This document shows, piece by piece, positions 1-64,000 of a stretch of 64,000 bases of DNA. Numbering within the stretch: position 1 is the first letter of the stretch; each line of letters starts with the position of its first letter. Below the pieces are notes generated by a model. That model had not been told where the DNA came from. It saw only the letters and a program-made list of their open reading frames with translations, and ran no database searches. The position numbers and the translations under genes were made by a program. The stretch covers positions 147,778 to 211,777 of the IMG/VR virus record IMGVR_UViG_3300037245_001419; one strand, written 5' to 3'.

Positions 1-141
1 ATCGTACCGCACAAGATTGTCATTCAACATCATGTATTTGTAGTTGCCAACCAACAAGTTAAAATGAACCCCATCTTTTGAATCACGAGGATGGCTTAGC
101 AGCCATCTTAAATTAATTTTTCTATCATCAAGATTAGCCAT
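1..141 (-). CDS. hypothetical protein (partial, runs off window)
   Basis: ATG at 141 overlapping the end of the upstream gene; MANLDDRKINLRW..., open to the edge. Confidence 0.6.
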   Translation of the reverse strand, partial: MANLDDRKINLRWLLSHPRDSKDGVHFNLLVGNYKYMMLNDNLVRYD

Positions 142-592
142 TTTCAGCCTCCTTAGATTTTTTAGTTGCTAGATACTCAAGAGAGTATTTAATGTTATCG
201 GTTACTTCAGTTACATTAGAAAACAACATGTCTACCTTGTGGTAGTTATTATCATAAATCTTGTATAGCCGAAGACCGTCATCAAATATAATTAATGAAT
301 GCTGAGGGTATTGCTTCAATATTGTTTCAGTGTACTTCAAATCCATTAACGTCTGGTCTAGGTATGCTGCCTCGTGATTCTCCTCAAGTGTGTAATGCAT
401 GGGGGAACTATCACGTACTTTTTCACGCTTAATGTTTTCACATTTATTTTTAGTAATACGTTGTTGTATGCCAAAGCTGTTACCACGCTTATCAATAAGC
501 ACAAAGTTCATCTTAACACGAGTGTGTATTAAGTTATAACACGCTGAAAGCATCTTAGATGATTCGCTTAGTGTAAAATACCGTTCTGTCAT
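134..592 (-). CDS. hypothetical protein
   Basis: ORF in tightly packed operon; no family recognised. Confidence 0.7.
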   Translation of the reverse strand: MTERYFTLSESSKMLSACYNLIHTRVKMNFVLIDKRGNSFGIQQRITKNKCENIKREKVRDSSPMHYTLEENHEAAYLDQTLMDLKYTETILKQYPQHSLIIFDDGLRLYKIYDNNYHKVDMLFSNVTEVTDNIKYSLEYLATKKSKEAENG

Positions 593-813
593 GTTTCACC
601 CTCATAAGAGTTTATTATGTTTACCGCCTCTTCCATGCTATACGTTGGACTAGACTCACTGTCTCTATTTTTATCCATCCTAGCTACTTTCCAATAGTCC
701 GCAGTTCTAGAATTCTCAATATCATCTTCGGTTATTGTGCGTAATGCATCATTTAACCCAATCTGGCCGATCTTATAACACAAGTCATAGTCGGTTAACT
801 TTTTTACATCCAA
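589..813 (-). CDS. hypothetical protein
   Basis: ORF overlapping the next gene by 4 nt. Confidence 0.65.
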   Translation of the reverse strand: MDVKKLTDYDLCYKIGQIGLNDALRTITEDDIENSRTADYWKVARMDKNRDSESSPTYSMEEAVNIINSYEGET

Positions 814-841
814 TCCATTGACCTCTCCAACCCAGTGATTA

Positions 842-1078
842 TTATTCTTCCACGCTCTCTTTTACTACTTTAGTTTGATCTTCCTGACTGTCAATATACA
901 GCTGAAGCATACCACCGACAACGGCATCAAATGATACACTATAACCATCACATACAGTCATGATATGATCTATAGTTTCGTCGCTTATAGTAACATCTAT
1001 CTCTGATACTTTAGTCATGGATAGATGTTTTTCATACAATTTAAAGTATGATTTTTCTGGTACTTTTGGTGTATCCAT
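842..1078 (-). CDS. hypothetical protein
   Basis: TAATG coupling, AGGAG RBS. Confidence 0.7.
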   Translation of the reverse strand: MDTPKVPEKSYFKLYEKHLSMTKVSEIDVTISDETIDHIMTVCDGYSVSFDAVVGGMLQLYIDSQEDQTKVVKESVEE

Positions 1079-1485
1079 TAATGCTCCTTCTCAGTGACTT
1101 CATCAACGAATTCCCATTTTTTGTCGGATGTATTGAATCTGTATATCATAACATCTTGATACTCAACTGCAATCTCAAGTATACCACTACGTATCATTTT
1201 ACCGCTAGTGATTGATTCGAAATACGCAAGTATCTCATCAACATCACTATAGTCTCTGAGATCACCATAGAAGATAACCGCACGACATGCAAGAGCGTTC
1301 TCAGTACCTGTCTTGATAAGCTTGTATTCCAGGCTACCTTCACTACCACACGGCAGTATAGTGTCTTCTACATCATTCTCCCATGTAGATATTTCACCTA
1401 GTTCTTTTTCTGTTATGATGGGTATACCTAGGGCAGGTATTCCGTCATATCTAATTGATGCATTTACATGAGTCCATTGGGACAT
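1078..1485 (-). CDS. conserved phage hypothetical protein
   Basis: MSQWTHV...LPCGSEGSL...GDLRD motifs typical of an uncharacterised phage family. Confidence 0.75.
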   Translation of the reverse strand: MSQWTHVNASIRYDGIPALGIPIITEKELGEISTWENDVEDTILPCGSEGSLEYKLIKTGTENALACRAVIFYGDLRDYSDVDEILAYFESITSGKMIRSGILEIAVEYQDVMIYRFNTSDKKWEFVDEVTEKEH

Positions 1486-1486
1486 A

Positions 1487-1768
1487 TTATTCCTCGTCTT
1501 TGTTGAATATTTCTATAACCTGTTTTACCTTGTCGATCATATGAAGATCATCGCAATAAAATACCCCATCACCAACAAACTCACGCTGTTGAGTAAGATA
1601 AAAGTCAGGAACTTTATCCACTTTAGTTACTTCCTTCAAGACATTAGCTAAAGCAATCATTTTATACTTATCATCCATTTTTGTATCTTCACATACATCA
1701 GTACAAGAAGTAAAAGCTAAAGCACCGATTATTAACTGTGCTTCTTTTTTAGTAATTTCTATTTTCAT
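1487..1768 (-). CDS. hypothetical protein
   Basis: first gene of leftward operon after an AT-rich divergent region. Confidence 0.7.
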   Translation of the reverse strand: MKIEITKKEAQLIIGALAFTSCTDVCEDTKMDDKYKMIALANVLKEVTKVDKVPDFYLTQQREFVGDGVFYCDDLHMIDKVKQVIEIFNKDEE

Positions 1769-1904
1769 AAGTTATTTCACAAAAGTGGCGTATATGTAAT
1801 AAAATAACAAAATAAAAGTTATTGTCAATGTATTTTTTTATTGAAATTAATAATTATATTTACTATACTTATTATATAATATATGTACTAAGATTGGAGT
1901 TAAT

Positions 1905-2105
1905 ATGATTATTTGTGTTGAGTGTCACACAGAGATGAAAGTTGAGAAAAATGGTGTTGTTGTCCGCTATGGTGGAAACCACTGTTACTCAGGAGACAGT
2001 TGGAAATGCCCTACATGCGGTAAAATGGTAATCAATTGCAATAACAGCCCGTACCCTTCAGATGAACCTTTAGATCCGAAACACGATATCGAAATGAATC
2101 AATGA
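1905..2105 (+). CDS. small zinc-ribbon protein
   Basis: CxxC...CxxC; GGAG RBS. Confidence 0.75.
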   Translation: MIICVECHTEMKVEKNGVVVRYGGNHCYSGDSWKCPTCGKMVINCNNSPYPSDEPLDPKHDIEMNQ

Positions 2106-3124
2106 TAAAAATAGTAGATGACTTACTGTACATGATTCGCCAGTTGAAAGCAGTTGAATTGTCAATAGACAAGCTAGACATTATAGAGAAATATCCTCAA
2201 TGTAGAAATTTATTGGAGATAACCTATAATCCTTTTAAGCACTTCGCAGTTGGTACAAAACAGATAGATAAAGAGTTAGAATCTACTTTAGTTGATATTC
2301 CGAAAATAGATAAGCCGTACATCATGATCCATCACTTCTACAATTTTTTAAACGATTCGTTGCTTAACAAAAGATACAGTCGTTCTGTAGGAATCAAAGC
2401 GATAAAGAGATGGTGTACAATATTTCCCGAATATGAGACCCTTATTATCAACATTTTCAATAAGAACTTGAAGTGTGGAATAGATGCTCAGCTTATCAAT
2501 TGTATCTATCCGAAACTTATACCAATGTTTAACCCTACACGACCCAAAATTTGGGATACGATGTGTCCTAAGAGGGTCTTTTCTGAGTACGTTACAATGG
2601 AGAAGGTTGAGGGCGAACTGGTCTACATGAGCATTAGAAACCGAAAGGTGAACATATATAGCAAGCACACCATACCTATTGTCACATTGAATTACCTTAA
2701 GGATGAAGTACAGTCATTTATCGACATTACTGATATTGATAATATCATGATTGAAGGTCATGTATTCATAGGCAACCAGAGCTTTGATGAGTCTCACCAG
2801 AGCATCGTTAGAGGCAGTAAGAAGTTAACTAATATAATATTTAAAGTGTATGACATACTAACCCTCGATGAGTTCGAGGTGTATTACGACGAGTCAAAAA
2901 AATACACAGATCGACATAAGAGATTCGCAGAGATGGGTTTCTCTAATTTAAGTATGATACAAGTCGTACCATACCAGCAGTATGATCCAAACGGTGAACA
3001 CATACTATCACACATGAAAACAACAATTTCCGATAACAATTGGAAAGGAGCAATTCTTCGTAAGAACATACCTTACGACATTAAAATTTCGTATAACATA
3101 ATTAAAGTATACCCCAATTCGTAA
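2102..3124 (+). CDS. ATP-dependent DNA ligase-like protein, degenerate, lacking the OB domain
   Basis: T4-ligase-like N-terminus (ITYNP, KNLKCGI...IYPKLIP); nucleotidyltransferase-like motifs KVEG, IEGH, VYDIL, KGAILRK; ends right after motif V. Confidence 0.7.
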   Translation: MIKIVDDLLYMIRQLKAVELSIDKLDIIEKYPQCRNLLEITYNPFKHFAVGTKQIDKELESTLVDIPKIDKPYIMIHHFYNFLNDSLLNKRYSRSVGIKAIKRWCTIFPEYETLIINIFNKNLKCGIDAQLINCIYPKLIPMFNPTRPKIWDTMCPKRVFSEYVTMEKVEGELVYMSIRNRKVNIYSKHTIPIVTLNYLKDEVQSFIDITDIDNIMIEGHVFIGNQSFDESHQSIVRGSKKLTNIIFKVYDILTLDEFEVYYDESKKYTDRHKRFAEMGFSNLSMIQVVPYQQYDPNGEHILSHMKTTISDNNWKGAILRKNIPYDIKISYNIIKVYPNS

Positions 3125-3140
3125 TTTTACGGAGGTAAAT

Positions 3141-3629
3141 ATGAAAACAATAATTAGTACAGGACTTCGAGGCGCAAGCCAAGGAGCTGTAGGAGCAGCA
3201 TTTATTAATGAGATAGCTGTAGATGGATATTGTCCAAAAGGATTTATCTTGCCAACAGGCAAGCAACCAGAACTCGCATCAATGGGACTCAAAGAGCATG
3301 AGTCAGACTCGGTTGTAGAGTGTTTTGAAGATAACATGAACGCATCAGACGGCACAATATTTTTCTTTATGGAGAGCCTGGTAGACCAACTCGATAAAGA
3401 GTTAATGGACATCGTTGAAGCGTCAAACACACCATCACTACTGATAGACCTTGATAGCCCTTTGGACGTAAGAATCGTTGAGAAATTTATCCAGAAAAAT
3501 GACATAGAGACCTTGCACGTAGACGGCTGTCAAGACTCGCCCCACGATAAAACCATATATAAGTTTGTGTGTGGATATGTAACTAAAGTAGTTAAGAACC
3601 TAAAACATGAGGCTTTATTCGAGCACTAG
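3141..3629 (+). CDS. cpYpsA/SLOG (putative molybdenum carrier)-like protein, degenerate
   Basis: IISTGLRG...DGYCPKG...NMNASDGTIF...LHVDG aligns with the family pattern IISGGQTG...GGWCPKG...NVxDSDGTL...LNVAG. Confidence 0.7.
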   Translation: MKTIISTGLRGASQGAVGAAFINEIAVDGYCPKGFILPTGKQPELASMGLKEHESDSVVECFEDNMNASDGTIFFFMESLVDQLDKELMDIVEASNTPSLLIDLDSPLDVRIVEKFIQKNDIETLHVDGCQDSPHDKTIYKFVCGYVTKVVKNLKHEALFEH

Positions 3630-3636
3630 GAGCAAC

Positions 3637-4125
3637 ATGAGCAAACCCTCACTACTAAGAAAAGAGATGGAAGACAGACGTATAGAGATGAAAGGAAAAT
3701 TAAATGCAGTTGAAGTAGAATTAGTACAGATACCAAATACCCACTTTAAGTCTGAAGAATGTCAACGTCTAAACTCCACAAAGAGATTATTAATTAAAGA
3801 ACTAAACAAATTAACTATAGGGATTAAGAATATCATGGAACTCGAATCAGACCCTAATGTAGTAAAACAAATGGATGACATCTATAAAAAACTTGAATCT
3901 GGCGAGATGTCACCATCTGACTTGCAGAACATGGTAGTCAAGATGGAGGGCGGTGTTGAAAATGACGATGATACCCCAGACTGGCTAACTGAAGTAGACG
4001 ATGATGAGAATGAAGATTCAGACACTATTGAACCAAAAAAAGAGGAAGAGGACGAAAAAGGAGTAAATACCGCTTCAGACGATGATATATCTCAATCTGT
4101 AGACGATCTACTCGACAATTTATAA
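3637..4125 (+). CDS. acidic coiled-coil hypothetical protein
   Basis: AGGAG RBS before ATG 3637; very acidic C-terminus. Confidence 0.7.
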   Translation: MSKPSLLRKEMEDRRIEMKGKLNAVEVELVQIPNTHFKSEECQRLNSTKRLLIKELNKLTIGIKNIMELESDPNVVKQMDDIYKKLESGEMSPSDLQNMVVKMEGGVENDDDTPDWLTEVDDDENEDSDTIEPKKEEEDEKGVNTASDDDISQSVDDLLDNL

Positions 4126-4160
4126 ATAATTTCATAAACACCATATATCTAGGAGACAAG

Positions 4161-4562
4161 ATGAAAATAATCTGGAAAGATATAAAAGGGTTTGAAGGAA
4201 TTTATAAAATATCAAATACTGGCAGAGTAGTTCACAGTAAAACTCAAGCAGAACTCACAGGGCCGGACGTTACCTTAACTAAGAACAATACACGTTCAAA
4301 AGTTAAGATAACAAATATTATGAAGACTCACTACCCAGAGTTATTCGTAGTAAAAGAAATAGTTACAGATACTTTAGTTGAGACTTTAGTTGATGTGTTA
4401 GTGAAGGACATAACAGGCGAACAAAAACTTCTTGTCTTGTCCATCGAAGGAATTGAGTACACTTCTTATAGAGAAGCATCCGACAAATTGAACTTGAAAA
4501 CGTCTACCATAAAGAGACGGGTCAACTCAAAAAAGTTCGAGGCTTACTTAAGCTTAGAGTAA
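4161..4562 (+). CDS. NUMOD4 + NUMOD1-like DNA-binding protein without HNH nuclease core
   Basis: WKDIKGFEGIYKISNTGRV (NUMOD4); C-terminal YTSYREASDKLNLKTSTIKRR HTH; no H-N-H motif. Confidence 0.75.
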   Translation: MKIIWKDIKGFEGIYKISNTGRVVHSKTQAELTGPDVTLTKNNTRSKVKITNIMKTHYPELFVVKEIVTDTLVETLVDVLVKDITGEQKLLVLSIEGIEYTSYREASDKLNLKTSTIKRRVNSKKFEAYLSLE

Positions 4563-4579
4563 CAATTTTTTCGGGAGAC

Positions 4580-4876
4580 ATGGTCATGATTATGAAAATT
4601 AATCATTATGACTTTCTAACAACATATCAACTAGATGATAGGTCTAGCTGGTATTTGTCTCTAAAACCAGAAAAGATGCAAAGAATAAATACGATTGTAT
4701 ACAGCGTATGTACATCTAATAGTTTAGCTCTTCTGTATTCGAAGTTCGAATCTAAAGAGTTTAAATATTTGAGTAACGATATAAACGAGTTGTGTAAAAT
4801 AAAGCTAAAACACAGTGAACCTATATTCATTGAAAGGAAATATAATTATGAGCAAAAAAAAAACATTCGGGATTGA
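4580..4876 (+). CDS. hypothetical protein, paralog family A
   Basis: C-terminal VCTSNSLAL...ELCKIKLK motif shared with 5345, 5625, 6008, 8426. Confidence 0.65.
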   Translation: MVMIMKINHYDFLTTYQLDDRSSWYLSLKPEKMQRINTIVYSVCTSNSLALLYSKFESKEFKYLSNDINELCKIKLKHSEPIFIERKYNYEQKKNIRD

Positions 4877-5345
4877 CGATTACATTAATAAAGACCTGAA
4901 GCAGCTAGGTAAAGAAGAGGATACAACTTCTAAAAAAGCACCCAAGCTTACTATGTTACGCTATATGGTAACGCCTAGACAATTCAATCAAAACTTTGGT
5001 GAAAACAAACCAAATCTAGTTCAGCCTGTAGAAGAATTCAACATGAATAACGATGTGTACAACATGGTTTATGTTCTATTCAATCATGACAAAGAGATTT
5101 GGAGAATGTTTACCACCATGGAATCACAAGAGACTGTAGAGCTTATCAGAGATAATAAAGCTGGCCGTGTCGAGTTGATATGCCGTGAGAACTATCACGC
5201 TATCGTTAGACTTAAAGATGACAACAAAAAAATTCAAGAGCTTGCTGACTTCAAAAGAAAGTATAAGCAAAATATCGATGTGTATCATCTTGAATTAGAC
5301 TTCGCACAAGGTGTAAAGAAGTTCGTCGGTCAAGAAATAGCATAA
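4848..5345 (+). CDS. hypothetical protein
   Basis: AAGGA RBS before MSKKK. Confidence 0.7.
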   Translation: MSKKKTFGIDDYINKDLKQLGKEEDTTSKKAPKLTMLRYMVTPRQFNQNFGENKPNLVQPVEEFNMNNDVYNMVYVLFNHDKEIWRMFTTMESQETVELIRDNKAGRVELICRENYHAIVRLKDDNKKIQELADFKRKYKQNIDVYHLELDFAQGVKKFVGQEIA

Positions 5346-5665
5346 TGAAAACGGTCGTAAAATACGGATTCGACGACCATGGGAATAAGATAGAACCAGA
5401 AAATGTCGATGGAACCTTAAATGGTTCCGTTGGTATTTTATACTATGATATTAATGAAGGTCTTGATAGATTCACATTTTACCACCACGATGAAATAGAA
5501 TTAGCACAAGATATAATGGAATCTGGCAACTTGATTTCGTCTATATTAAACATCCGCAATAATAATAAATACATTTGTAGGTTGTGTGAATGGAGACTAA
5601 AGAATCGTAAGATTAAATTAGTATATGGTGATGAGAAATCCTATAACCCAAGTCTGTCTTGTTAA
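5345..5665 (+). CDS. hypothetical protein, paralog family A
   Basis: ICRLCEWRLKNR motif. Confidence 0.65.
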   Translation: MKTVVKYGFDDHGNKIEPENVDGTLNGSVGILYYDINEGLDRFTFYHHDEIELAQDIMESGNLISSILNIRNNNKYICRLCEWRLKNRKIKLVYGDEKSYNPSLSC

Positions 5666-6005
5666 GATACAAAAAATTTATACTGAAACACGATCAGTAG
5701 AGTATTTTCTTAAGGGTAAAATTACAGACGTATACAACTCAAAAAATTTCGATAACAGATTAAAAGCCTCATTTATAACTAACGATACTGGTTATAAATG
5801 GGGCTTCTTTCGTCACACCTACAGCGAAGAATTCTTTGAGCTTGTCACAGATATATGCTCCAACAATGCAATCGCAATAATCAACATGCAACATGAAGAA
5901 AAGTTTATAAGGAAGCTGGCTTGGTACAAACTGAAGTACAGGTCGTGTATTCCTATTAAGGAAAAGATAGTATTACAAACTCAAAAAAACAGACTCATGA
6001 ATTAA
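5625..6005 (+). CDS. hypothetical protein, paralog family A
   Basis: ICSNNAIAII...IRKLAWYKLK. Confidence 0.65.
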   Translation: MVMRNPITQVCLVKIQKIYTETRSVEYFLKGKITDVYNSKNFDNRLKASFITNDTGYKWGFFRHTYSEEFFELVTDICSNNAIAIINMQHEEKFIRKLAWYKLKYRSCIPIKEKIVLQTQKNRLMN

Positions 6006-6007
6006 GA

Positions 6008-6241
6008 ATGTTCGTTACTATTCTTGTCAATTCAGTTTTGTTTAAACTGGTTAAATACGATGGGGATAAATTTGCAAATAAACTTCAGTTTCAAGTAATC
6101 AAATCAGACATACCTAAGATAATTTCGATATGTAAAAACAATGCTGCAGCCTTGATACATTCAAGAGATGATAGTGAACAGATAAGAAAATTTTGTGTGA
6201 TTAAGCTTAAGCATAAAGAGATGATTAAGATATTTTATTAA
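6008..6241 (+). CDS. hypothetical protein, paralog family A
   Basis: ICKNNAAALI...IRKFCVIKLK. Confidence 0.65.
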   Translation: MFVTILVNSVLFKLVKYDGDKFANKLQFQVIKSDIPKIISICKNNAAALIHSRDDSEQIRKFCVIKLKHKEMIKIFY

Positions 6242-6272
6242 GGGAGAGGATGCGAGTGACACCCTCTCCCTT
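6240..6272. terminator. hairpin between convergent operons
   Basis: AAGGGAGAGG...CCTCTCCCTT 10-bp inverted repeat. Confidence 0.7.
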
Positions 6273-6293
6273 ACACTGACCGAGGGTAAGAGG

Positions 6294-6641
6294 TCAGTGT
6301 TGAGGCTCTTCTTTACAATGTTTAACACGCCCACGCAAGTCTGTCATGACGATAAAATTTTCTCTTCCATAAGACTTGTATAGGTAATAATTAACTTTAT
6401 TTTTACAAACTATAATGGTATTTTGTTGTTTCTCAACATGAACATGCATTAACCCATGATGAGTATGTTCACCATTTACATTATCGACTGTCCTATTTTT
6501 GACACTTAAAGGAGATTCTACTGAATATAAAATAAGACCCCACAAAATTAAACCTATAAATGCAAAAATAATAGAATATTTTTTAAGTTTGTCACTCTCT
6601 TCTTTATTAACATCAAACATATATTTTAAATACCCTATCAT
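6294..6641 (-). CDS. single-TM membrane protein
   Basis: hydrophobic segment IIFAFIGLILWGLILY. Confidence 0.65.
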   Translation of the reverse strand: MIGYLKYMFDVNKEESDKLKKYSIIFAFIGLILWGLILYSVESPLSVKNRTVDNVNGEHTHHGLMHVHVEKQQNTIIVCKNKVNYYLYKSYGRENFIVMTDLRGRVKHCKEEPQH

Positions 6642-6653
6642 CAGTCACACCAA

Positions 6654-6875
6654 TTACTTGCCACGTCTTTTACGTCTTTCTCTTTTCTCTCGATTCTTTC
6701 TTTTGCCAGTAAATATCTTACCTAGCTCTGATCGGTTGTCATGCTTGCTGACTTGCATTAACTCTTCCTGTTTTGCTGTCATCTGCTCTCTATGCACTCG
6801 TTCATAACGCTCAGGGTCTAACCCTTTCATTTCTTCTTTGCTGAATTGCTCAATCATTCCTGTTCTTGTATCCAT
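6654..6875 (-). CDS. small basic phage protein
   Basis: AGGAG RBS; MDTRTG start, K/R-rich tail. Confidence 0.75.
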   Translation of the reverse strand: MDTRTGMIEQFSKEEMKGLDPERYERVHREQMTAKQEELMQVSKHDNRSELGKIFTGKRKNREKRERRKRRGK

Positions 6876-6886
6876 ACTTTACTCCT

Positions 6887-7234
6887 TTAACACCAACACG
6901 ATTCTAAACTTATTTTACTTAATGTTTCTTTATCTGTAACTACTTCTACTTCGATATTAAGTAACTTTCGTATATCGAACCCTTCTTTTCTTCTAAATGC
7001 CCTTGCCCAATAACCAACTTCGGAAGCTCGTATGAGAAGCTTGTTGTTATCAGCTATTTCTATTTCATTAACAGAAAAATAATGCACTTCTTTTTCATAG
7101 CACATTTTTAATTTGTCATTTTGCTTTAAAGTATCTTCTGAATGAAATTCTATTACACATCCATCTAAACCAATCATTCGTCCAGACCGTCTGTCACGCT
7201 CAGCAACTTTTATAGAAGCATTAATTATTTTCAT
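6887..7234 (-). CDS. hypothetical protein
   Basis: GAGGAG RBS before MKIIN. Confidence 0.7.
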   Translation of the reverse strand: MKIINASIKVAERDRRSGRMIGLDGCVIEFHSEDTLKQNDKLKMCYEKEVHYFSVNEIEIADNNKLLIRASEVGYWARAFRRKEGFDIRKLLNIEVEVVTDKETLSKISLESCWC

Positions 7235-7776
7235 GACTCCTCTTCCCCTATCCACTTCCTGTCTTGCAACAATTTAATAATCTCTTCTGCACTAGGTGAC
7301 TTAGGCATCGGCTTCCACAAAATGATCGGGTCGCATCGCTCTATACGATTTTCAGTGAGTTTTCCATCTTTTTCGAAACCATACGCACTAGTCATTTTAA
7401 ACCCGTCTTTTTTACGAAAAAACTCTTGATGTACGCTGGGCCTGTTTAACATAGTACCAGTCCAACAAGGATCATAATCAATAGCCAAAACATATGTACC
7501 AAATCTACCTTCTTGAATTTCTGGTAGTTGATCATCAACGAATATCCACTCGTCTTTTACCTTGTCCGCTATTGCTTCAGCTATGATTTCATCAGACCGT
7601 TTCTTTCTAGCTTCCCATGCTGAACCACCACAATCCTTACAAACCATTTTGTCGTGAAATTTAATTGGAATTATGAAAGCACTGGAAGAAATACAATGTG
7701 GATTGCCGCACTTGTAATAAACTTCTTCGGCTGCCAGTTCTTCTTTTACGATGGCTAGTATTTCTTCTTTATTCAT
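7231..7776 (-). CDS. DUF551-like phage protein with N-terminal Zn finger
   Basis: EWIFVDDQLPE...WKPMPKSP; CxxxxC/CxxC; start moved to MNKEE. Confidence 0.65.
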   Translation of the reverse strand: MNKEEILAIVKEELAAEEVYYKCGNPHCISSSAFIIPIKFHDKMVCKDCGGSAWEARKKRSDEIIAEAIADKVKDEWIFVDDQLPEIQEGRFGTYVLAIDYDPCWTGTMLNRPSVHQEFFRKKDGFKMTSAYGFEKDGKLTENRIERCDPIILWKPMPKSPSAEEIIKLLQDRKWIGEEES

Positions 7777-8062
7777 AAGCAATAGGATATTGAGATTTAG
7801 GCTTGCACTGTATGATCTTGCTGTCTGTACCAAACTTTGCAGATAAAGAAAATATGTGGACACCAGCACTATAAACATATGTAACACCGTCTATACAAGC
7901 TGTTTTGCTATAGTGCTCTATTTGATTAATAAGTCTTTCCTCAGCTCTTTCACGTTCTTTTTTTGAATCGAAACCTTCGCACGCAACAGCGCAGAATAAT
8001 GCAACTATCAATATCACGATTAATGATAGTTGCAGATTAGGATGATCATTAATACACATCAA
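7769..8062 (-). CDS. membrane-anchored hypothetical protein
   Basis: hydrophobic N-terminal helix; CIDGVTY motif. Confidence 0.65.
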   Translation of the reverse strand: MMCINDHPNLQLSLIVILIVALFCAVACEGFDSKKERERAEERLINQIEHYSKTACIDGVTYVYSAGVHIFSLSAKFGTDSKIIQCKPKSQYPIAYE

Positions 8063-8328
8063 TTAAACTCATCAGGAACAGTAACTAACAGAGCATTCCC
8101 TATTATACAATCCATGTTAAAATATTTCCTAACATATTCAGTAGCCCTCAGATTGATTTGTTGGTCTTGTTTTAATCTACTCTCTTCATCAACCAGAAGA
8201 ACTGTGTCTTCGTCAATAGTGATCGCTTCCACCATCTCACAACCTATCAAATCGTAGTATGATTTCAGATGATCTTCACCAATTTCAACTGAAGTAACTT
8301 CACCATTTGTATTGTACAAAGTCGCCAT
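8059..8328 (-). CDS. DUF3846-like protein
   Basis: IGCEMVE...LVDEESRLK...NLRAT...IIGNAL. Confidence 0.65.
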   Translation of the reverse strand: MATLYNTNGEVTSVEIGEDHLKSYYDLIGCEMVEAITIDEDTVLLVDEESRLKQDQQINLRATEYVRKYFNMDCIIGNALLVTVPDEFN

Positions 8329-8425
8329 GTTATTTCCTTTTTATTTGCGTTCCCACATTAAATATAACTAAAAAATATTAATTGTGTTATACTTTTTTAA
8401 TAACAGATAAAAACGGAGTAAGATT

Positions 8426-8770
8426 TTGATAACTAAAGTACATAAAACCGTATTAAGAGTGGCAGATATAACTGACACGGACGTTGATGAGCGCTTATAT
8501 AATTATGTCAGATATAAATCTGACGATATGGAGTTCACTACACATGCAGTATTTGACGGTATTGTAGAGGAAATATTAACTAACAAGAGCTTTGCAATCT
8601 TGTATTCAAGGGATAGAGACAAAAACATTCGTGACTTGGTGAATTACTCAATGAGAAACAAATGCGAGTTTGAATTGGTAAAGGAAGAAGCCGTGTCTTG
8701 CCATGTAGACATGTATGACTGGGAATCTTTATATGTGTCAACATTTTCAGAGACTGCTTTAGCTGTCTAA
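8426..8770 (+). CDS. hypothetical protein, paralog family A
   Basis: GGAG RBS, TTG start; ILTNKSFAILYSRD...IRDLV. Confidence 0.6.
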   Translation: MITKVHKTVLRVADITDTDVDERLYNYVRYKSDDMEFTTHAVFDGIVEEILTNKSFAILYSRDRDKNIRDLVNYSMRNKCEFELVKEEAVSCHVDMYDWESLYVSTFSETALAV

Positions 8771-8842
8771 GATGCTGTGTATTGCTGTTTTAAGGTGTCT
8801 CTAAGGCACTTTCTCTCAGCCTTGGTGTTTAGCTATAGATAC

Positions 8843-8894
8843 AAAAAAACCCCTGCCATTTATCAATAGTTAAGTCAACAGGGCAGGGGTTTTT
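8843..8894. terminator. bidirectional rho-independent terminator
   Basis: A7-CCCCTGCC...GGCAGGGG-T5. Confidence 0.75.
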
Positions 8895-8911
8895 CAATAG
8901 GGTTGTTGCTA

Positions 8912-9484
8912 TTAAGCAACAGCCTTTTGAGCCCGACTTTTCTTTAAAGACCTGTTTTCTTTTTCAAGCTTTGCAATATTAGCCTTCATTGTGTCATGTT
9001 CATCAGCACGACTAATATCTTCCATAACAGCGACAATGCTACTAGGGGTTTCTTCAATCTCTTTAGCAAGCTTATCAGATTCAATCTTTTTACGCATTAC
9101 TGAATTAATTAACTCTTTATGCTCTTTGGTGAAGCTATCAGAACCTTTTGTAAGCTCGTATAACGCCATGAATTTGCTAAGATCGAAACGTCCTTCACCT
9201 TTAGGCATGCTGTATACAGGCTTGCTGTAATCCGAACCTATAGCAAACTGAGCCTTGATCTCTTGTGCGCTATAGCCTTGATCAGCCATGAGAACAACTG
9301 CATCTCTTCTCGTTTTAGCTTCTTCGATTGTTTCCATTGTACCAAAATAATCTTGAGTTTTGCCAACTTTTTTAATTATACGAAACTTACCATTCCAGTC
9401 TACAATATATTTCATCGTAGGGTCTTTTTTTGCTTTTTTTTCTTGGGAGGCGATTGCGTTTTCTGATTTGTTAGATGCGCTCAT
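8912..9484 (-). CDS. AP2-like DNA-binding domain protein with coiled-coil tail
   Basis: KYIVDWNGKFRIIKK...YFGTMETIEEAKTRRD resembles the AP2 three-strand-plus-helix pattern. Confidence 0.55.
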   Translation of the reverse strand: MSASNKSENAIASQEKKAKKDPTMKYIVDWNGKFRIIKKVGKTQDYFGTMETIEEAKTRRDAVVLMADQGYSAQEIKAQFAIGSDYSKPVYSMPKGEGRFDLSKFMALYELTKGSDSFTKEHKELINSVMRKKIESDKLAKEIEETPSSIVAVMEDISRADEHDTMKANIAKLEKENRSLKKSRAQKAVA

Positions 9485-9718
9485 GTTTACCTTTCCTTTT
9501 GAGTAAATTATCTTTCTTTACTAAAGATAGAATATAATTACTAAGAAGTCAAATATTATTTACAGAAATAATATTTTTTATGCATTTTTATTATTAAGAT
9601 GAAATAGTACATATTATTTTTCGCTGTCTTTCAGCTTTTTAAGCTCTAAATACCAATGTAATACAGTTTCTTTGATTTTCTTTGGAGTTTTTTTAATAGA
9701 CATATTATACCTTAAACG

Positions 9719-9747
9719 AAAAAAGGAGTGCCGAAGCACTCCCTTTT
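9719..9747. terminator. rho-independent terminator
   Basis: GGAGTGC-CGAA-GCACTCC flanked by A/T runs. Confidence 0.8.
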
Positions 9748-9748
9748 A

Positions 9749-10465
9749 TTACACAGCTAATTTTTTTTCAGCTCGTGTTAGTCGATTTTGAAGTGACTTC
9801 TTATCCTTCGCCAGAACCTTTGCTTCATTCTTATAGAATAGTAGTTCAGCATGAGGTAAATGTTCTTCCAGACGACTGTTAAGACGGTCTATAGTACCAT
9901 TGATGGTGTCGAGGTCATCAAAGATTTCATCAAAACGCTTAGTATCCTGTTCTGACATATCCAGAGACTTAAGGGTCGCATACATGTTTGAGAATTGTTT
10001 GAGACTTTCAGCATTGAGACTTGTAAAAGATACCAGTTGAGTTTCTGTATTTGCAGTAACATCAATATTCTCAGACTCTAACACACCAGAGTCGGCACTG
10101 GTAGATTGTGTTTCAGTCGCTAGGATTTCTTCGGGTGGTATAAAATCTGAATAATCAGAAGTTTCATCTGCAGAGCTTGCAGACCCTTCAGCTTCAGCAA
10201 CTTTCTCACTTAACGATTCTAAGAAAAGCTTTGCCACTTTTAACTTAGAGAAGTCCATTGATCTAATCTGTGTTTTGATCACATCAACATCATTCCCTGC
10301 ATCAAGCATAGCAACAGTAACATCACGCATACGTTGAACCTGTTTCAATGCGTTGTCTTTCTTATGATTCACACTTCCGAAGTAAATCTGCTTACCTTCA
10401 ATAGTCCTTATAATTTGATAGCATGTAAGCATCTTTGTAATGTATTTCATATTCTTTTTACTCAT
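9749..10465 (-). CDS. AP2-like DNA-binding domain protein, paralog of 8912-9484
   Basis: MKYI...YQIIRTIEGKQIYFGS...RMRD; similar C-terminus (KKSL...KLAV). Confidence 0.55.
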   Translation of the reverse strand: MSKKNMKYITKMLTCYQIIRTIEGKQIYFGSVNHKKDNALKQVQRMRDVTVAMLDAGNDVDVIKTQIRSMDFSKLKVAKLFLESLSEKVAEAEGSASSADETSDYSDFIPPEEILATETQSTSADSGVLESENIDVTANTETQLVSFTSLNAESLKQFSNMYATLKSLDMSEQDTKRFDEIFDDLDTINGTIDRLNSRLEEHLPHAELLFYKNEAKVLAKDKKSLQNRLTRAEKKLAV

Positions 10466-10484
10466 ATGGCATTCCTTTTATTTG

Positions 10485-10883
10485 TTATTGTGTTTTTGTA
10501 TTGTAGTTAAGTAATTCTCCGTTACCTTCTTGTCTAAACAGAAGGTATTCCGCTTGATCAACAACAGTTTTTCTGTTTTTAGTTGATAGCTGTGCGTATA
10601 GATTGTTAATTTTTGATTTCTCTGAAGTCTTAGTGATGTACCCAATAAGTTCATTCACATCGACATTATAAACATTTGCCAAGTCTACTAAAATCATAAT
10701 AGAAGGTTTCTGCTTATCGTTCTCATATGCTGACAATGTTGGAGGTTGGACGTGTATAGCATCAGCAACCTCTTCTTGTGTTAAACCTCGATTGATACGA
10801 ATCTTTTTAAGGATAGTACCAAAATCATATTCAACACCGTACTCAACCTTGTTTCTTTTTATCTTAGTTTTAGCTTTAGCCAT
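10485..10883 (-). CDS. XRE-family helix-turn-helix transcriptional regulator
   Basis: LKKIRINRGLTQEEVADAIHVQPPTLSAYENDKQKPS; AAGGA RBS before MAKAK; own TTGACA-17-TATATT promoter at about 10970-10998. Confidence 0.9.
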   Translation of the reverse strand: MAKAKTKIKRNKVEYGVEYDFGTILKKIRINRGLTQEEVADAIHVQPPTLSAYENDKQKPSIMILVDLANVYNVDVNELIGYITKTSEKSKINNLYAQLSTKNRKTVVDQAEYLLFRQEGNGELLNYNTKTQ

Positions 10884-11119
10884 TTTCAAATTCCTTGTTG
10901 AATTGTTCTCTCGTATAAATGTGCTCCAACTCCATCTTATTACATTTAATAATAACTTTCTTACTATCAAATATAACTATAAAACTAATATCTGTCAAGT
11001 TATTTTCTAAGTTATATAGTTTCTTAGCTAATATTTCTGCGCTAATGACCGATCTATATTGCTTTATATACCTCACACCTAACAGGTTAATAACGTGTGT
11101 TACCTCCTGTATAGATACT

Positions 11120-11578
11120 TTAGTTAGCCAAATTAAGAGTGTCTTCCATTTCGTTAATCTTATCATTTGTATAGTCTCCGAGTGCCTTAATAGTTTGGCT
11201 GACTACATCCTGTACATCTTTAACATCCATAACATTTTCATGGTGAAACTCTATTGCAATCAAAGCATACATAATACTCTGCAATGAGTTATTAGTAGTT
11301 TCAATATTGAGATTAATATATTCTGTATTCCAACCGTCTTTACCAAAGATGCATGATAGTTCAAAGTCATGTTTCTTCGATAGTTCTTCTGCTTTAGCTA
11401 AAAGCTTGTGACACTTTTCCAATGCAGACTTTTTAGCAAAGCTTTTTTCTGCATTAATTTTCGCATATATCCGTTTACTTTTTCTCATCGTGTTTTCCTG
11501 CTCTAGCCGTTTTGTAACAAATAGTGGAGCAAGTATCGTGTATAAACGGCTTGCTCCCATACTTGTTAATTGATTCAC
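11120..11578 (-). CDS. hypothetical protein (start may be 11488)
   Basis: ends AAC-TAA inside AACTAAAGTA. Confidence 0.6.
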   Translation of the reverse strand: MNQLTSMGASRLYTILAPLFVTKRLEQENTMRKSKRIYAKINAEKSFAKKSALEKCHKLLAKAEELSKKHDFELSCIFGKDGWNTEYINLNIETTNNSLQSIMYALIAIEFHHENVMDVKDVQDVVSQTIKALGDYTNDKINEMEDTLNLAN

Positions 11579-11611
11579 TTACATTGAAGTCTGCCTTACA
11601 TACTTTGCAAA

Positions 11612-12469
11612 TCAATCATCATCCTCTTCATCTTCTTTGTATTTGTACTCACCATCTACCAATTCATAGTAATCTTTATTACTGGGAATAACTTCAAACG
11701 CAAGCTCGTAAGCCTCAATAGAACAATTTTCTGGAATAACTTCAGTTGATAATTTACCTTCATCATACGTTAAGCGACCACAATTGCAACCAGTGTCCTC
11801 ATCTGCATATACATATTCAATTAATACAGTTGGAAATTTTTCAGCCATTTTACCAATCATGTCTGGCACACTGCTCCATGCAGTTTGAATTTCAAAAATA
11901 ATTTCGGTTGCAGAATCATGTTTTTTACATGAGTATGAATTCCACTTAGTACCCCAATTTTTAATAGCCCAATCATACCATGTTGTATGACCATATTTTG
12001 CCTTATTGTCAATGTATTGTTGACCAACCTTTAAAGCTTTTTGTTGGTCTTCTTCAGACAATCCCGCAAACCGCTTACGCAATTCTTCATCACCTAAAAA
12101 TGTACTCCCACCAGTACCATTTATGATATACTGCCCAAGTTCACCCTGTGATCCAGAAGAGATATTAAGCTCTTCTGGCATAGGAATAATTTTATTGAAA
12201 TCTGGAAAACGTGTCCATGCTTCAGTCATAAGAGGCTCATAATCTTCGGGAACACCTATAGCTGTATCACCACCCTTAATTTGAAACTCCTTAGTCTTTT
12301 CGTCAAGCCACCCATAACCATGATCCGTACCAATCTTTTTGTATATAAGACGTTCGTCATAACCTCTATCGTGTTCAGACTTATAGTGAGTACTGTATTG
12401 AGCGACCAGTTTATCAATTTCGATCTGTTCACCAGATAGTTTAAGTATGTTTGTTATGTGATTTGGCAT
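11612..12469 (-). CDS. DUF1281/YubB ferredoxin-like domain protein
   Basis: MPNH..N, WYDWAIKNWGTKWN, QTAWS, YADED motifs. Confidence 0.75.
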   Translation of the reverse strand: MPNHITNILKLSGEQIEIDKLVAQYSTHYKSEHDRGYDERLIYKKIGTDHGYGWLDEKTKEFQIKGGDTAIGVPEDYEPLMTEAWTRFPDFNKIIPMPEELNISSGSQGELGQYIINGTGGSTFLGDEELRKRFAGLSEEDQQKALKVGQQYIDNKAKYGHTTWYDWAIKNWGTKWNSYSCKKHDSATEIIFEIQTAWSSVPDMIGKMAEKFPTVLIEYVYADEDTGCNCGRLTYDEGKLSTEVIPENCSIEAYELAFEVIPSNKDYYELVDGEYKYKEDEEDDD

Positions 12470-12521
12470 TTTTACTCCTTTAATTATCTATTATTAAAGT
12501 TAACTAATTAACTAAAGTATG

Positions 12522-12902
12522 TCAATAGAATTTACGTATCCCTAAAACTTTTTGTATTTCTTCTAATTTGTCATCACACCCATCAGTATAGGCTTCATTT
12601 TTTACGTTGCTCATTATAACTTTGATGCGAGGTAATAATTTCGATGGAGTTATTTTTCTCAATATAAGACGATCCAACCACTCTTGTATGGCATTAACCT
12701 TAACATTCTTATTTAACAGGCCAGTAAGGTGTTCACCTTCTTTAGTATCCTTATAGATGGTGATACCTAAATCAAGAATACAATCATCGCACCAGTAACT
12801 TTGTGAGTTTTGTGAAATAGTTGTTATCTCATGACTAACACCACCTGCCGAATTCATCTTTCTACCGTTAGGTTCACCAATTATAATATCATCCCATGAC
12901 AT
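12522..12902 (-). CDS. hypothetical protein
   Basis: ORF in operon. Confidence 0.7.
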   Translation of the reverse strand: MSWDDIIIGEPNGRKMNSAGGVSHEITTISQNSQSYWCDDCILDLGITIYKDTKEGEHLTGLLNKNVKVNAIQEWLDRLILRKITPSKLLPRIKVIMSNVKNEAYTDGCDDKLEEIQKVLGIRKFY

Positions 12903-12907
12903 AATCC

Positions 12908-13984
12908 CTACTTTACTAAATATTGTTTCTGGTTAATCTCTTCTAGCATGCCCTTACCCTTTGTGTATGGCTCGATCCACTTCATACGTCGATCAGTCAT
13001 TTTAATACCACAAGCTTGACTACGCCAATGACCTCTTACAAGCCATTTGGGACACGACACAACGTTCTTTAAGTTTGTCAGGCAACTATACTCATCATCA
13101 GTCAAACGTCTGTTAGAACCTATTACAATGCGACCTATCTTAGACAAATCTTTGTTCTTTTCAGCTACTTTAGTTGCTTCTTTTAACCGATTAGCTTTAG
13201 TCTTTTTCTTCTTAGTAACATATCGCTTAGCAGGGGTATGATTAAACGATTCCATTGAGCAGATATATAACAGAGAATTGATAATGAAACTATAATGCCT
13301 TCTGTATATTGTTTCGTCATCATTAAAGTCAATGTCGGTCATTTTTTTATCTTTAGATGTTTTACGGGCTAATAATACATCGTCAAGACTTAGTTGGATC
13401 ATATCTTCAACTGAAGTACAGTTAAGTCTTAATGACATTCCAGACTGTTCCAACATACGTTGATCGCCCTTTCGCCCTTCTCCGAACGATTGGGCAAGGA
13501 TAGAGTTTTCAGCTTCATTGTATGTCAATACAATGTCTTTAAAAACCATAACTAAATCACCACTAGCTTGAACCTCTAGTGAAGGGATAGACAACACCAT
13601 GTTATCAAAAGGCATTTTAATTAATTCTGGATTGATATTTTTTATCTCTGTATTAACAAGCTTAAAGAATAAGTCTTCAGTTATATTAAACACTTTTGCT
13701 TTACGCATACCCAGATATATTGATGCAAAAGTAGATTCAAACAATGGATTGTTATGAAAAAACATATCCCCATATACTTTGATCATTGCAAAACTACAAA
13801 ACAGCAAACGACTAATGTCAGTAGGGTATGATTCATTGACAAATTTGTTGCCAAACGCATCGGCCCTTTCATCTGATATTGCAGGAAGAGCTTCATCCAT
13901 TTGAGCTATAATATCTATACCTTTATCCTTAAAGTATTCGCATATCTCTTCAATGTGTAAAGGTTCAAATTTCTTAGCTTCCAT
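12908..13984 (-). CDS. conserved phage protein with C-terminal RGHWR motif
   Basis: VRGHWRSQACG...WIEPYTKG. Confidence 0.75.
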   Translation of the reverse strand: MEAKKFEPLHIEEICEYFKDKGIDIIAQMDEALPAISDERADAFGNKFVNESYPTDISRLLFCSFAMIKVYGDMFFHNNPLFESTFASIYLGMRKAKVFNITEDLFFKLVNTEIKNINPELIKMPFDNMVLSIPSLEVQASGDLVMVFKDIVLTYNEAENSILAQSFGEGRKGDQRMLEQSGMSLRLNCTSVEDMIQLSLDDVLLARKTSKDKKMTDIDFNDDETIYRRHYSFIINSLLYICSMESFNHTPAKRYVTKKKKTKANRLKEATKVAEKNKDLSKIGRIVIGSNRRLTDDEYSCLTNLKNVVSCPKWLVRGHWRSQACGIKMTDRRMKWIEPYTKGKGMLEEINQKQYLVK

Positions 13985-13988
13985 CAAT

Positions 13989-14549
13989 TTATCCTACAAT
14001 AAACTTTGTTTCGGTTTCAATTTTGACTTGTGCTTCGATAGCCTTAAGAAGAACTTTTGCATCAAAGTTTTTCTTTGGCTCGATAAATGAAGTACCCTCA
14101 TTCCACGTCTCAACACAAATCTTATTGCTGGTAACAATGATCTTACCAGCGTCGCCAGTTTCTTCACCAGAGTAGAGAATCGTACCATCTAACTGCCTAT
14201 CTAAAGGCATGAAAACTTTTGTTATGAGGTATTCTATCCACTCAGTATAAGCATAGAACTTTTCACTACCACCCCACTCTAAAGTTGTACCATCTTCAGA
14301 AATTTCCCACCTTAACCAAAGACTAGGTTGTGTTCTAGGGGGTTGATTATAATCAGCTATATTGAGTTCATTGTCTTGACCTGCAAAACCCTTACCAATA
14401 TAGAACTCGCCCTGTACTCCATAAATTGATTCGTCAACATTTCTAGCCATTCTACGAGTATCCGCAAGCTTGTTAAGAAACACTACTTGTTGTGGTTCCA
14501 GTGCAGGTGTTATAGTCATTTTGCCTTCAAAATCAGTAGTATATCCCAT
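13989..14549 (-). CDS. conserved phage hypothetical protein
   Basis: MGYTTDFEG...QPSLW...EKFYAYTEWIEYLI. Confidence 0.75.
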   Translation of the reverse strand: MGYTTDFEGKMTITPALEPQQVVFLNKLADTRRMARNVDESIYGVQGEFYIGKGFAGQDNELNIADYNQPPRTQPSLWLRWEISEDGTTLEWGGSEKFYAYTEWIEYLITKVFMPLDRQLDGTILYSGEETGDAGKIIVTSNKICVETWNEGTSFIEPKKNFDAKVLLKAIEAQVKIETETKFIVG

Positions 14550-14638
14550 GCGTTCTCCTTAAGTTTTAATAAAAGATAGTTATTTAGTTAATTTTTGTCT
14601 ATACTTTAGTTAATATTATTCATAAAATATAACTAAAG

Positions 14639-14902
14639 CTACTTGTGTTCAGCTCGTATCTTTTCAGCTAATAAAGACTGTTTTTCGGGAGAAAAGAACA
14701 CATCATCATGTGGTATCTGTTCAGCAGCTTGATCTTGAACTTCATCTAAAAAATGAATTATCCCATTAAGAGTATCATCCTCCGCTTTAGTCAAGTCATT
14801 AGATCTACTCAACAACTCAAGTATAATAAGCTTTTGACCGCTTAGCATCTCCCAGTCCATGTGCTTTAGTTCTACATTTACTACTTTATTAATGTTTGCC
14901 AT
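14639..14902 (-). CDS. hypothetical protein
   Basis: own promoter and GGAG RBS. Confidence 0.75.
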   Translation of the reverse strand: MANINKVVNVELKHMDWEMLSGQKLIILELLSRSNDLTKAEDDTLNGIIHFLDEVQDQAAEQIPHDDVFFSPEKQSLLAEKIRAEHK

Positions 14903-14930
14903 GTTATTCTCCGTTGCTTATCTATTATAT

Positions 14931-14959
14931 AAGATAGCTAATTAACTAAGTCTTGTCAA
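14931..14959 (-). promoter_or_regulatory. representative class-I sigma70-type promoter with palindromic spacer
   Basis: TTGACA-agacttagttaattagc(17)-TATCTT. Confidence 0.85.
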
Positions 14960-14986
14960 CAAAAAAAGATGGAATTAACCACCTTT

Positions 14987-15205
14987 TTAAAAAACCATCT
15001 TTGGTTCTGTCATTGGGAACTGTTTACTAGTTTTTGTAATTTTGTACAGCTCAAAATGAACTATAAACTCTTTATGACAGTCAGGGTTTAAACACGCCAC
15101 ACACCACTCAACGCCACCATGAGACATACTGAACATAGGGGCGCTGACCCCTTGAGTACGCTTGTCATTACCACAGTGCGGACACTTGACTACTTTAGTT
15201 TTCAT
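14987..15205 (-). CDS. small zinc-ribbon protein
   Basis: CPHC...CLNPDC. Confidence 0.7.
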   Translation of the reverse strand: MKTKVVKCPHCGNDKRTQGVSAPMFSMSHGGVEWCVACLNPDCHKEFIVHFELYKITKTSKQFPMTEPKMVF

Positions 15206-15455
15206 CGTTAACCTTTACCGTATGCCTATCTATTGATACACGCTTGATATTGCGGAAACCTAAAGTATATTCTGCTTCAGCTTGAACGTCTATCTCTTCT
15301 TCATAGTTACTTTCGAGATAGTGCTGTTTTTTCACTGTTGCGTACTCGTAAGCAGTTTTAATCGCTTCCGTCACTTCAGCTACTGTTTCAGTACCTTCAG
15401 CCATGTAAAGCCCTAAGGCTTCACCGTTTGCATTTACTACTTCAATTAAGTGCAT
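15195..15455 (-). CDS. hypothetical protein
   Basis: operon context. Confidence 0.7.
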   Translation of the reverse strand: MHLIEVVNANGEALGLYMAEGTETVAEVTEAIKTAYEYATVKKQHYLESNYEEEIDVQAEAEYTLGFRNIKRVSIDRHTVKVNDEN

Positions 15456-15637
15456 GATTTTACTTCCTTCTCGACAACGCCATAGTCGTTACTCTCTTGC
15501 TCATAATCATAAGAGATTGGACATTCTTCATCAACACAAGGGTCACATACAAAATATTCACCATCAGAAAATATACATGCATTGTCATAATTGACTACTA
15601 ATCCACATTGTGCACATTTAACAGTTTGTATTTTCAT
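15446..15637 (-). CDS. small Zn-finger protein
   Basis: CAQC...CDPC; AGGAG RBS. Confidence 0.7.
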   Translation of the reverse strand: MKIQTVKCAQCGLVVNYDNACIFSDGEYFVCDPCVDEECPISYDYEQESNDYGVVEKEVKSCT

Positions 15638-15700
15638 ATGATCTCCTTGTTATCTATTATTAAAGATAGTTAATTAACTAAGCGTTGTCAATGTAAAAGA

Positions 15701-16465
15701 TTAGATTTTCCCAGATTTATCATACTGAAGTTGTTTCATATCAGCAAATGCATCAGCATCTTCTTTATTGAACACAATGCCGACAACTTCATCATTAGTA
15801 GTAGTAAATTCACCAGTAAATCTTATCTCAAAATTTACATCAGTTTCTACAACATAAAAAATTGACAGATACTTTTTTTGCAATTCTTTCATGTCACAAA
15901 TTTTTGAACCCTTTAGGTAAAGCCCTTCATCGTCTGGACAAACATCATGTAGTCGCTGTACCAAGCCTTCAATGATAGTTGTTTGAGATAGCTTCTTAAG
16001 GTCTGCCTTATCAAATGCAACTTCAATGTTACAACTATCACATCCGGCATCTTCTTTTCCAGAGTGGCCACCATCGGGACTATTTGGATCGTGAAGATAA
16101 ATGTCAATATGAATATCTTTAGCTTTTTTAAGAATGTCTTCATCTGAAGTTCCTGTAACGTCCCATGAATGAGTAACTTGAGCTTCAGTAACTTGATAGT
16201 ATACTGTTTTTGTAAACTTCCTTGGCGTAGGGGTATGGGTCTCTTGCTCACCTACCAAGCCCCACTCTTCTGATTCTCTGATAGCAGACCATGTAGAATA
16301 GCTGTTCTTAAAGTGGTTCGTGATAACAGCATCATCTAAACACTTGTCGCACAGATCAACAGTTTCATTTGTTTCTTGAATTAGAGTGCCGTGTATACTG
16401 CCTTCGTGTGATTCTAAATCTACACCAGTGTTTTGTAGGTCGTTTAAGTGTTTACAAATTCTCAT
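15701..16465 (-). CDS. hypothetical protein
   Basis: own promoter and GGAG RBS. Confidence 0.75.
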   Translation of the reverse strand: MRICKHLNDLQNTGVDLESHEGSIHGTLIQETNETVDLCDKCLDDAVITNHFKNSYSTWSAIRESEEWGLVGEQETHTPTPRKFTKTVYYQVTEAQVTHSWDVTGTSDEDILKKAKDIHIDIYLHDPNSPDGGHSGKEDAGCDSCNIEVAFDKADLKKLSQTTIIEGLVQRLHDVCPDDEGLYLKGSKICDMKELQKKYLSIFYVVETDVNFEIRFTGEFTTTNDEVVGIVFNKEDADAFADMKQLQYDKSGKI

Positions 16466-16530
16466 AATAGTTTCTCCGTTGAGGTCTTTAATAAAGATAG
16501 TTAATTAACTAAGAGCTGTCAAGTTAAATA

Positions 16531-17058
16531 TTACCATTCCCAAAGAATAGCAACATCTTTGTGTTGTTCTTTTACAGAAACGTATGTACGGTTATCATCA
16601 GACCTATTCAACATGTCGTCAACATTCGCCCAATTGTTAATAATCAATTTGTCAGAATCATCCACAAATGGAATGTCTTTGTGGTGCTCAAACAATTTTC
16701 CTAAAGTAGGAAAAGAAAATTGGTGTTGTTTCTGAAATTTTTCAAAGTCTGCATCAACTTGTTCTTCAAACTTTGGTATGTGCTTGAAAACATAGTCAGC
16801 TAAAAAATGTATCACTGAAATTTTAACAACAGCACCATGTGTGATAGCAGTAATACTATCAACAGCATTGTATATGTCATCACCAGTTTGATAAGCTTCA
16901 CCGCTCCAATTCTCGATACTTTTTATGTCAGCATCAATCGCATCAACTTTACCTTTGAGTATTTCTACAAGGGCTTCAATAGTTGGGTCGTTTGATACTT
17001 CTAAAATTTTGTTAAGTACAGTTATCATATTTTCTCCATCGATTAATAACATTGGCAT
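16531..17058 (-). CDS. hypothetical protein
   Basis: operon context; start uncertain. Confidence 0.7.
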   Translation of the reverse strand: MPMLLIDGENMITVLNKILEVSNDPTIEALVEILKGKVDAIDADIKSIENWSGEAYQTGDDIYNAVDSITAITHGAVVKISVIHFLADYVFKHIPKFEEQVDADFEKFQKQHQFSFPTLGKLFEHHKDIPFVDDSDKLIINNWANVDDMLNRSDDNRTYVSVKEQHKDVAILWEW

Positions 17059-17189
17059 TCAACATCATCATTACAGCAATGATTGAGCCACATTTCACAA
17101 CATGAACACCAATCCATTAACCCACCACAAGCACAGCAATATTCATCGCCTTCTTCATATTCATAGTGTAATTTATAGTCTTCATTCAT
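17043..17189 (-). CDS. 48-aa Cys-rich peptide, probably leaderless
   Basis: MNEDYKLHYEYEEGDEYCCACGGLMDWCSCCEMWLNHCCNDDVECQCY; ATG 7 nt after the -10 box. Confidence 0.6.
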   Translation of the reverse strand: MNEDYKLHYEYEEGDEYCCACGGLMDWCSCCEMWLNHCCNDDVECQCY

Positions 17190-17221
17190 ATTATATAAGA
17201 TAGTTAATTAGTTAAGTATTG

Positions 17222-17416
17222 TCAAGTATTCTTTATACAATTAATACAATATTTTTTTCCTTTAACGACACCACCCAAATGAGATTTCACGGGGTAGTAT
17301 CGTTTAAACGGAATTTTACTTTGACAATTGTAACATGAAAATAACTCTGTAAGTTTTCTAGCCTTTCTAATAACATATCTTATAGGCTCCCTTAGTGCAG
17401 AGTTATTAACAGTCAT
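17222..17416 (-). CDS. small Zn-finger protein
   Basis: CYNC...CINC. Confidence 0.6.
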   Translation of the reverse strand: MTVNNSALREPIRYVIRKARKLTELFSCYNCQSKIPFKRYYPVKSHLGGVVKGKKYCINCIKNT

Positions 17417-17418
17417 TA

Positions 17419-17925
17419 CTATTCGTCCATTTCTTCAATTACTTCATCTTGTGGGAACTCAGGTTTTCGAATTTCAATAAACAGTTCATCAATAGACTTC
17501 TGAGTTTTTCGAGACTTAAGACAATGTAGAACATACAGCTCATACCCTTCTCTAAGCTCACCTCTATCACCATCACTGGTAAAGCTCAGTGCATCACCCA
17601 AATGGTGTTTGTACACACACAATGAGGCAACAACAATAGCATCGTAATTCTTCCGAGCAGTTTTACAGAACGCAAATTGACCATCCCATTCCTCTTCAAA
17701 TACCATGCCCTCATGACTTTCATCACCAATACCATTGAACGCTACATATTTTTTATCAGCATCAATTACAGGGTTAGTATCTTTTGTACCATGACCATCA
17801 GCCAATATATTAGGCATATCTTTATTGGCCCATTTCAAAAACGATCTTACAGCTTTAATAGAAGACATTTTCTTTGCATCTGTTAAAGGCTTGCTTCCCT
17901 CTTCCCAGTAGTGTGTATAACCCAT
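17419..17925 (-). CDS. conserved phage hypothetical protein
   Basis: MGYTHYW...FNG...FCKTARKNYD; GGAG RBS before 17925. Confidence 0.75.
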   Translation of the reverse strand: MGYTHYWEEGSKPLTDAKKMSSIKAVRSFLKWANKDMPNILADGHGTKDTNPVIDADKKYVAFNGIGDESHEGMVFEEEWDGQFAFCKTARKNYDAIVVASLCVYKHHLGDALSFTSDGDRGELREGYELYVLHCLKSRKTQKSIDELFIEIRKPEFPQDEVIEEMDE

Positions 17926-18046
17926 GTTATTCTCCAATGTTATAGTTAATGTTTCTTATACTTAAGTTAGTTAAATAGCTAACCAATGTCAACAAAAAAA
18001 CCCATTAAAATTAATTAATGGGTTTAAATTTACTTTAGTTTACAAT

Positions 18047-18223
18047 CTAAAGACGAATATACTTATCTGAAAACTCTGATTCATATGTAGATTTCCATCC
18101 ACAACTAGGGCATATAAATTGCCCAGACTCTTTTTTAGTTCGTGGCATCTTACGACAATTAACACTCCCACAATAAGGACGGTAATTAGGGTCGGCTATA
18201 ATATTTTCCCGAACTATGCTCAC
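18047..18223 (-). CDS. small Zn-finger protein
   Basis: GTG overlapping the upstream stop; YRPYCG...CPSCGW. Confidence 0.6.
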   Translation of the reverse strand: MSIVRENIIADPNYRPYCGSVNCRKMPRTKKESGQFICPSCGWKSTYESEFSDKYIRL

Positions 18224-18609
18224 TATTTAGCCTTCCTTAATTCGTCACACTTTTCCCAACAAACACTTTCAGTCACATCTTTAATAACTTCAAATGCTTC
18301 ATTCAATTTATCTAATGCGTCATAGTATTTTTCATTAAACTTATCCATAGGGGCGTTTACTTTAGTTGATAGAATCGCTTCTGCTCTTCTGTCAGCAGTG
18401 GTATCCATTTGATTCCATAATTCGTCGAAAAAGAATTTAGGATTAACATCAATACCATCAATCTGCATGGTAATATCATATGACTTGTTGGATTTATTTT
18501 TGTCTAACCATTCACCGTTAAGTTCTTTAAGCATACCAACAGCTTGTAAAAAGAAGTGACCCATAAGCTCTTTATTGTTGTGCAATAGTTCTTCTCTATC
18601 AAATTTCAT
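18223..18609 (-). CDS. hypothetical protein
   Basis: TAATG coupling to cca. Confidence 0.75.
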   Translation of the reverse strand: MKFDREELLHNNKELMGHFFLQAVGMLKELNGEWLDKNKSNKSYDITMQIDGIDVNPKFFFDELWNQMDTTADRRAEAILSTKVNAPMDKFNEKYYDALDKLNEAFEVIKDVTESVCWEKCDELRKAK

Positions 18610-19976
18610 TACGCCTCCAAACTAAAGTTTTTTATGTAGTCTCTGATTGCATCCATGTTGTCAAGGTCAACCATGTTGTCGTATATCCATTGCTTAGTAC
18701 CTTTAATGATAACCCCAAGCTCTTTACAGGGTTTATCAATACCAGTAATTTCCATTACAAGCTTACCAGATACAAGTTTATCAACAGGCATATTGTTACG
18801 GTTAACAGGGTCGTTATACTTCTTAATAACAAAGTTAACATACTCCATCTTATTATCCCATGCCGATTGAGGAGATAGCTGTTCACCCCTGCACATTTCA
18901 TCACAAAACGCAACCTTTACTAGTGCATCCCAGTTCACATTGTCAGTGAGAGTAATCAGCTTTGATACTCTCATTCCCTTCAGTCTATGGAATTTCATAT
19001 GATTAACACAAGGGTAAACTAAAGTAGCCCTAGTCTTATTATCGATTTTAAGGCGGTCACAGATGGCGTTAACAATAGCCTCCCCTGCACCCTCATGGCA
19101 GTGATAAGTGTTCTTACCGTCCTTTACAACGTGCGTAAGAGCCTTTCCTACATCGTGTAATAGTATAGCCATGTTGATAACAGGATTTTCTTCTTTATTA
19201 ACAGCTAAAGCACTCATAGTATGCAACCATGCGTTTGCACCTTCTGGATGTGAACTTAAATCATGGGGAAATTGATCTAATATGTCAACTTCTGGTAAGA
19301 TATACTTCAGTAGGTTAGAAGTTTTCAATAACTCTAATGCATATGCAAAGCGTTCGCCAGTCTGTTCAGCCATTTTAAACAGCTCTTTTGCGATACGTTC
19401 TTGAGCTACTTTAGTTATGTTGTGGGCGAGTTCTTGAATGGCTTCCATTGTATCATTTTCGATTACAAAATCCATTCTACTTGCAAATCGAATAGCTCTT
19501 AACATTCTTAAATAGTCTTCAGCAAACCGCTCTTTAGGGTCTCCAACAGTTCTAATAATTTGATTTTTAATATCACATTTACCATTATGATAATCAATTA
19601 CACCATAGTCTTTTCTTAAACCCATAGAATTAATAGTAAAATCTCTTCTTTTAGTATCCTCTTCAAAGGTTACACCCAGTACTACATTGTCCGGTCTTCT
19701 ACCATCAGAATATTCACCATCAGTTCTGAATTGAGCAACCTCAAAGTGATCGTCTTTATATTCTACAACAACAATACCAAAGACTTTGTTCTTACCAATA
19801 TCATGAGTGGGGAATAACGATTCTATCTTATCCATGGGAACATTGGTTGCAATATCAATATCAGATGCAATTCTATTCATCAATGAATCTCTAACAGCAC
19901 CACCAACAATATAAGCTTCCCCATACTCTGATAGAAGTTTTATTATTTCCATTCCTTTAGATAATGCATTACTCAT
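18609..19976 (-). CDS. cca: CCA-adding tRNA nucleotidyltransferase with HD domain
   Basis: VGGAVRD, DIDIAT, RRDFTIN, EDYLRMLRAIRFA, LLHDVGK motifs of the class II CCA/poly(A) polymerase family. Confidence 0.92.
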   Translation of the reverse strand: MSNALSKGMEIIKLLSEYGEAYIVGGAVRDSLMNRIASDIDIATNVPMDKIESLFPTHDIGKNKVFGIVVVEYKDDHFEVAQFRTDGEYSDGRRPDNVVLGVTFEEDTKRRDFTINSMGLRKDYGVIDYHNGKCDIKNQIIRTVGDPKERFAEDYLRMLRAIRFASRMDFVIENDTMEAIQELAHNITKVAQERIAKELFKMAEQTGERFAYALELLKTSNLLKYILPEVDILDQFPHDLSSHPEGANAWLHTMSALAVNKEENPVINMAILLHDVGKALTHVVKDGKNTYHCHEGAGEAIVNAICDRLKIDNKTRATLVYPCVNHMKFHRLKGMRVSKLITLTDNVNWDALVKVAFCDEMCRGEQLSPQSAWDNKMEYVNFVIKKYNDPVNRNNMPVDKLVSGKLVMEITGIDKPCKELGVIIKGTKQWIYDNMVDLDNMDAIRDYIKNFSLEA

Positions 19977-20007
19977 ACTACCTCACAATTAACAGTTAAT
20001 ATCTTCA

Positions 20008-20253
20008 TTAATGCTCTATTCCATAACGGAAGGTTTTTCGTTGTATTAAAATATAACCCAAAAACAGATTTTTACATTCATAACCAGCATATCTATAACT
20101 TCCACCTTCCCATTTGGATTTAGCTTCTTTTATACATGATTCGTAAGATAAGGAATTACTTTTTTTTCCTTTATTAACGAAATTAGAATTACTTTTTACG
20201 GCACAGCCAACTAAAGTAACCGATATGAGTAAACATAATATTATATATTTCAT
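20008..20253 (-). CDS. small lipoprotein
   Basis: signal peptide ending in LVGC lipobox. Confidence 0.65.
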   Translation of the reverse strand: MKYIILCLLISVTLVGCAVKSNSNFVNKGKKSNSLSYESCIKEAKSKWEGGSYRYAGYECKNLFLGYILIQRKTFRYGIEH

Positions 20254-20340
20254 TTTATTCCTTCTATATGATTACATTATTAAAGTTAGTTAATTAAATA
20301 AGTTATGTCAATATAAAACTGAAGTATTTGGCGAATTGAT

Positions 20341-20976
20341 CTAATAAGATTTTTTTATTTTTTTCAACTTATAGCGTCCTTCGATATTTTTTGGAAAATT
20401 TGCGAAGTAATTTAATAAAACTTTTTGACTGGAATTATTCCATATTTTCTTATCTATGCCTATTTTACCTTCCCAAGCCTTATATGAATTAGAAACTCTA
20501 TTTACTGGATACATATCTAACCAAACATGTTTTGTATTGATAATACGTTCGTATGGAACATAAGAAGTTGTTTTTGTAGTTGTCTTATAATTTTTATTTT
20601 TATAGATTGATACATCAACTTCACCTAATTTTGTCTGGTTGGGAGTATTCAATTTACCCTTAGTTGTACTGTAGTTAGTTACGGGTCTAACTCCTGTTTG
20701 TTTTGTAGTTGATTCGCTTGTACTAACAAACATAAGATAATCAGCCTTTAAGGTTTTAGTATATACTTGAAACCCTAAACCATTCATTGCTTCGTATACA
20801 TCATAAACCAAATTTCTGTCTTCAATACTACTATTATCCAAAGTAACAATTAGGATTTTAGAATCTTGGTTAATAGATATAGATTTGTCCGATCGGCCTA
20901 AAAAATATGCAGATTTTGTTTTATGGTGAGTACAGTTCATTAATAACAATGTGAGTAGTAATAATAGAATTTTCAT
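20341..20976 (-). CDS. lipoprotein
   Basis: MKILLLLLTLLLMNC lipobox. Confidence 0.7.
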   Translation of the reverse strand: MKILLLLLTLLLMNCTHHKTKSAYFLGRSDKSISINQDSKILIVTLDNSSIEDRNLVYDVYEAMNGLGFQVYTKTLKADYLMFVSTSESTTKQTGVRPVTNYSTTKGKLNTPNQTKLGEVDVSIYKNKNYKTTTKTTSYVPYERIINTKHVWLDMYPVNRVSNSYKAWEGKIGIDKKIWNNSSQKVLLNYFANFPKNIEGRYKLKKIKKSY

Positions 20977-20979
20977 AAT

Positions 20980-21765
20980 TTAGTTCTCCTTGTTAAAAGA
21001 AATATGTTGGCACGGATATACTTTAGTTTCATCGGATGAGCTATAGTAGTATAAACTCCCTATGACAACAATGCTATCGAATTGTGATATTGCAGATATA
21101 CTAGCATACAGATGATGATCACTAAGGTCGTAAGTACTATAATCTCTTGTTCTATCGAACTCCATTAGTTCACCGTCTAGATAGCGGATATAGTCGTCGT
21201 ATATTGTTAACGGGTGCTTAAGGAGTAAATAAGATTCATCACCAATAAAAGCTTCAACTAAAGTATCTGGTAAAAACATCAGTTCCTTATTTTCTAGTTC
21301 ACCTTTTACAGAGTGAAAATAATATTTCAAAACAGAATCACCAATAAGCATAGCAACATCATATTCTGTTGTAGAATCGTATTCGTCGCTGTACACTGTA
21401 AGGCTAAAGAATGTTGTATCACCAAACGTTGTATCAAATACCATATTCCCTAGACTAAGTGTTGTATCAATAGTGAATCCTTCAGATTTGTGATGTATGC
21501 TAGTGTAATTTGCATAGTCTGTTGAGTCATCTGCATTCCAATATCTAGGGTTATTATCTAGACCAAATTCGACAGGATAAAAGCCGATAGAATCGGATAT
21601 TACCAGTTCCCAATTATGTTTTACTGTACCGTCTACAATTTCTGATTCTGAACAGTAGCCATGTATAATAGGGTCTTGTTTAGGCTTAGATGAATATGTT
21701 ATTTTGTCGGAGCACCCAACTAAAGTAATCGACAACACTAGTAGTGTCATAATACATAATTTCAT
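20980..21765 (-). CDS. lipoprotein
   Basis: LVGC lipobox; acidic beta-rich mature part. Confidence 0.75.
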   Translation of the reverse strand: MKLCIMTLLVLSITLVGCSDKITYSSKPKQDPIIHGYCSESEIVDGTVKHNWELVISDSIGFYPVEFGLDNNPRYWNADDSTDYANYTSIHHKSEGFTIDTTLSLGNMVFDTTFGDTTFFSLTVYSDEYDSTTEYDVAMLIGDSVLKYYFHSVKGELENKELMFLPDTLVEAFIGDESYLLLKHPLTIYDDYIRYLDGELMEFDRTRDYSTYDLSDHHLYASISAISQFDSIVVIGSLYYYSSSDETKVYPCQHISFNKEN

Positions 21766-21766
21766 A

Positions 21767-22072
21767 TTACCAAGAACTTTTTGCTAATATACGAGAAGAA
21801 CTTTGATTGACAATTGATACTACAATTGAAGAACCTACTCGTTTCACATAAACATCCTTAATCAAATTTGCCATATCTTCAAGTTCTTCTTTAGATGAAT
21901 CGTATTGAGAACTTGATAGCTGAACCCACAGAGAATTATTTCCAGCATAATAACACTCTATAACTGGCGAGTTTGATATTATATAATCTCCAAATTCTTT
22001 CTGTGTTGATGAAGGTGTGTATGCATACGTCATAGAGACTAAACATATGGTAATAAATATTATTTTTAACAT
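21767..22072 (-). CDS. secreted hypothetical protein
   Basis: signal peptide ending TYA. Confidence 0.7.
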   Translation of the reverse strand: MLKIIFITICLVSMTYAYTPSSTQKEFGDYIISNSPVIECYYAGNNSLWVQLSSSQYDSSKEELEDMANLIKDVYVKRVGSSIVVSIVNQSSSRILAKSSW

Positions 22073-22122
22073 GGTATATCCTTTTTGTTACTAAATTTAA
22101 TTAATTATACATAAATTGTCTA

Positions 22123-22158
22123 TAAAAACTGAAGTACCCTCTCAAATACTTCAGTTTT
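22123..22158 (-). terminator. terminator hairpin built from two inverted AACTGAAGTA motifs
   Basis: AAAAACTGAAGTA-ccctctcaaa-TACTTCAGTTTT. Confidence 0.7.
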
Positions 22159-22170
22159 GCTGTCTGCAAT

Positions 22171-22476
22171 TTACTTTTCAACACCAAAAACTAAATCACC
22201 ACCATCGAATAATCTAGGTAGGTTGTGGGTTTCATCGATCAGAAAATTTGAATCGTCTCTAATGTCAATAGCATAAACTTCTTGTTTATCCCATCGATCT
22301 CTTACAAACACATTAGATACAATATGAAAAGATTCGTCAGATTCAACAGTTATACAAACTGCATTAGAATCTGAAGAACATTGTTCACAACTTTGTTGAC
22401 TGTGAGGCTTAGCACCTCCACAATTTCTAGCTTCACTGCAATTTCTTCTCATAGCACAAATAACTTCATCACTCAT
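22171..22476 (-). CDS. Cys-rich hypothetical protein
   Basis: own promoter and GGAG RBS. Confidence 0.7.
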   Translation of the reverse strand: MSDEVICAMRRNCSEARNCGGAKPHSQQSCEQCSSDSNAVCITVESDESFHIVSNVFVRDRWDKQEVYAIDIRDDSNFLIDETHNLPRLFDGGDLVFGVEK

Positions 22477-22563
22477 AGATTCTCCGTTTGATTATATAAC
22501 TAATATAGCTAAATAGATAAGTTACGTCAACAGTTTTTGTGTAAGTTCTGTTATTTGTTACTT

Positions 22564-22590
22564 AAAAAAATACCCCCTCCGTCGAGGGGG
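22564..22590 (-). terminator. rho-independent terminator after the tRNA-like gene
   Basis: CCCCCTC-GACG-GAGGGGG followed by a T run on the minus strand. Confidence 0.8.
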
Positions 22591-22595
22591 ATTAT

Positions 22596-22717
22596 TCAAT
22601 TAGATGGGATTCAAACCCATACATTCCCACACTATAGACCTTTGCCAAAGATAACCCTTTGTAGTCAATAATGTGTTGGCTCTAAACCAGATACGCTATC
22701 AGTTGCGCCACTAATTA
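22596..22717 (-). tRNA. atypical tRNA-Leu(TAG)-like RNA with 54-nt variable arm, no encoded CCA
   Basis: acceptor TAATTAG/CTAATTG, D-arm GCGC-AACTGATA-GCGT, anticodon loop TTTAGAG (3-bp stem only), T-arm ATGGG-TTTGAAT-CCCAT. Confidence 0.6.
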
Positions 22718-23347
22718 AATATCAAAACCATAATCCCATTTAGCTTTCTGCTCTGCTATCCATTCAGATAAAGAAAAGTCAAGTTCTTTATCCTCATCTT
22801 TATTTACTGGTCTCTCAAACGCCTTCAGCTTTACCATAAGCTTTCTAAGGTCTTCAGATACACCACCAAACCAATCTTTTGCTTGATTTATATCACCATC
22901 TTTAAATGACTTCTCAACACCTTCCATACACTTACGCAAATAAGAAAAAGAATGTATGAACTCTTGCATCACTTCACCCTTATGGGTTTTCGGGTGTGCA
23001 GACTCAACCACTTGACCATATTGTGCACCATAAGTAAGAATGCTACCAACTAAAGTTTCAATAGGCTTTCTACCTTGATCTACATCACTGAAAGCAACGT
23101 GATCTTTTTGTAAATTAACAGGTAGTGGGTAAGAATAAGATAGACCACCGTTGTGACCTTTAAACTCATCCATAAGACCTTTTTCATCAACCTTGTCACA
23201 TTCAAATTCGTCATGATTTTTAACCGCTTCAGCATACCCTTTAGGCTCTACAGAGATATCCCAGTACTTCTTTAGATACTCTAGTATTGCTTCAGCATGG
23301 AATTCAAAATTCTTTACTTTAGTTTCTTTTGATATGTCATAAGCCAT
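22715..23347 (-). CDS. hypothetical protein
   Basis: GAGGA RBS, coupled start. Confidence 0.75.
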   Translation of the reverse strand: MAYDISKETKVKNFEFHAEAILEYLKKYWDISVEPKGYAEAVKNHDEFECDKVDEKGLMDEFKGHNGGLSYSYPLPVNLQKDHVAFSDVDQGRKPIETLVGSILTYGAQYGQVVESAHPKTHKGEVMQEFIHSFSYLRKCMEGVEKSFKDGDINQAKDWFGGVSEDLRKLMVKLKAFERPVNKDEDKELDFSLSEWIAEQKAKWDYGFDI

Positions 23348-23550
23348 TATAAATCCTCATTTAATTCAAGGTACTCAACTTCTCTGTAGTTCCAATACCA
23401 TGTACGTTCAGCAGATAGTTGTCTGCTTAACCATAAAGTCAAGTCTCTTTCAGATTCTTCCAATAATTCGGGATCGTCACTCATTCCGGCACGACCTATA
23501 GCACTAAGCACGTTAAAGCGTACTTTTTTAGTGATACGTCTTTTAGCCAT
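23347..23550 (-). CDS. hypothetical protein
   Basis: coupled start/stop. Confidence 0.7.
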   Translation of the reverse strand: MAKRRITKKVRFNVLSAIGRAGMSDDPELLEESERDLTLWLSRQLSAERTWYWNYREVEYLELNEDL

Positions 23551-23855
23551 TAGAAAAAGTCCTTTATGTCACCTTCAGTGAAAATACTATCAATAGGGTA
23601 AGGCAAATCGTCTTTACTATTAACCCCCCAACTATCACAAAACAACAAACAGTCAGTACCATACTCTTTTTTAATCTGTTCTTTAACTGAAGTAATGTTT
23701 TCTTTAGCCCATTTCTTACAGATTTCAATATCGGTATCCATAAAAACACTCATTGTACCATACTGTTCACCAGTGTCAACAGCCACTTCAAACCATACAC
23801 ACAAATAACCTTGTTTTTCTATTTGAGTGTGAATAAAATTGTTTTGAGCTATCAT
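23550..23855 (-). CDS. hypothetical protein, paralog of the N-domain of 23921-24598
   Basis: WFEVA...CKKWAKEN...LFCDSW. Confidence 0.75.
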   Translation of the reverse strand: MIAQNNFIHTQIEKQGYLCVWFEVAVDTGEQYGTMSVFMDTDIEICKKWAKENITSVKEQIKKEYGTDCLLFCDSWGVNSKDDLPYPIDSIFTEGDIKDFF

Positions 23856-23920
23856 ATTATTCTCCGAGTGCTTATCTATTATTAAAGATAGTTAATTAAC
23901 TAACCTTTGTCAAGTGTTTT

Positions 23921-24598
23921 TTATTTTACAAATATGTTTTCATTGTGGGCTTTATAATAAGCTTTATAATAAGCTTTAATCTTATCCTTATTGGCCTCTC
24001 GATAAGCTTTAATCTTATCCTTATTGGCCTCTCGATAAGCTTTATTATAAGCTTTAATCTTATCCTTATTGGCCTCTCGATAAGCTTTAATCTTATCCTT
24101 ATTGTTCTCTCGACAATCTTTATGATAAGCTTTAATCTTATCCTTATTGGCCTTTTGATAATCTTTCTGGAAAGCTTTAATCTTATCCTTATTGGCTTCT
24201 CGATAATCTTTCTGGGAAGCTTTAATCTTATCCTTATTGGCTTCTCGATAATCTTTCTGGGAAGCTTTAATCTTATCCTTATTTTTGGCATAATAATCTT
24301 TATTATATGCTTTATTATAATCTTTAATCTTATCTATTAATTTTGGATTGTAATTAAAAATTGCTTCTCCATGCGTCTGTACACTTGACTCTGTCTTCAT
24401 AGTCCACTCATCACAAAATAAATATCCCTCTTCTTTGTAAGACTCTTTATTGTCATCAGCCCATTTTTTACAAACATCAAGGTCATCGTCACTAAAAATA
24501 GTTTCTGTACCACCACCATTTTCATCATCATCGTCATACCATGAAATAGCTACTTCATACCATGAATAAGGATATACTACTTTTTCTTCATCTGCCAT
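23921..24598 (-). CDS. protein with C-terminal REANKDKIKAY tandem repeats
   Basis: WYEVA...CKKWADDN...LFCDEW domain followed by about 8 repeats. Confidence 0.75.
   Translation of the reverse strand: MADEEKVVYPYSWYEVAISWYDDDDENGGGTETIFSDDDLDVCKKWADDNKESYKEEGYLFCDEWTMKTESSVQTHGEAIFNYNPKLIDKIKDYNKAYNKDYYAKNKDKIKASQKDYREANKDKIKASQKDYREANKDKIKAFQKDYQKANKDKIKAYHKDCRENNKDKIKAYREANKDKIKAYNKAYREANKDKIKAYREANKDKIKAYYKAYYKAHNENIFVK
23965..24335. repeat. coding tandem repeat (33/45-bp units, core aagctttaatcttatccttatt)
   Basis: direct repeats visible in the DNA. Confidence 0.9.
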
Positions 24599-24765
24599 TA
24601 CATTCCATCCGAATCAAAATTAATGTCAACCTGTCCATCAATGTCGTCGTCAACCATAGAGAATTCCACACGACCACCTGTAGTTTGATCGTATGCATAG
24701 ATAGGGACTGTTTTGTCTTCCACTTGTTGTAGTTCGTCAATCATATCTTGTACAGTTTTAATCAT
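24598..24765 (-). CDS. small acidic hypothetical protein (55 aa)
   Basis: GGAG RBS, class-I promoter; MIKTVQDMIDELQQ... Confidence 0.65.
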   Translation of the reverse strand: MIKTVQDMIDELQQVEDKTVPIYAYDQTTGGRVEFSMVDDDIDGQVDINFDSDGM

Positions 24766-25009
24766 AATGTTCTCCGTGTTCTTACCTATTATTAAAGATA
24801 GTTAATTAACTAAAGTCTGTCTATAAAAAAATCATCATTAAGAATAAAATTAAGATAGACACATAATAAACTAGGCTCAATTTAGTATTGTATCGTATTC
24901 GCTTATAAGTACCGACTATAACTATTATACAACACATTATTTGCAACAGTAAGTCGATACTTTTAATAATTTTTAATACATAATCTAAATATTCCATAAA
25001 TAATCCTTA

Positions 25010-25249
25010 TTAATATATTTCGATTACAGAGCCTAATGTAACACATTCAGCAATTTCTAGTTTGTCTCTAGCCAATAGTTCTTTTGCATTGATTGAACTG
25101 CATACTTCTGTTCTTAATCCTTTAACATTAGCAGTCCAAGAATATGCACCTGATCCAAGCATATGTATTCCTGCATAAGTTCTGCTAAAATTAACAAGCT
25201 CCCAACCAGTGTCTTTTTTGATTTTTTCTGCCAGCTTTTTAAAACTCAT
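25010..25249 (-). CDS. hypothetical protein
   Basis: own promoter and AGGAG. Confidence 0.75.
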   Translation of the reverse strand: MSFKKLAEKIKKDTGWELVNFSRTYAGIHMLGSGAYSWTANVKGLRTEVCSSINAKELLARDKLEIAECVTLGSVIEIY

Positions 25250-25304
25250 ACAGGCTCCTTATCTATTATATAATATAGTTAATTAACTAAACATTGTCAA
25301 CAAA

Positions 25305-25751
25305 TTATTTATATACATTATGCCAGTTATCTCTATCACCTCTATTATCATCTAACATCCTGTCTATAATAATTTTGTGACCTATACTAGTAATATTTGC
25401 AATGATATATCCCATATTATAATCATTAAACATGCCTTCATTAATAAGCAGGTCATAGTTTACACACATCCAATACATACTTTCAACCGTGATTGTGAAT
25501 GAATCACTATAGTTCTTACAATTGTGTGTAATATTGACATATTCACGCCAGAAATTTTGGATAAATACGTTATTATCAAGGTACACTATGTTAAATATAG
25601 TAATTAAATCATAACCTTCAGCAGTCCCATTAATTATATCCTTAAAATCAATATAATCAAGTTTTTCACCCCAGTTAAAGGTGTCACAGCTTCTTATATA
25701 AGCTATAGTAACAGCTAAACTACAGCTTAATTTTTCATCCATAAGGTTCAT
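25305..25751 (-). CDS. hypothetical protein
   Basis: own promoter and AGGAG. Confidence 0.7.
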   Translation of the reverse strand: MNLMDEKLSCSLAVTIAYIRSCDTFNWGEKLDYIDFKDIINGTAEGYDLITIFNIVYLDNNVFIQNFWREYVNITHNCKNYSDSFTITVESMYWMCVNYDLLINEGMFNDYNMGYIIANITSIGHKIIIDRMLDDNRGDRDNWHNVYK

Positions 25752-25877
25752 GGTTAACTCCTTATTGTATCTATTATTAAAGATAGCTTATTAACTAAAG
25801 TATGTCAACGAAAAAAACTGAAGTATAAAAGAAAAATGGGTAAGATTCCTAATATACTTCAGTCTGCATTGGAGTGT

Positions 25878-26321
25878 CTATTTAAACATATCTATGTAAT
25901 CGACACTAGATATACCTACATACCGTGCATAGTTGTAGCCCTCTGTATTGATATACAGAGTCAACTTATCTTTAGATTCAAGCTTAACCACTTCAGCATA
26001 ACAAAACTTTCTAAACTCATTAGAAAGTTTTTCATTTGAAAACCAAAATTTACCTTCAGCATCTTGTTTACAAATCTCTTTGTAAATGTCAGGGTCAATG
26101 TCAGTACCTTCTACATCTTGCCCTCCAATATTATCCCATATTGGATTGTCAGATAACAAACTATTTGTAATCAAATTGTAATCAGTGCTGTCAACAGTTA
26201 AAGTTTTCATAACTCTAGCTTTGGCGCTTGAATAACCTTCTTTCAAAGCTTTATTATTATCTCTAAGACTGTCATTCTTATTTAGACTAGGAAATCTTAC
26301 ATTTACAAGTTCAATAGACAT
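25878..26321 (-). CDS. conserved hypothetical protein
   Basis: C-terminal INTEGYNYARYVG motif; own promoter. Confidence 0.75.
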   Translation of the reverse strand: MSIELVNVRFPSLNKNDSLRDNNKALKEGYSSAKARVMKTLTVDSTDYNLITNSLLSDNPIWDNIGGQDVEGTDIDPDIYKEICKQDAEGKFWFSNEKLSNEFRKFCYAEVVKLESKDKLTLYINTEGYNYARYVGISSVDYIDMFK

Positions 26322-26380
26322 TTTAATTACTCCACTTGTTATCTATTATTAAAGATAGTTAATTAGCTAATCACTGTCAA

Positions 26381-26635
26381 CTAAAAAGATATACATTTTG
26401 AAAATTTTGTTTCATCGACAATATTCATCACTATGAAAACATTTACATCGTCAAATGAAGGGCTTAAGCGAACACAACCATTGCTAACGTCAAGTGTTCT
26501 GTTTTCAAAGTCAATAGATAACACTATACAACGTTGTGGGTCGGGCGTTCGGTTTTTAAACTCACATTCGTAAGGTATTTGTAAGTGGCCGTACAGCCTT
26601 GTGAGATTGGCCTTGTTTATGTATGGTTTATCCAT
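26381..26635 (-). CDS. hypothetical protein
   Basis: start MDKPY overlapping the upstream gene. Confidence 0.6.
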   Translation of the reverse strand: MDKPYINKANLTRLYGHLQIPYECEFKNRTPDPQRCIVLSIDFENRTLDVSNGCVRLSPSFDDVNVFIVMNIVDETKFSKCISF

Positions 26636-26837
26636 GTTTCCACCATCCGCTATAATCCTGCTCTTCACCATCAACTAAAACTGAAGTATGCAATTCACCT
26701 TCAGTATAACCGTGTTGAATCATTTGGTTTGCACGTTCAACAGCTTGTGTTCTAAAATGGTCTGCATGTTCTTTTAACACACAACACTCAACATCAAACC
26801 AATTATATGAAACCTTACCTTGCATTGTACAATTCAT
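26628..26837 (-). CDS. hypothetical protein
   Basis: GYTEGEL...YSGWW motif. Confidence 0.7.
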   Translation of the reverse strand: MNCTMQGKVSYNWFDVECCVLKEHADHFRTQAVERANQMIQHGYTEGELHTSVLVDGEEQDYSGWWKHG

Positions 26838-26840
26838 GTG

Positions 26841-27032
26841 TTAATCCTTAATTAGCTTATCTTGCATTTTTCCACAACGTGAACACGTTCTACGTTGTCT
26901 TAGTTCTTCACCTTTATAAGTCTTACCTCTCATTTCTTTTGGGGCTAAAATTCCCCCTATGAATGAATAAGACTCAATGTATTGTTTCCATTTACTCCAC
27001 TGGTGAAATAATATACACACAAAATACTCCAT
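26841..27032 (-). CDS. small Zn-finger phage protein
   Basis: CxxxH-x-W...RTCSRCG. Confidence 0.65.
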   Translation of the reverse strand: MEYFVCILFHQWSKWKQYIESYSFIGGILAPKEMRGKTYKGEELRQRRTCSRCGKMQDKLIKD

Positions 27033-27066
27033 TGCTTAACTATTATTAAAGATAGTTAATTAACTA

Positions 27067-27378
27067 TTAATAGTCAACCTTTATATCACCAATTTCTGCA
27101 ATATCACCTAATTTATAGAGTACTCTATTTTTGTATGCATCATCTAAAGTGATTCCATCAGAGGTTTTAGAAACCTTGTTTAGAGTTATTGAAATACTAG
27201 TGATAATATCGCCATTAACAGGACTTTTAAAGAATATAACATTCAAACTACACTTAAAACCTTTGTGTGGTGCAACCGCAACATATAGTTGACCACCTAA
27301 GATTTCCCTTTTAACGTCCTCTAAGGTCTTTTGATGAATCTCACACCCTATAGGCTCTTGAATACTAAATACTGCCAT
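27067..27378 (-). CDS. hypothetical protein
   Basis: operon context. Confidence 0.65.
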   Translation of the reverse strand: MAVFSIQEPIGCEIHQKTLEDVKREILGGQLYVAVAPHKGFKCSLNVIFFKSPVNGDIITSISITLNKVSKTSDGITLDDAYKNRVLYKLGDIAEIGDIKVDY

Positions 27379-27545
27379 TATTTACCCTCTTTAATTTCAA
27401 TATCATTATCACCTGTATCAAGTGCTCTTCCCAAGTTCTTACAAATGTCAATAGCTGCTTCTTTTTCAGATACACGCTGTATAAATTCGCCATTAATTTT
27501 AATTTCCCATTCGTAATTATGAGTATACTCAATAAAAAAATTCAT

Positions 27546-28208
27546 TTATTCATCATCCTTAGCTTTGATAGCTTCTAAAACATCAGAAGGGGTAGCCTTT
27601 TCATCAAAGGTATAGTAATCACATAAACTGTTATTACCGCCCCAATCAGCAACATGATCATAGTCTTCTTTTGTATCACACTCATTGTCATAAATGAATT
27701 CCAGTATACATGAAATTTGCGTTTCATCACTCTTTAAATTATCAGCAACTAAAGTCTTATACCAATCTTTAGCTTCATTAGAATACAACGGGCAAAACCC
27801 GTCACTAGACGTAAATTTTGCGGTGAGATAATCTTGAAAGTCTTCATTGTGGTCTTCAATATATTCTACAATCTTTGCATAGTTATTGTTGGTTATAATA
27901 ATTTCAACATATATTTGGTCTGTAGAATAATTGTAGTATTTTGGGGATTTAACCTTTTGAAATTTCATTGAGGTTATGAAACCACCATCTACCAATTCAG
28001 TTTCAACTTCACCTGCATAGTATTTGGCTATTGATTCTTGATATTTCTTTTGGTCAAAATTTAAGTAGTCAAAATTAATGTCAATACCAAAATGTTCACT
28101 TTCACTGGTCAAATGACATTCCCAATCACCACCCCAGGCAGTCTCATAGAATCCTGAAAATGATGGACATACACCATCTACTACTTTAGTTTCTGTTATA
28201 TAAACCAT
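27546..28208 (-). CDS. conserved phage hypothetical protein
   Basis: FSGFYET...SPKYYNYSTDQI; own promoter. Confidence 0.8.
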   Translation of the reverse strand: MVYITETKVVDGVCPSFSGFYETAWGGDWECHLTSESEHFGIDINFDYLNFDQKKYQESIAKYYAGEVETELVDGGFITSMKFQKVKSPKYYNYSTDQIYVEIIITNNNYAKIVEYIEDHNEDFQDYLTAKFTSSDGFCPLYSNEAKDWYKTLVADNLKSDETQISCILEFIYDNECDTKEDYDHVADWGGNNSLCDYYTFDEKATPSDVLEAIKAKDDE

Positions 28209-28261
28209 GTTAATACTCCGTTACTTCCTTATTATAAAGATAGTTAATTAACTAAGCCATG

Positions 28262-28462
28262 TCAAGTGTTTTTATGGTAAGGATACAAATTTAATTCTTT
28301 TTTTATTTCATCTGTATTTAAACCCTGCTCAATAAGAACCTCTACCTTATCTAATACATCGCAAGCCTCTTGTCTGGTATCATACGTACCAAAATATTGC
28401 ACCGCTTTATCAACAGTTTTTAATACTCTAAACTTGTATTCCCATGTTATAATATTTCTCAT
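28262..28462 (-). CDS. stand-alone AP2-like DNA-binding domain
   Basis: KFRVLKTVDKAVQYFGTYDTRQEA; paralog of the 8912 N-domain. Confidence 0.6.
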   Translation of the reverse strand: MRNIITWEYKFRVLKTVDKAVQYFGTYDTRQEACDVLDKVEVLIEQGLNTDEIKKELNLYPYHKNT

Positions 28463-28503
28463 TCTGGTTGCTCAGTTTATTCGTTATTATATAATATAGT
28501 TAA

Positions 28504-28836
28504 TTAACTAAGTCTTGTCAAGGGTTTTTCTAGCTTAAATGTTTTTGGGTCATAATAAGTATCTAACAACTCAATGCTAAAGCGTTCACTTTCATTGCCA
28601 TGAGCCTTATCCCAACTATTATTACTAACTTGATCGTCTGTTAAAAAAACTCTATAAACTCTACCCTGCAAACTCTTTTCAGATACCCATTTTGAACCGC
28701 TATAACCTGTACCATCCCTACCATAAGAAAACACACATAGAAAAGCCCTTCCTGTTCTATCATCTAAATTGTCTCTATCAAATTCTGCCTTTAATCTGAT
28801 AGCTAAATCAATAGACTTTAGTTTGTCCTTATTCAT
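28504..28836 (-). CDS. hypothetical protein
   Basis: GGGGG/GGTG RBS before MNKDK. Confidence 0.65.
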   Translation of the reverse strand: MNKDKLKSIDLAIRLKAEFDRDNLDDRTGRAFLCVFSYGRDGTGYSGSKWVSEKSLQGRVYRVFLTDDQVSNNSWDKAHGNESERFSIELLDTYYDPKTFKLEKPLTRLS

Positions 28837-28837
28837 A

Positions 28838-29407
28838 TCACCCCCAAAAAAATTCAAATCCACACGTCTGGAAAAAGTAAACACCATTACAACTAAAGTA
28901 TTTTATTTCATCACCAGTCGAATCTCTGTACTGCTCCCATGTTTCACCGTCATCTAAAATATCAGCTTTGTACATATCGACGTTCTTTAAAAAATGATCC
29001 TCACTGCATGGGCGCTTATGTTTCATTAAGCGCTTCCACCACCGCTCCCAGTGTGAAGAGTCACGTCTTAATTTGTCGCACTGTCCAAGATACTTTAGTT
29101 TGGGTGTTGAAACAATAACATATTCAATTGTAACATGTTCGGGTATTGTATATTGCTCGTTTGTATATCCATAATTCCGTGTTGTTTTAAACTCATGGGT
29201 AATCGTACGGTCACAATTTTTATACTCAATGATAGGGTACTCTATACCACAAATACAATGTGTTTGGACTTGCTTGTTTATAGTAACTTTACAAGATTTT
29301 GGGTCAATATGTATATATTCGTCACACTTACACTTAAGTGAGTGATATACTATCAACTGTTTTTTAGCATCATGTGTGACATTTCTATGAATGTAAAATC
29401 CTGCCAT
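28838..29407 (-). CDS. hypothetical protein
   Basis: operon context; YFFQTCGFEFFW tail. Confidence 0.7.
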   Translation of the reverse strand: MAGFYIHRNVTHDAKKQLIVYHSLKCKCDEYIHIDPKSCKVTINKQVQTHCICGIEYPIIEYKNCDRTITHEFKTTRNYGYTNEQYTIPEHVTIEYVIVSTPKLKYLGQCDKLRRDSSHWERWWKRLMKHKRPCSEDHFLKNVDMYKADILDDGETWEQYRDSTGDEIKYFSCNGVYFFQTCGFEFFWG

Positions 29408-29408
29408 A

Positions 29409-29669
29409 TTATATTGCCTCCATCATATCACACAATCCAGTTACTTCAAAAAATAAAAATTGGCTCACTTTATCAGTAGTCATATTCGTTCGCTCGACAA
29501 GGGATTTAAAATCATTTACACCATTAATAGTTTCTTTGATTAAAGCAATTTTAACAGGGTGTATTTCATCTTTCAAACGTTTCTTTAACTTTTTTAAGGT
29601 TTTACCTATAGCATCGTTCGCTATTGGTTCATCCTTTTGATTGATAGACATATTAATAATATATGACAT
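29409..29669 (-). CDS. hypothetical protein, paralog of 31249-31452
   Basis: TLKKLK...VKIALIK...DKVSQFL. Confidence 0.75.
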   Translation of the reverse strand: MSYIINMSINQKDEPIANDAIGKTLKKLKKRLKDEIHPVKIALIKETINGVNDFKSLVERTNMTTDKVSQFLFFEVTGLCDMMEAI

Positions 29670-29894
29670 AAGTTTATTTACTCCTTATCTTACCTATTAT
29701 TAAAGATAGCTTATTAACTAAAGTATGTCAACCATTTTTCTTTAAACCAGAATAAAAACTTTCCTATTTGTTTTCCTATTTCCCACCATATAACACAATA
29801 CACACAAAAAACCACAATACATATTATACCAAATGGTATATAGATAACGCACATACCTAAGAATTCTAGTAAACTTAAATCGCTCAACATACAA

Positions 29895-30113
29895 TTACCA
29901 AAAGAAAGGTATTACAATAGGTGCTTTAGCTTGTGACCAATCAATAGTACGTCTATTACCTACAAAGATACCCATTGATATACCCCATATACCCATTACA
30001 GGCAAATGAAAATATAAGAAGTTTTCGTGCAACGGTATACCTGCTTTCCAACAAATAAACATACCTATATGCATGCCAATTACAAAAAACGTTAAACAAA
30101 TCATTTTTAACAT
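29895..30113 (-). CDS. small two-TM membrane protein
   Basis: two hydrophobic segments. Confidence 0.65.
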   Translation of the reverse strand: MLKMICLTFFVIGMHIGMFICWKAGIPLHENFLYFHLPVMGIWGISMGIFVGNRRTIDWSQAKAPIVIPFFW

Positions 30114-30397
30114 ATAACACTTCCTTTTAATACAATTAAATTTGCACTCAATGTATTTCGCTTCTCTTCAACTTGTTGTCTTGTTAGGTTATTACTATTC
30201 AAGTCATTAATTATCCATAGAGTATTAAAATACATATCCCATACATCTGGTGATAAATTACAAGCCTTCATATTTCGCACTTCAATAGAATCGTTATAAG
30301 CTTTTACATTACTAATAGTTTTGGTTACACTATTGTACATAAATATCATGAACACCATGAACGCAACTAACAACACACCTACAATATATTCACCCAT
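30107..30397 (-). CDS. membrane-anchored protein
   Basis: N-terminal TM helix. Confidence 0.7.
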   Translation of the reverse strand: MGEYIVGVLLVAFMVFMIFMYNSVTKTISNVKAYNDSIEVRNMKACNLSPDVWDMYFNTLWIINDLNSNNLTRQQVEEKRNTLSANLIVLKGSVIC

Positions 30398-30597
30398 TAG
30401 TTAACCTCTTCATATACTTTAGTTAAAATCTTATCAACATACCGCTCTATGTTAGTTTCATCAACCCCTATTATGTTTAGTGATTTGACAGTGTTGTATT
30501 TGAGTATGTAGTGTCGAGTGTCTTTTTTACGTATCTTTGCAAATTTTAAATGCTCAATACGTTCTCTTACTACACATAACCCATTATATCCAACCAT
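30397..30597 (-). CDS. hypothetical protein
   Basis: own promoter and AGGAG. Confidence 0.7.
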   Translation of the reverse strand: MVGYNGLCVVRERIEHLKFAKIRKKDTRHYILKYNTVKSLNIIGVDETNIERYVDKILTKVYEEVN

Positions 30598-30640
30598 GTT
30601 TAACTCCTTACCTTACCTATTATTAAACATAGCTAATTAA

Positions 30641-30838
30641 CTAAGCATTGTCAACAGAAAAAGTGATAGTTTTACAAATAGTACATATTGCTCTACCATT
30701 ACCGCCCATTTCTTGAGAATGACTTTTTGGGCACGTACACATATTAAGTGCATCCTGTTCTAGTTTTCTAGATTTTGCATTAAGCTTGTGAGCTTCATTT
30801 ATCATTGCAGTAACTTTTTTAATATCTGATTGTCTCAT
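30641..30838 (-). CDS. coiled-coil plus Zn-finger protein, paralog of the C-terminus of 34251-34640
   Basis: MCTCP...ICTIC. Confidence 0.7.
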   Translation of the reverse strand: MRQSDIKKVTAMINEAHKLNAKSRKLEQDALNMCTCPKSHSQEMGGNGRAICTICKTITFSVDNA

Positions 30839-30848
30839 GTTTTCCTTT

Positions 30849-31247
30849 TTAAGCTAGTACATAGCCCAAGAATAAATTGTTAAGGGAGTGGTTTAATTGA
30901 ACGTCTTTAGAGACTGTAGGGGACATTAGAGGACATTCTTTGTCGTGCTCTATGTCATAGCAAGCGTGTAATAATTCATGGTACACAACATGCTTTAATA
31001 TTTCTGGTTTGGCTACTGTATTTTCTGGAATCCATATTATATTGCCATTACGAACACCCATACCCAAACACTCATTAGAAGCATGAGCGATACGTACTTT
31101 AACAGTGGGTAGTATGATCTTATAGTCTGCTAAAAATGATTTAAGATAGGTTATGTGAACCTTAACGATATTAGCCAGTTTTGTCCGTTCTTTAGATTTA
31201 GGCATTAACTTTAATGTTACACCGTCACAACTTGTTGCACTTGCCAT
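30849..31247 (-). CDS. metzincin/zincin-like metallopeptidase domain
   Basis: YHELLHACYDIEH followed by a CPLM Met-turn-like segment. Confidence 0.65.
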   Translation of the reverse strand: MASATSCDGVTLKLMPKSKERTKLANIVKVHITYLKSFLADYKIILPTVKVRIAHASNECLGMGVRNGNIIWIPENTVAKPEILKHVVYHELLHACYDIEHDKECPLMSPTVSKDVQLNHSLNNLFLGYVLA

Positions 31248-31248
31248 A

Positions 31249-31452
31249 TTAAACAGCGTCCAGTGTATCACATAGTGTTGTTGTTTCATCCATTAAGAAT
31301 GCACTGATTTTATCTGAAGAAAATTTACATCTATCTGATAGCTGTTTAAATTCTTCTACACTTATGATAGCTTTTTTGATTAGAGCAATGCGAACATAGT
31401 CGCACTCATAGCTCAATTTTTCTCTTAATTTCTTTAACGTCCGTTCAATCAT
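31249..31452 (-). CDS. hypothetical protein, paralog of 29409-29669
   Basis: TLKKLR...VRIALIK...DKISAFL. Confidence 0.75.
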   Translation of the reverse strand: MIERTLKKLREKLSYECDYVRIALIKKAIISVEEFKQLSDRCKFSSDKISAFLMDETTTLCDTLDAV

Positions 31453-31454
31453 TT

Positions 31455-31562
31455 GGCACTCCTACCGTTATCTATTAATAAATATAGCTTATTAGCTAAT
31501 CATTGTCAACAAAAAAGAGGTACACTAATTAATTTTAGTGTACCTCTTTTCGGTCGGAGTTA
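31455..31562 (-). repeat. modular intergenic cassette: stop-CTCCGACCG, terminator, promoter, RBS
   Basis: near-identical copies at 33779-33879 and 36351-36461; variants at 35255-35358 and 38188-38303. Confidence 0.85.
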
Positions 31563-31772
31563 AAAATCCTCTATTTCGCTGTCTGTGCCTTCTAAAGCTT
31601 CTTGTATAATATGATATTCGTTTTCACTCATACCTTTATCGACACCCAAGGTTTTAAACACTTCAGCCATTGATAACATTTCATCAATACAAGAATTGCG
31701 TAAAAATTCTTTTGCGTGTCCACACTCTTCCAAAGACTCTTTAACAGATTCTACTAGTTCAGCTCTATTCAT
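31560..31772 (-). CDS. small acidic hypothetical protein
   Basis: followed by the cassette terminator. Confidence 0.7.
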   Translation of the reverse strand: MNRAELVESVKESLEECGHAKEFLRNSCIDEMLSMAEVFKTLGVDKGMSENEYHIIQEALEGTDSEIEDF

Positions 31773-31881
31773 TAGTTTTTCCAATTTTTAAAAAGTTTAT
31801 GTGCAATGAGTTGAATTGCAAAACCTGATACAATACCTAGTATAGTAAAGGTTACATCTACATGATACCCAAACAATTCCA

Positions 31882-32229
31882 TTATTTTTTAAATTGGTAA
31901 CAAATATTATTAGCTACTGTTAAACCGCCACATTTAATAGGGTCTCTAACAAGTTTACAACAACCTTGATAAATAAGCTTGTCTAGTATCCGTTTGATAC
32001 TTTTCTTCTTATTCTGTATGAGAGCACTCTCCATATAAGTAGGGACTTTAGGCTCTTTAAAGATAATACCAAATATTTGGCTGATTGAAAAGATAGTATC
32101 ATTCGTAAAGATGATAGTTCTTACTTTTCCGTACAATTCATCATTTGGTATACGATAACTCAAATTAACTTGACTATCCTTAAAGTATTGATCCTTGACA
32201 TAATTAGGTTTTGTTTGTTCTTTATGCAT
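31882..32229 (-). CDS. hypothetical protein (possibly winged-helix)
   Basis: own promoter and AGGAG; SIKRILDKLIYQG. Confidence 0.7.
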   Translation of the reverse strand: MHKEQTKPNYVKDQYFKDSQVNLSYRIPNDELYGKVRTIIFTNDTIFSISQIFGIIFKEPKVPTYMESALIQNKKKSIKRILDKLIYQGCCKLVRDPIKCGGLTVANNICYQFKK

Positions 32230-32295
32230 TGTTACTCCTTACCGTTTCTATTATTAAAGATAGTTAATTAGCTATCCTTTGTCAACAACTAAATG

Positions 32296-32709
32296 TTAAA
32301 ATCTTAAAGAGTATTTGAAAATGTCAGCTATGCTGTTAAGCTTATTTGATTTTTTGGTTAGGTCTTCAATAGTTATCAATTGATTACATAGTTCAGATAA
32401 ATCGGTTGGTGAAATATCGTCGGTTTCATATAAAGTAATATTCTCTTTATACAGATCTCTCAGTTTTGCAAATGATAAAAATATTGTGGCATGTTTCGCT
32501 GTTATATGCTTTATGATTTGCTTATCACCCTGCATAATTTGAAAGAATGGGTATATTAAATCTACACCAAAATGAGACTCTTCTATTAAAACATGGACAC
32601 CGTCAAAGTATTCTCCAATGATAGCATATTTGAAAGAAGGTGTTATATCGACTACTTCATTGCAGTAAACTATTGCGTAACACTTCTTAATTTCAAATGT
32701 TTTTTTCAT
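32296..32709 (-). CDS. hypothetical protein
   Basis: own promoter. Confidence 0.7.
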   Translation of the reverse strand: MKKTFEIKKCYAIVYCNEVVDITPSFKYAIIGEYFDGVHVLIEESHFGVDLIYPFFQIMQGDKQIIKHITAKHATIFLSFAKLRDLYKENITLYETDDISPTDLSELCNQLITIEDLTKKSNKLNSIADIFKYSLRF

Positions 32710-32773
32710 AAATTATTCCTACAGTTTAACTATTATAAAGATAGATAGTTAATTAGTTATGTACTGTCAACAA

Positions 32774-33058
32774 CTAAAGTAATATTTTAACAATGTAAAA
32801 TACAATTTTACGTTTAAAGTCAATTGGGTATAAATGGTTGATTGTAATTAACACCATGCTTTTATAGCTCTCTTTTATGGTAATGGTCGGTGCACAAACA
32901 TGATGATCTTTTACAATATCGTTTCTAATGAGTGTTATACCTGCTTGAACGTCCGATAAATAAGAGCCTTCTTTAGTTTGTGCCTTAACCAGTTTAGGTG
33001 CTTTACGGTCTCTGTGAGCTGTTTTAATTGCCTGTATAATGTTCTTAATAATATCCAT
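32774..33058 (-). CDS. hypothetical protein
   Basis: stop TAG inside TACTTTAGTT. Confidence 0.65.
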   Translation of the reverse strand: MDIIKNIIQAIKTAHRDRKAPKLVKAQTKEGSYLSDVQAGITLIRNDIVKDHHVCAPTITIKESYKSMVLITINHLYPIDFKRKIVFYIVKILL

Positions 33059-33132
33059 GTTTACCTATAAAGAAACTGAAGTATACTATAAACGGAATAA
33101 CATATAGTATACTTCAGTCGGTCGGGTCGGAG

Positions 33133-33768
33133 TTAATATTGTGATTTGCCTGTAACAATGTTTCTTATCGTTTCATTTTGGGTTAGATCAGGTTCTGCTG
33201 TATCAATTAAACCCCACCATGATCCAAACTTAGTCTCTAAAATTATTTCGTTGTGTTCCTTGAGTGCCTTGAGTATGTGGTCACTAACTAAATACCATCG
33301 CTTAACCGTGTAACTTTCTGAATCTAGACCCTTTAGAGTGGTTAGTTTGTCTTCTATCGTGGATTCAATATCCTCTTTTTCATCTAAACAAGTTCTTACA
33401 TTTGAAACGTCTTCAAGTAATTGTGTTAACTTGTCATCATTGGTCATAGTAGGTTCAATACAGTCCTCAATAGCTTCTAAATCGCTCTTCAGTTGATATA
33501 CTTCAGTTGATACATTGTCTAAATCCTGTACGTACTGTTCAATCAAATCTGTAACGTCATCATTGCTGAGTTGTTCACCTTCCCACATATAATACTCAGT
33601 ATTGATAGCGTCATTTTCTAAATGTGGATTACAATTAATTAAATATTCAACTAAAGTACTTTGATCTTTGTAAACCTCTTCTCTGATAAGTTCATAAATC
33701 CTGTAAACAATGTTACTCTCTTTAAATGATGCTTTAACTACTGCATTGCTTTCGTTTGTATGTGACAT
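33133..33768 (-). CDS. conserved phage protein with coiled-coil insert
   Basis: WYLVSD...WWG motif; GGAG RBS before MSHTN. Confidence 0.75.
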   Translation of the reverse strand: MSHTNESNAVVKASFKESNIVYRIYELIREEVYKDQSTLVEYLINCNPHLENDAINTEYYMWEGEQLSNDDVTDLIEQYVQDLDNVSTEVYQLKSDLEAIEDCIEPTMTNDDKLTQLLEDVSNVRTCLDEKEDIESTIEDKLTTLKGLDSESYTVKRWYLVSDHILKALKEHNEIILETKFGSWWGLIDTAEPDLTQNETIRNIVTGKSQY

Positions 33769-33876
33769 AATTTTCTCCAACTCTTAACCTGTATTAAATA
33801 TAGCTAATTAGTTAACCCCTGTCAACAAAAAAAGAGATACACCAAAATTAATTAGTGTACCTCTTTTCGGTCGGAG

Positions 33877-34188
33877 TTATAGTCTTTCGTAATTTTCAAT
33901 CTCACCATTTGAGACATAAAATTTAATTCTGTCAATCTCTTTTTTAGTTTCTTCAATACCAATACCCATAACTAAATTATCAGAGTAGTTTTTGAGGATT
34001 GCTACAATATACTTTAGTTTTTTGTTTAGCTTGTCGGTATCTCTTAACAATATTTCATCTTGTTCCAGTACATTAAATTGTTTACCTTCTGAAATAGTTG
34101 TATTAATTGTTTCTTGATTTATAGCTATACTACATTGCAATTCACAAATTAAATCTATTGCTGTTCTATTCGCTTTAATGCTACTCAT
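33877..34188 (-). CDS. hypothetical protein
   Basis: AGGAG-tgccaaac-ATG leader. Confidence 0.75.
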   Translation of the reverse strand: MSSIKANRTAIDLICELQCSIAINQETINTTISEGKQFNVLEQDEILLRDTDKLNKKLKYIVAILKNYSDNLVMGIGIEETKKEIDRIKFYVSNGEIENYERL

Positions 34189-34250
34189 GTTTGGCACTCC
34201 TACCGTTATCTATTATTAAATATAGCTTATTAACTAAAGTATGTCAACCC

Positions 34251-34640
34251 TTATTGTGATTTGTGACATACTAAACAAATATTATGACCTTCAATATAGA
34301 TAAAACGTCTAGGGGGACACGTACACATTTTTCTAGCTTCCGCTTCCATCTCTCTAGCTTGTTTAATTAGCTTTTGTGCAGTAACAAACATCCCTTTAAT
34401 TTTATTAGCTTTATCGTCTGTCATTTCACGTTTAAGCCATACTTCAGTTTGATTCTCTATTATGTCAATAACAGATAAACGTATACCCATACTATCATCA
34501 TCAACCGTTACACTGTCAACATCTTGTCTATCAACATCTAACTCTAAGTTAAGATCATTATATACTTCTCTTAAGTGCATAGCTAAATCATGTTTGGCTA
34601 TATCGGGGTAGTTTAACGGTAATACTATAGTTAAATTCAT
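34251..34640 (-). CDS. hypothetical protein with C-terminal Zn finger
   Basis: MCTCP...ICLVC. Confidence 0.75.
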   Translation of the reverse strand: MNLTIVLPLNYPDIAKHDLAMHLREVYNDLNLELDVDRQDVDSVTVDDDSMGIRLSVIDIIENQTEVWLKREMTDDKANKIKGMFVTAQKLIKQAREMEAEARKMCTCPPRRFIYIEGHNICLVCHKSQ

Positions 34641-34656
34641 TCGTTGCTCCTACCGT

Positions 34657-34848
34657 TTAATCTGCAAAATTTGCTGTTATGGTATTACATTCAATATCGA
34701 TTGTGATTTCAGTAAAGCCTAAACCTTTAACATAGCCTTGATAAGTAGGTTTTTCTTTAAACTTTTCTACCGCTTCTTTACAAGTTTTACGTTGTTCAGT
34801 TGAGCACAAATATTCACCGTTCTTAAAGATGTTTATTTTTCTAGCCAT
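34657..34848 (-). CDS. hypothetical protein
   Basis: own promoter and GGAG. Confidence 0.75.
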   Translation of the reverse strand: MARKINIFKNGEYLCSTEQRKTCKEAVEKFKEKPTYQGYVKGLGFTEITIDIECNTITANFAD

Positions 34849-34891
34849 TATTTACTCCAATTCTTAACCTGTATTAAAGATAGTTAATTAA

Positions 34892-35251
34892 CTAAGCACT
34901 GTCAACAATAAAAGGTTTAAATTCACAAATATATTCTTTTTTAACCTCTTCAACTAAAGTCAAAAGCTCATTACTAAAGTAAGTACTATCATTTTGAGCC
35001 ATTGAGTCAAGTGCCTTGACAAATGTCAAAATAATTTGATCTTTGGTTGTGATACTTTTTCCAACTTCTAAAATACTTGTCTTAGTAGCAAGCAATAAAT
35101 CTAAAACAGTGCTCTCCAGATTCTTACTGATAATATCATTAATATTAATATCGTCATACTTTTCAGAAAATCTTAGTATACAAGATATACCACTAATAGA
35201 ATTGCTAATATGTGAACCACAATTAGAGTCACTGATTGAACCAATATTCAT
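34892..35251 (-). CDS. hypothetical protein
   Basis: own promoter and GGAG. Confidence 0.7.
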   Translation of the reverse strand: MNIGSISDSNCGSHISNSISGISCILRFSEKYDDININDIISKNLESTVLDLLLATKTSILEVGKSITTKDQIILTFVKALDSMAQNDSTYFSNELLTLVEEVKKEYICEFKPFIVDSA

Positions 35252-35355
35252 AATATACTCCCTGTATTAAATATAGTTAATTAACTAAGCAATGTCAACA
35301 AAAACTGAAGTATACCAAAAATAAATTAGTATACTTCAGTTTAGGCGGTTTGGAG

Positions 35356-36063
35356 TTATTCTTCTATTACTAACTGCATCACTTTAGCAAGTTTCAAAGA
35401 TTGAGATACTGATAGCTTAGTATTGTAAACCTCAATCTTGATAGTGTCATCTTTAACGTGAATACATAAAGAATTATTTTCATCTGAGTAATAATAATTT
35501 TTGTGTTCAATGTATCTACCATTGGGAAAAGCTATTGTAAGAGCCTCAACCGTTTCGGTCTTGAAATTTTTGATTTTAAGAGCTTCCTGCTCCTGTTTTT
35601 CTTTTACGTCCAGTTCCCATTGATTTTCTCTATCTAACCATGTACACAAATCTGTAAGCTTTGTTTTAAGGGTAACAAGATTTTTAAGAAACAAATTGAT
35701 GGTTTTAGGTCGTTCTTCTATTTCGTCACTGTATTGTTTTGAGTTGTTATTGAATTTAGCAACCCGATACAATGTAAACCTGGGGAATTGTTGACACGCA
35801 CAAAAGAACTTATACTTACCATCTAAGACAAGTTCGTTTGAGTTGTCATTGTATTTTGGATTGTTTAACGTGCTTTCAATGGTAGTGAAAAATTGACTAA
35901 AGAATTGTCTGTATACTTCATTTTGTTCTAGTTCGCATAAATTATCCCAAACTCTCATTGAAGGATTTTTCACTAAATACTCAGCAATATCCGAGCGGTT
36001 TGGATATTTTTTAGTCATCATGTGAATTTTATTGACAGAAAGAATAGTTTCAAAAGATCTCAT
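35356..36063 (-). CDS. hypothetical protein
   Basis: AGGAG-tgccaaac-ATG leader. Confidence 0.75.
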   Translation of the reverse strand: MRSFETILSVNKIHMMTKKYPNRSDIAEYLVKNPSMRVWDNLCELEQNEVYRQFFSQFFTTIESTLNNPKYNDNSNELVLDGKYKFFCACQQFPRFTLYRVAKFNNNSKQYSDEIEERPKTINLFLKNLVTLKTKLTDLCTWLDRENQWELDVKEKQEQEALKIKNFKTETVEALTIAFPNGRYIEHKNYYYSDENNSLCIHVKDDTIKIEVYNTKLSVSQSLKLAKVMQLVIEE

Positions 36064-36141
36064 GTTTGGCACTCCTACCGTTTATCTATTAATAAATATA
36101 GCTTATTAATTAATACCTGTCAACAACTAAATCACTTTAGT

Positions 36142-36348
36142 TTATAATATTTCTTGTCTTATTATTTGATGCAATGTATTGTAGTCTCCTTTTCTATACC
36201 TTGCATCCGTATACAAAACCCCTTTGACTTTTCTTTTTGCCTCATGGTCATTATCAGCCATAAATGGTATTATGGTGTTTTTACTGACATTACCACCCAT
36301 TACAACATCAAATTCTACAATATTGTATGTTAATTCATAGTGATTCAT
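36142..36348 (-). CDS. hypothetical protein
   Basis: cassette leader. Confidence 0.75.
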   Translation of the reverse strand: MNHYELTYNIVEFDVVMGGNVSKNTIIPFMADNDHEAKRKVKGVLYTDARYRKGDYNTLHQIIRQEIL

Positions 36349-36458
36349 GTTTGGCGCTCCTACCGTTATCTATTATTAAATATAGTTAATTAACTAACCC
36401 TTGTCAACAAAAAAAGAGATACACCAAAATTAATTAGTGCACCTCTTTTCGGTCGGAG

Positions 36459-36746
36459 TTAAAAGTGTAAAAATAGTTTTGTTGTTTGCTCAAATGTACT
36501 AACCAATTGATCATTATAGATATTTTCAAATCTATCAACTATCGGAGCGTTTTTGCCATGAATTTTAATGAAGTCGATATCATATAAATCCATGCCATTT
36601 AAAGTTATTTTACAGTAGTTTGAGTGACGACTACCCTTGAATCTAAACATTAGGGAGTTATCATCTTTTAAGAATTGTTTCACCCCCAAGAAGTGACTAA
36701 TTCTTGATCCACCCAATTGCTCTAAAATTGTTTCTGCTACTTCCAT
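36459..36746 (-). CDS. conserved phage/MGE hypothetical protein
   Basis: TILEQLGG...DLYDI...IYNDQL...FEQTT motif. Confidence 0.8.
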   Translation of the reverse strand: MEVAETILEQLGGSRISHFLGVKQFLKDDNSLMFRFKGSRHSNYCKITLNGMDLYDIDFIKIHGKNAPIVDRFENIYNDQLVSTFEQTTKLFLHF

Positions 36747-36799
36747 TTGGTACTCCTACCGTTAACTTATATTAAATATAGTTAATTAACTAAAGTATG

Positions 36800-37213
36800 T
36801 CAAGCGTTTTTTAATGCAAAGTAAATTAAATCTTCAATAGTTTTGCAGTCCTCTATTAATGAGTAGATAGTGTGATTAATATCACTACTACTTATACCTT
36901 GACCACTACCCTCAAAATCGCTTTCAAGTTGTTTTGATGCAATGTCACGTATTGCTGTTTGTATTATCTTATTTGATGATCTATAGAGCTTAAAAACACG
37001 TTTCCAATTTTCGGCGTGTGTTAATTCTTTAACAGGTCTTACAATATCACAAGTGATGCATTCACTCATTACTTCTTTAGGAAATGACTCTGTATTAAAC
37101 ATTTGTCCAACAAAATACTTTTTTATTTCAAAATCTGAACTATCACCATTAACTGAAGTTTTCCAACTGTGACCATTTTCACACGTAAGTGTTGCACTAA
37201 TAAGATTTGACAT
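36800..37213 (-). CDS. hypothetical protein
   Basis: cassette leader. Confidence 0.75.
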   Translation of the reverse strand: MSNLISATLTCENGHSWKTSVNGDSSDFEIKKYFVGQMFNTESFPKEVMSECITCDIVRPVKELTHAENWKRVFKLYRSSNKIIQTAIRDIASKQLESDFEGSGQGISSSDINHTIYSLIEDCKTIEDLIYFALKNA

Positions 37214-37286
37214 ATTTGGTACTCCTACCGTTTATCTATTAATAAATATAGCTTATTAATTAACCGTTGTCAATGGATTATACAAA

Positions 37287-37544
37287 TTAATAATTAATTT
37301 TATAACCTTTTCTTAAAATTATATCTCTAACCAATTCCCTGTCTATTGTATCACCATCAAAATCTAGGTCGGGTAGTTCTTCAGCTCTAATTTCAATAGC
37401 TTCTCTAATATCACTATCTTTTAAACCGTCAATTGGATAAATCCCCTCTATAGAGTAAAAGCTATTAAAGTATTCTATAAACTTCTTTATACAATGTTCT
37501 TTTTTATCAGCCTCTGTCATACCATTCAAAATCTCTAAAGTCAT
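37287..37544 (-). CDS. hypothetical protein
   Basis: FDGDTIDRELVRDI; own promoter. Confidence 0.75.
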   Translation of the reverse strand: MTLEILNGMTEADKKEHCIKKFIEYFNSFYSIEGIYPIDGLKDSDIREAIEIRAEELPDLDFDGDTIDRELVRDIILRKGYKINY

Positions 37545-37589
37545 AATTGTAACCCGTTAGTTAACTATATAATAAATATAGCTTATTAA

Positions 37590-37850
37590 TTAACCTTTGT
37601 CAATAAGTTTCTGTATTTCGTCGGTAATAATAATATTATTTTGTGACCTGTTTTTTTCCCAATGTGCACTGTCTGGCAATACACTATTTTTACCGTCATT
37701 TGTCCATATAGTATATTTTGACTTAAAAGGTTTTTCCTTTAAAACAATATTACCTTGTAATGGGAATGTAACCTCATTGTTACAACTATTAAATTTATTG
37801 TACCCATGGATAATAACTCTTTTGCCACCAACTGTTTTAGTCTCAATCAT
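37590..37850 (-). CDS. hypothetical protein
   Basis: operon context. Confidence 0.7.
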   Translation of the reverse strand: MIETKTVGGKRVIIHGYNKFNSCNNEVTFPLQGNIVLKEKPFKSKYTIWTNDGKNSVLPDSAHWEKNRSQNNIIITDEIQKLIDKG

Positions 37851-37923
37851 AATAAGCCTTTAAAAAAACTGAAGTACACTATACCAATGTCAAAAAATAT
37901 AATGTACTTCAGTCGGGTCGGAG

Positions 37924-38187
37924 TTAAATTACTTTAGTTAGTGTATCGGTAAGGTACTGATTAAAATCCTTTACACTTATATCCATTAATGAGCCGTCAA
38001 CTTCAACCCCGTCAACATAACAACGTTGCACCCAAGTTCTATAACACTTCATAACAACATTTTTACCGTTCAACTCAAATTTTGGATAATACCAACTATC
38101 TTTGTCCTGTTTTCTCACGGTGTTAATGTGCTTTACCGCATCAATTACTGTTTTAATCGGGGTCAATGTAATTGCTTCTTTAATCAT
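37924..38187 (-). CDS. hypothetical protein
   Basis: AGGAG-tgccaaac-ATG leader. Confidence 0.75.
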   Translation of the reverse strand: MIKEAITLTPIKTVIDAVKHINTVRKQDKDSWYYPKFELNGKNVVMKCYRTWVQRCYVDGVEVDGSLMDISVKDFNQYLTDTLTKVI

Positions 38188-38300
38188 GTTTGGCACTCCT
38201 ACCGTTATCTATTAATAAATATAGCTAATTAACTAAGTACTGTCAACAAAAAAACTGAAGTATACCAAATAAATTCAATATACTTCAGTTTGGGTCGGAG

Positions 38301-38714
38301 TTAATTTCTAACTTCAAATCCATTTGTTGATGGATTATATTCCATACGCTTAATATTTTTATGTTTAAGGTAGTTTAATAGCATTCCAAACTGTGTAGTC
38401 GCTTTATATTTAGCAGTGCAAGGGTGTTGCATTGCTTTGATCTTAAAGATCTCAAACCCTCTTATAAGCTTCTGAAAATCCACTATCTTATCATCACTAT
38501 AATCAAATAATACTTTAGGGGCGTAAGGCATAAAATAGTCATCACTTGATTGAAACGTAAATTTGCATATTTCTACTAAACAGTGACGATTTTTATCAAA
38601 TGATCTAATTAAAATAGAGTGCTCTCTAATATCCTTAAGAAATCGATTACTATGTGTACTACTTCCATAACTGAAGTAAATTTTCCCTAATTTCAATTGA
38701 ACATAATCTAACAT
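38301..38714 (-). CDS. hypothetical protein
   Basis: cassette leader. Confidence 0.7.
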   Translation of the reverse strand: MLDYVQLKLGKIYFSYGSSTHSNRFLKDIREHSILIRSFDKNRHCLVEICKFTFQSSDDYFMPYAPKVLFDYSDDKIVDFQKLIRGFEIFKIKAMQHPCTAKYKATTQFGMLLNYLKHKNIKRMEYNPSTNGFEVRN

Positions 38715-38785
38715 TTTTTGGCACTCCTACCGTTTATCTATTAATAAATATAGCTAATTAACTAAAGTATGTCAACCCCTAAACG

Positions 38786-39109
38786 CTAATAACCTTTATT
38801 TTTTAACATGGTTGAAATACCACCTGTATTAGCTAAACCTTCTTTTTTAATTAGACCGTTAATACTTTTATTTAATCCTGTTATAGCTTGCTTTGCTTGA
38901 CTTTCTATTATAGCCGTAAATACTTCAGTTATAACCGTTTTTTTACGCTTTCCTACTTTGCCATTTCGAGCCATTTCAGCTACTCTATAAGCATAAAAAT
39001 CATCAAGCTCCTTTATATCACCACACTCATTAAGATACTTTGTAGATACCTTATTAGCCTTTAAAACTACTGTTATGTTCTTGAATACTTTAGTTTGTAT
39101 AGTAACCAT
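38786..39109 (-). CDS. basic hypothetical protein
   Basis: operon context. Confidence 0.7.
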   Translation of the reverse strand: MVTIQTKVFKNITVVLKANKVSTKYLNECGDIKELDDFYAYRVAEMARNGKVGKRKKTVITEVFTAIIESQAKQAITGLNKSINGLIKKEGLANTGGISTMLKNKGY

Positions 39110-39118
39110 AAATAACCC

Positions 39119-39352
39119 CTAAATACAATTAACTAACATTTTCTTAAGCTTCTTTCTTACTTCAGTTTTGCCGAAAAAATCCCCTTTAATGTGACCTTTT
39201 GGTGCCAGTGATATACTAAATTGAATATTATTAGGTATATCATTACATTTAGTATGTTTACGTATGTATTTTACTCTCAATAAATGACCCTGTTTAGTAT
39301 CAATCATTTTAGTAATAACATGCTTTGTTTTGGTACGTGTAACAGTTTCCAT
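39119..39352 (-). CDS. basic hypothetical protein
   Basis: operon context. Confidence 0.65.
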   Translation of the reverse strand: METVTRTKTKHVITKMIDTKQGHLLRVKYIRKHTKCNDIPNNIQFSISLAPKGHIKGDFFGKTEVRKKLKKMLVNCI

Positions 39353-39364
39353 TTTAAGCCCCTT

Positions 39365-40471
39365 TTAAGCTACTATTTTACATCTGGTTATTTTGGTCTG
39401 CTTTTGTTCTTTGTAGGTGCTGTGCTCTTTTATAGTCCCTGTAATAGTACCTTTTGTGCCATTGTCAAAAAACTTATTTGTAGACCATGAAAAGATATAA
39501 TTTTCTTTAGATTGAATAGTGTAAATAAAAGTAGTACCATATTTTGTATCAAAAGAACTTACCCTTATTATTTCACATTCAAAAGATATTTTGTCTTTAA
39601 CCGCTCCAAAAAATTCATTGACGGTTACTTTAGTTTCTTTTTTCTTGATTAACTCAGTACCGTTTAATAGGTAATCAAAAACAGAATAAACAACTAAACC
39701 CTTTTTAGTACTCATAGTAGTGAGTGATAAGAATATATTACGGGTAAATTCTGAATTGTCGGTTTTGATTTTATTTGTCCAGTATTCATAAAACGAATCA
39801 ATATTAAACAGCTTTATAACCGCTTCAAAATCATCTATCTTTTGAACTACAATAGCGTTTACTATATCTATTGTAGTCATACCGTTATTATCGGGTTTTG
39901 CTTTTGAGTAATACCGCTTATCGTTATAGATGACATAAAAAGCTTTGTTTAAAATTTCATCAATACATTCAACGTGTTTAAAATATTCTACCTCTTCTAA
40001 ATTCTGAATACTTACAAACAGCTTTGTATAGTTATCTAACTGCATTGCAATATTAACACCAAAATACTCTTTTGCACAACTACTGGCAATTTGAATAATC
40101 TCTTTTGTTTCGGTATCTTGAAACAAGTGTACTTTTTTACGGTCTCGAATAGTATTACAGTGATCACAGTAAAATTTAACATCAAAGTAGCTACTCAAAT
40201 CAAGATCATTGTCACTTCTAAAAACCATGTTGCCACCTTCAGTTTTTTCAAGTGTAGCAATATATTCAAAGTTTTCATACTGTATTAAAACCGTATCATA
40301 ATTAACCTTAACTATATAATATGATTCTAACTGAAAATCAATCTTTTCATACTTTAGTTCAGATATTTCATAGCTTAGATTAAGGCCATGCTTTAAAGCG
40401 GTTTTAATCAATTTGCCTATCTTATGCTCAAAGCTTTCTCTTAAATCGGGTGATAATTTTAATTCTTTCAT
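39365..40471 (-). CDS. conserved phage protein with Zn-binding site and C-terminal OB-fold-like domain
   Basis: CDHCNTIRDRK...SSCAKEYFG; C-terminal FDTKYG...GTIKEHSTYKEQKQTKITRC. Confidence 0.75.
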   Translation of the reverse strand: MKELKLSPDLRESFEHKIGKLIKTALKHGLNLSYEISELKYEKIDFQLESYYIVKVNYDTVLIQYENFEYIATLEKTEGGNMVFRSDNDLDLSSYFDVKFYCDHCNTIRDRKKVHLFQDTETKEIIQIASSCAKEYFGVNIAMQLDNYTKLFVSIQNLEEVEYFKHVECIDEILNKAFYVIYNDKRYYSKAKPDNNGMTTIDIVNAIVVQKIDDFEAVIKLFNIDSFYEYWTNKIKTDNSEFTRNIFLSLTTMSTKKGLVVYSVFDYLLNGTELIKKKETKVTVNEFFGAVKDKISFECEIIRVSSFDTKYGTTFIYTIQSKENYIFSWSTNKFFDNGTKGTITGTIKEHSTYKEQKQTKITRCKIVA

Positions 40472-40510
40472 CTTTAGGCTCCAACCTTATGTGCTAATAA
40501 ATATAGCTCT

Positions 40511-40711
40511 TTAACTAACTAAAGTCAACCTATTTTTTATTATTTTAAAATTAACTTTGCATTTTTTAAAATCGCCTTTAACTTCAAATATATTTAAGGT
40601 ATGTTTAATATTTTCAATAGTCAATTTTTTGTTAACCGCAAATTTATTAAACACCTGTATTAATTGGCTATTGTCTTGTATCATGCGATATAATATGTTT
40701 GTATCTTTCAT
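40511..40711 (-). CDS. hypothetical protein
   Basis: directly after a promoter. Confidence 0.55.
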   Translation of the reverse strand: MKDTNILYRMIQDNSQLIQVFNKFAVNKKLTIENIKHTLNIFEVKGDFKKCKVNFKIIKNRLTLVS

Positions 40712-40789
40712 ACTATGTAATATAGCTATTCAACTAATAATGTCAAGGGGGCAAAGAGAAATAAACCTAGATTATTATATTAGCATGTA

Positions 40790-40858
40790 CTAATGAAAAA
40801 CCTTCACTCTCCCCCGTCTTTTAAAGATAGTAGTCAACCGTGGGGTATATTAAATATA
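40790..40858 (-). ncRNA. candidate small RNA, copy 1
   Basis: behind TTGCAA-17-TATATT; homologous to 47083-47160 in inverted orientation. Confidence 0.4.
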
Positions 40859-40915
40859 GAAACTTTTTTGTGTAATTGCAACCAATAAGCACAAAAAAGA
40901 TTAATTAAATATACT

Positions 40916-41236
40916 TTAGTTATCGTTTTTACTATACATCACAGTACAAAATAAACGTACCAATGCACTACGGGGAATTGACATTTTTGCAGTCTCTAAA
41001 GCCTTATCATCTAAACAATTAGTTAAAGCTATAATATTTAGTGTAACAATGTTTTTATTGTCAATATGATCTAAAATATAATCAACAACATCATACTTAT
41101 TTTTTAGCTTTGTTACCCATATTAATTCTAATTTTGATAACCTATAATCAATAGTATTAACCCATTCGCTAAAAATCTGATTATAGCCCATAGCTAGAAT
41201 ATCGATACTAGTATAAAATGTTTTGGGTGTACTCAT
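40916..41236 (-). CDS. hypothetical protein, paralog of 41833-42159
   Basis: YTSIDILAM...YRLS...SALVRLF. Confidence 0.75.
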   Translation of the reverse strand: MSTPKTFYTSIDILAMGYNQIFSEWVNTIDYRLSKLELIWVTKLKNKYDVVDYILDHIDNKNIVTLNIIALTNCLDDKALETAKMSIPRSALVRLFCTVMYSKNDN

Positions 41237-41281
41237 CTGAATAACTCCTTAACCTATCTATTAACTAATTTAGCTTAAAAG

Positions 41282-41638
41282 CTATAACCTGTCAATGCTT
41301 ATCGGTGGTTTCAGCCAATTAATACTATTGCTATCAATATTCTTTACAACATCACCTACCAATTGACCGTCAATAGCATTAGATACATCTTGAAAATAAT
41401 GAACATAACGTTCTATGATTTCACTGGTTTTTTCAACTTCAAAGCTATCTAAGACCCCTTTAATGTAATCGGTTACAATGGTTTCGTTAACACATAAAGG
41501 AGCTGTTAAGGGTGTCGTATCAGCAAATAAATCTGTATATGTATTAACTACATAATCATATTGATAATTAGATACAACACCCTTAATATTATTTTTGATC
41601 TCTTTTTTAATCTTTGATGTAACTAATTGACAATACAT
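41282..41638 (-). CDS. hypothetical protein
   Basis: AAGGA RBS. Confidence 0.65.
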   Translation of the reverse strand: MYCQLVTSKIKKEIKNNIKGVVSNYQYDYVVNTYTDLFADTTPLTAPLCVNETIVTDYIKGVLDSFEVEKTSEIIERYVHYFQDVSNAIDGQLVGDVVKNIDSNSINWLKPPISIDRL

Positions 41639-41741
41639 AATAATCCTTTTATATAAAAAAAACTGAAGTATAATATATCGGAGTAAATATAAAATACTTC
41701 AGTTTATCTGATAGGGTAGATAAGTTATCAGAGTAATTTTT

Positions 41742-41829
41742 TTGTCTTAATCAAACCATGGCTTAATAAAATCTTGTCTTAATCAAACCATGGCTTAATA
41801 GTGAGCTGTTTAGGTAGTGACCTGTTTAG
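41742..41829. repeat. intergenic direct repeats
   Basis: 27-bp TTGTCTTAATCAAACCATGGCTTAATA twice (41742, 41774), then AGTGASCTGTTTAG twice. Confidence 0.85.
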
Positions 41830-41832
41830 CTG

Positions 41833-42159
41833 TTATTCGTCGTCGTCGTCGGTTTCTGTGTACCCACAAAAGAATAATCTTTGTAGTGCACTATCTTCGC
41901 TTAACATTGGAGCCATTCCAGCCCCTTTATTATCACCATCTAAAACTTTTGAAAATTCATAAGAATCAAGCTCTATAATATTTTCATCGTTAGCATTTTC
42001 TAGTATGTGTTCAGCAATAGAGTAGTTACCCTTAACAAAATTAGCCCATTCAATTTCACCTTCAGTCAATTTGTAGGTAACATTTCCCTCAAATAGACCA
42101 CAAACCTCTTCAGTTTCCATGCCTAAAATCTCTTCACTTGTATAAATTTTCGTATCCAT
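41833..42159 (-). CDS. acidic hypothetical protein, paralog of 40916-41236
   Basis: YTSEEILGM...YKLT...SALQRLF. Confidence 0.8.
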   Translation of the reverse strand: MDTKIYTSEEILGMETEEVCGLFEGNVTYKLTEGEIEWANFVKGNYSIAEHILENANDENIIELDSYEFSKVLDGDNKGAGMAPMLSEDSALQRLFFCGYTETDDDDE

Positions 42160-42254
42160 TCTTGACTCCCTGTGACCTGTATTAAATATAACTCTTTAGT
42201 GAATACCTGTCAATAAGATATTAACTAAAGAGCTAAATAAATTAGCTCTTTACT

Positions 42255-42620
42255 TTAGTTTACATTCAAGTGTTTTAAAATACGTTTCAATTGTGATTTG
42301 TTAAAAACCTCTAAATGTATACAATAAGTGACCTCTTCAGATTTTTCATAATCTTCTGTAAAGCTTTGACCATAAAAGGAAGGTTTTTTATCATCTATTT
42401 GTATATTAGATTGATTTGAAATTTGTAAATCTCTACAATATTCTAAAAACGTTTTTACATTTGACTCAATAGCATAAAATTCCTTATCATCTACTAAATC
42501 AATACTATCATTAATCGGTTTATGTATAGGTGATGGAATGTAACTAAATCCATTTTCTGAAGTTTCGCCATTTTCAGCGCTTTCTGGTGTAACATAATCA
42601 TATGTTATATAATATTTCAT
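42255..42620 (-). CDS. conserved phage hypothetical protein
   Basis: ITYDYVTPESAENG; own promoter. Confidence 0.75.
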   Translation of the reverse strand: MKYYITYDYVTPESAENGETSENGFSYIPSPIHKPINDSIDLVDDKEFYAIESNVKTFLEYCRDLQISNQSNIQIDDKKPSFYGQSFTEDYEKSEEVTYCIHLEVFNKSQLKRILKHLNVN

Positions 42621-42930
42621 TGCGTTAACTCCTTAACTTATCTATGAACTAAGATAGCTTATTATATAACACCCGTCAACAATTAAATACATAAAAGATT
42701 AAATAAATTAAATACTGTTTTAAACACCCTATAAGCCCCGATAATTTAAGCCATACAATCACACTAGAAAACAAAAACACCCCGTTTAAATAGCTTTAAA
42801 ACACATATAAACAGTAGTTAACCACCCTATAACACCCACAACATCACCTGGTTAATGTACAAAATACACTAAGGTATATAGACGTAAAAAAGCCCCTGTT
42901 TAGGGGGCTTAATATACTTTAGTTTGGGGC

Positions 42931-43476
42931 TTATAGTGTACCCTCTAACATTTTTCCCTTAATAGTCACTATATTATCAATAGATTCATAATTTAGAGCG
43001 TTAAAAAGTCTATTACAATTACTTTTTAATGACATAATAGCCCGTTTACATTTAGCTTGATAAGCAATATTACTTGATTCGCTTATTTCTTCAGTAAGTT
43101 GAATAATAGTATTAATTGCAACCAAATTAGAGTTAATACATTCAAGCTTAGAAGGTTTAAACACTTCAGTAACTAAATTATTAACATAGCGGACAAATAA
43201 GCGGTATATGTCAAATACCCGAAAATTTAAGCGGTATTGGTTCCCGTTGCTATCTAAAGCCCCTGCATTATGGCACGGGTACATACTTACACAATTTTGT
43301 ACTTTGTATTGATCCCATAAATCTTGGGGTATGGCGTAATCAATTGTATATTTTTCAAAACCTAATATTTTTACTATTTCGCATTTACTCATTCCATTTA
43401 ATAAAGCAACCTGTGTTGCTTCCTTTGTGTAATCGGCCTGTTTATATCGTGTTGCTACTGATTTTAAATCTGTCAT
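42931..43476 (-). CDS. hypothetical protein
   Basis: own promoter and AAGGAG. Confidence 0.75.
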   Translation of the reverse strand: MTDLKSVATRYKQADYTKEATQVALLNGMSKCEIVKILGFEKYTIDYAIPQDLWDQYKVQNCVSMYPCHNAGALDSNGNQYRLNFRVFDIYRLFVRYVNNLVTEVFKPSKLECINSNLVAINTIIQLTEEISESSNIAYQAKCKRAIMSLKSNCNRLFNALNYESIDNIVTIKGKMLEGTL

Positions 43477-43679
43477 TTCGTTAACTCCTTAACTTATCTA
43501 TGAACTAATATAGTTCATTAACTAAAGTATGTCAACACCTAAACACAAAAAAGAATAAATAAATTGCTTTAGCTTTTAAACACCCTATAAGCTCACTATA
43601 TACAAGGTGATACCATATCACCAAACACAAAAAAAGCCCCTTGATAGGGGGCTTATAACGGCTTAAATAGTACTTTAGT

Positions 43680-43922
43680 TTATACTAAATGTATCCTAAA
43701 GTTTGCTTTACTTTTATAATAATATTTATCGGGGTAATTTTCAGCTTTAACTTCCCTATGTTCTTTTAACATTGCTAAAACTTCAGTCTCAATATGTGCA
43801 CCTATACAATTTTGATATGTAGCATCGCCCACTAAATGCGGTATATTCTTTTTAATCACATATACGGTAAACTCTGTAAATTTGTCGGTCACTTTTGTGA
43901 TACTAACTATAAAATTTTTCAT
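43680..43922 (-). CDS. hypothetical protein
   Basis: own promoter and AAGGAG. Confidence 0.75.
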   Translation of the reverse strand: MKNFIVSITKVTDKFTEFTVYVIKKNIPHLVGDATYQNCIGAHIETEVLAMLKEHREVKAENYPDKYYYKSKANFRIHLV

Positions 43923-44068
43923 TGTCGTTAACTCCTTAACTTATCTATGAACTAAGATAGCTTATTAAATAACCGTTGTCAACATAAAAGAGAAAATACT
44001 TTAGTTTAGACAATAAAAAACCGCTCTAAATTAGAGCGGTTAACGAATCAAGATATACTTTAGTTATT

Positions 44069-44590
44069 TTAGGCTGCGATTTGTCCCTGTCTACTTTTAC
44101 CCGCTTTTGCTGAGTCGTGAACGTCTCGAATTTTATTCATTGACCAACTTTTGCGGTTATAACATTTATACCAATTCGGCTTAAACGTCCACGATTTTTT
44201 ACCTTTATTCCAATAAAAGCCTAAAGCTTTAAATAATTGGCCGTTGGTTTTATACTCTTCAATATTTGTTATATACATGTATATACCGCAAATTTCAACA
44301 TCAAAGGTAAAATTACCAAAAAACTGTTTTACTTTCTGATATACATCAAAAATCTCTAAATCCACTGAAGCGCAAAAATCCTCAAAATTCTCAATAGTTG
44401 CACTTTCAGCGCTCCCAATATCGGAACCGATATTTTTACTTAGATACTCGAATTCTGCAAAAATCGCTTGAAAATCCTTAACACTTCCCCCTTTGTCGGG
44501 GTGATTCTTAACGGCTAAATTCTTATATTCCATTTTTAATTCAAATGCATCAAATCCGCTCTTTAGTTCTGTAAAATATTTAATATCCAT
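44069..44590 (-). CDS. J-domain (DnaJ-like) protein
   Basis: ELKMEYKNLAVKNHPDKGG (HPD motif); C-terminal LGFYWNKGKKSW domain. Confidence 0.85.
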   Translation of the reverse strand: MDIKYFTELKSGFDAFELKMEYKNLAVKNHPDKGGSVKDFQAIFAEFEYLSKNIGSDIGSAESATIENFEDFCASVDLEIFDVYQKVKQFFGNFTFDVEICGIYMYITNIEEYKTNGQLFKALGFYWNKGKKSWTFKPNWYKCYNRKSWSMNKIRDVHDSAKAGKSRQGQIAA

Positions 44591-44773
44591 TTTGTTAACT
44601 CCTTAACTTATCTATGAACTAAGATAGCTTATTAATTAACACCCGTCAACATAATAATAACAATTAATAAAAATAAATTACTTTAGTTATTTGGGTTATT
44701 TAATATCGGGGGTCTCACTAAAGATACAAATAAAACCCCGATATTGTCAAGGGGTAAAGAGAAATAATATACT

Positions 44774-44992
44774 TTATACTATTTTATATGTGACTTTACG
44801 ATTATTGATATAATCTAAAGAGAAACTATTTTTATGGTTTTCTGAATACTCTATAGTATTCTCAATATGTTTATTAACCGCTTTCATCCTTAAGGTGCTA
44901 AACTCTGTTAAGGTTGCGCTTTCTTTAATGATTAAAGTATCACTATATACTTTTGAACCTTTAATCTTTGAAGTAATTCTTATAATATTCAT
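44774..44992 (-). CDS. hypothetical protein
   Basis: ORF; AACTAAAGT directly before the ATG. Confidence 0.6.
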   Translation of the reverse strand: MNIIRITSKIKGSKVYSDTLIIKESATLTEFSTLRMKAVNKHIENTIEYSENHKNSFSLDYINNRKVTYKIV

Positions 44993-45612
44993 ACTTTAGT
45001 TAATCCCTATAGTTAGTTGTATATGTGTATTAATTCGGTTTTAAGGGGTATAGAATCAACTTTACCCGATACATTAATATAGTGTGTAGATGTAATCTTT
45101 TTACCGCTTAAAGGCATGTTTAAACCCTTGAAATTTTCACCAATTGTCAACCGCTCAAAAGTCATAATAAACCCCCTATGAAACTAATCTTTCAACATAT
45201 GTTATAGTTACATTGACATATTGTGAACCTTGACAATACAACATATATAGACCATATATAGCTAAACCAATAATAATAATTCTTAACATCCTAATAACTC
45301 CTTATATCGGCTTAACATCACAGTAAGACAATTTACCCTCTAAAACGTTAATCATAGCGTTATACTCTTCATTACTGCTTATAGTCCTATAATAGTCTAA
45401 AGTAATGTTAAGGGGTAATTCTACGATATTTTGAGGTAATTCAGCAATTGTCATATTTAAACCATTTAACTAATTAACTTATCTATTATTAATAATAGCT
45501 AATTAACTAAGTTATTACAAGTAAAAAATGCATAACATACAAAATAAATACACTTTAGTTGTAAACACAAAAAAGCCCCTAAACAGGGGGCTAATCTAAA
45601 GTACTTTAGTTA

Positions 45613-45849
45613 TTATGCTAAAAAATAAGAGGGTTTTGGTAATTTAGTAAATAACTGTTTAAATTCGGATTCTGTAAAATAACCCAAATCAATTATTTTA
45701 TTAGTTTCAATATCAGTATATTGCACTCTAATGTTGTCTAAATGCAAAGTAACTCTAATTTGTATCTCATTAAAATACAAATGTTTAGGCTCAATAGTAT
45801 CTACTTTAAACCCTTGACCCTTAAACGCTGTAATTGTTAAATTTTTCAT
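45613..45849 (-). CDS. hypothetical protein
   Basis: own promoter and AAGGAG. Confidence 0.75.
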   Translation of the reverse strand: MKNLTITAFKGQGFKVDTIEPKHLYFNEIQIRVTLHLDNIRVQYTDIETNKIIDLGYFTESEFKQLFTKLPKPSYFLA

Positions 45850-45979
45850 ATTGTTAACTCCTTAACTTATCTATGAACTAATATAGTTAATAAACTAACT
45901 AAAGTCAACATAATTTACAATATATCCTTAAACACAAAAAAACCCCTAAACAGGGGCTACATAAGAGATTAAATATACT

Positions 45980-46291
45980 TTAGTTTATACGGGCGAATTC
46001 AACACTTTTTACAATTAATACGTTATCGGGGTACATTTTATTATTTGAGCTATGTTGATTATTAATAGAAGTGTACACTTCATACTCAAAGTACAATTTA
46101 AAACCGTTGGGGCCGTCCGTATAGTTAAAGAAACGTACCCCGTTTTTATTCCAGTTATCAGATAAATATTTGCTCCATAAAGCAAAAAACGTTTCTTTTT
46201 CATACAATGAATCAATAGAGGTTAAAACAGAATTTAACGACTCAATAACACCCCTATTAAAATGTACACTTTCCGACAACACAACACACAT
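45980..46291 (-). CDS. hypothetical protein
   Basis: ends AAC-TAA in the 10-mer. Confidence 0.65.
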   Translation of the reverse strand: MCVVLSESVHFNRGVIESLNSVLTSIDSLYEKETFFALWSKYLSDNWNKNGVRFFNYTDGPNGFKLYFEYEVYTSINNQHSSNNKMYPDNVLIVKSVEFARIN

Positions 46292-46805
46292 AATATAAAC
46301 CCCTATCCTTTAACGATTGACTGAAGTTGTGACGATATAGCTATATATTCAGCTACATTTTGAGGTGTACTATTTGCGATACATTCCGCTTTCAATTCGT
46401 TCTTTCTTACATTTAATTCGTTTAATTCTAAAACTGACATTTGATTAACTCCTTAATCTGTGTAACTTATCTATGAACTAAGATAGCTTATTATATAACA
46501 CCCGTCAACATAATAATGCATAAAAGATAAAATAAATTAATTTATACCCATAGACACAAAAAAAGCCCCCTACATAGTAGAGGGCAAAATAGAAACGTGA
46601 TATACTTTAGTTTATAATAAACCGTTAACCTTTGATTGATTCACCTTTGAACGGGGAGCAGTGCACAAATTGAAAGATGTAATAGATTTGCGAGCGATTG
46701 AGATTTTTTGAATAGATTTAAACATATGTGATACCTTTTAGTTATTAACTTATCTATGAACAATAATAGCTTATTCATTAATATAATACAAGGGGAAAAT
46801 ATACT

Positions 46806-46967
46806 TTAGTTATAAACAGGCTTTACATGATACCTATATGCACCATATATATTATCTAATTTATCGGCTCGATTACGGGCGGTTTTTCGTTGGTGTGATT
46901 TATATTCTTTCAATACCTTTTTTGTGTGACCATCAATCAAAGTATAGCCTATTATCTCATTACTCAT
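46806..46967 (-). CDS. small conserved phage protein
   Basis: ARNRADKLDNIYGAYRY; start moved to MSNEI. Confidence 0.7.
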   Translation of the reverse strand: MSNEIIGYTLIDGHTKKVLKEYKSHQRKTARNRADKLDNIYGAYRYHVKPVYN

Positions 46968-47082
46968 ATTATACCTACAAAGTTTATTATGTAACAAATA
47001 TAGCTTATTAACTAAAGTATAGTACATATAATTTTATTTAATCAATCGCCCCGATATACTACACAACATAAGATTATTATAG

Positions 47083-47160
47083 TATATTTAAGATACCCCA
47101 ACGGTTGACTACTATATCTCATTTCGAGAACAACGGGGAGGAGTGAAGACTATTCATTAG
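47083..47160 (+). ncRNA. candidate small RNA, copy 2
   Basis: ATACCCCAACGGTTGACTACTAT...ACGGGG...AGTGAAG...TTCATTAG shared with copy 1. Confidence 0.4.
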
Positions 47161-47232
47161 AATATAAACATATACTAATATACTTCAGTTAAAAAAAAAG
47201 CCCCGTATATACTAGGGCCTATTTACTTTAGT

Positions 47233-47478
47233 TTAAATATTATGTTTAATCTTATCTTGAGTAATTAAATTCTCAGTCATATATACACCGCTCAAAGCTT
47301 GATTCTTAAGTTCATTACTAATAAAACCGCTTTCAGCCATTACTAGTAATATCTTATCGTTAGAGCGTGAATTTATTACACGGGCCGTTAATGAAGGCCA
47401 CCGCTTATCAATACAATCATTTAAACGTCTTATATCTGCTTTTGATAACTTGATTGATTTCTTTTCTAAAACTGCCAT
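47233..47478 (-). CDS. hypothetical protein, first gene of the leftward array
   Basis: own promoter and AAGGAG. Confidence 0.75.
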   Translation of the reverse strand: MAVLEKKSIKLSKADIRRLNDCIDKRWPSLTARVINSRSNDKILLVMAESGFISNELKNQALSGVYMTENLITQDKIKHNI

Positions 47479-47539
47479 TTAATTAACTCCTTAACTTATC
47501 TATGAATAAAGATAACATATTAACTAAGATATACAAGGG

Positions 47540-49260
47540 GAAAATATACTTCAGTTACACGGGACAATCTAAAGAGATTAAACATACAATATATTAAGCC
47601 ATATAAGAGCATATACACCCACTAAAATAGATCTTTAATACCATAGGATACAAAAGCCATAAAAGAGCTTATATACACCTTAAAATAGAAACTAGATATA
47701 CTTCAGTTATAAACGCATAAACAAAACATATTATATACAAGGGAAAAACAGCGTATACTTTAGTTATTTGAGCCAGTTCTCAATGAGCACCAAAAACTAA
47801 AAAAACTAAACATAGCTAATTAACGATGCTCATAATTAGTTAATAAGCTAATAGGATATACTAGAGTTATTATAGTTACTTTAGTTATTAGACCCCCTAT
47901 GTAAACTAAAGTAAAATAAACCTTCATATAACGTACATTATGTAAACTACTCATATGTGCACTTGACAAACTCAAAAAAGTATTACATACCATATAAGAA
48001 GCAAACTAAAGTATTTTATACCGTTTTTACTCTGTCCCCACACAATCCACCAGCACAGTATATTATATAACGCTAATATAGATAGATTCGTAAGTTGTAA
48101 CCACTACAAAGATATATTCATAACCATAAGCTAAAGCACTTTAGTTTGTAACCAATACAACAAAGGAATCAATCTATATCAGTATATGCTAATATGTAAT
48201 CATACTTCAGTTGTACCCGTAACAACTTGTAATGAGTACAATGTAACATACACCACCGCCATGGTACGATGACAAGATGTAACCAATACAACTTAGTACA
48301 CACCACATATATGTAACACACTTTAGTTTGTACTCATTACAACGTAACATTGTAACCATTACATGTATACACTAAAAGAACACTAATAACTAAAGTAAAT
48401 GTCATATGTACAGTAAGGTACGAAAACTTTAGTTTCTTTAGGCGATTAAAGCTCAAAAACAGCACATTTGCGCTGACGGTACTTTCAGGCCGTGTCCTAT
48501 GTGATTATACCCAACCCCCTACAAAAGCCCTTAAGCACACCTTAAAACGTATTTAAAGAGCTATGCAACTTAGCTACAAACTAAAGTAGTATATGATGAT
48601 ATACTTACGGACTAATCAACATAAACCCTTTATGTCAATACGACAGTATGTACTTAATGTACAATATACATACAGATCTACTTTAGTTTACCATCATATT
48701 ATAATATTAGTATATCATCATACAGTCATGGATTACTTTAGTTTATTAGTATATGATGATATTAGCATACAGTGATATACTCATGCACCTATATTAGTAT
48801 ATCATAATATACTGTGTCTTGCAAACCTTAGTGTCAGACTTACACTAAGGTAGGGTCCCCAGGGGTGATGGTTTCCCCCTCCTCCACGAGAGCCAATATA
48901 AGTCTCTCAGAGGGTGGCCGACTCTATATAATTCCGTTTCTCTAAAAAAATTTTAGAATAAAAAATTACTGCAGGGGTCGATGTACAAACTAAAGTAGTT
49001 TTAGTCGCAACTGAAGTAGTTCTTATTGTTAACTGAAGTATAACATTTACTCCATTATTGCCGGATACTGGCAAATTCAGCGTAATACTTATATATCCCT
49101 TGTATTTGCTGTTTAAGACGTTTCTAAAGCAATCTAAAGATACTCACCCATCTGTATTGTAAGAACTGACTAAGGGCCTGGAAGGGTATCTAAAGTGTCT
49201 AATTCGTCTATTGCTGTCCGACATTGTCTATTGTATTAGTCTAAGGCCAAAGGAGTAGAA
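47540..49260. other. 1.7-kb non-coding repeat-rich block (candidate genome terminus or origin)
   Basis: no credible ORF; about 15 AACTRAAGTA copies, TTGTA-N5-TACAA x7, TAGTATATSAT x4, GC-rich hairpins at 48826-48925. Confidence 0.6.
48095..48364. repeat. cluster of 7 TTGTA-N5-TACAA palindromic boxes
   Basis: starts at 48095, 48146, 48211, 48227, 48277, 48328, 48350 (three with one mismatch). Confidence 0.8.
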
Positions 49261-49266
49261 GATACT

Positions 49267-49563
49267 TTAGTTTACTTCCCATGGTTCTTCAGATGATGGT
49301 GTAAGGAACTCAAATAAGATATTCTTAAGTAATTGAATATAGTCTTCATTTGAGATATTTGGATCGAACTTAACAATACCATTAGTTATTTGATCAACAG
49401 CGTAGTACATGAAATCATCGAACTGAGAGTTATCACTGGCTTTGTGTAGATCTGGTTCTTCCAGATATGTGTCAACTAAAGTAGCATACCTGTTGTAAGT
49501 TACTACAAAAGCTTTCGTCTTGTCAGAAGGCCCCACCAATCTATCTAGAGATTCAACATTCAC
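49267..49563 (-). CDS. HLDTLV...PWEV family protein
   Basis: SLDRLVGP ... EPWEVN*. Confidence 0.8.
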   Translation of the reverse strand: MNVESLDRLVGPSDKTKAFVVTYNRYATLVDTYLEEPDLHKASDNSQFDDFMYYAVDQITNGIVKFDPNISNEDYIQLLKNILFEFLTPSSEEPWEVN

Positions 49564-49743
49564 TTAGTTAACCTCCCATGGTTTGTTGTTAACGCCTTCT
49601 AACTCTGCATGAGTATAAAGTCTTGGTTTGAAAATGCTTGGAATAGTCATACCTGGTGTAGGGTTGCGATTAAACTCTTCTGCAGCACAGAACACAGGTT
49701 TTGTTTTAACGAGCGCATCCAGGTGTTTGACTAGATCAATCAC
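49564..49743 (-). CDS. HLDTLV...PWEV family protein
   Basis: GTG start; KHLDALVK ... KPWEVN*. Confidence 0.8.
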   Translation of the reverse strand: MIDLVKHLDALVKTKPVFCAAEEFNRNPTPGMTIPSIFKPRLYTHAELEGVNNKPWEVN

Positions 49744-50069
49744 GGAGGACATCCTTCGTCATAATCATATGTGTGTGGCCCATCTTCGCCAGCTTTCATT
49801 TCGACCACCCAATCCAGATATTCTTTAGATGGTTCATCTAGATCAAAGCGATGATCAATCGTTCCGTCTCTCCATTTCGCTACAGATATGAGAACCTTCG
49901 TACCTTTTGCTATACGAGCACATTGATCCATGACCCATGTCTTATGATGTTCTCCATCGATTCCACCATACTTCTCAATCCAAAGTAACATCCAATCATG
50001 TATCTTGTAAGAGCTATATTCATTTGGATCAGCCATTGGGAATTCCCCTAAGTAATTTTCTTCAGACAT
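49740..50069 (-). CDS. conserved phage hypothetical protein
   Basis: YGGIDGEHHKTWVMDQ motif. Confidence 0.8.
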   Translation of the reverse strand: MSEENYLGEFPMADPNEYSSYKIHDWMLLWIEKYGGIDGEHHKTWVMDQCARIAKGTKVLISVAKWRDGTIDHRFDLDEPSKEYLDWVVEMKAGEDGPHTYDYDEGCPP

Positions 50070-50143
50070 TGAGTTTCCTTTAGGTTGTAAAAAAGCTCCA
50101 GGCTGAGTACTATTACCCTAGTACAGCCCAAAAGCACATTACT

Positions 50144-50323
50144 TTAGTTATTGATCTTCAATGGGCATTTGATAGATTCTCCTGACAATGCACTTGCTAA
50201 AAATCTTTTTACTTTTGGATGACTGCAATATGATGCAGTTCCACTTGTACACCCATAATTGAACCGTTTGATGCCACCATATTGGCACACTCCGGTTTTG
50301 GATAATTCGCACGGATAACTCAT
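50144..50323 (-). CDS. small Cys-containing protein (59 aa)
   Basis: GGAG RBS; MSYPCELSKTGVCQY...CPLKINN* ending in AACTAAAGTA. Confidence 0.65.
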   Translation of the reverse strand: MSYPCELSKTGVCQYGGIKRFNYGCTSGTASYCSHPKVKRFLASALSGESIKCPLKINN

Positions 50324-50352
50324 ATTTCTCCCAGGTAAACCCGATCATTTTA

Positions 50353-50408
50353 AACTAAAGTATAATAGAAACTTATAGACGTGTCAATAGAATAAATGTA
50401 CTTTAGTT
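50353..50408. promoter_or_regulatory. class-II bidirectional promoter
   Basis: minus TTGACA-17-TATACT and plus TAGACG-17-TACTTT, bounded by inverted AACTAAAGTA. Confidence 0.75.
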
Positions 50409-50440
50409 AACTCTATTAATTTAAACATAAGGAATGCTAA

Positions 50441-50869
50441 ATGAGAGTTTTATTACTAAGCATAATAACAATCATGATTGGTTGTGCTGGAATACCTGTA
50501 AACTACCATAACGATCATCCTCGGCTGAACGGATCTAAACACACATATATAGGACAAGACATATACTTTGAAGAGTTCATTATCGGAGAGGGTGATTATT
50601 CAGGTTATATTTTTGGTAACAGTTGTCGTTATGAGCTTATTCTTATGATGGTATCAAAGTCAAAGGTTGTCATAGAATATAATGAATATATAAAATCTAG
50701 TTCCTATGGTGAGTTTCGCATGGATGGGCCTTGGCTCATAAGACAAGGATTCACTAAACAATTCGAATATGAACTTACAGATGGAAAAGGTGAGATCGCA
50801 TATAAAAAATTAAGATTTGTTATTGTTGGGGTTGAAAATCACGGAATATCAACTATTAGGTCAAACTAA
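50441..50869 (+). CDS. lipoprotein
   Basis: MRVLLLSIITIMIGC lipobox. Confidence 0.75.
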   Translation: MRVLLLSIITIMIGCAGIPVNYHNDHPRLNGSKHTYIGQDIYFEEFIIGEGDYSGYIFGNSCRYELILMMVSKSKVVIEYNEYIKSSSYGEFRMDGPWLIRQGFTKQFEYELTDGKGEIAYKKLRFVIVGVENHGISTIRSN

Positions 50870-50886
50870 AGTAAAAAGGAAATAAC

Positions 50887-51939
50887 ATGAAGATAATAAT
50901 ACTATTAGTATTATCAATTTTGTCGGCTGTAAGTGGCGCAAACATAGATGAAGATTATTTAATTTGTCGAGAATTTGAAAAGAAAAAGGATTGGCCTAAA
51001 GTAATTGATTATTGTGACAAATCTATAAAAAACAAGCCTGAAGGCAACAACCCATATTATAAGTTATGTCTAGCACATAGTATGGTAGGCAATAATGAGA
51101 AAGCTCTTGAAAATTGCACCATAGTTATAGTTCGTAAAAAATTAAGTCTAGATTTACAATACTCGTCATATTATTATAGAGCGTTGGCAGGTTATAATTT
51201 AAAGTATTATGATAAAGCTATATCTGATATAGATAATGCTATCACATTAAACAAAAAAGGTATGGCGCAATATATATTACAAGGTAAAATTAGATATAGT
51301 TTAAGTGAATATAAAAAAGCGGATATAAGTTTTTCTCATGTTATCAACCAGGATCGCAATAATTACACTGCAACATATGGTAGATATCTTGCAAGGTTAA
51401 AGTTAGGTAATTACAAAGGTGCATACACTGATATAACATATGCCATAGATATTAATAAAACCAAAGAAATATCCAAGTTATATGTATTACGTGGCATAGT
51501 ATCGAGTAAATTGTCTAGGCACAAGCAGTCATTTGCTGATTTTGATCACGCACTTAGTATAGATTCTACAAATTATAACTCACATATTGGAATAGCAAAA
51601 CTTAAACATAAATTGTGCGACTATTACGGTGCTATTCGTTCATATAACCATGCTATAAAATTAAGTGTCAATAATTCATCAATTTTAACACATCGTGCAG
51701 ATTCATGGTCGGAATTAGGTGAATATAAAAAAGCATTCGCAGACTGCAACCTTGCTATTAAAATAGATGCTAACTACGCAGAAGCATATTATATGCGTGG
51801 TATTATACAATTAAAACGAAATATACTAGACAATAAAGGGTTATATGATTTGTCTATAGCTGCAAATTTGGGTATGTTTGAGGTATATAAAGTTTTAAGT
51901 GAAATACACAATGAACGAAAATCAATCAAACTAAAGTAG
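50887..51939 (+). CDS. secreted tetratricopeptide-repeat protein
   Basis: signal peptide; repeated 34-aa units such as YYYRALAGYNLKYYDKAISDIDNAITL. Confidence 0.9.
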   Translation: MKIIILLVLSILSAVSGANIDEDYLICREFEKKKDWPKVIDYCDKSIKNKPEGNNPYYKLCLAHSMVGNNEKALENCTIVIVRKKLSLDLQYSSYYYRALAGYNLKYYDKAISDIDNAITLNKKGMAQYILQGKIRYSLSEYKKADISFSHVINQDRNNYTATYGRYLARLKLGNYKGAYTDITYAIDINKTKEISKLYVLRGIVSSKLSRHKQSFADFDHALSIDSTNYNSHIGIAKLKHKLCDYYGAIRSYNHAIKLSVNNSSILTHRADSWSELGEYKKAFADCNLAIKIDANYAEAYYMRGIIQLKRNILDNKGLYDLSIAANLGMFEVYKVLSEIHNERKSIKLK

Positions 51940-51965
51940 TATAAATATTGGTAAAAGAGGTACAG

Positions 51966-52127
51966 ATGGCTTACTATCCTAATCATCCACCTACGCTATA
52001 TGGTGACGATGCAGATTATTTTTTAAACAAGTTAGATGAGATTGCTAAGCTTCCTAAGCAAGTAATATCTGATGAAAAGCGTAAGAAGTTTGAAGAGTTA
52101 TTCAGAAGATCCGGTATGCGACTCTAA
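51966..52127 (+). CDS. small hypothetical protein
   Basis: GAGG RBS; stop overlaps the convergent gene. Confidence 0.6.
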   Translation: MAYYPNHPPTLYGDDADYFLNKLDEIAKLPKQVISDEKRKKFEELFRRSGMRL

Positions 52128-52468
52128 AGTACTTCCCATGGATCACACTCACGTTGATCATTGTTCATCATATATCTGCAGAGGTTATCGATATTAGCTG
52201 AAGTATCGTAACCAGGTTTGTAGTTATATTGTTTTAGTACATTGGAGTATAGTTTGCTACCATCGTAAACCCTATTTCTATTTTTGTATTCAACTGTGTA
52301 TAAGCAGTTATTAGGATCAGCCATATCAACCCATCGTCCAATCTTGATATCACCATCAACTAAAGTATAATTCATTTTCAGTGTATAGGCTTTTAACATA
52401 GCGTTATACAATCTATCACATTCAGGAGTTCTTGGCCCAACTAAAGTATCCAGGTGTTTAGGGTTCAT
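52124..52468 (-). CDS. HLDTLV...PWEV family protein
   Basis: MNPKHLDTLVGP ... DPWEVL*. Confidence 0.85.
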   Translation of the reverse strand: MNPKHLDTLVGPRTPECDRLYNAMLKAYTLKMNYTLVDGDIKIGRWVDMADPNNCLYTVEYKNRNRVYDGSKLYSNVLKQYNYKPGYDTSANIDNLCRYMMNNDQRECDPWEVL

Positions 52469-52668
52469 GTTACTTCCCATGGTTCGTTGTATGAATCTGA
52501 GAAGGATATGACACTAATATCACATCCTTCTGGACATAGATATTCGAGAGTTTTTGATATTCCATCTGGGGTATATTCTAAGTATGTAAGCATAAGTTTA
52601 AATTGTATATGATGGATTTTGCAATGATCGCAAGGCCCAACTAAAGTATCAAGGTGTTCTATATTCAC
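52465..52668 (-). CDS. HLDTLV...PWEV family protein
   Basis: EHLDTLVGP ... EPWEVT*. Confidence 0.85.
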   Translation of the reverse strand: MNIEHLDTLVGPCDHCKIHHIQFKLMLTYLEYTPDGISKTLEYLCPEGCDISVISFSDSYNEPWEVT

Positions 52669-52669
52669 T

Positions 52670-53020
52670 TTAGTTTACTTCCCATGGTTCATAAGAACTA
52701 TCCGTATTGCGAGCAAGCATTTTACATTTCTCATCTAAAGACGTAAATCCAATATCGTCAGTAGTACCATTGATATCATGAGTTATATTATCATCGAACA
52801 CCCATATACACCCTGATGTATCCGTTTTAAATACCCTAAGCATTTTAGAACTAACTATGCCAGGGTTATCAATTTTTACTTCGATTGTAAATATACCATC
52901 AGATATAACATCCCCTACTACACAATCATAATACGTTAATAATATAAATTTGTGTAGTTTTTTATATAGATGGCACTTCGGCCCAACTAAAGTATCAAGG
53001 TGTTCAACTAGTTCATTCAC
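52670..53020 (-). CDS. HLDTLV...PWEV family protein
   Basis: GTG start; EHLDTLVGP ... EPWEVN*. Confidence 0.85.
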   Translation of the reverse strand: MNELVEHLDTLVGPKCHLYKKLHKFILLTYYDCVVGDVISDGIFTIEVKIDNPGIVSSKMLRVFKTDTSGCIWVFDDNITHDINGTTDDIGFTSLDEKCKMLARNTDSSYEPWEVN

Positions 53021-53021
53021 T

Positions 53022-53330
53022 TTAGTTAACTTCCCATGGGTTCGAGACATAGGTTAGAGAACTCGGTCTATAACGGCATGAGTACACATAGACAACAGCA
53101 TCAAATATTTCTGCTTTAATATCTTTGCGGACTTCGAAACGATCACAACCTACTTCAGTTATAAATCCTTCCTCGATAAGCCTATCTCTTGTGCTCTCGA
53201 TAATCTTTACTCGATTCTGAGATGGGAATAGAACTTCCCGTTCGACATCTCTATAGAACTTATCCCATATGATTCTCTCATACCCATCGGGTTTAACTAA
53301 AGTATCAAGGTGTTTAATGAGATCAACCAT
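53022..53330 (-). CDS. HLDTLV...PWEV family protein
   Basis: KHLDTLVKP ... NPWEVN*. Confidence 0.85.
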   Translation of the reverse strand: MVDLIKHLDTLVKPDGYERIIWDKFYRDVEREVLFPSQNRVKIIESTRDRLIEEGFITEVGCDRFEVRKDIKAEIFDAVVYVYSCRYRPSSLTYVSNPWEVN

Positions 53331-53511
53331 ACCACTCCATATCTAGAGTACATATTATTTTAACTCCACAGTTGGGACATTTACCATAAGCGTCTTTCAT
53401 GTAATATATTGTACCTTTTGGATAAGATTCTTTAATCTTCAGTACTTTAAACTTTACATACTTCCTGCAGTTCTCACATGTCTTTTCAGCATATTCTTTT
53501 TCAATTTCCAT
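53323..53511 (-). CDS. small zinc-ribbon protein
   Basis: CENC...CPNC. Confidence 0.7.
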   Translation of the reverse strand: MEIEKEYAEKTCENCRKYVKFKVLKIKESYPKGTIYYMKDAYGKCPNCGVKIICTLDMEWYG

Positions 53512-53512
53512 A

Positions 53513-53836
53513 CTAAAGTACTTCCCATGGTATTGGTTTAATATATATTCCCATAATAAGAAGTGCTTTAGCTTCTGTTCGGATTTTTTCAGGAGAATGG
53601 CATATCATACGATAGCTATCATATTCATACGTTATTACATTTTCACTATCTGACATATATTCACAATGTATTACTATACGTCCATTGTGTTGATTATAGA
53701 TTCTAATGGTATCCGTATTGATAATCTGTCTGTTACTATGCATAGCCTTTTTAAAGTCTTCACATACGTCATTAATTCGTATGGTACGCTCGTCCGGCCC
53801 AACTAAAGTATCCAGGTGTGTTATTCTACTGTCCAC
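53513..53836 (-). CDS. HLDTLV...PWEV family protein
   Basis: THLDTLVGP ... IPWEVL*. Confidence 0.85.
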   Translation of the reverse strand: MDSRITHLDTLVGPDERTIRINDVCEDFKKAMHSNRQIINTDTIRIYNQHNGRIVIHCEYMSDSENVITYEYDSYRMICHSPEKIRTEAKALLIMGIYIKPIPWEVL

Positions 53837-54186
53837 GGCTCACTGATTCCTTTAGATCTAATCAACATCCTACATTTATCATCGAGGTCAACCAATCCCT
53901 TTCCTTCTCTAGATATATTAGTAGAAATATTACTTTTAAATATGTACAATTGTACTTTAGTTTCGACATTAGTAATTATGTAACAAAGTTCATTCCTGGT
54001 TACATTACCGTTAAAATCTGCAGTATCAGCTAAAGCACCAACGCACATGTGATATGGATATTCATCAATAACATCATCTGCTTTAAGATCCATGGCTGGA
54101 AACTGAAGTATAAAGTCATACAGTTTTTGATGATGTGGGGATCTGCTCCCAACTAAAGTATCAAGGTGTTTTACAATCTCGTACAT
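53821..54186 (-). CDS. HLDTLV...PWEV family protein
   Basis: KHLDTLVGS ... EPWTVE*. Confidence 0.85.
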   Translation of the reverse strand: MYEIVKHLDTLVGSRSPHHQKLYDFILQFPAMDLKADDVIDEYPYHMCVGALADTADFNGNVTRNELCYIITNVETKVQLYIFKSNISTNISREGKGLVDLDDKCRMLIRSKGISEPWTVE

Positions 54187-54613
54187 ACTGCCCCAGGTTG
54201 TTATTTAGATCAGCGATGTAATCAGCTAGTTCCTTCCCTATGACACCATAAGGAAATAGTTCTTCACCGTGTTCAGTCTCTATAACTTTGCACCAACAGT
54301 CCTTCCCATCAAAGCAATCTTTAACTATCCACTTGCAAATGAACGGCTCTATATTCTTAAGGACAAACTCTGCAGTATCTTCATCCATATCGGTCAATAC
54401 TTTAGTTACCTTCATATTGTGTATATCAGTGATGTATTTAGCCATCTCTTTAGGCATACAGAAGTACTCGAACACTTCATAATCATTATCAGGCCATTGA
54501 TCCGTTACAACCAGATCTACATGGTCTCCATACTTATTAATACAACCTACGACCCACTTTAGTTTATATGAGTCTTCTTGTTGTTTAATGTATTTCTTCT
54601 CGTCCCAGGTCAT
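54161..54613 (-). CDS. hypothetical protein with internal duplication
   Basis: KWVV...KEMAKYITDIHN repeated as KWIV...KELADYIADLNN. Confidence 0.75.
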   Translation of the reverse strand: MTWDEKKYIKQQEDSYKLKWVVGCINKYGDHVDLVVTDQWPDNDYEVFEYFCMPKEMAKYITDIHNMKVTKVLTDMDEDTAEFVLKNIEPFICKWIVKDCFDGKDCWCKVIETEHGEELFPYGVIGKELADYIADLNNNLGQYVRDCKTP

Positions 54614-54990
54614 ACAACCTCATATATGTATATGGTGTTTTTAACAATGTCATCCCAGTATCGTTCAAGAGCAGGAGGATATATAACCATAGCACCTTTT
54701 TCTGTCGTAGCCACAGCTATAATATTTGCAGGATCTAGGCTTTGTATTACGTTGGTTGCAATCACGTCATCAACGTCATCACAGTTAACAATCTTATTAA
54801 TTGGCGTAAGTTCCATTAACTTTAGTTTCTCTTCCAGGGTCTCGACTTCTGGCAAATCTTTGACAAGTTTTTCGATAGAATCTGTCATTAATACTGGACG
54901 CATATCAACCGTAGCGTCAAGATCTAACGCATAACGGAATTTGTTATCTGAGTTTGTAACAACCAGATTTGCAACTATATATTTTTTCAT
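54610..54990 (-). CDS. hypothetical protein
   Basis: GGAG-TACTTTAGTT-ATG start. Confidence 0.7.
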   Translation of the reverse strand: MKKYIVANLVVTNSDNKFRYALDLDATVDMRPVLMTDSIEKLVKDLPEVETLEEKLKLMELTPINKIVNCDDVDDVIATNVIQSLDPANIIAVATTEKGAMVIYPPALERYWDDIVKNTIYIYEVV

Positions 54991-55008
54991 AACTAAAGTA
55001 TCTCCCAC

Positions 55009-55398
55009 TTAGTCTTCTAGATAATGGATTTCAGGTTCTGCAGATTCTTCATACATGACAATAGCGTACATATCTCTCATACCGGAACCATCAGCTATAT
55101 GTGGTTTGATCCAATCGAGGAATGTTTCTATCTCATCCTCATAATTTTTTATATTGCATCTACTAGATAAGTGCCATGCCTTCGATATTTTGTCAAACCA
55201 CATCTTTGCAACTGGATCTATTACACCGAAGTAATAACTTCCAGATCCATTCACAGGGTTCCTCATATCACAAAAATCTTGTATGACTTTAGATTTATCG
55301 TGGTCAATATCAAAGAGATACTTGCATGTTTCTATAATTTCTGGTGGGGTATTTTCGTGAAGTCTTGCCCCAAATATTAGTTCTGTGTACATTCCCAT
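55009..55398 (-). CDS. conserved phage hypothetical protein
   Basis: MGMYTEL...IKNYEDEIETFLDWI. Confidence 0.8.
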   Translation of the reverse strand: MGMYTELIFGARLHENTPPEIIETCKYLFDIDHDKSKVIQDFCDMRNPVNGSGSYYFGVIDPVAKMWFDKISKAWHLSSRCNIKNYEDEIETFLDWIKPHIADGSGMRDMYAIVMYEESAEPEIHYLED

Positions 55399-55411
55399 AA
55401 TTCCTCCGGTT

Positions 55412-55467
55412 AACTAAAGTATAATAGAAACTTGTAGACGTGTCAATAGAATTAATGTACTTTAGTT
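55412..55467. promoter_or_regulatory. class-II bidirectional promoter
   Basis: near-identical to 50353-50408. Confidence 0.75.
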
Positions 55468-55470
55468 TCA

Positions 55471-55621
55471 GCCGGAGAATCGGAATACAGGTGATTCTCT
55501 AAGAGAGTCTGCGACATGGCATAACATCTGAACGGTTTCTATAGAAGTAGGTGCAAGTTATATAGAGGTGCTAGTAAGATGGCCTAGGATAGTTGTACTC
55601 TGTCCTCCCAGACTCTTTTTT
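55471..55621 (+). ncRNA. candidate structured RNA or long 5' leader
   Basis: GC-richer; 8-bp hairpin, then an 11-bp long-range stem (55501-11/55609-19) enclosing further helices, ending in a T run. Confidence 0.45.
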
Positions 55622-55643
55622 AAACTAAAGTAAATAGGAAGTT

Positions 55644-56309
55644 ATGAAAACGATATTAATATTAATAGTGCTGCTATCATCTATGGGTTTTTCAAATCAG
55701 TGCATTAGACTTGACGATTCAGATGCTTATGTCGATTGTTTAATTAAGGCAAATGAGGGTAAAGAAGAACCAGAATCTAAACAAGTAGAGTATATAGAAG
55801 ATTATTATACACATAATGAGGATTCATTAAGAATATATACACTTGTCGGAGCTGGTTATACACAGGGAACCTTTACTAGTTTTAGTAAAATTAACATGTT
55901 TATTGGCGTTATACCAGAAGGTTGGAATAACGGAATTATGTTCAGTGTTAAGATTTCAAATACAAAACCATCTAATATAAAAGATACATCACCACATAAT
56001 TCTAAAGTTTACCGCATTGTCGATGGTGAGATACTTCAACTAAATTTAGGTTTTCCATTCCCATTGCATAATAATATATTTTTGATTCCTATTGTGGGAG
56101 TGGCATCGGTAGAGAGATACACCCAAATCCTCGATGGGGATGATGGTACATATCATGTAAAAAAAGATAGAGACTCTTATAATGTTTTTGGTATGGGGTT
56201 CTTATTTAAAACTAATCGTTTTATTTGGGGAGTTGACATTGAATATCCTTTTGATAGATTCCCAACGATAGGAATTAATATAGGATTATTTATTACGGAG
56301 TTAAACTAA
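55644..56309 (+). CDS. secreted protein, probable outer-membrane beta-barrel
   Basis: signal peptide; alternating amphipathic strands (FGMGFLF, WGVDIEY, IGINIGLF). Confidence 0.6.
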   Translation: MKTILILIVLLSSMGFSNQCIRLDDSDAYVDCLIKANEGKEEPESKQVEYIEDYYTHNEDSLRIYTLVGAGYTQGTFTSFSKINMFIGVIPEGWNNGIMFSVKISNTKPSNIKDTSPHNSKVYRIVDGEILQLNLGFPFPLHNNIFLIPIVGVASVERYTQILDGDDGTYHVKKDRDSYNVFGMGFLFKTNRFIWGVDIEYPFDRFPTIGINIGLFITELN

Positions 56310-56320
56310 AGTAGGTTACG

Positions 56321-56500
56321 ATGAAAGATATTAAGAAAGGTTACTACTGGGTAAAGTTTTACAACCATGATGTAATGCAAGTAATGTTATTTAATGGCAA
56401 GAATTTTGAAGGCTTCAAGAGTGACAAATTAATTCATGATGAGATAGAGGGTTACGAGTATATTGATTACCCACCAGTTGACTTGTGTATCGACAACTAA
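56321..56500 (+). CDS. small hypothetical protein
   Basis: MKDIKKGYYWVKF...; stop within the shared AACTAAAGTA. Confidence 0.65.
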   Translation: MKDIKKGYYWVKFYNHDVMQVMLFNGKNFEGFKSDKLIHDEIEGYEYIDYPPVDLCIDN

Positions 56501-56814
56501 AGTACTTCCCATGGCCCACCCTTCGATGGAGTACTCCACGATAGTGTAAAATACTTGGTTGCTAGTTCAGTAATATCGTCATGCATATATAGTAGAACAT
56601 AATATGGTCGTGAGGGTTCCCAGTATTTAGATTTCTCTAAGACATTTTTGTCTATAAGAACGATCCTCATATCGACAAACACTTCGTTATTGTAGAAATT
56701 ATGGAAAGGATCAGTAAGAGCCTTCACTATTTGCTTTACTAGTTTACCGTATATCTTAGATGCGAACTCAGAGGGTTCAACTAAAGTATCAAGGTGTTTA
56801 ATAATTTCAGTCAT
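56497..56814 (-). CDS. HLDTLV...PWEV family protein
   Basis: KHLDTLVEP ... GPWEVL*. Confidence 0.85.
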   Translation of the reverse strand: MTEIIKHLDTLVEPSEFASKIYGKLVKQIVKALTDPFHNFYNNEVFVDMRIVLIDKNVLEKSKYWEPSRPYYVLLYMHDDITELATKYFTLSWSTPSKGGPWEVL

Positions 56815-57005
56815 ACTTTAATATCTTTTTTATTGGCTATTACTAGTCCATTATCATTCAGTGTTTTAATAAATTCATGCCACTCTATGGTATATGGTGG
56901 AGCGTAATCGTACCCATCATTAAACAATTCACCTTCAACTACCATTTCCATCTTAGGAAATAATCGTTTTAACCGTTCAATCAATAATCTATGCTGGTTT
57001 TTCAT
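56811..57005 (-). CDS. hypothetical protein
   Basis: uses GGAGGT in the upstream WEV codons as RBS. Confidence 0.7.
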   Translation of the reverse strand: MKNQHRLLIERLKRLFPKMEMVVEGELFNDGYDYAPPYTIEWHEFIKTLNDNGLVIANKKDIKV

Positions 57006-57008
57006 ACT

Positions 57009-57311
57009 TTAGTTTACCTCCCATGGTGGGCATATTAAATAAAGTGTAGTAATTGATTTACAATAACTGTCTAATATGATATTAGCTATAGAACTTCCAT
57101 CATAATCAATTACAAATGGTTTTGCATTCTTGTATGTTATCTCAAAACGTTTAATATGATTATCAGTCACGTTGACAATTTTAATATTATTATCAGAATA
57201 TGTACAATCTTTAATTGATAGCTTATCAAATGTAGAAGTTAATAGATTGTGTAAATCTATGTATTCCTGGGGTATCGGCCCAACTAAAGTATCCAGGTGT
57301 TGTATATTCAC
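57009..57311 (-). CDS. HLDTLV...PWEV family protein
   Basis: QHLDTLVGP ... PPWEVN*. Confidence 0.85.
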   Translation of the reverse strand: MNIQHLDTLVGPIPQEYIDLHNLLTSTFDKLSIKDCTYSDNNIKIVNVTDNHIKRFEITYKNAKPFVIDYDGSSIANIILDSYCKSITTLYLICPPWEVN

Positions 57312-57312
57312 T

Positions 57313-57702
57313 TTAGTTTACCTCCCAGGGCTTCATAGAATCAATGTTTTTAATTCTATATGTATGATGAGTTCCCAGATGGGTGTTCGCTTGTGTCATA
57401 TAGCTGTTCTCAACCAATGATATGTAATGTTCCACATCACAATCTTCAAATATTATCATCACTTCACCCTCACCAGTTTTCATAAAGGTTGCATGTCCAT
57501 CATCTACTACAAGGTGCTTAATCTCAGTAAGACTACGCTCATAAAATGAGTGGTATAGTTCCATATCGGCATATACTTCATAAACAAACAATGGCTGATT
57601 TAAAAAATCATCCACAATGGTTGATAGATAGTGATAATATATTGGTGGTACACTACCAGATATTATCGGCCCAACTAAAGTATCCAGGTGATCGACATTC
57701 AA
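57313..57702 (-). CDS. HLDTLV...PWEV family protein
   Basis: DHLDTLVGP ... KPWEVN*. Confidence 0.85.
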   Translation of the reverse strand: MNVDHLDTLVGPIISGSVPPIYYHYLSTIVDDFLNQPLFVYEVYADMELYHSFYERSLTEIKHLVVDDGHATFMKTGEGEVMIIFEDCDVEHYISLVENSYMTQANTHLGTHHTYRIKNIDSMKPWEVN

Positions 57703-57703
57703 T

Positions 57704-58015
57704 TTAGTTTACTCCCCATGGATCACCATACGGTTTAGCATCTACTAGCATCATTAGAGTTTCAGTTATATATCTATCTGCAGCAGGATTTATGCGATAC
57801 ACAGGGTTTCTAGATGAGTATCGTCCTTTCATGGACTTAGTTACAAGCTTAAGTTTTATAAGTCTTTCCCTAAGTTCCACCACAGTACAATCGCTATAGA
57901 ACATAGCGGATGGATCTGTCAGTCCTGCTTTGATTAAAGGGCACATACTTTCTTGTCTGTCCGCATGTCTAGTACATGGTTTAATTAAAGTATCAAGATG
58001 TTTAATATCATTCAT
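57704..58015 (-). CDS. HLDTLV...PWEV family protein
   Basis: KHLDTLIKP ... DPWGVN*. Confidence 0.85.
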   Translation of the reverse strand: MNDIKHLDTLIKPCTRHADRQESMCPLIKAGLTDPSAMFYSDCTVVELRERLIKLKLVTKSMKGRYSSRNPVYRINPAADRYITETLMMLVDAKPYGDPWGVN

Positions 58016-58252
58016 CTGGTGGTCGGTTCCTTATTTCTTCCATGATTTGTTCCGAGCGGCATCTACTTAGCCCACCGAGGATATTAAGGATAAAGAATGC
58101 GGCGAATATCAATAGGAACAGTTCCATACTAAAGTACATCCTTACCAGTCATAGCAGAGAATGCCCATGTGATAGCGACAATGAGTACAACGGTTTCCCA
58201 CAGATGTGAGTAAATAAATTCTATAACTTCCAACATAATGTCTCCTAGGTGT

Positions 58253-58328
58253 AACTAAAGTATATTTTAAATATGTACTATTGTCAATAAAAATATAGAC
58301 AGATACATGGAATATATTTACTTTAGTT
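58253..58328. promoter_or_regulatory. class-II divergent promoters
   Basis: minus TTGACA-17-TATACT; plus TAGACA-17-TACTTT. Confidence 0.7.
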
Positions 58329-58425
58329 AAAACGTAAGGGAGCAAGAGACTTTCACACTCGGACGATTGAGACCTCTCATAACATGAAGATAGCGTTCCC
58401 TTATTTTAAACTAAAGTAGGATTAT

Positions 58426-58668
58426 ATGAAAGAATACGAATATATTGAACAGAATCATCATGTTGAAACTGATACTTCAGTTAAATCTCTTAATAATGGG
58501 CCATGTATAGCTGAGATTCAACTATATGGTGGTGAAGAAACTCACTTCATCCTGAATACTGGTCATGAGGATAAATTTGTAATTGCAGTTGAGGGATACG
58601 ATGGCTTAGAGATCCGACACTTCGGAAAAGCTAGATTGTTCCCTGTTTATGGTCTGCGGTTAAAGTAA
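58426..58668 (+). CDS. hypothetical protein
   Basis: AGGA RBS. Confidence 0.7.
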   Translation: MKEYEYIEQNHHVETDTSVKSLNNGPCIAEIQLYGGEETHFILNTGHEDKFVIAVEGYDGLEIRHFGKARLFPVYGLRLK

Positions 58669-58671
58669 TTA

Positions 58672-58704
58672 TAGACAATTCAATTGAAAATATGTACTTT
58701 AGTT
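58672..58704 (+). promoter_or_regulatory. class-II promoter
   Basis: TAGACA-17-TACTTT(AGTT). Confidence 0.6.
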
Positions 58705-58731
58705 GATACAGTACTTTAAATTGGATCATTT

Positions 58732-59043
58732 GTGAAATATTTAATAATTTTAATACTATGTATGTCGTTTGGATCTGCTTTAGCTGATGACACTGAAGAT
58801 ATTACTCTTGATGAGTTGTGTAAATATGCTGGATATGCGTACATGTTAGGTGATGTGTCTGTATATAATGAGGTACTGCAGCAAGCGTTTGAACAAATAC
58901 AAGTACCACCAGGTGACAGCCTTGAAATAACAACACGTAGATGTTGGGATTTGGTTGATAATAGTAAAAAACTAGGTCTTCCTATCAGTGAAAGTGATGC
59001 AATAGCAAAAAAATTAGTTCGTCTTAACAATCAACTAAAGTAG
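58732..59043 (+). CDS. secreted protein, paralog of 62410-62697
   Basis: signal peptide ending ALA; LCKYAGYA. Confidence 0.75.
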   Translation: MKYLIILILCMSFGSALADDTEDITLDELCKYAGYAYMLGDVSVYNEVLQQAFEQIQVPPGDSLEITTRRCWDLVDNSKKLGLPISESDAIAKKLVRLNNQLK

Positions 59044-59155
59044 TATTGATATGATTCAAAATTGTTATGCTTGCAATAATTATGACACAAAAAAATGCGA
59101 TGGATGTCGCCATTATTCAAATCATAGTGACAACAACAAAACTAAGTAGGATATA

Positions 59156-59896
59156 ATGAGTAAATATAATATACTAGTAACACCAGAAGATAAGCATTAC
59201 GGTGCTGTATGGTTGGATGCGTTAAGAGGGAAGTTATATTACTTTTTCCGTGAGGAAGAGATACCGGAAGAATCTTTGTTAGATTATATCGAGAACGAGA
59301 AGCATGGCATCATAGATAATCTAACAACCTTCAGTAAGTATTCATTATTTAATGCTAGAAGTGTTGTAGAGGCTGAAGGTTATGCTATGTGTAAACAGAT
59401 TGACGGTAGTCTACCAAATACAGTTTACAAGTTTTGGCCGTTCGAAGCCCTTAAGGATATCTGTAAAGAGCCTTCACTTGATAGACGGGAGTTTGAAAGA
59501 GTCATACACATTGAGCGTTCAGTGGCAAAGGGAGGGGCTTTTGTATCTCATACTGGACATGAAAGTGGTGCATGTTCATTAGGATTCAGATATGAGAGAA
59601 TAATTCGGTGCGCTGATAAGAGTGTGCAAGGTGATTATCAATATTTTGAGCTTCCACACCAGGAAGATTTTCTTACATACAAGCCTAAGAATTCTGACAA
59701 GCGAAATAGACCTAACATCTATGGCTCAGTAGTTAAATACACTGCAGAACTATATGAAATGATTGAACAGACAGCTATGAGTTTTAGAGAGTTAAACGAT
59801 AGACTGTTAGATATAATAAAACCTGAGAGTCTTATATCTATATCTGATAGTGGTGTTAAAGTGCTGCCACTTACAACTAAAGTAGGATCAGAATGA
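59156..59896 (+). CDS. hypothetical protein
   Basis: AGGA RBS, 246 aa. Confidence 0.75.
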   Translation: MSKYNILVTPEDKHYGAVWLDALRGKLYYFFREEEIPEESLLDYIENEKHGIIDNLTTFSKYSLFNARSVVEAEGYAMCKQIDGSLPNTVYKFWPFEALKDICKEPSLDRREFERVIHIERSVAKGGAFVSHTGHESGACSLGFRYERIIRCADKSVQGDYQYFELPHQEDFLTYKPKNSDKRNRPNIYGSVVKYTAELYEMIEQTAMSFRELNDRLLDIIKPESLISISDSGVKVLPLTTKVGSE

Positions 59897-60174
59897 AGGA
59901 CGTAATTGGTTGGATTGTATTTGTAGTGTTGTTTTGTATTGTATTATATGTAATTGGCTGGCTTATGGTTGTCAATTTCGGCCCAGAAGCTCAGAACGAT
60001 GAGATTAAGAACCGAGATTACAAGTACGAGGTGACGTGTAGTGTTAACGGTAAAACGGTAACAAAGCATTTTTTGGATTGTTACTCTGGTGAAAGTGGAT
60101 TGCGGTGTGGTAATAGCCGTAGTACTTCATTTTTATGTCAGGGTAATTACAGTTACATACTAGTTCCAAGGTAG
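59893..60174 (+). CDS. membrane-anchored protein
   Basis: N-terminal TM helix. Confidence 0.7.
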   Translation: MKDVIGWIVFVVLFCIVLYVIGWLMVVNFGPEAQNDEIKNRDYKYEVTCSVNGKTVTKHFLDCYSGESGLRCGNSRSTSFLCQGNYSYILVPR

Positions 60175-60180
60175 GATATA

Positions 60181-60567
60181 ATGATTATACCATTTCAAAT
60201 GAAAATATTTAATGAAGAAGATTTTCTTTCATATCCTCGTCATAAAAGTACGATTGTAATTATTAGCATGTGTTATAAAGGATTTGGCTTGAAACTGCCA
60301 AACTTCACGCAATGTGAAGTTGAATGGTATTGGCATGGATGTGTCGATGGCGTTCATGCAGGAGATACACAAGAATTTTCTACAAACGACACTATGGAAC
60401 AATATAAAAATAAAGGGTGGCGTTTAGTCGTTAGTATAAAACAAAATAAACGGAGTTCTCCTATACAATTGAAGGACAAATGTTTATGGCAATATGACGA
60501 ACTCTATAGAACTGATTTAGAGTTAGCTATGCATAGAGCTACACAAGGAAATCAGTATGTAAAGTAG
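60181..60567 (+). CDS. hypothetical protein
   Basis: AGGA RBS. Confidence 0.65.
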   Translation: MIIPFQMKIFNEEDFLSYPRHKSTIVIISMCYKGFGLKLPNFTQCEVEWYWHGCVDGVHAGDTQEFSTNDTMEQYKNKGWRLVVSIKQNKRSSPIQLKDKCLWQYDELYRTDLELAMHRATQGNQYVK

Positions 60568-60608
60568 GACTCAAACTAAAGTATCCAGTTATTTAACGGT
60601 TACTTTAG

Positions 60609-60794
60609 TTATGCCTTCATAATACTGATATAGTTTTCCATACATTTAAGAGAGCATAGGACTATCGTATAGGGTCTTAAGCTGTGTCCGTGTATAGAAT
60701 GCTTAGTGATAGAGAACCATGACTGACCATGTCCCATAGCCTTATAATCGAACTCTGTGGTACATGCGTTGCATATTTGTTTAGAATCTTTCAC
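60609..60794 (-). CDS. small Zn-finger protein
   Basis: CNAC...CSLKC. Confidence 0.65.
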   Translation of the reverse strand: MKDSKQICNACTTEFDYKAMGHGQSWFSITKHSIHGHSLRPYTIVLCSLKCMENYISIMKA

Positions 60795-61063
60795 TTTATT
60801 TTAAGAGTAATTTGAAACAGGACACCGTCCTTAATATACGATTCGATATCTGCGTTTCTAGATGAATGAGATGATATACGGAGATTGTTTGCTTGTAATA
60901 TAATAATTTTATTTTTTCTATAGTCGAATACAAGCAAACAAGGGTTAGGGTCATTCTCACTCATCACAGCGTATTGTGCTTTCCCTTCAGTTATATTCTT
61001 AATAACCTCATCAGCATTCCATGTAATAGTTGTTTTGTTTTGTCTAGTTATAACTCTTTTCAT
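60791..61063 (-). CDS. hypothetical protein
   Basis: GAGGA RBS, 4-nt overlaps. Confidence 0.7.
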   Translation of the reverse strand: MKRVITRQNKTTITWNADEVIKNITEGKAQYAVMSENDPNPCLLVFDYRKNKIIILQANNLRISSHSSRNADIESYIKDGVLFQITLKIK

Positions 61064-61317
61064 TGGTCATCCTCTAATACGTTTGGATATGTCATATTAT
61101 TGTGTGCATCTACTTCATGATCCCACAAGATAGCTTGCAGCATTTCAGTTGAGATACTTTCTTGTGAATATGGTCTGCATATAGTTTTAGTCTCTTTCAG
61201 AAATGTTTTGTACAGCTGAGCATGAGTAGAAGCTGTGATAGTTTTAACTACATGGCCCCAATCTAAAGAGCAGAAGTATTTAAATGTTATCTGGTATGTT
61301 GGTTTAATTTCTTTCAT
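61060..61317 (-). CDS. hypothetical protein, probably leaderless
   Basis: ATG 6 nt after the TATACT -10 box. Confidence 0.65.
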   Translation of the reverse strand: MKEIKPTYQITFKYFCSLDWGHVVKTITASTHAQLYKTFLKETKTICRPYSQESISTEMLQAILWDHEVDAHNNMTYPNVLEDDQ

Positions 61318-61373
61318 AACTAAAGTATAATAGAAAGTTATAGACATGTCAATAGAAAGTAATTACTTTAGTT
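61318..61373. promoter_or_regulatory. class-II bidirectional promoter
   Basis: third near-identical copy. Confidence 0.75.
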
Positions 61374-61397
61374 AATAACGTTATATAAGGAGTTATT

Positions 61398-61832
61398 ATG
61401 GCAAAGAAGTTAGTAGTTAAGAAAGGTTATACAGTTGAAGTTGTCTCATGGGAGAATGATGGAGACCATTACAGCACTATGTCAAAGACTTATGACACTG
61501 CAGAAAAGGCGTTATGTGTAAAGAAGCTGTGTAACGAGTTGTTTTCTTGTTATCACTCTGGTGCTGAAATTGGCATTGGAAATATATGTGACGACTATGA
61601 AATGGCACGAGATAGAACGCTGGTGTACTTAAAAAAGAACCTTAATGTTCTAAAGTTATTTGCAACACGAGCGGATATAGAACTTAAAGATGAAGAAACA
61701 CTCGTTCAGATAGTAATGAATATTAACTTTGATCTACTGGGTGGTTCAGATGTTTATAATTCACGGATATGTGAAAGATGTGAAGTATCCTACTCTGCAG
61801 AAGATATTCACGTAGAAGTTATCAACAAGTAA
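61398..61832 (+). CDS. conserved phage hypothetical protein
   Basis: GYTVEVVSWENDGDHY motif; AAGGAG RBS. Confidence 0.8.
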   Translation: MAKKLVVKKGYTVEVVSWENDGDHYSTMSKTYDTAEKALCVKKLCNELFSCYHSGAEIGIGNICDDYEMARDRTLVYLKKNLNVLKLFATRADIELKDEETLVQIVMNINFDLLGGSDVYNSRICERCEVSYSAEDIHVEVINK

Positions 61833-61859
61833 TCTACACATTGAAAGAGAAGAAATAAT

Positions 61860-62225
61860 ATGTACAGTTTAAATCATACTTTAGTTTGTCAGGAATGCAG
61901 TAAAAAGTTCCTGGGTCGTCTAAACGGCAAGTTCTGTTCTGGTATATGTGGCAGGAGACATTGGAATAAGAACAACACTGAGAGGATCGCAAAGAGCCAT
62001 GATAAGTGGTATATAGCTAATCGTGATACTATTATGGAAAAGAATAAGGAGTATCGTAAAAAGAATAAAGAACCTATTTCAAAGTATCATATCGACTATT
62101 ACAAAGAGAATCGAGACTTGATTAATGATCGAGCTAAAGCATATCATAAGGATAATCGTGATAATATATTACCTCGTATGCGTGCGTATTCAGCTAACAT
62201 GCGTAAGAATAACAAACTAAAGTAG
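61860..62225 (+). CDS. Zn-finger plus basic helical-repeat protein (homing-endonuclease-like N-terminus, no nuclease)
   Basis: CQEC...FCSGIC then YYKENRD-type repeats. Confidence 0.7.
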   Translation: MYSLNHTLVCQECSKKFLGRLNGKFCSGICGRRHWNKNNTERIAKSHDKWYIANRDTIMEKNKEYRKKNKEPISKYHIDYYKENRDLINDRAKAYHKDNRDNILPRMRAYSANMRKNNKLK

Positions 62226-62409
62226 GGCTGAATGGATCAAGAAGAGAAGGTTTGTACCTGGTCATATTCTAACAATTCATTTATGGGTTTTCGAGAGTTT
62301 GAGTATAACACTAGTTGTAATAGAAATTATGACGCTGATATAATCAGACCAATTAATCCTAAGCACTGCCCTAATTGTGGTGGTAAAATAAAACATAGTA
62401 AGTAGGAAT

Positions 62410-62697
62410 ATGAAAACAATTATATTAATGGTGCTGATATGTACTTCAGTTTATTCATCTGACTTTAGCGAGTACGAAACAAAGTCTCTATGTGCATATG
62501 CAGGTTATGCTATTCATGTAAAAGACAAGTTTATGGCATCCGTGTCTCTTAGAATTGCTACCCATAGAGGTGACAGTATAGTATTTGATTGTGGACAGAT
62601 AGCATTGAAGGTAGTTGTATCTAAGAAGATGCCTAGTGGTTTTGATGAGTATCAAAATGACTTCTATAACATCGTTACATATAAATTATTAAACTAA
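62410..62697 (+). CDS. secreted protein, paralog of 58732-59043
   Basis: signal peptide; LCAYAGYA. Confidence 0.75.
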   Translation: MKTIILMVLICTSVYSSDFSEYETKSLCAYAGYAIHVKDKFMASVSLRIATHRGDSIVFDCGQIALKVVVSKKMPSGFDEYQNDFYNIVTYKLLN

Positions 62698-62772
62698 AGT
62701 ATTTTACGTAAAATGTTGACAATATAACAGATTTGTTATATTATTACTATAAAATATAACAATAGGTTACGT

Positions 62773-64000
62773 ATGACTAATACAAAAATATCAATATCTG
62801 CATTAATAGTTGGTGTGTTATTACTAACATTATTAATAAGCTGTGTCAATGACAACAACACAGTTTCAAGAGATTATGTAATAAAAATAGATAATAACAC
62901 AGGGTTGGAAGTTGATAGTGTTGTAGTTTATAGAAGTATAGATGATCATACAGATACTTTAGTTTACGTTAATCCAGTAGAGCCTATACATATAATCATA
63001 CCTATTGAAGGTGAAAAAGATTCTCAAGTTAATATTGAATATAGTTGTTATTATGAAACTGCTAAACTTATGGAAAAAACTGCAGTGTTCACACTTGACC
63101 AAAACTCAAGTGATATATCAACCACGGAATTTATTGACCATGTCAAAATAGATTCTTTGAAAGCTTTGGTATCTAAAATAGATTCTTTGGTATCAGATAA
63201 CAATGATGCCAATGTTAGTTCTAGCTTAAGTAGTTCCCTATTGTCATCTGAACCTGAATCATCATCAGAAGAAACTTTAGTTTCGTCATATTTAATGCAG
63301 AGTAGTTCAACTGAAGTGATTAGCTCATCTGAAGTGATTAGTTCAACTGAAGTGGTTAGCTCATCTGAAGTGATTAGTTCAACTGAAGTGGTTAGTTCGT
63401 CTGAAGTGATTAGTTCAACAGAGATAGTTAGCTCATCTGAGATAGTTAGTTCGTCTGAGATAGTTAGTTCGTCAGAGATTGTTAGTTCGTCAGAGATTGT
63501 TAGCTCATCAGAGATTATTAGCTCATCAGAGATTATTAGCTCATCAGAGATAGTTAGTTCGTCTGAGATTGTTAGTTCAACTGAAGTGGTTAGCTCATCG
63601 GAAGCAATTAGTTCGTCTGCAGCAATCAGCTCATCGGAAGCAATTAGTTCGTCTGCAGCAATCAGCTCATCAGAAGCAATTAGTTCAACTGAAGTAGTCA
63701 GCTCAACTGAAGTGCTTAGTTCAACTGAAGTAGTCAGCTCATCAGAAGCAATCAGATCATCTGCAGTAGTCAGCTCATCAGAGCGTATTAGTTCATCTGA
63801 AGTAGTTAGTTCTTCAGAAGCGGTTAGTTCATCTGAAGAATTAATTGAGAAATATATAGATAAGCGAGTTAATCAATATGGCACATCTACATATCAACCT
63901 ATAAAGATTGGAACTAGAGTATTGTTTAATGAAAATCTAAATTATTATGGTGCTGGTGTATGTTATGATAACGATCCAGATAATTGTGAAACATATGGAA
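62773..64000 (+). CDS. Ser-rich lipoprotein with FISUMP (Fibrobacter succinogenes major paralogous) domain, partial
   Basis: LLISC lipobox; SS[ST]E[VI][VI] linker; YQPIKIGTRVLFNENLNY...VCYDNDPDNCETYG; TTGACA-17-TATTAT promoter at 62716; open to the edge. Confidence 0.8.
   Translation, partial: MTNTKISISALIVGVLLLTLLISCVNDNNTVSRDYVIKIDNNTGLEVDSVVVYRSIDDHTDTLVYVNPVEPIHIIIPIEGEKDSQVNIEYSCYYETAKLMEKTAVFTLDQNSSDISTTEFIDHVKIDSLKALVSKIDSLVSDNNDANVSSSLSSSLLSSEPESSSEETLVSSYLMQSSSTEVISSSEVISSTEVVSSSEVISSTEVVSSSEVISSTEIVSSSEIVSSSEIVSSSEIVSSSEIVSSSEIISSSEIISSSEIVSSSEIVSSTEVVSSSEAISSSAAISSSEAISSSAAISSSEAISSTEVVSSTEVLSSTEVVSSSEAIRSSAVVSSSERISSSEVVSSSEAVSSSEELIEKYIDKRVNQYGTSTYQPIKIGTRVLFNENLNYYGAGVCYDNDPDNCETYG
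63301..63840 (+). repeat. 18-bp coding tandem repeat (about 30 units, SSSEVI-like)
   Basis: agttcaactgaagtgatt / agctcatctgaagtgatt units. Confidence 0.9.

What the first reader, a model, noticed from the sequence alone, without database searches (positions are those of the whole stretch)
50353..61373. 56-bp bidirectional promoter module whose two -10 boxes are built from the 10-mer
Seen: 50353-50408, 55412-55467 and 61318-61373 are near-identical: AACTAAAGTA-taatagaaa..TAGAC[G/A]TGTCAA..TACTTTAGTT. They read TTGACA-17-TATACT leftward and TAGACR-17-TACTTT rightward with back-to-back -35 boxes. 58253-58328 and 58672-58704 keep the exact 17-nt spacing with different spacers. These modules sit where the tagged-protein and other minus-strand operons diverge from plus-strand islands, several of which encode secreted proteins. 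Inference: a protein bound to the 10-mer would occlude both -10 boxes, co-regulating the two gene sets separately from class-I promoters.
Basis: partly seen in the sequence, partly recalled or inferred. Interest (0 to 1): 0.62.

Follow-up and report, generated by a model that had tools for sequence, protein, structure and literature searches.

The report
Divergent early-promoter cassette in T4-like phage
Three near-identical 56-bp blocks in the variable end of an uncultured T4-like phage genome are most likely two-way early promoters, and their ends are copies of a 10-base word that is about 100 times over-represented across the genome and whose own function is still unknown.

Summary
The repeats at 50353-50408, 55412-55467 and 61318-61373 are 88-96% identical, and the similarity stops exactly at the outer edges of the two inverted 10-mers. 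Each block sits between divergent genes.

Leftward it reads TTGACA-17-TATACT, among the best sigma-70 matches in the 14 kb scanned. In copy 3 and in a relative (G002), an ATG lies exactly 6 nt after the -10, which suggests a leaderless mRNA.

Rightward it reads TAGACR-17-TACTTT. This pattern occurs only five times in the 212-kb genome, always on the + strand and always with a + ORF or a structured leader downstream. It recurs in G002 (about 70% nucleotide identity), whose flanking genes are unrelated. No RNA data could be obtained, so no transcription start site is shown.

The regulatory inference is weaker:
- The 10-mer AACTRAAGTA is genome-wide: 243 exact copies against 2.5 expected.
- Most copies lie inside genes, in both orientations, and appear to be under DNA-level selection.
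- It also sits inside the "class-I" promoters, directly after their -35.
- It therefore cannot define a separate regulon.

The closest known kind is the PeSL regulatory cassette of T4-type phages. I rate this a new variant of a known kind, of moderate interest.

The parts
50353..50408 (.). 56-bp module, copy 1. Left arm AACTAAAGTA at 50353-50362. Leftward -10 TATACT (minus strand) at 50364-50359. Rightward -35 TAGACG at 50376-50381. Leftward -35 TTGACA (minus strand) at 50387-50382. Rightward -10 TACTTT at 50399-50404. Right arm TACTTTAGTT at 50399-50408. Inferred start sites are near 50352 (leftward) and 50411 (rightward), about 59 bp apart.
55412..55467 (.). 56-bp module, copy 2 (96% identical to copy 1). 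Leftward promoter at 55446-55418, rightward at 55435-55463.
61318..61373 (.). 56-bp module, copy 3 (88% identical). Leftward promoter at 61352-61324, rightward TAGACA-17-TACTTT at 61341-61369. The leftward -10 is followed after exactly 6 nt by the ATG at 61317, a leaderless arrangement.
58253..58328 (.). 76-bp variant module. It has the same two 10-mer arms. Leftward TTGACA-17-TATACT lies at 58287-58259 and rightward TAGACA-17-TACTTT at 58296-58324. The spacers are unrelated and the two -35 boxes are 8 bp apart.
58672..58704 (+). Rightward-only promoter of the same type (TAGACA-17-TACTTTAGTT), directly after the stop of ORF 58426-58668 and 28 nt before the GTG start of a signal-peptide ORF (58732-59043).
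50144..50323 (-). First leftward gene of copy 1 (59 aa). An SD-like GGGAGAA precedes the ATG at 50323, giving an inferred 5' UTR of about 29 nt.
50441..51939 (+). Plus-strand island served by copy 1: a lipoprotein-like ORF (50441-50869) and a signal-peptide TPR protein (50887-51939).
55009..55398 (-). First leftward gene of copy 2 (129 aa, phrog_4334). GGAGG lies 5 nt before the ATG at 55398. It heads the minus-strand block that contains the HLDTLVGP...PWEVN family.
55474..55625 (+). Non-coding, structured stretch after the rightward promoter of copy 2. It has an 11-bp closing stem followed by a U6 run, then a 10-mer, an SD and the ORF 55644-56309. It is a candidate small RNA or attenuating leader.
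58335..58412 (+). Shorter non-coding stretch after the 58296 promoter. A closing stem and U run are followed by a 10-mer, an SD and the ORF 58426-58668.
61060..61317 (-). First leftward gene of copy 3 (85 aa). It has no SD and its ATG abuts the module.
61398..62697 (+). Plus-strand island served by copy 3, four ORFs. AAGGAG precedes the ATG at 61398. Successive genes are joined by AACTAAAGTA copies that overlap the stop codons.
60574..60610 (.). Hairpin made of two 10-mers with a 17-nt loop, at the convergent junction between + genes (ending 60567) and - genes (ending 60609). It shows the same 10-mer used as a terminator-like stem.
   Evidence: z -5.6

Best explanation
The window is the last 64 kb of a 212-kb uncultured, distantly T4-like myovirus. 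The three 56-bp repeats are copies of a conserved divergent early-promoter cassette in its hyperplastic, ORFan-rich region.

Each cassette carries two sigma-70-type promoters with abutting -35 boxes:
- A strong leftward promoter (TTGACA-17-TATACT) serves minus-strand operons, including the HLDTLVGP...PWEVN family.
- A weaker rightward promoter (TAGACR-17-TACTTT) serves short plus-strand islands, several of which have signal peptides.

The inferred start sites are about 59 bp apart, so two polymerases would probably compete rather than bind together. The persistent TAGACR, one base away from consensus, keeps the two directions unequal.

The cassette ends are inverted copies of AACTRAAGTA. This genome-wide word is selected at the DNA level and here happens to supply the -10 boxes. 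Because homology between copies ends exactly at those words, the cassette probably spread by recombination at them, as proposed for PeSL cassettes of T4-type phages.

Shown: the sequence anatomy, the gene arrangement, conservation within the genome and in one relative, and the genome-wide statistics of the 10-mer.
Inferred: both promoter activities, the start sites, promoter competition and the recombination route.
For: Phage identity:
- T4-type DNA polymerase, large terminase, tail sheath and RNR.
- The polymerase is only about 31% identical to cultured T4-like cyanophage and Pelagibacter-phage polymerases.
- TATAAATA late promoters lie upstream of the structural genes.

Leftward promoter:
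- It scores 11 of 12 against consensus, the top score in 14 kb.
- The hexamers and 17-bp spacing are kept with unrelated spacers at 58287, at genome position 47342, and in G002 at 89443 and 85503.
- Two independent cases have an ATG exactly 6 nt after the -10 (window 61317; G002 89443).

Rightward promoter:
- All 5 of the genome's TAGAC-N18-TACTTYAGTT sites are here, on the + strand, and each has a + ORF or structured leader downstream.
- G002 has TAGACG-17-TACTTTAGTT followed by AGGAG and an ATG, at 81% identity to copy 2, although the neighbouring genes share no homology.
- A TTGACA-like -35 peaks at exactly 17 bp (and at 19 and 0 bp) upstream of TACTTTAGTT. There is no such peak for the C variant or the opposite orientation.
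- TAGACA is the -35 of other cassettes.
- No other divergent junction of the genome carries the module.

Variation among copies avoids all four hexamers.
The boundaries of the repeat fall exactly at the 10-mers.
PeSL precedent: PMC2839356 and PMC4122927.
Against: - There is no transcript or start-site evidence of any kind.
- The rightward hexamers score only 7-8 of 12 against the E. coli consensus and were not picked up by the consensus scan.
- A different rightward pair, TAGAAA-16-TAGAAT, exists inside copies 1 and 2, although copy 3 loses its -7 T.
- Only one independent relative (G002) exists in the collections searched, and its left arm is not an intact 10-mer.
- The host is unknown, so its sigma-factor preferences are assumed.
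- Two of the rightward promoters run straight into terminator-like structures, so they may make short RNAs rather than the mRNAs of the islands.
Confidence: 0.62

Rival explanations
1. Only the leftward promoter is real. The conserved TAGACR next to TGTCAA is one half of a pseudo-palindromic operator, T(T/A)GAC-NN-GTC(T/A)A, for a dimeric regulator. The + islands would then be expressed from another signal (for example TAGAAA-16-TAGAAT) or later in infection.
For: - The core is a near-palindrome. In copy 3, GACATGTC is a perfect 8-bp palindrome.
- The 12-mer TAGACGTGTCAA is identical in G002.
- The rightward hexamers are weak by consensus.
- An alternative -10, TAGAAT, exists in copies 1 and 2.
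Against: - TAGACA lies exactly 17 bp before TACTTTAGTT at 58296 and 58672, where no leftward -35 abuts it.
- TAGACA acts as the -35 in other cassettes.
- TACTTT pairs with canonical TTGACA at 17 bp in G002.
- The alternative -10 is lost in copy 3.
- No other upstream promoter is available for 50441 or 61398.
Confidence: 0.17
2. The module is mainly a protein-binding or recombination unit, and its promoter likeness is secondary. On this view the two inverted 10-mers are sites for a sequence-specific DNA-binding or recombination protein. That protein would mark cassette boundaries throughout the hyperplastic region and, when bound, shut both promoters.
For: - The 10-mer is about 100-fold over-represented.
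- It has a palindromic core whose positions 2 and 9 co-vary: A-T 243, G-C 52, T-A 15 and C-G 8, with no non-complementary combination above 13.
- It is retained at 15 of 39 orthologous positions in G002, against 6.7% for random 10-mers (p = 1e-8).
- It distorts codon and tripeptide usage inside genes.
- Homology between module copies ends at the 10-mers.
- It occupies preferred promoter positions -12, -10, -29 and about -50.
Against: - No binder has been identified.
- The ends of homology blocks between G000 and G002 are no closer to 10-mers than random points are.
- Most copies lie inside conserved genes, where recombination would be harmful.
- The G002 module lacks one arm yet keeps both promoters.
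Confidence: 0.15
3. The module is a hairpin: a bidirectional terminator, a cruciform, or a miniature mobile element with 10-bp terminal inverted repeats.
For: - The 10-bp arms are perfect inverted repeats.
- The same 10-mers do form a strong hairpin at the convergent junction 60574-60610 (z -5.6).
- They also form AACTGAAGTA...TACTTCAGTT stems with T runs elsewhere in the genome.
Against: - The 56-bp units fold no better than shuffled sequence (z -0.75 to -0.94, about -4 kcal/mol).
- No T run follows on either strand.
- The modules lie between gene 5' ends, where no terminator is needed.
- There are no target-site duplications.
- A 36-bp interior is too short for inversion by looping (general knowledge, not tested).
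Confidence: 0.04

Closest known systems
PeSL (promoter-early stem-loop) cassettes of T4-type phages (Arbiol et al. 2010, PMC2839356; Comeau et al. 2014, PMC4122927)
   Same: - Short, highly conserved composite regulatory cassettes with a sigma-70-like early promoter and 17-nt spacing.
- Present in several copies and concentrated in hyperplastic regions among ORFans.
- Conserved between related phages whose flanking genes differ.
- Proposed to spread and shuffle genes by recombination.
- This genome also holds canonical PeSL-type units, with an AACTGAAGTA-loop-TACTTCAGTT stem, a T run and then TTGACA-17-TATATT (for example window 35303-35341 and 38253-38290).
   Different: - The 56-bp module is bidirectional.
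- Its inverted repeats flank the promoters rather than forming a terminator upstream of one.
- The arms double as the -10 boxes.
- The arms are copies of a word that is also spread through coding sequence across the whole genome, which was not described for PeSLs.
Bidirectional bacterial promoters arising from -10 symmetry (Warman et al., bioRxiv 10.1101/2020.01.31.928960; PMC12825309)
   Same: - Pseudo-symmetric DNA that drives divergent transcription.
- The A variant of the 10-mer begins TACTTTA, which is the symmetric TAnnnTA form (read directly from the sequence; compared).
   Different: In that class the two -10 elements overlap and the start sites are about 18 bp apart. Here the two -35 boxes abut, the -10 boxes are 34 bp apart, and the inferred starts are about 59 bp apart.
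T4 middle promoters with a MotA box (Hinton 2010, PMC2988021)
   Same: The first seven bases of the 10-mer family, T(G/A)CTT(T/C)A, match the MotA-box core TGCTT(t/c)a, which has an invariant CTT. T4's P46 promoter even has an ACTT box.
   Different: - There is no enrichment of a -10 at 12 +/- 1 bp after the word.
- The word shows no orientation bias relative to genes.
- The genome gives no hit to the MotA C-terminal-domain (MotCF) or AsiA Pfam models.
- MotA acts as a monomer, whereas this word has a co-varying palindromic core.
Divergent phage switch regions controlled by operators (lambda PR/PRM; phi29 A2c/A2b-A3 with protein p4). Recalled from memory, not tested.
   Same: Closely spaced divergent promoters whose core elements overlap repeated protein-binding sites.
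   Different: Those operators are confined to the switch region and their binders are known. Here the repeated word occurs 243 times genome-wide and no binder is known.

Membership tests
Sigma-70-type promoter (leftward) | -35 TTGACA and -10 TATAAT-like hexamers separated by 17 +/- 1 bp | tested here: met
   TTGACA-17-TATACT scores 11 of 12 in all three copies and at 58287.
Sigma-70-type promoter (leftward) | A gene start in the right orientation just downstream | tested here: met
   ATG codons with an SD at 50323 and 55398, and a leaderless ATG at 61317 exactly 6 nt after the -10. G002 has the same geometry.
Sigma-70-type promoter (leftward and rightward) | A transcription start about 7 nt downstream of the -10 | not testable with these tools
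Sigma-70-type promoter (rightward) | Hexamers recognisable as a -35 and a -10 at 17 +/- 1 bp | tested here: inconclusive
   TAGACR matches 4-5 of 6 and TACTTT matches 3 of 6, keeping T-12, A-11 and T-7. The spacing is exactly 17 at 5 of 5 sites. The pair falls below the consensus-scan threshold. It is supported by the -35 phasing, by TAGACA use elsewhere and by G002.
PeSL cassette | A conserved multi-copy early promoter located in a hyperplastic region, flanked by genes that differ between related phages | tested here: met
   Three copies plus two variants lie within 11 kb of ORFans. Across this region, G002 shares only the promoter modules with G000.
PeSL cassette | A stem-loop terminator immediately upstream of the promoter | tested here: not met
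   In the module the inverted repeats enclose the promoters, the fold is not significant (z about -0.8) and there is no T run. Canonical stem-loop-plus-promoter units do exist elsewhere in the genome.
Bidirectional promoter through -10 symmetry (Warman type) | Overlapping -10 elements on opposite strands, with divergent starts 7-25 bp apart (mode 18) | tested here: not met
   The two -10 boxes of the module are 34 bp apart and the inferred starts about 59 bp apart.
T4 middle (MotA-dependent) promoter | A MotA box 12 +/- 1 bp upstream of a -10, and MotA and AsiA encoded by the phage | tested here: not met
   There is no peak of TAnnnT at a gap of 11-13. PF09158 and PF09010 are not found in the genome at E <= 1.
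T4 late promoter | TATAAATA at -10 | tested here: not met
   The module has no TATAAATA. This motif marks the structural genes at 80-145 kb instead.
Intrinsic terminator | A stable GC-containing hairpin followed by a T run at a gene 3' end | tested here: not met
   the modules lie between gene 5' ends.
Miniature inverted-repeat mobile element | Terminal inverted repeats plus a target-site duplication | tested here: not met
   The 10-bp inverted ends are present, but the flanks show no duplication. The 'ends' are a word with 243 copies in the genome.

The most novel reading that the evidence does not exclude
AACTRAAGTA, and its co-varying form AGCTRAAGCA, is the recognition site of an unidentified phage- or host-encoded dimeric DNA-binding or recombination protein. 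Selection keeps the site at about one per kb throughout the genome, even inside genes, and the phage has built its early regulatory parts from it: -10 boxes, promoter spacers, terminator stems and stop-codon junctions. Binding would then gate about 18 early promoters at once, including both directions of the 56-bp module. The shared word would also serve as the joint at which gene and promoter cassettes are exchanged between phages.
Probability: 0.2. Interest if true: 0.72.

Novelty: new variant of a known kind. Interest (0 to 1): 0.45.

Why it matters
Conserved promoter cassettes are thought to drive gene shuffling in the variable regions of T4-type phages. This would add a two-way version to that kind, in a lineage far from any cultured phage.

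It also shows one short word reused as a -10 box, a promoter spacer, a terminator stem, a stop-codon context and in-frame coding sequence.

If the word proves to be a protein site, it would give a testable handle on how such phages coordinate early genes and exchange cassettes. If not, the module is simply a compact natural divergent promoter with unequal arms.

Tried and rejected
- More relatives:
  - An exact 19-mer of the module in viral contigs gave 0 hits.
  - The two-arm pattern gave 21 loci, of which only G001 and G002 are motif-rich.
  - TTGACA-N16-18-TATACTTTAGTT gave over 115 mostly chance loci. The only extra motif-rich one, L119, is 99.4% identical to G000, as is G001.
  - A DNA-polymerase search gave only G002 and an identical fragment.
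  - Two metagenome scans and one genome-contig scan gave nothing or chance hits.
  - The phage collection has no nucleotide match.
- 10-mer as late promoter: rejected. Late promoters are TATAAATA.
- 10-mer as a Mot-type middle promoter: rejected.
- 10-mer as a directional promoter in general: rejected. The averaged flanks show no consensus and there is no strand bias relative to genes.
- 10-mer as a translation-level signal: the strong frame preference (N|ACT|NNA|GTN) is explained by codon usage.
- 10-mer as a recombination breakpoint between G000 and G002: no association was found, but the test is weak at 70% identity.
- Module as a hairpin or terminator: rejected.
- Module as an invertible switch: considered and set aside, because the 36-bp interior is too short and the G002 module lacks one arm. 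This was not tested.
- Rfam and ARAGORN found nothing in the leaders after the rightward promoters. The leaders have no homologues in G002.
- Pfam and PHROGs leave almost all flanking genes unnamed.

Full report
**Where the window lies.** The window is G000:C1:147778-211777, the last 64 kb of a 211,777-bp IMG/VR virus record that CheckV estimates at 93% complete. The genome encodes a T4-type family-B DNA polymerase, a large terminase, a tail sheath, a ribonucleotide reductase and a primase, as well as a DNA ligase and a tRNA nucleotidyltransferase. The polymerase is only about 31% identical to those of cultured T4-like cyanophages and a Pelagibacter phage, and there is no nucleotide match in the phage collection. 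TATAAATA lies upstream of many structural genes between 80 and 145 kb, so late transcription is of the T4 type. The finding lies in the last 14 kb, a stretch of small, mostly unnamed ORFs with alternating strand blocks.

**The observation.** They form one repeat family at 96% and 88% identity to copy 1. The sequence outside the arms is unrelated between copies, so the unit runs exactly from one 10-mer to its inverted partner.

- On the minus strand each unit reads TTGACA, 17 nt, TATACT. These and the copy at 58287-58259 are four of the six top-scoring (11 of 12) sigma-70 matches between 49000 and 63000.
- On the plus strand each reads TAGACR, 17 nt, TACTTT. The two -35 hexamers abut.
- The units at 58253-58328 and 58672-58704 keep the hexamers and the 17-nt spacing with unrelated spacers.
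- TAGAC-N18-TACTTYAGTT occurs five times in the whole genome, and all five are these sites, all on the + strand.
- The eight positions that vary among the three copies all avoid the four hexamers, apart from position 6 of TAGACR (p about 0.01).

**Gene context.** Every unit sits between divergent genes.

Leftward:
- Copy 1: an ATG at 50323 with an SD.
- Copy 2: an ATG at 55398 with GGAGG.
- Copy 3: an ATG at 61317 that abuts the module with no SD, exactly 6 nt after the -10. This is the geometry of a leaderless mRNA.
- The variant module at 58253-58328: two small membrane peptides (58129-58236 and 58008-58139).

Rightward:
- Copy 1: AAGGAA and the ATG at 50441 (a lipoprotein-like ORF), followed by a signal-peptide TPR protein.
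- Copy 3: AAGGAG and the ATG at 61398.
- Copy 2 and the promoter at 58296: these run first into non-coding stretches with a long closing stem and a U run (55474-55625 and 58335-58412). A 10-mer, an SD and an ORF follow. The folds are only marginally better than shuffles (z -1.9 and -1.5), and neither stretch matches Rfam.

No other divergent junction in the genome carries this module.

**Comparative evidence.** Only one independent relative was found, G002 (IMGVR_UViG_3300043172_001415, 104 kb).
- It is collinear with G000 positions 2.4-86 kb at about 70% nucleotide identity. Its remaining 26 kb shares nothing with the window at E < 1e-10.
- When the window's 49000-63000 was searched against it, the only matches were promoter modules.
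- G002 89413-89464 is 81% identical to copy 2. It reads TTGACA-17-TATACT leftward, again with an ATG 6 nt after the -10. Rightward it reads TAGACG-17-TACTTTAGTT followed by AGGAG and an ATG.
- G002 85454-85543 is a looser divergent pair: TTGACT-17-TATACT and ATGACA-17-TACTTTAGTT.
- The other motif-rich hits (G001, L119, L165) are 99-100% identical fragments of G000 from elsewhere in the genome, so they add nothing.

**Is TACTTT a real -10, and TAGACR a real -35?**
- A hexamer matching TTGACA at 5 of 6 or better was counted at every offset upstream of TACTTTAGTT. It peaks at spacers of 17, 19 and 0 in G000 (5, 8 and 8 sites) and at 17 in G002 (8 sites), against about 1 elsewhere. There is no peak for the TACTTCAGTT variant or for the opposite orientation.
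- The A variant of the word is therefore used as a -10 in two registers, TACTTT and TA+TACT, each paired with a TTGACA-like -35 at the right distance.
- TAGACA also replaces TTGACA in obvious promoter cassettes elsewhere, each followed by an SD and an ATG (window 14573, 22094 and 24795).
- The rightward half is thus a credible but weaker promoter.
- One base change would turn TAGACR into consensus, yet this has not happened in any of six sites. That suggests the inequality between the two directions is itself maintained.

**The 10-mer is not special to these modules.**
- AACTAAAGTA is the most frequent 10-mer in the genome (161 exact copies), followed by AACTGAAGTA (82) and AGCTAAAGCA (39). 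G002 shows the same ranking. Base composition predicts about 2.5 copies.
- Averaged over all 243 sites, the flanks carry no information.
- 63% of sites are inside genes, and orientation is unrelated to gene direction.
- Positions 2 and 9 co-vary (A-T 243, G-C 52, T-A 15, C-G 8, no non-complementary combination above 13). The core is therefore a palindrome, NCT-TY-AGN', with an asymmetric centre.
- At orthologous aligned positions, 15 of 39 sites are still a perfect motif in G002, against 6.7% of random 10-mers (p = 1e-8). This control is not matched for composition or coding position.
- Inside genes the motif distorts the proteome. The tripeptides TKV, TEV, TLV and TSV are 2-3.4 times over-represented, and they are written with the motif codons 6-18 times more often than codon usage predicts. 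The preferred reading frame is what codon usage alone would give.
- Selection therefore acts on the DNA word rather than on a peptide.

In intergenic DNA the word has been built into several kinds of signal:
- a -10 box (positions -12 or -10);
- the stems of hairpins followed by T runs that precede promoters, which is the canonical PeSL layout (the G variant, for example 22127-22156, 35303-35341 and 38253-38290);
- a hairpin at a convergent junction (60574-60610, z -5.6);
- the stop-codon context AAC-TAA-AGTA at gene ends;
- the junctions of a tandem family of 12 paralogues, whose C-terminus PWEVN-stop and N-terminus HLDTLVGP both encode the word.

The anatomy (two promoters, back-to-back -35 boxes, -10 boxes made from the arms) stands. 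The conclusion that a 10-mer binder would co-regulate these two gene sets separately from class-I promoters does not stand. The same word lies inside the class-I promoters and at some 200 other places. Whether any protein binds it is unknown. The co-varying palindromic core suggests a dimeric DNA-binding protein, but that is inference only.

**Comparison with known systems.**
- **PeSL cassettes.** The best match in kind is the PeSL of T4-type phages: conserved promoter-terminator cassettes concentrated in hyperplastic regions and thought to mediate modular shuffling. The module shares their location, copy number, promoter type and conservation across otherwise unrelated genes. It fails the defining stem-loop-upstream feature, and it is bidirectional.
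- **Symmetric -10 promoters.** It is not the symmetric -10 type of bidirectional promoter, because the inferred starts are about 59 bp apart rather than 18.
- **MotA box.** The first seven bases of the word resemble the T4 MotA box, including the T/C position and the ACTT variant of P46. However, there is no -10 at 12 +/- 1 bp and no hit to the MotA C-terminal-domain or AsiA Pfam models.

**Limits.**
- No start site, binder or host is known.
- Gene calls are my own ORF- and codon-score calls.
- Only one diverged relative exists.
- The test for breakpoints at 10-mers was negative but weak.

**Verdict.** The module is a new variant of a known kind. The more unusual thing is the genome-wide 10-mer, whose function remains open.

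Noticed in passing
whole window and genome (for example window 866-875 and 3581-3590; densest between 44000 and 63000): AACTRAAGTA is the most frequent 10-mer in the genome: 243 exact copies against about 2.5 expected. It is shared with the 70%-identical relative G002. Most copies lie inside genes, in both orientations, and 38% are retained at orthologous positions. Its function is unknown.
   Followed up: yes
genome-wide; the only intergenic examples are at window 43565-43574 and 48129-48138: A co-varying sister word, AGCTRAAGCA / TGCTTYAGCT, has 52 copies, 50 of them inside genes, where they encode A-K/E-A or A-L/S-A. Mixed half-sites (ACT..AGC or GCT..AGT) are almost absent. This suggests either recognition of a symmetric site or two separate specificities.
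   Followed up: partly
window 49267-58015, minus strand: A tandem family of 12 small paralogues has a conserved N-terminus (..HLDTLVGP) and C-terminus (PWEVN/L/T-stop). The gene junctions (about 58 nt) are up to 88% identical while the interiors diverge. Each junction forms a 10-mer hairpin that encloses the next start codon. The family is absent from G002 and has no Pfam or PHROG match.
   Followed up: partly
window 22127-22156, 33074-33083, 35303-35341, 37867-37876, 38253-38290 and 41661-41704 (minus-strand reading): Canonical PeSL-like units: an AAACTGAAGTA-loop-TACTTCAGTTT hairpin with a T run, followed directly by a T(T/A)GACA-17-TAnnnT promoter, a conserved leader and an SD.
   Followed up: partly
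window 12510-12525, 25793-25808, 29716-29731, 34232-34247, 36788-36803, 38760-38775 and 43520-43535 (minus strand): Seven copies of a conserved promoter-plus-leader cassette. TTGACA is followed directly by TACTTTAGTT, then AATWAGC, TATMTT, a short inverted repeat and AGGAG. Sister copies lack the 10-mer (for example 44569-44655) or use TAGACA as the -35 (24795).
   Followed up: partly
window 55474-55625 and 58335-58412, plus strand: Two non-coding stretches directly after rightward promoters, each closed by a long-range stem and a U run. They may be small RNAs or attenuating leaders. They have no Rfam match and no homologue in G002. G002 94635-94700 shows a promoter followed at once by a strong terminator and then a gene.
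   Followed up: partly
window 61317 (minus strand) and G002 89409-89443: Two independent cases of an ATG exactly 6 nt after a TATACT -10 with no SD, which suggests leaderless early mRNAs in this phage lineage.
   Followed up: no
window 63231-63908, inside ORF 62773 to beyond 63999 (plus strand): About 38 tandem copies of an 18-nt (6-codon) repeat lie inside a long ORF that runs off the contig end. The ORF is preceded by a TTGACA-17-TATTAT promoter at 62716-62744.
   Followed up: no
window 22596-22717, minus strand: Rfam reports a tRNA match of 32.3 bits (gathering score 29) spread over 122 nt for a 71-position model, while ARAGORN finds no tRNA in the window. It may be a tRNA with an insertion or a decayed one.
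   Followed up: no
genome 41304-41345 (outside the window; identical in L023 at 3687-3728): A shorter two-arm unit, AACTAAAGTA-N26-TACTTTAGTT with TTGACA inside, lies 3 nt upstream of a tRNA-like sequence. The arm design is therefore not confined to the 56-bp module.
   Followed up: no

Follow-up and report, generated by a model that had tools for sequence, protein, structure and literature searches.

Conserved short elements between small ORFan genes in hyperplastic regions have been described in T4-type phages as promoter-early stem-loop (PeSL) cassettes (Arbiol et al. 2010, PMC2839356; Comeau et al. 2014, PMC4122927). In these phages, indels, replacements and displacements between close relatives have crossovers in the elements, homologous recombination was proposed as the mechanism, and no dedicated recombinase is known. 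The locus investigated here, in an uncultured marine-sediment phage distantly related to T4, shares this setting, and PeSL-mediated shuffling is its closest precedent. Genuine PeSL-like units made of a stem-loop, TTGACA promoter, ribosome-binding site and ATG also exist in the window, by which we mean the whole 64,000-nt stretch analysed from the 212-kb record; one example lies near 25808, and one such pair flanks the 20.2–22.1 kb indel described below. However, the joints of the gene family studied here contain no promoter and are not intergenic. They overlap the ends of two coding sequences and keep the reading frame, so that the locus looks like a coding, in-frame counterpart of PeSL shuffling. 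In addition, the shared unit is one exact 10-mer used in both orientations about 160 times, inside as well as between genes, which is conserved in a relative with about 70% DNA identity, and some crossovers share only the 10–13 bp word.

In the T4 internal-protein locus (Repoila et al. 1994, as cited in PMC4122927), unrelated small proteins share a short constant N-terminal capsid-targeting leader, and the locus is polymorphic among relatives through swapping of the bodies behind that leader. Here there is also a constant C-terminal tag, there is no L/I-x-E protease site, nothing indicates late expression or packaging, and the constant part is frozen at the DNA level, not only as a peptide. 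In integrons, promoter-less cassettes sit in arrays behind one promoter, bounded by short imperfect inverted-repeat sites (attC) recombined by the integrase IntI, and are gained, lost and reordered. In our phage, promoter-less cassettes likewise sit in arrays behind one promoter, are bounded by short imperfect inverted-repeat sites and are gained, lost and reordered, but no integrase was found, the sites are 10 bp long rather than 57–141-bp attC sites, the joints lie inside coding sequence, and the host genome is a lytic-type phage. Finally, highly iterated short words of bacterial genomes, such as HIP1 of cyanobacteria and the DUS/USS uptake sequences, are 8–12 nt long, are enriched far above expectation in coding and non-coding DNA, are read in preferred frames, and sometimes occur in inverted pairs near gene ends. 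By analogy, the word described here resembles these in such features, but it occurs in a phage rather than a competent bacterium, is an imperfect palindrome, is concentrated at gene boundaries in the accessory regions, and coincides with recombination joints.

The joint repeat and the tagged gene family

An earlier note, made from sequence alone, had described a repeat of about 55 bp joining adjacent tagged genes, with a ribosome-binding site, stop, start and 10-bp hairpin. This observation was confirmed, with the joints at the described positions on the minus strand. A direct-repeat search returned a 58-nt family with copies, 88–100% alike, at 52634–52691 (reference; between m52670 and m52465), 57277–57334 (88%; between m57313 and m57009) and 57668–57725 (88%; between m57704 and m57313), the last with a mismatch in one arm (AACTAAATTG) that creates a TTG start. 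A fourth copy at about 52981–53040, between m53022 and m52670, carries a 6-nt longer loop and therefore fell into neighbouring repeat families, while degenerate copies lie at 52434–52491, 49529–49586 and 54146–54203 (60–66%). The stop (TAA), the GTG or TTG start 2 nt later and the GGGAGGT/GGGAAGT inside the W-E-V codons, 8 nt upstream of the start, were as described, and AACTAAAGTG pairs with TACTTTAGTT over 10 positions, including one G-U pair.

The repeat joins members of a family of small proteins of unknown function, known only from this phage clade, tagged [HY]LDTLVxP at the N end and PWEVx at the C end. The family has 12 members, not only those between 52124 and 57702, all on the minus strand. 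These are m57704 (57704–58015; 103 aa, subfamily B), with N-tag HLDTLIKP, the 10-mer one letter off (TACTTTAATT) and C-tag PWGVN; m57313 (57313–57702; 129 aa), with a TTG start, HLDTLVGP and PWEVN; m57009 (57009–57311; 100 aa, subfamily A), with a GTG start; m56497 (56497–56814; 105 aa, subfamily B), the last gene of array 1, which ends PWEVL*, GTACTTTAG supplying the stop codon; m53821 (53821–54186; 121 aa, subfamily A), with C-tag PWTVE; m53513 (53513–53836; 107 aa), whose GTG start overlaps m53821 by 16 nt and which ends PWEVL*; m53022 (53022–53330; 102 aa, subfamily B); m52670 (52670–53020; 116 aa, subfamily A), with a GTG start; m52465 (52465–52668; 67 aa), with a GTG start and PWEVT in an ATGA overlap onto the next gene; and m52124 (52124–52468; 114 aa, subfamily A), the last gene of array 2, which ends PWEVL* and has a second internal 10-mer at 52358–52367 (TLVDG). 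Two more members, m49564 (HLDALVKT) and m49267 (SLDRLVGP), lie at 49267–49752 and keep the peptide tag with other codons while the DNA 10-mer is lost. Only 4–5 of the family's joints have the full repeat, the others being ATGA overlaps, a 16-nt overlap or PWEVL* ends.

Subfamilies A and B are each homologous internally, but their cores do not match each other (hhalign probability 0.2%), and their AlphaFold2 topologies differ. In these models the tags have pLDDT below 50; for m52670, the core is confident and both tags are floppy. The arrays are promoter-less cassettes behind single sigma-70-type TTGACA-17-TATACT promoters. Ahead of array 1, the promoter TTGACA-17-TATACT(TTAGTT) lies at 58259–58287 on the minus strand, with the 10-mer overlapping the −10 hexamer and the start site. 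Array 2 is predicted to be driven from a 56-bp divergent promoter module at 55412–55467, bounded by inverted 10-mers, through a promoter at 55446–55418 on the minus strand; other copies of this module lie at 50353–50408 and 61318–61373.

The role of the hairpin in sequestering the start codon, proposed by the note, was not supported. The helix is possible in 10 distinct joints across the clade, with 99% of cells paired, four starts are GTG and one is TTG. However, as RNA the hairpin is weak and not unusually stable: four joints gave z-scores of −0.69 to +1.31 against shuffles, and the 10-bp helix was the minimum-energy structure in only one of them. Nine of 10 pairs never vary, and the only change breaks a pair without compensation. 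The inverted pair is present at only 3–4 of the family's joints, and members that lost the word have no replacement helix.

A genome-wide 10-letter word

The two hairpin arms are inverted copies of TACTTTAGTT and are not special to these joints, which the note had not recognised. With 82 + 79 exact copies, this is the commonest 10-mer of the 212-kb genome, and with up to one mismatch it occurs 174 times in the window against 15.6 expected, a count reached by none of 100 shuffles. Inside coding DNA there are 94 copies against 8.5 ± 2.7 when synonymous codons are shuffled, an 11-fold enrichment, and 49% of copies lie within 30 nt of a gene boundary, against 16% for random positions. The same word bounds non-family modules, lies in lipoprotein signal peptides and sits in fixed places in two promoter types. 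It is also the top 10-mer (67 copies) in a relative with 77% DNA-polymerase identity and about 70% nucleotide identity, where nine of 23 copies are conserved in place, against 6.4% of random 10-mers.

Within the tags, D-T-L-V is encoded as GATACTTTAGTT, V-N-stop as GTAAACTAAAGT, which is the reverse copy, and V-L-stop as GTACTTTAG. Among 33 non-redundant N-tags, the first Leu uses 6 codons and the Pro uses 4, so these positions change freely, while Thr is ACT in 30 of 30, the second Leu is TTA in 30 of 33 and Val is GTT in 31 of 32, compared to genome-wide usages of 0.39, 0.36 and 0.40 for those codons. Three members that lost the word still keep L-D-x-L-V. The tags thus carry two constraints at once.

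Crossovers at the tags and the word

Co-occurring relatives and Logan contigs of two sequencing runs carry the same cores behind different neighbours, with cassettes deleted, replaced and moved, and crossovers inside the N-tag (caccttgaTACTTTAGTT), the C-tag (ccatgggaagt) or bare copies of the 10-mer. Alignments to the related contig L007 break exactly at the tags and the word. Related contigs L008, L009 and L010 show N-tag to N-tag and C-tag to C-tag deletions and swaps, seen base by base, and the core of m53022 is found behind other upstream neighbours in L008 and L009; L011 belongs to the same set of rearranged contigs. Related contigs L035, L036 and L037 add further arrangements, including a cassette sitting in another operon. 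Overall, 13 of 22 homology-block ends lie within 12 nt of the 8-nt core of the word (ACTT[TC]AGT, either strand), against 2.8 expected (maximum 9 in 5000 trials), although in the conserved core region, compared with the distant relative, block ends are not linked to the word. All comparison sequences are metagenome assemblies, in which repeats can cause chimeric contigs, but the same arrangements recur in independent samples.

Modules outside the family, including an unrelated lipoprotein family, behave similarly. A plus-strand 221-aa ORF module, listed at 55623–56313 (−) and flanked by direct 10-mers at 55623–55632 and 56304–56313, is precisely absent in a contig of run X2 and in L035/L036. 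A 59-aa plus-strand gene module, listed at 56304–56517 (−), is 94% identical in L007, with homology starting and stopping at the two flanking 10-mers. Logan contigs gave joints at 55632>56317, 56794>57999 and 54616>55009, as well as at 20219>22081, which maps to the 10-mer in a lipoprotein lipobox. The corresponding module of three lipoprotein-like genes (20209–22136, minus strand) is absent in related contig L018 and in run X2; its left crossover is at the 10-mer encoding the lipobox TLVGC (20209–20218), and its right crossover is in a repeat made of a stem-loop (AACTGAAGTA..TACTTCAGTT) plus a promoter. No tyrosine integrase, serine recombinase, resolvase or GIY-YIG endonuclease was found in the 212-kb record, which CheckV rates 93% complete, while a RecA/UvsX-like ORF lies next to the DNA polymerase.

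Candidate mechanisms

The interpretation offered in the earlier note was partly supported: the constant gene ends do act as in-frame recombination joints and no integrase was found, translational coupling remains plausible, and the start-sequestering role of the hairpin is unsupported. We consider it most likely, with moderate confidence, that the repeat is the boundary between tandem members of a clade-specific family of small, presumably early proteins, in which short floppy tags ([HY]-L-D-T-L-V-x-P and [PG]-W-E-V-x) enclose a core that can be any of at least two unrelated predicted folds, and that the word marks gene and module boundaries throughout the accessory regions. In this view, the word, plus 10–40 nt of tag around it, is the only sequence shared by otherwise unrelated modules, so that the phage's own homology-driven, T4-type recombination and replication machinery would cross over there, and cassettes would be deleted, inserted, replaced and moved between operons while staying in frame and keeping a start, a stop and a ribosome-binding site. 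The abundance of the word and its freezing at the DNA level, the crossover positions and the differing (predicted) core folds come directly from our analyses, whereas we infer, from sequence alone, that exchange is driven by short homology rather than by a dedicated enzyme, and that adjacent genes are translationally coupled through the TAA-AGTG overlap, the non-ATG starts and the GGGAGGT inside W-E-V. Given that the word sits at gene boundaries and that selection keeps only recombinants with intact genes, the link between breakpoints and the word could partly reflect gene boundaries rather than targeting. Several crossovers share only 10–13 bp, which is short for ordinary homologous recombination, and short homology does not explain why one exact word is maintained across the divergence from the relative with about 70% DNA identity, or why its arms covary.

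Alternatively, but only tentatively, the 10-mer could be the recognition site of a dedicated sequence-specific phage or host protein, such as a nicking or cutting endonuclease, an unrecognised recombinase or a DNA-binding regulator; exchange would then be actively targeted to the word, with short homology secondary. The maintenance of the exact word in the relative with about 70% nucleotide identity, its conservation in place six times more often than random 10-mers, its enrichment over the synonymous-codon null, its fixed places in promoters and the crossovers sharing only 10–13 bp are consistent with this possibility. Furthermore, positions 2 and 9 covary (T-A..T-T 161 copies, T-G..C-T 39, mixed forms 1 and 1), and the same holds for the TC-centre variants, as expected for a dyad-symmetric site. 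The genome carries three HNH-endonuclease ORFs, but nothing links any of them to the word. Binding or cutting would be purely inferred, and a nuclease with 161 sites in its own genome would need protection or tight control. The related words TGCTTTAGCT and TACTTCAGTT are enriched but not linked to gene boundaries, indicating that enrichment and joint function need not have one cause.

It is less likely that the tags are purely peptide signals, for example a capsid-targeting or partner-binding leader like that of the T4 internal proteins, with DNA identity reflecting only recent gene conversion among paralogues and an incidental match to the genome-wide word. Consistent with this reading, L-D-x-L-V and W are kept even where the DNA word is lost, the tags are predicted to be flexible ends on different folds, as linear motifs are, and the flanking Leu and Pro are conserved with free synonymous change. 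A member of subfamily A and one of subfamily B also gave a weak predicted association (score 0.36 against 0.00 for the best control, in 2 of 3 runs). However, gene conversion would also homogenise the flanking codons, yet only the 10-mer codons are frozen, and the same word bounds non-family modules and is itself a crossover site there. Additionally, no T4-type L/I-x-E cleavage motif follows the N-tag, and the genes lie in sigma-70-type, presumably early, operons.

Least likely is that the repeat is kept mainly as an RNA device, with the hairpin hiding the GTG start until a ribosome finishing the upstream gene melts it, given the folding results above and that the arms are explained by a word occurring about 150 times elsewhere, in both orientations and including non-transcribed contexts, so that the hairpin is most likely a by-product of two inverted copies of the word.

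The phage genome and the joints of the tagged gene family

The 211,777-bp IMG/VR virus record whose last 64 kb form the window (34.8% G+C, CheckV completeness 93%) encodes a T4-type DNA polymerase, portal, tail sheath and baseplate wedge. Given that the polymerase is only 31-33% identical to those of cyano- and pelagiphage T4-likes, this is a distant, uncultured member of the T4 superfamily, and the two sequencing runs that hold it are marine-sediment metagenomes. The record is probably incomplete: the related contig L004 is 97% identical to window 64000-60369 and continues past the end of the record (L004:1-13431) into more ORFan genes, including a six-member tandem array of the same family (L004:8775-10700), and several of the window's proteins are on record on a 248,963-bp contig.

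The joints described in the earlier note are real and lie where it placed them. Twelve minus-strand genes of 60-129 codons, at 49267-49752 and 52124-58015, share an N-terminal tag x(2-6)-[HS]-L-D-x-L-[VI]-x-x (mostly HLDTLVGP) and a C-terminal tag P-W-x-V-x (mostly PWEVN or PWEVL). Four junctions have the full structure CCATGGGARGTAAACTAAAGTGAAT...CACCTKGATACTTTAGTTGGGCC; three of them are 88-100% identical over 58 nt and one has a 6-nt longer loop, while the other junctions are ATGA overlaps, a 16-nt overlap, or PWEVL* ends that abut a non-family gene or the end of the array. The full joint overlaps the last 6 and first 12 codons of the two genes, and the G-rich run created by the C-tag (GGGAGGT/GGGAAGT) lies 8 nt before the GTG/TTG start; stop and start overlap or abut, and the ribosome-binding site lies inside the upstream gene. 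Both alternative frames at the joint contain stop codons, and we therefore set aside read-through or frameshift fusion of neighboring members.

The interpretation offered in that note was partly supported. Its proposal that constant gene ends let cores be swapped in frame is supported by our comparisons and extends to a genome-wide joint word, whereas its proposal that a 10-bp hairpin sequesters the start codon is not. The arms can pair over 10 positions, but folding energies of the four joints are within about one standard deviation of shuffled sequences (z from -0.69 to +1.31), and the helix is the minimum-energy fold in only one of them. In ten distinct joints from the clade, nine pairs never vary, and the single change breaks a pair without a change on the other side. 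Members that have lost one arm have no substitute helix.

The family is clade-specific, as a profile of 32 members found only 26 representatives among 1.84 billion proteins, all carrying both tags; the N-tag pattern had no match in IMG/VR, and there was no near-DNA match in the phage collection searched. Pfam, PHROGs, Rfam and tRNA scans of the family and its neighbors gave no match, and this ORFan-rich accessory region had no Pfam or PHROG match for any gene. Naming members by window position, subfamily A (m52670, m53821, m52124, m57009 and relatives) and subfamily B (m56497, m57704, m53022 and relatives) are each alignable throughout and conserved in relatives, which led us to reject the idea that the cores are unrelated random ORFs. 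With the tags trimmed off, however, the cores of A and B show no profile similarity (hhalign probability 0.2%), and AlphaFold2 predicts an alpha-beta4-alpha core for A and an alpha-alpha-beta2-alpha core for B, both reaching pLDDT of about 80-96 while both tags fall below 50. Foldseek searches against PDB, BFVD and AFDB, and the ESM Atlas, gave no significant fold match for either subfamily; subfamily B had only weak winged-helix-like hits (E above 0.03, TM below 0.5). Members range from 47 to 129 residues, and subfamily A cores carry a second, internal in-frame copy of the joint word described below (T-L-V-D-G; window 52358-52367), conserved as a peptide in several relatives. Association between members through the tags received only weak support from a predicted A+B complex (0.36 against 0.00 for the best control, in 2 of 3 runs, with no interface reported). 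The genes lie in operons behind sigma-70-type promoters with no internal promoter or terminator, and are presumably early genes.

A genome-wide 10-letter word

The arms of the joints are copies of TACTTTAGTT, the commonest 10-mer of the genome, with 82 plus-strand and 79 minus-strand copies; with one mismatch allowed it occurs 174 times in the window against 15.6 expected. No flank is conserved beyond the ten letters (highest frequency 47% per position). The word is concentrated in the accessory regions, with 41 and 33 copies in the last two 20-kb bins, and near gene boundaries, with 49% of copies within 30 nt of a start or stop against 16% of random positions. It supplies the stop codon of 18 genes, as TAA in AACTAAAGTA or TAG in TACTTTAGTT, and lies in the first 25 codons of about 30 genes, read as T-L-V or, in reverse, T-K-V. 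Three lipoprotein-like genes (window 20209-20218 and 21718-21727; genome 33661) encode their lipobox T-L-V-G-C with the exact 10-mer. Inside coding DNA, with protein sequences and each gene's codon usage held fixed, there are 94 copies against 8.5 +/- 2.7, and the enrichment is therefore at the nucleic-acid level.

The word also holds fixed places in promoters. It fills the spacer next to the -35 box in seven copies of a promoter cassette of about 60 bp, TTGACA-TACTTTAGTTAAT... (more fully TTGACA-TACTTTAGTTAATWAGCTAT..TAATAATAGATAA..AGGAG..ATG), at window 12525, 25808, 29731, 34247, 36803, 38775 and 43535 on the minus strand, some of which are preceded by a stem-loop with arms AACTGAAGTA/TACTTCAGTT, an architecture like that of promoter-early stem-loop (PeSL) elements. 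It overlaps the -10 box and start site in promoters of the type TTGACA-17-TATACT(TTAGTT), including the three that drive the family arrays. A 56-bp divergent-promoter module bounded by inverted 10-mers is present in three copies (50353-50408, 55412-55467 and 61318-61373); at 61318 the ATG follows the word directly, which would give a leaderless or nearly leaderless mRNA if transcription starts after TATACT.

A relative whose polymerase is 77% identical and whose DNA is about 70% identical (G001, 104 kb) has the same top 10-mer, with 67 copies against 1 for the reversed control, as well as the same runner-up words. In aligned blocks, 9 of 23 copies are conserved in place, against 6.4% of random 10-mers. 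Four related words of the form T-RCT-TY-AGY-T, namely TACTTTAGTT, TACTTCAGTT, TGCTTTAGCT (e.g., window 53564-53573 and 54028-54037) and TGCTTCAGCT, are each 8-13-fold enriched in coding DNA over a synonymous-codon null. Positions 2 and 9 covary almost perfectly (A..T 161 copies, G..C 39, and mixed forms 1 and 1), and the same pattern holds in G001. This looks like a dyad-symmetric site read by a protein, or like words that spread as units. Only TACTTTAGTT is linked to gene boundaries, while the G..C and TC-centre words are spread evenly through the genome.

The tags are under two constraints. In 33 non-redundant N-tags from the clade, the first Leu uses six codons and the Pro uses four, and given this free synonymous change, selection there acts on the peptide. 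The three codons inside the word are instead frozen, as Thr is ACT in 30 of 30, Leu is TTA in 30 of 33 and Val is GTT in 31 of 32, although these codons are used genome-wide at 0.39, 0.36 and 0.40. Conversely, three members that have lost the word (HLDALVKT, SLDRLVGP, YLDSLVDF) keep L-D-x-L-V with other codons. The tag is therefore both a peptide motif and a DNA word. In the C-tag, Trp is invariant while the Glu and Val codons vary.

Exchange at the tags and at the word

Comparing the locus across relatives for core swaps with breakpoints in the constant ends, a test the earlier note had proposed, we found that several contigs from four JGI samples are 82-100% identical to parts of the window but are arranged differently. 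In contig L007, the Zn-ribbon ORF plus the N-tag of the next member are 87% identical to the window, and identity stops right after GATACTTTAGTT, where a different core follows. The 59-aa plus-strand gene is 94% identical in the same contig, with homology beginning at CCATGGGAAGTACTTTAGTT and ending at CCTACTTTAGTTT and unrelated sequence on both sides, and the m52124 orthologue is bounded by its N-tag and C-tag, its end having the word in the opposite orientation (PWEVN* instead of PWEVL*). In L009, with contigs L010, L011 and L008 covering parts of the same arrangement, the upstream region and N-tag of m57704 are fused at the word to the core of m56497, so that three members and one ORF are missing; the end of m53022 is fused within CCATGGGAAGT to the flank that follows m52124 in the window, so that three members are missing; and m53022 is preceded by another member rather than by the Zn-ribbon ORF. 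Four non-family junctions in this arrangement break at bare copies of the word, at 56304, 51929, 50864 and 55623. Contigs L035 and L036 give yet another array, with the N-tag of m57009 fused to the m56497 core and the 221-aa ORF module absent, while in contig L037 an m57704-like cassette sits in the array designated array 3.

Logan contigs of the two runs showed joints at 55632>56317, 56794>57999 and 54616>55009 with at least 34 nt on the shorter side, in addition to a single joint that goes back (57877>52639, side 38 nt), which in assembled contigs is not interpretable with respect to excised mini-circles. Over all comparisons, 13 of 22 homology-block ends lie within 12 nt of the 8-nt core of the word (ACTT[TC]AGT, either strand), against 2.8 expected (maximum 9 in 5000 trials), and three further ends lie at one-letter variants of the word. 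All comparators are short-read metagenome assemblies, in which repeats invite chimeras, but the same arrangements recur in independent samples and runs. Given that the word lies at gene boundaries, breakpoints at the word and breakpoints at gene boundaries are also partly confounded, although the base-level alignments do show the word itself as the last or first shared sequence. In the conserved core region, compared with the distant relative G001, block ends were not associated with the word (5 of 63 and 1 of 63, against about 2 expected).

The same pattern holds outside the family. Sequencing run X2 and contig L018 lack window 20220-22080, which holds three lipoprotein-like genes. The left crossover is exactly at the 10-mer that encodes the lipobox T-L-V-G-C of the next lipoprotein (20209-20218), where a different signal peptide and promoter are joined, and the right crossover lies in a stem-loop-plus-promoter repeat of PeSL (promoter-early stem-loop) architecture. 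The gene slot at window 54610-55008 has three alleles: a 132-aa ORF in the window, a 134-aa ORF with Pfam Phage_VG64 in L009-L011, and an empty slot holding only 13 nt in a run X2 contig. At its upstream joint, the 10-mer is present in opposite orientations in the window and in L009.

Candidate mechanisms, known systems and further sequence features

The record has no tyrosine integrase, serine recombinase or GIY-YIG endonuclease detectable in our searches, but has a RecA/UvsX-like gene beside the polymerase and three HNH-endonuclease-like ORFs. T4-type phages recombine intensely during replication, and short repeats are known substrates for deletion and insertion, as shown for PeSLs with mini-circles (PMC2839356). 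The most economical reading is therefore that the tags and the word are the only homology between otherwise unrelated modules, that crossovers fall there, and that selection keeps them because the reading frame, stop, ribosome-binding site and start all survive. While the abundance of the word and the positions of the crossovers are read directly from sequence, this route of exchange is inferred, and it does not explain why one exact word is maintained so strictly.

A dedicated reader of the word, whether nickase, recombinase or regulator, therefore remains a serious rival, inferred from sequence alone. In its strongest form, which we consider unlikely but not excluded, TACTTTAGTT and its relatives of the form T-RCT-TY-AGY-T may be the target of a so far unrecognized sequence-specific nicking or strand-exchange activity of this phage clade. 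That would make this a site-specific "universal adapter" system, moving gene cassettes and even swapping protein bodies in frame behind constant leaders and tails, in a lytic T4-like phage without any integrase. The only nuclease candidates found for such a reader are the HNH-like ORFs at genome 29183-29320 (-), 46351-46482 (-) and 101444-101575 (+), with open frames of 200, 216 and 118 aa, of which the 216-aa one scores just under the Pfam cut-off, and nothing links them to the word. We also considered a MotA-box-like middle promoter, as the word resembles TGCTTtA, and set it aside because the word has no fixed distance to a -10 box and occurs in both orientations inside genes; MotA/AsiA Pfam models found nothing, but were silent in the control genomes too and are thus uninformative. 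A literature search for the word and the tag peptides found nothing relevant, although hits for ACTTTAGTT included a paper on E. coli Tus-Ter (PMC4499146). The TerB site ends in ...AACTAAAGT, but given that the flanks of the word are not conserved, no longer Ter-like site surrounds it.

The closest known system is PeSL-mediated modular shuffling, with which the family joints share the Shine-Dalgarno sequence and start codon of the downstream gene at the 3' end, and a location at indels or replacements between close relatives with crossovers in the element. They differ from PeSLs in three defining features. No strong promoter lies inside them, as the only 11-of-12 matches on the gene strand lie ahead of the arrays, at 58287, 55446 and 50387; their inverted repeat spans the stop and start codons with no promoter following, in contrast to stem-loop-plus-promoter units elsewhere in the window, such as 22127-22156 and near 25808; and they overlap coding sequence rather than being intergenic. 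We therefore regard them as a coding, in-frame variant of this shuffling rather than as PeSLs. The joints also differ from integron cassette arrays, as PF00589 (IntI-type tyrosine recombinase) has no match in the 212-kb record while control genomes do match, and in place of attC sites of 57-141 bp with paired inner and outer repeats, the only shared inverted unit is the 10-mer, in joints of 49-58 nt of coding sequence. As in the capsid-targeting leader family of T4 internal proteins, a constant N-terminal leader of about 10 residues sits on cores without profile similarity and with different predicted topologies, but no L/I-x-E prohead-protease site follows the tag in our alignments.

How large lytic phages keep renewing their accessory genes is known only in outline, and PeSLs are the one described device in T4-type phages. 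Here the joint has moved into the coding sequence, where a 10-letter word, read as Thr-Leu-Val in one direction and supplying a stop codon in the other, lets unrelated protein bodies be exchanged in frame behind constant ends, while also bounding ordinary genes and lying in lipoprotein signal peptides. This offers a concrete, testable rule for where mosaic breakpoints fall in a whole phage clade, and a natural example of a standard connector for genes. The strict conservation of the word and the covariation of its arms suggest that something reads it, and finding that reader would be the real advance.

Two further stretches of the window stood out. The lowest-G+C stretch (29-30%), at 42000-48000, had no tRNA or Rfam match but has many G+C-rich hairpins with T-runs, reading as terminators on the minus strand, each next to a copy of the 10-mer. 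At 63300-63900, the coding sequence is a tandem repeat of 18/36-bp units (TCAACTGAAGTGATTAGC..., read as S-T-E-V-I-S...), and self-similar BLAST ladders suggest that the repeat register or number may differ between the window and contigs L004/L005.
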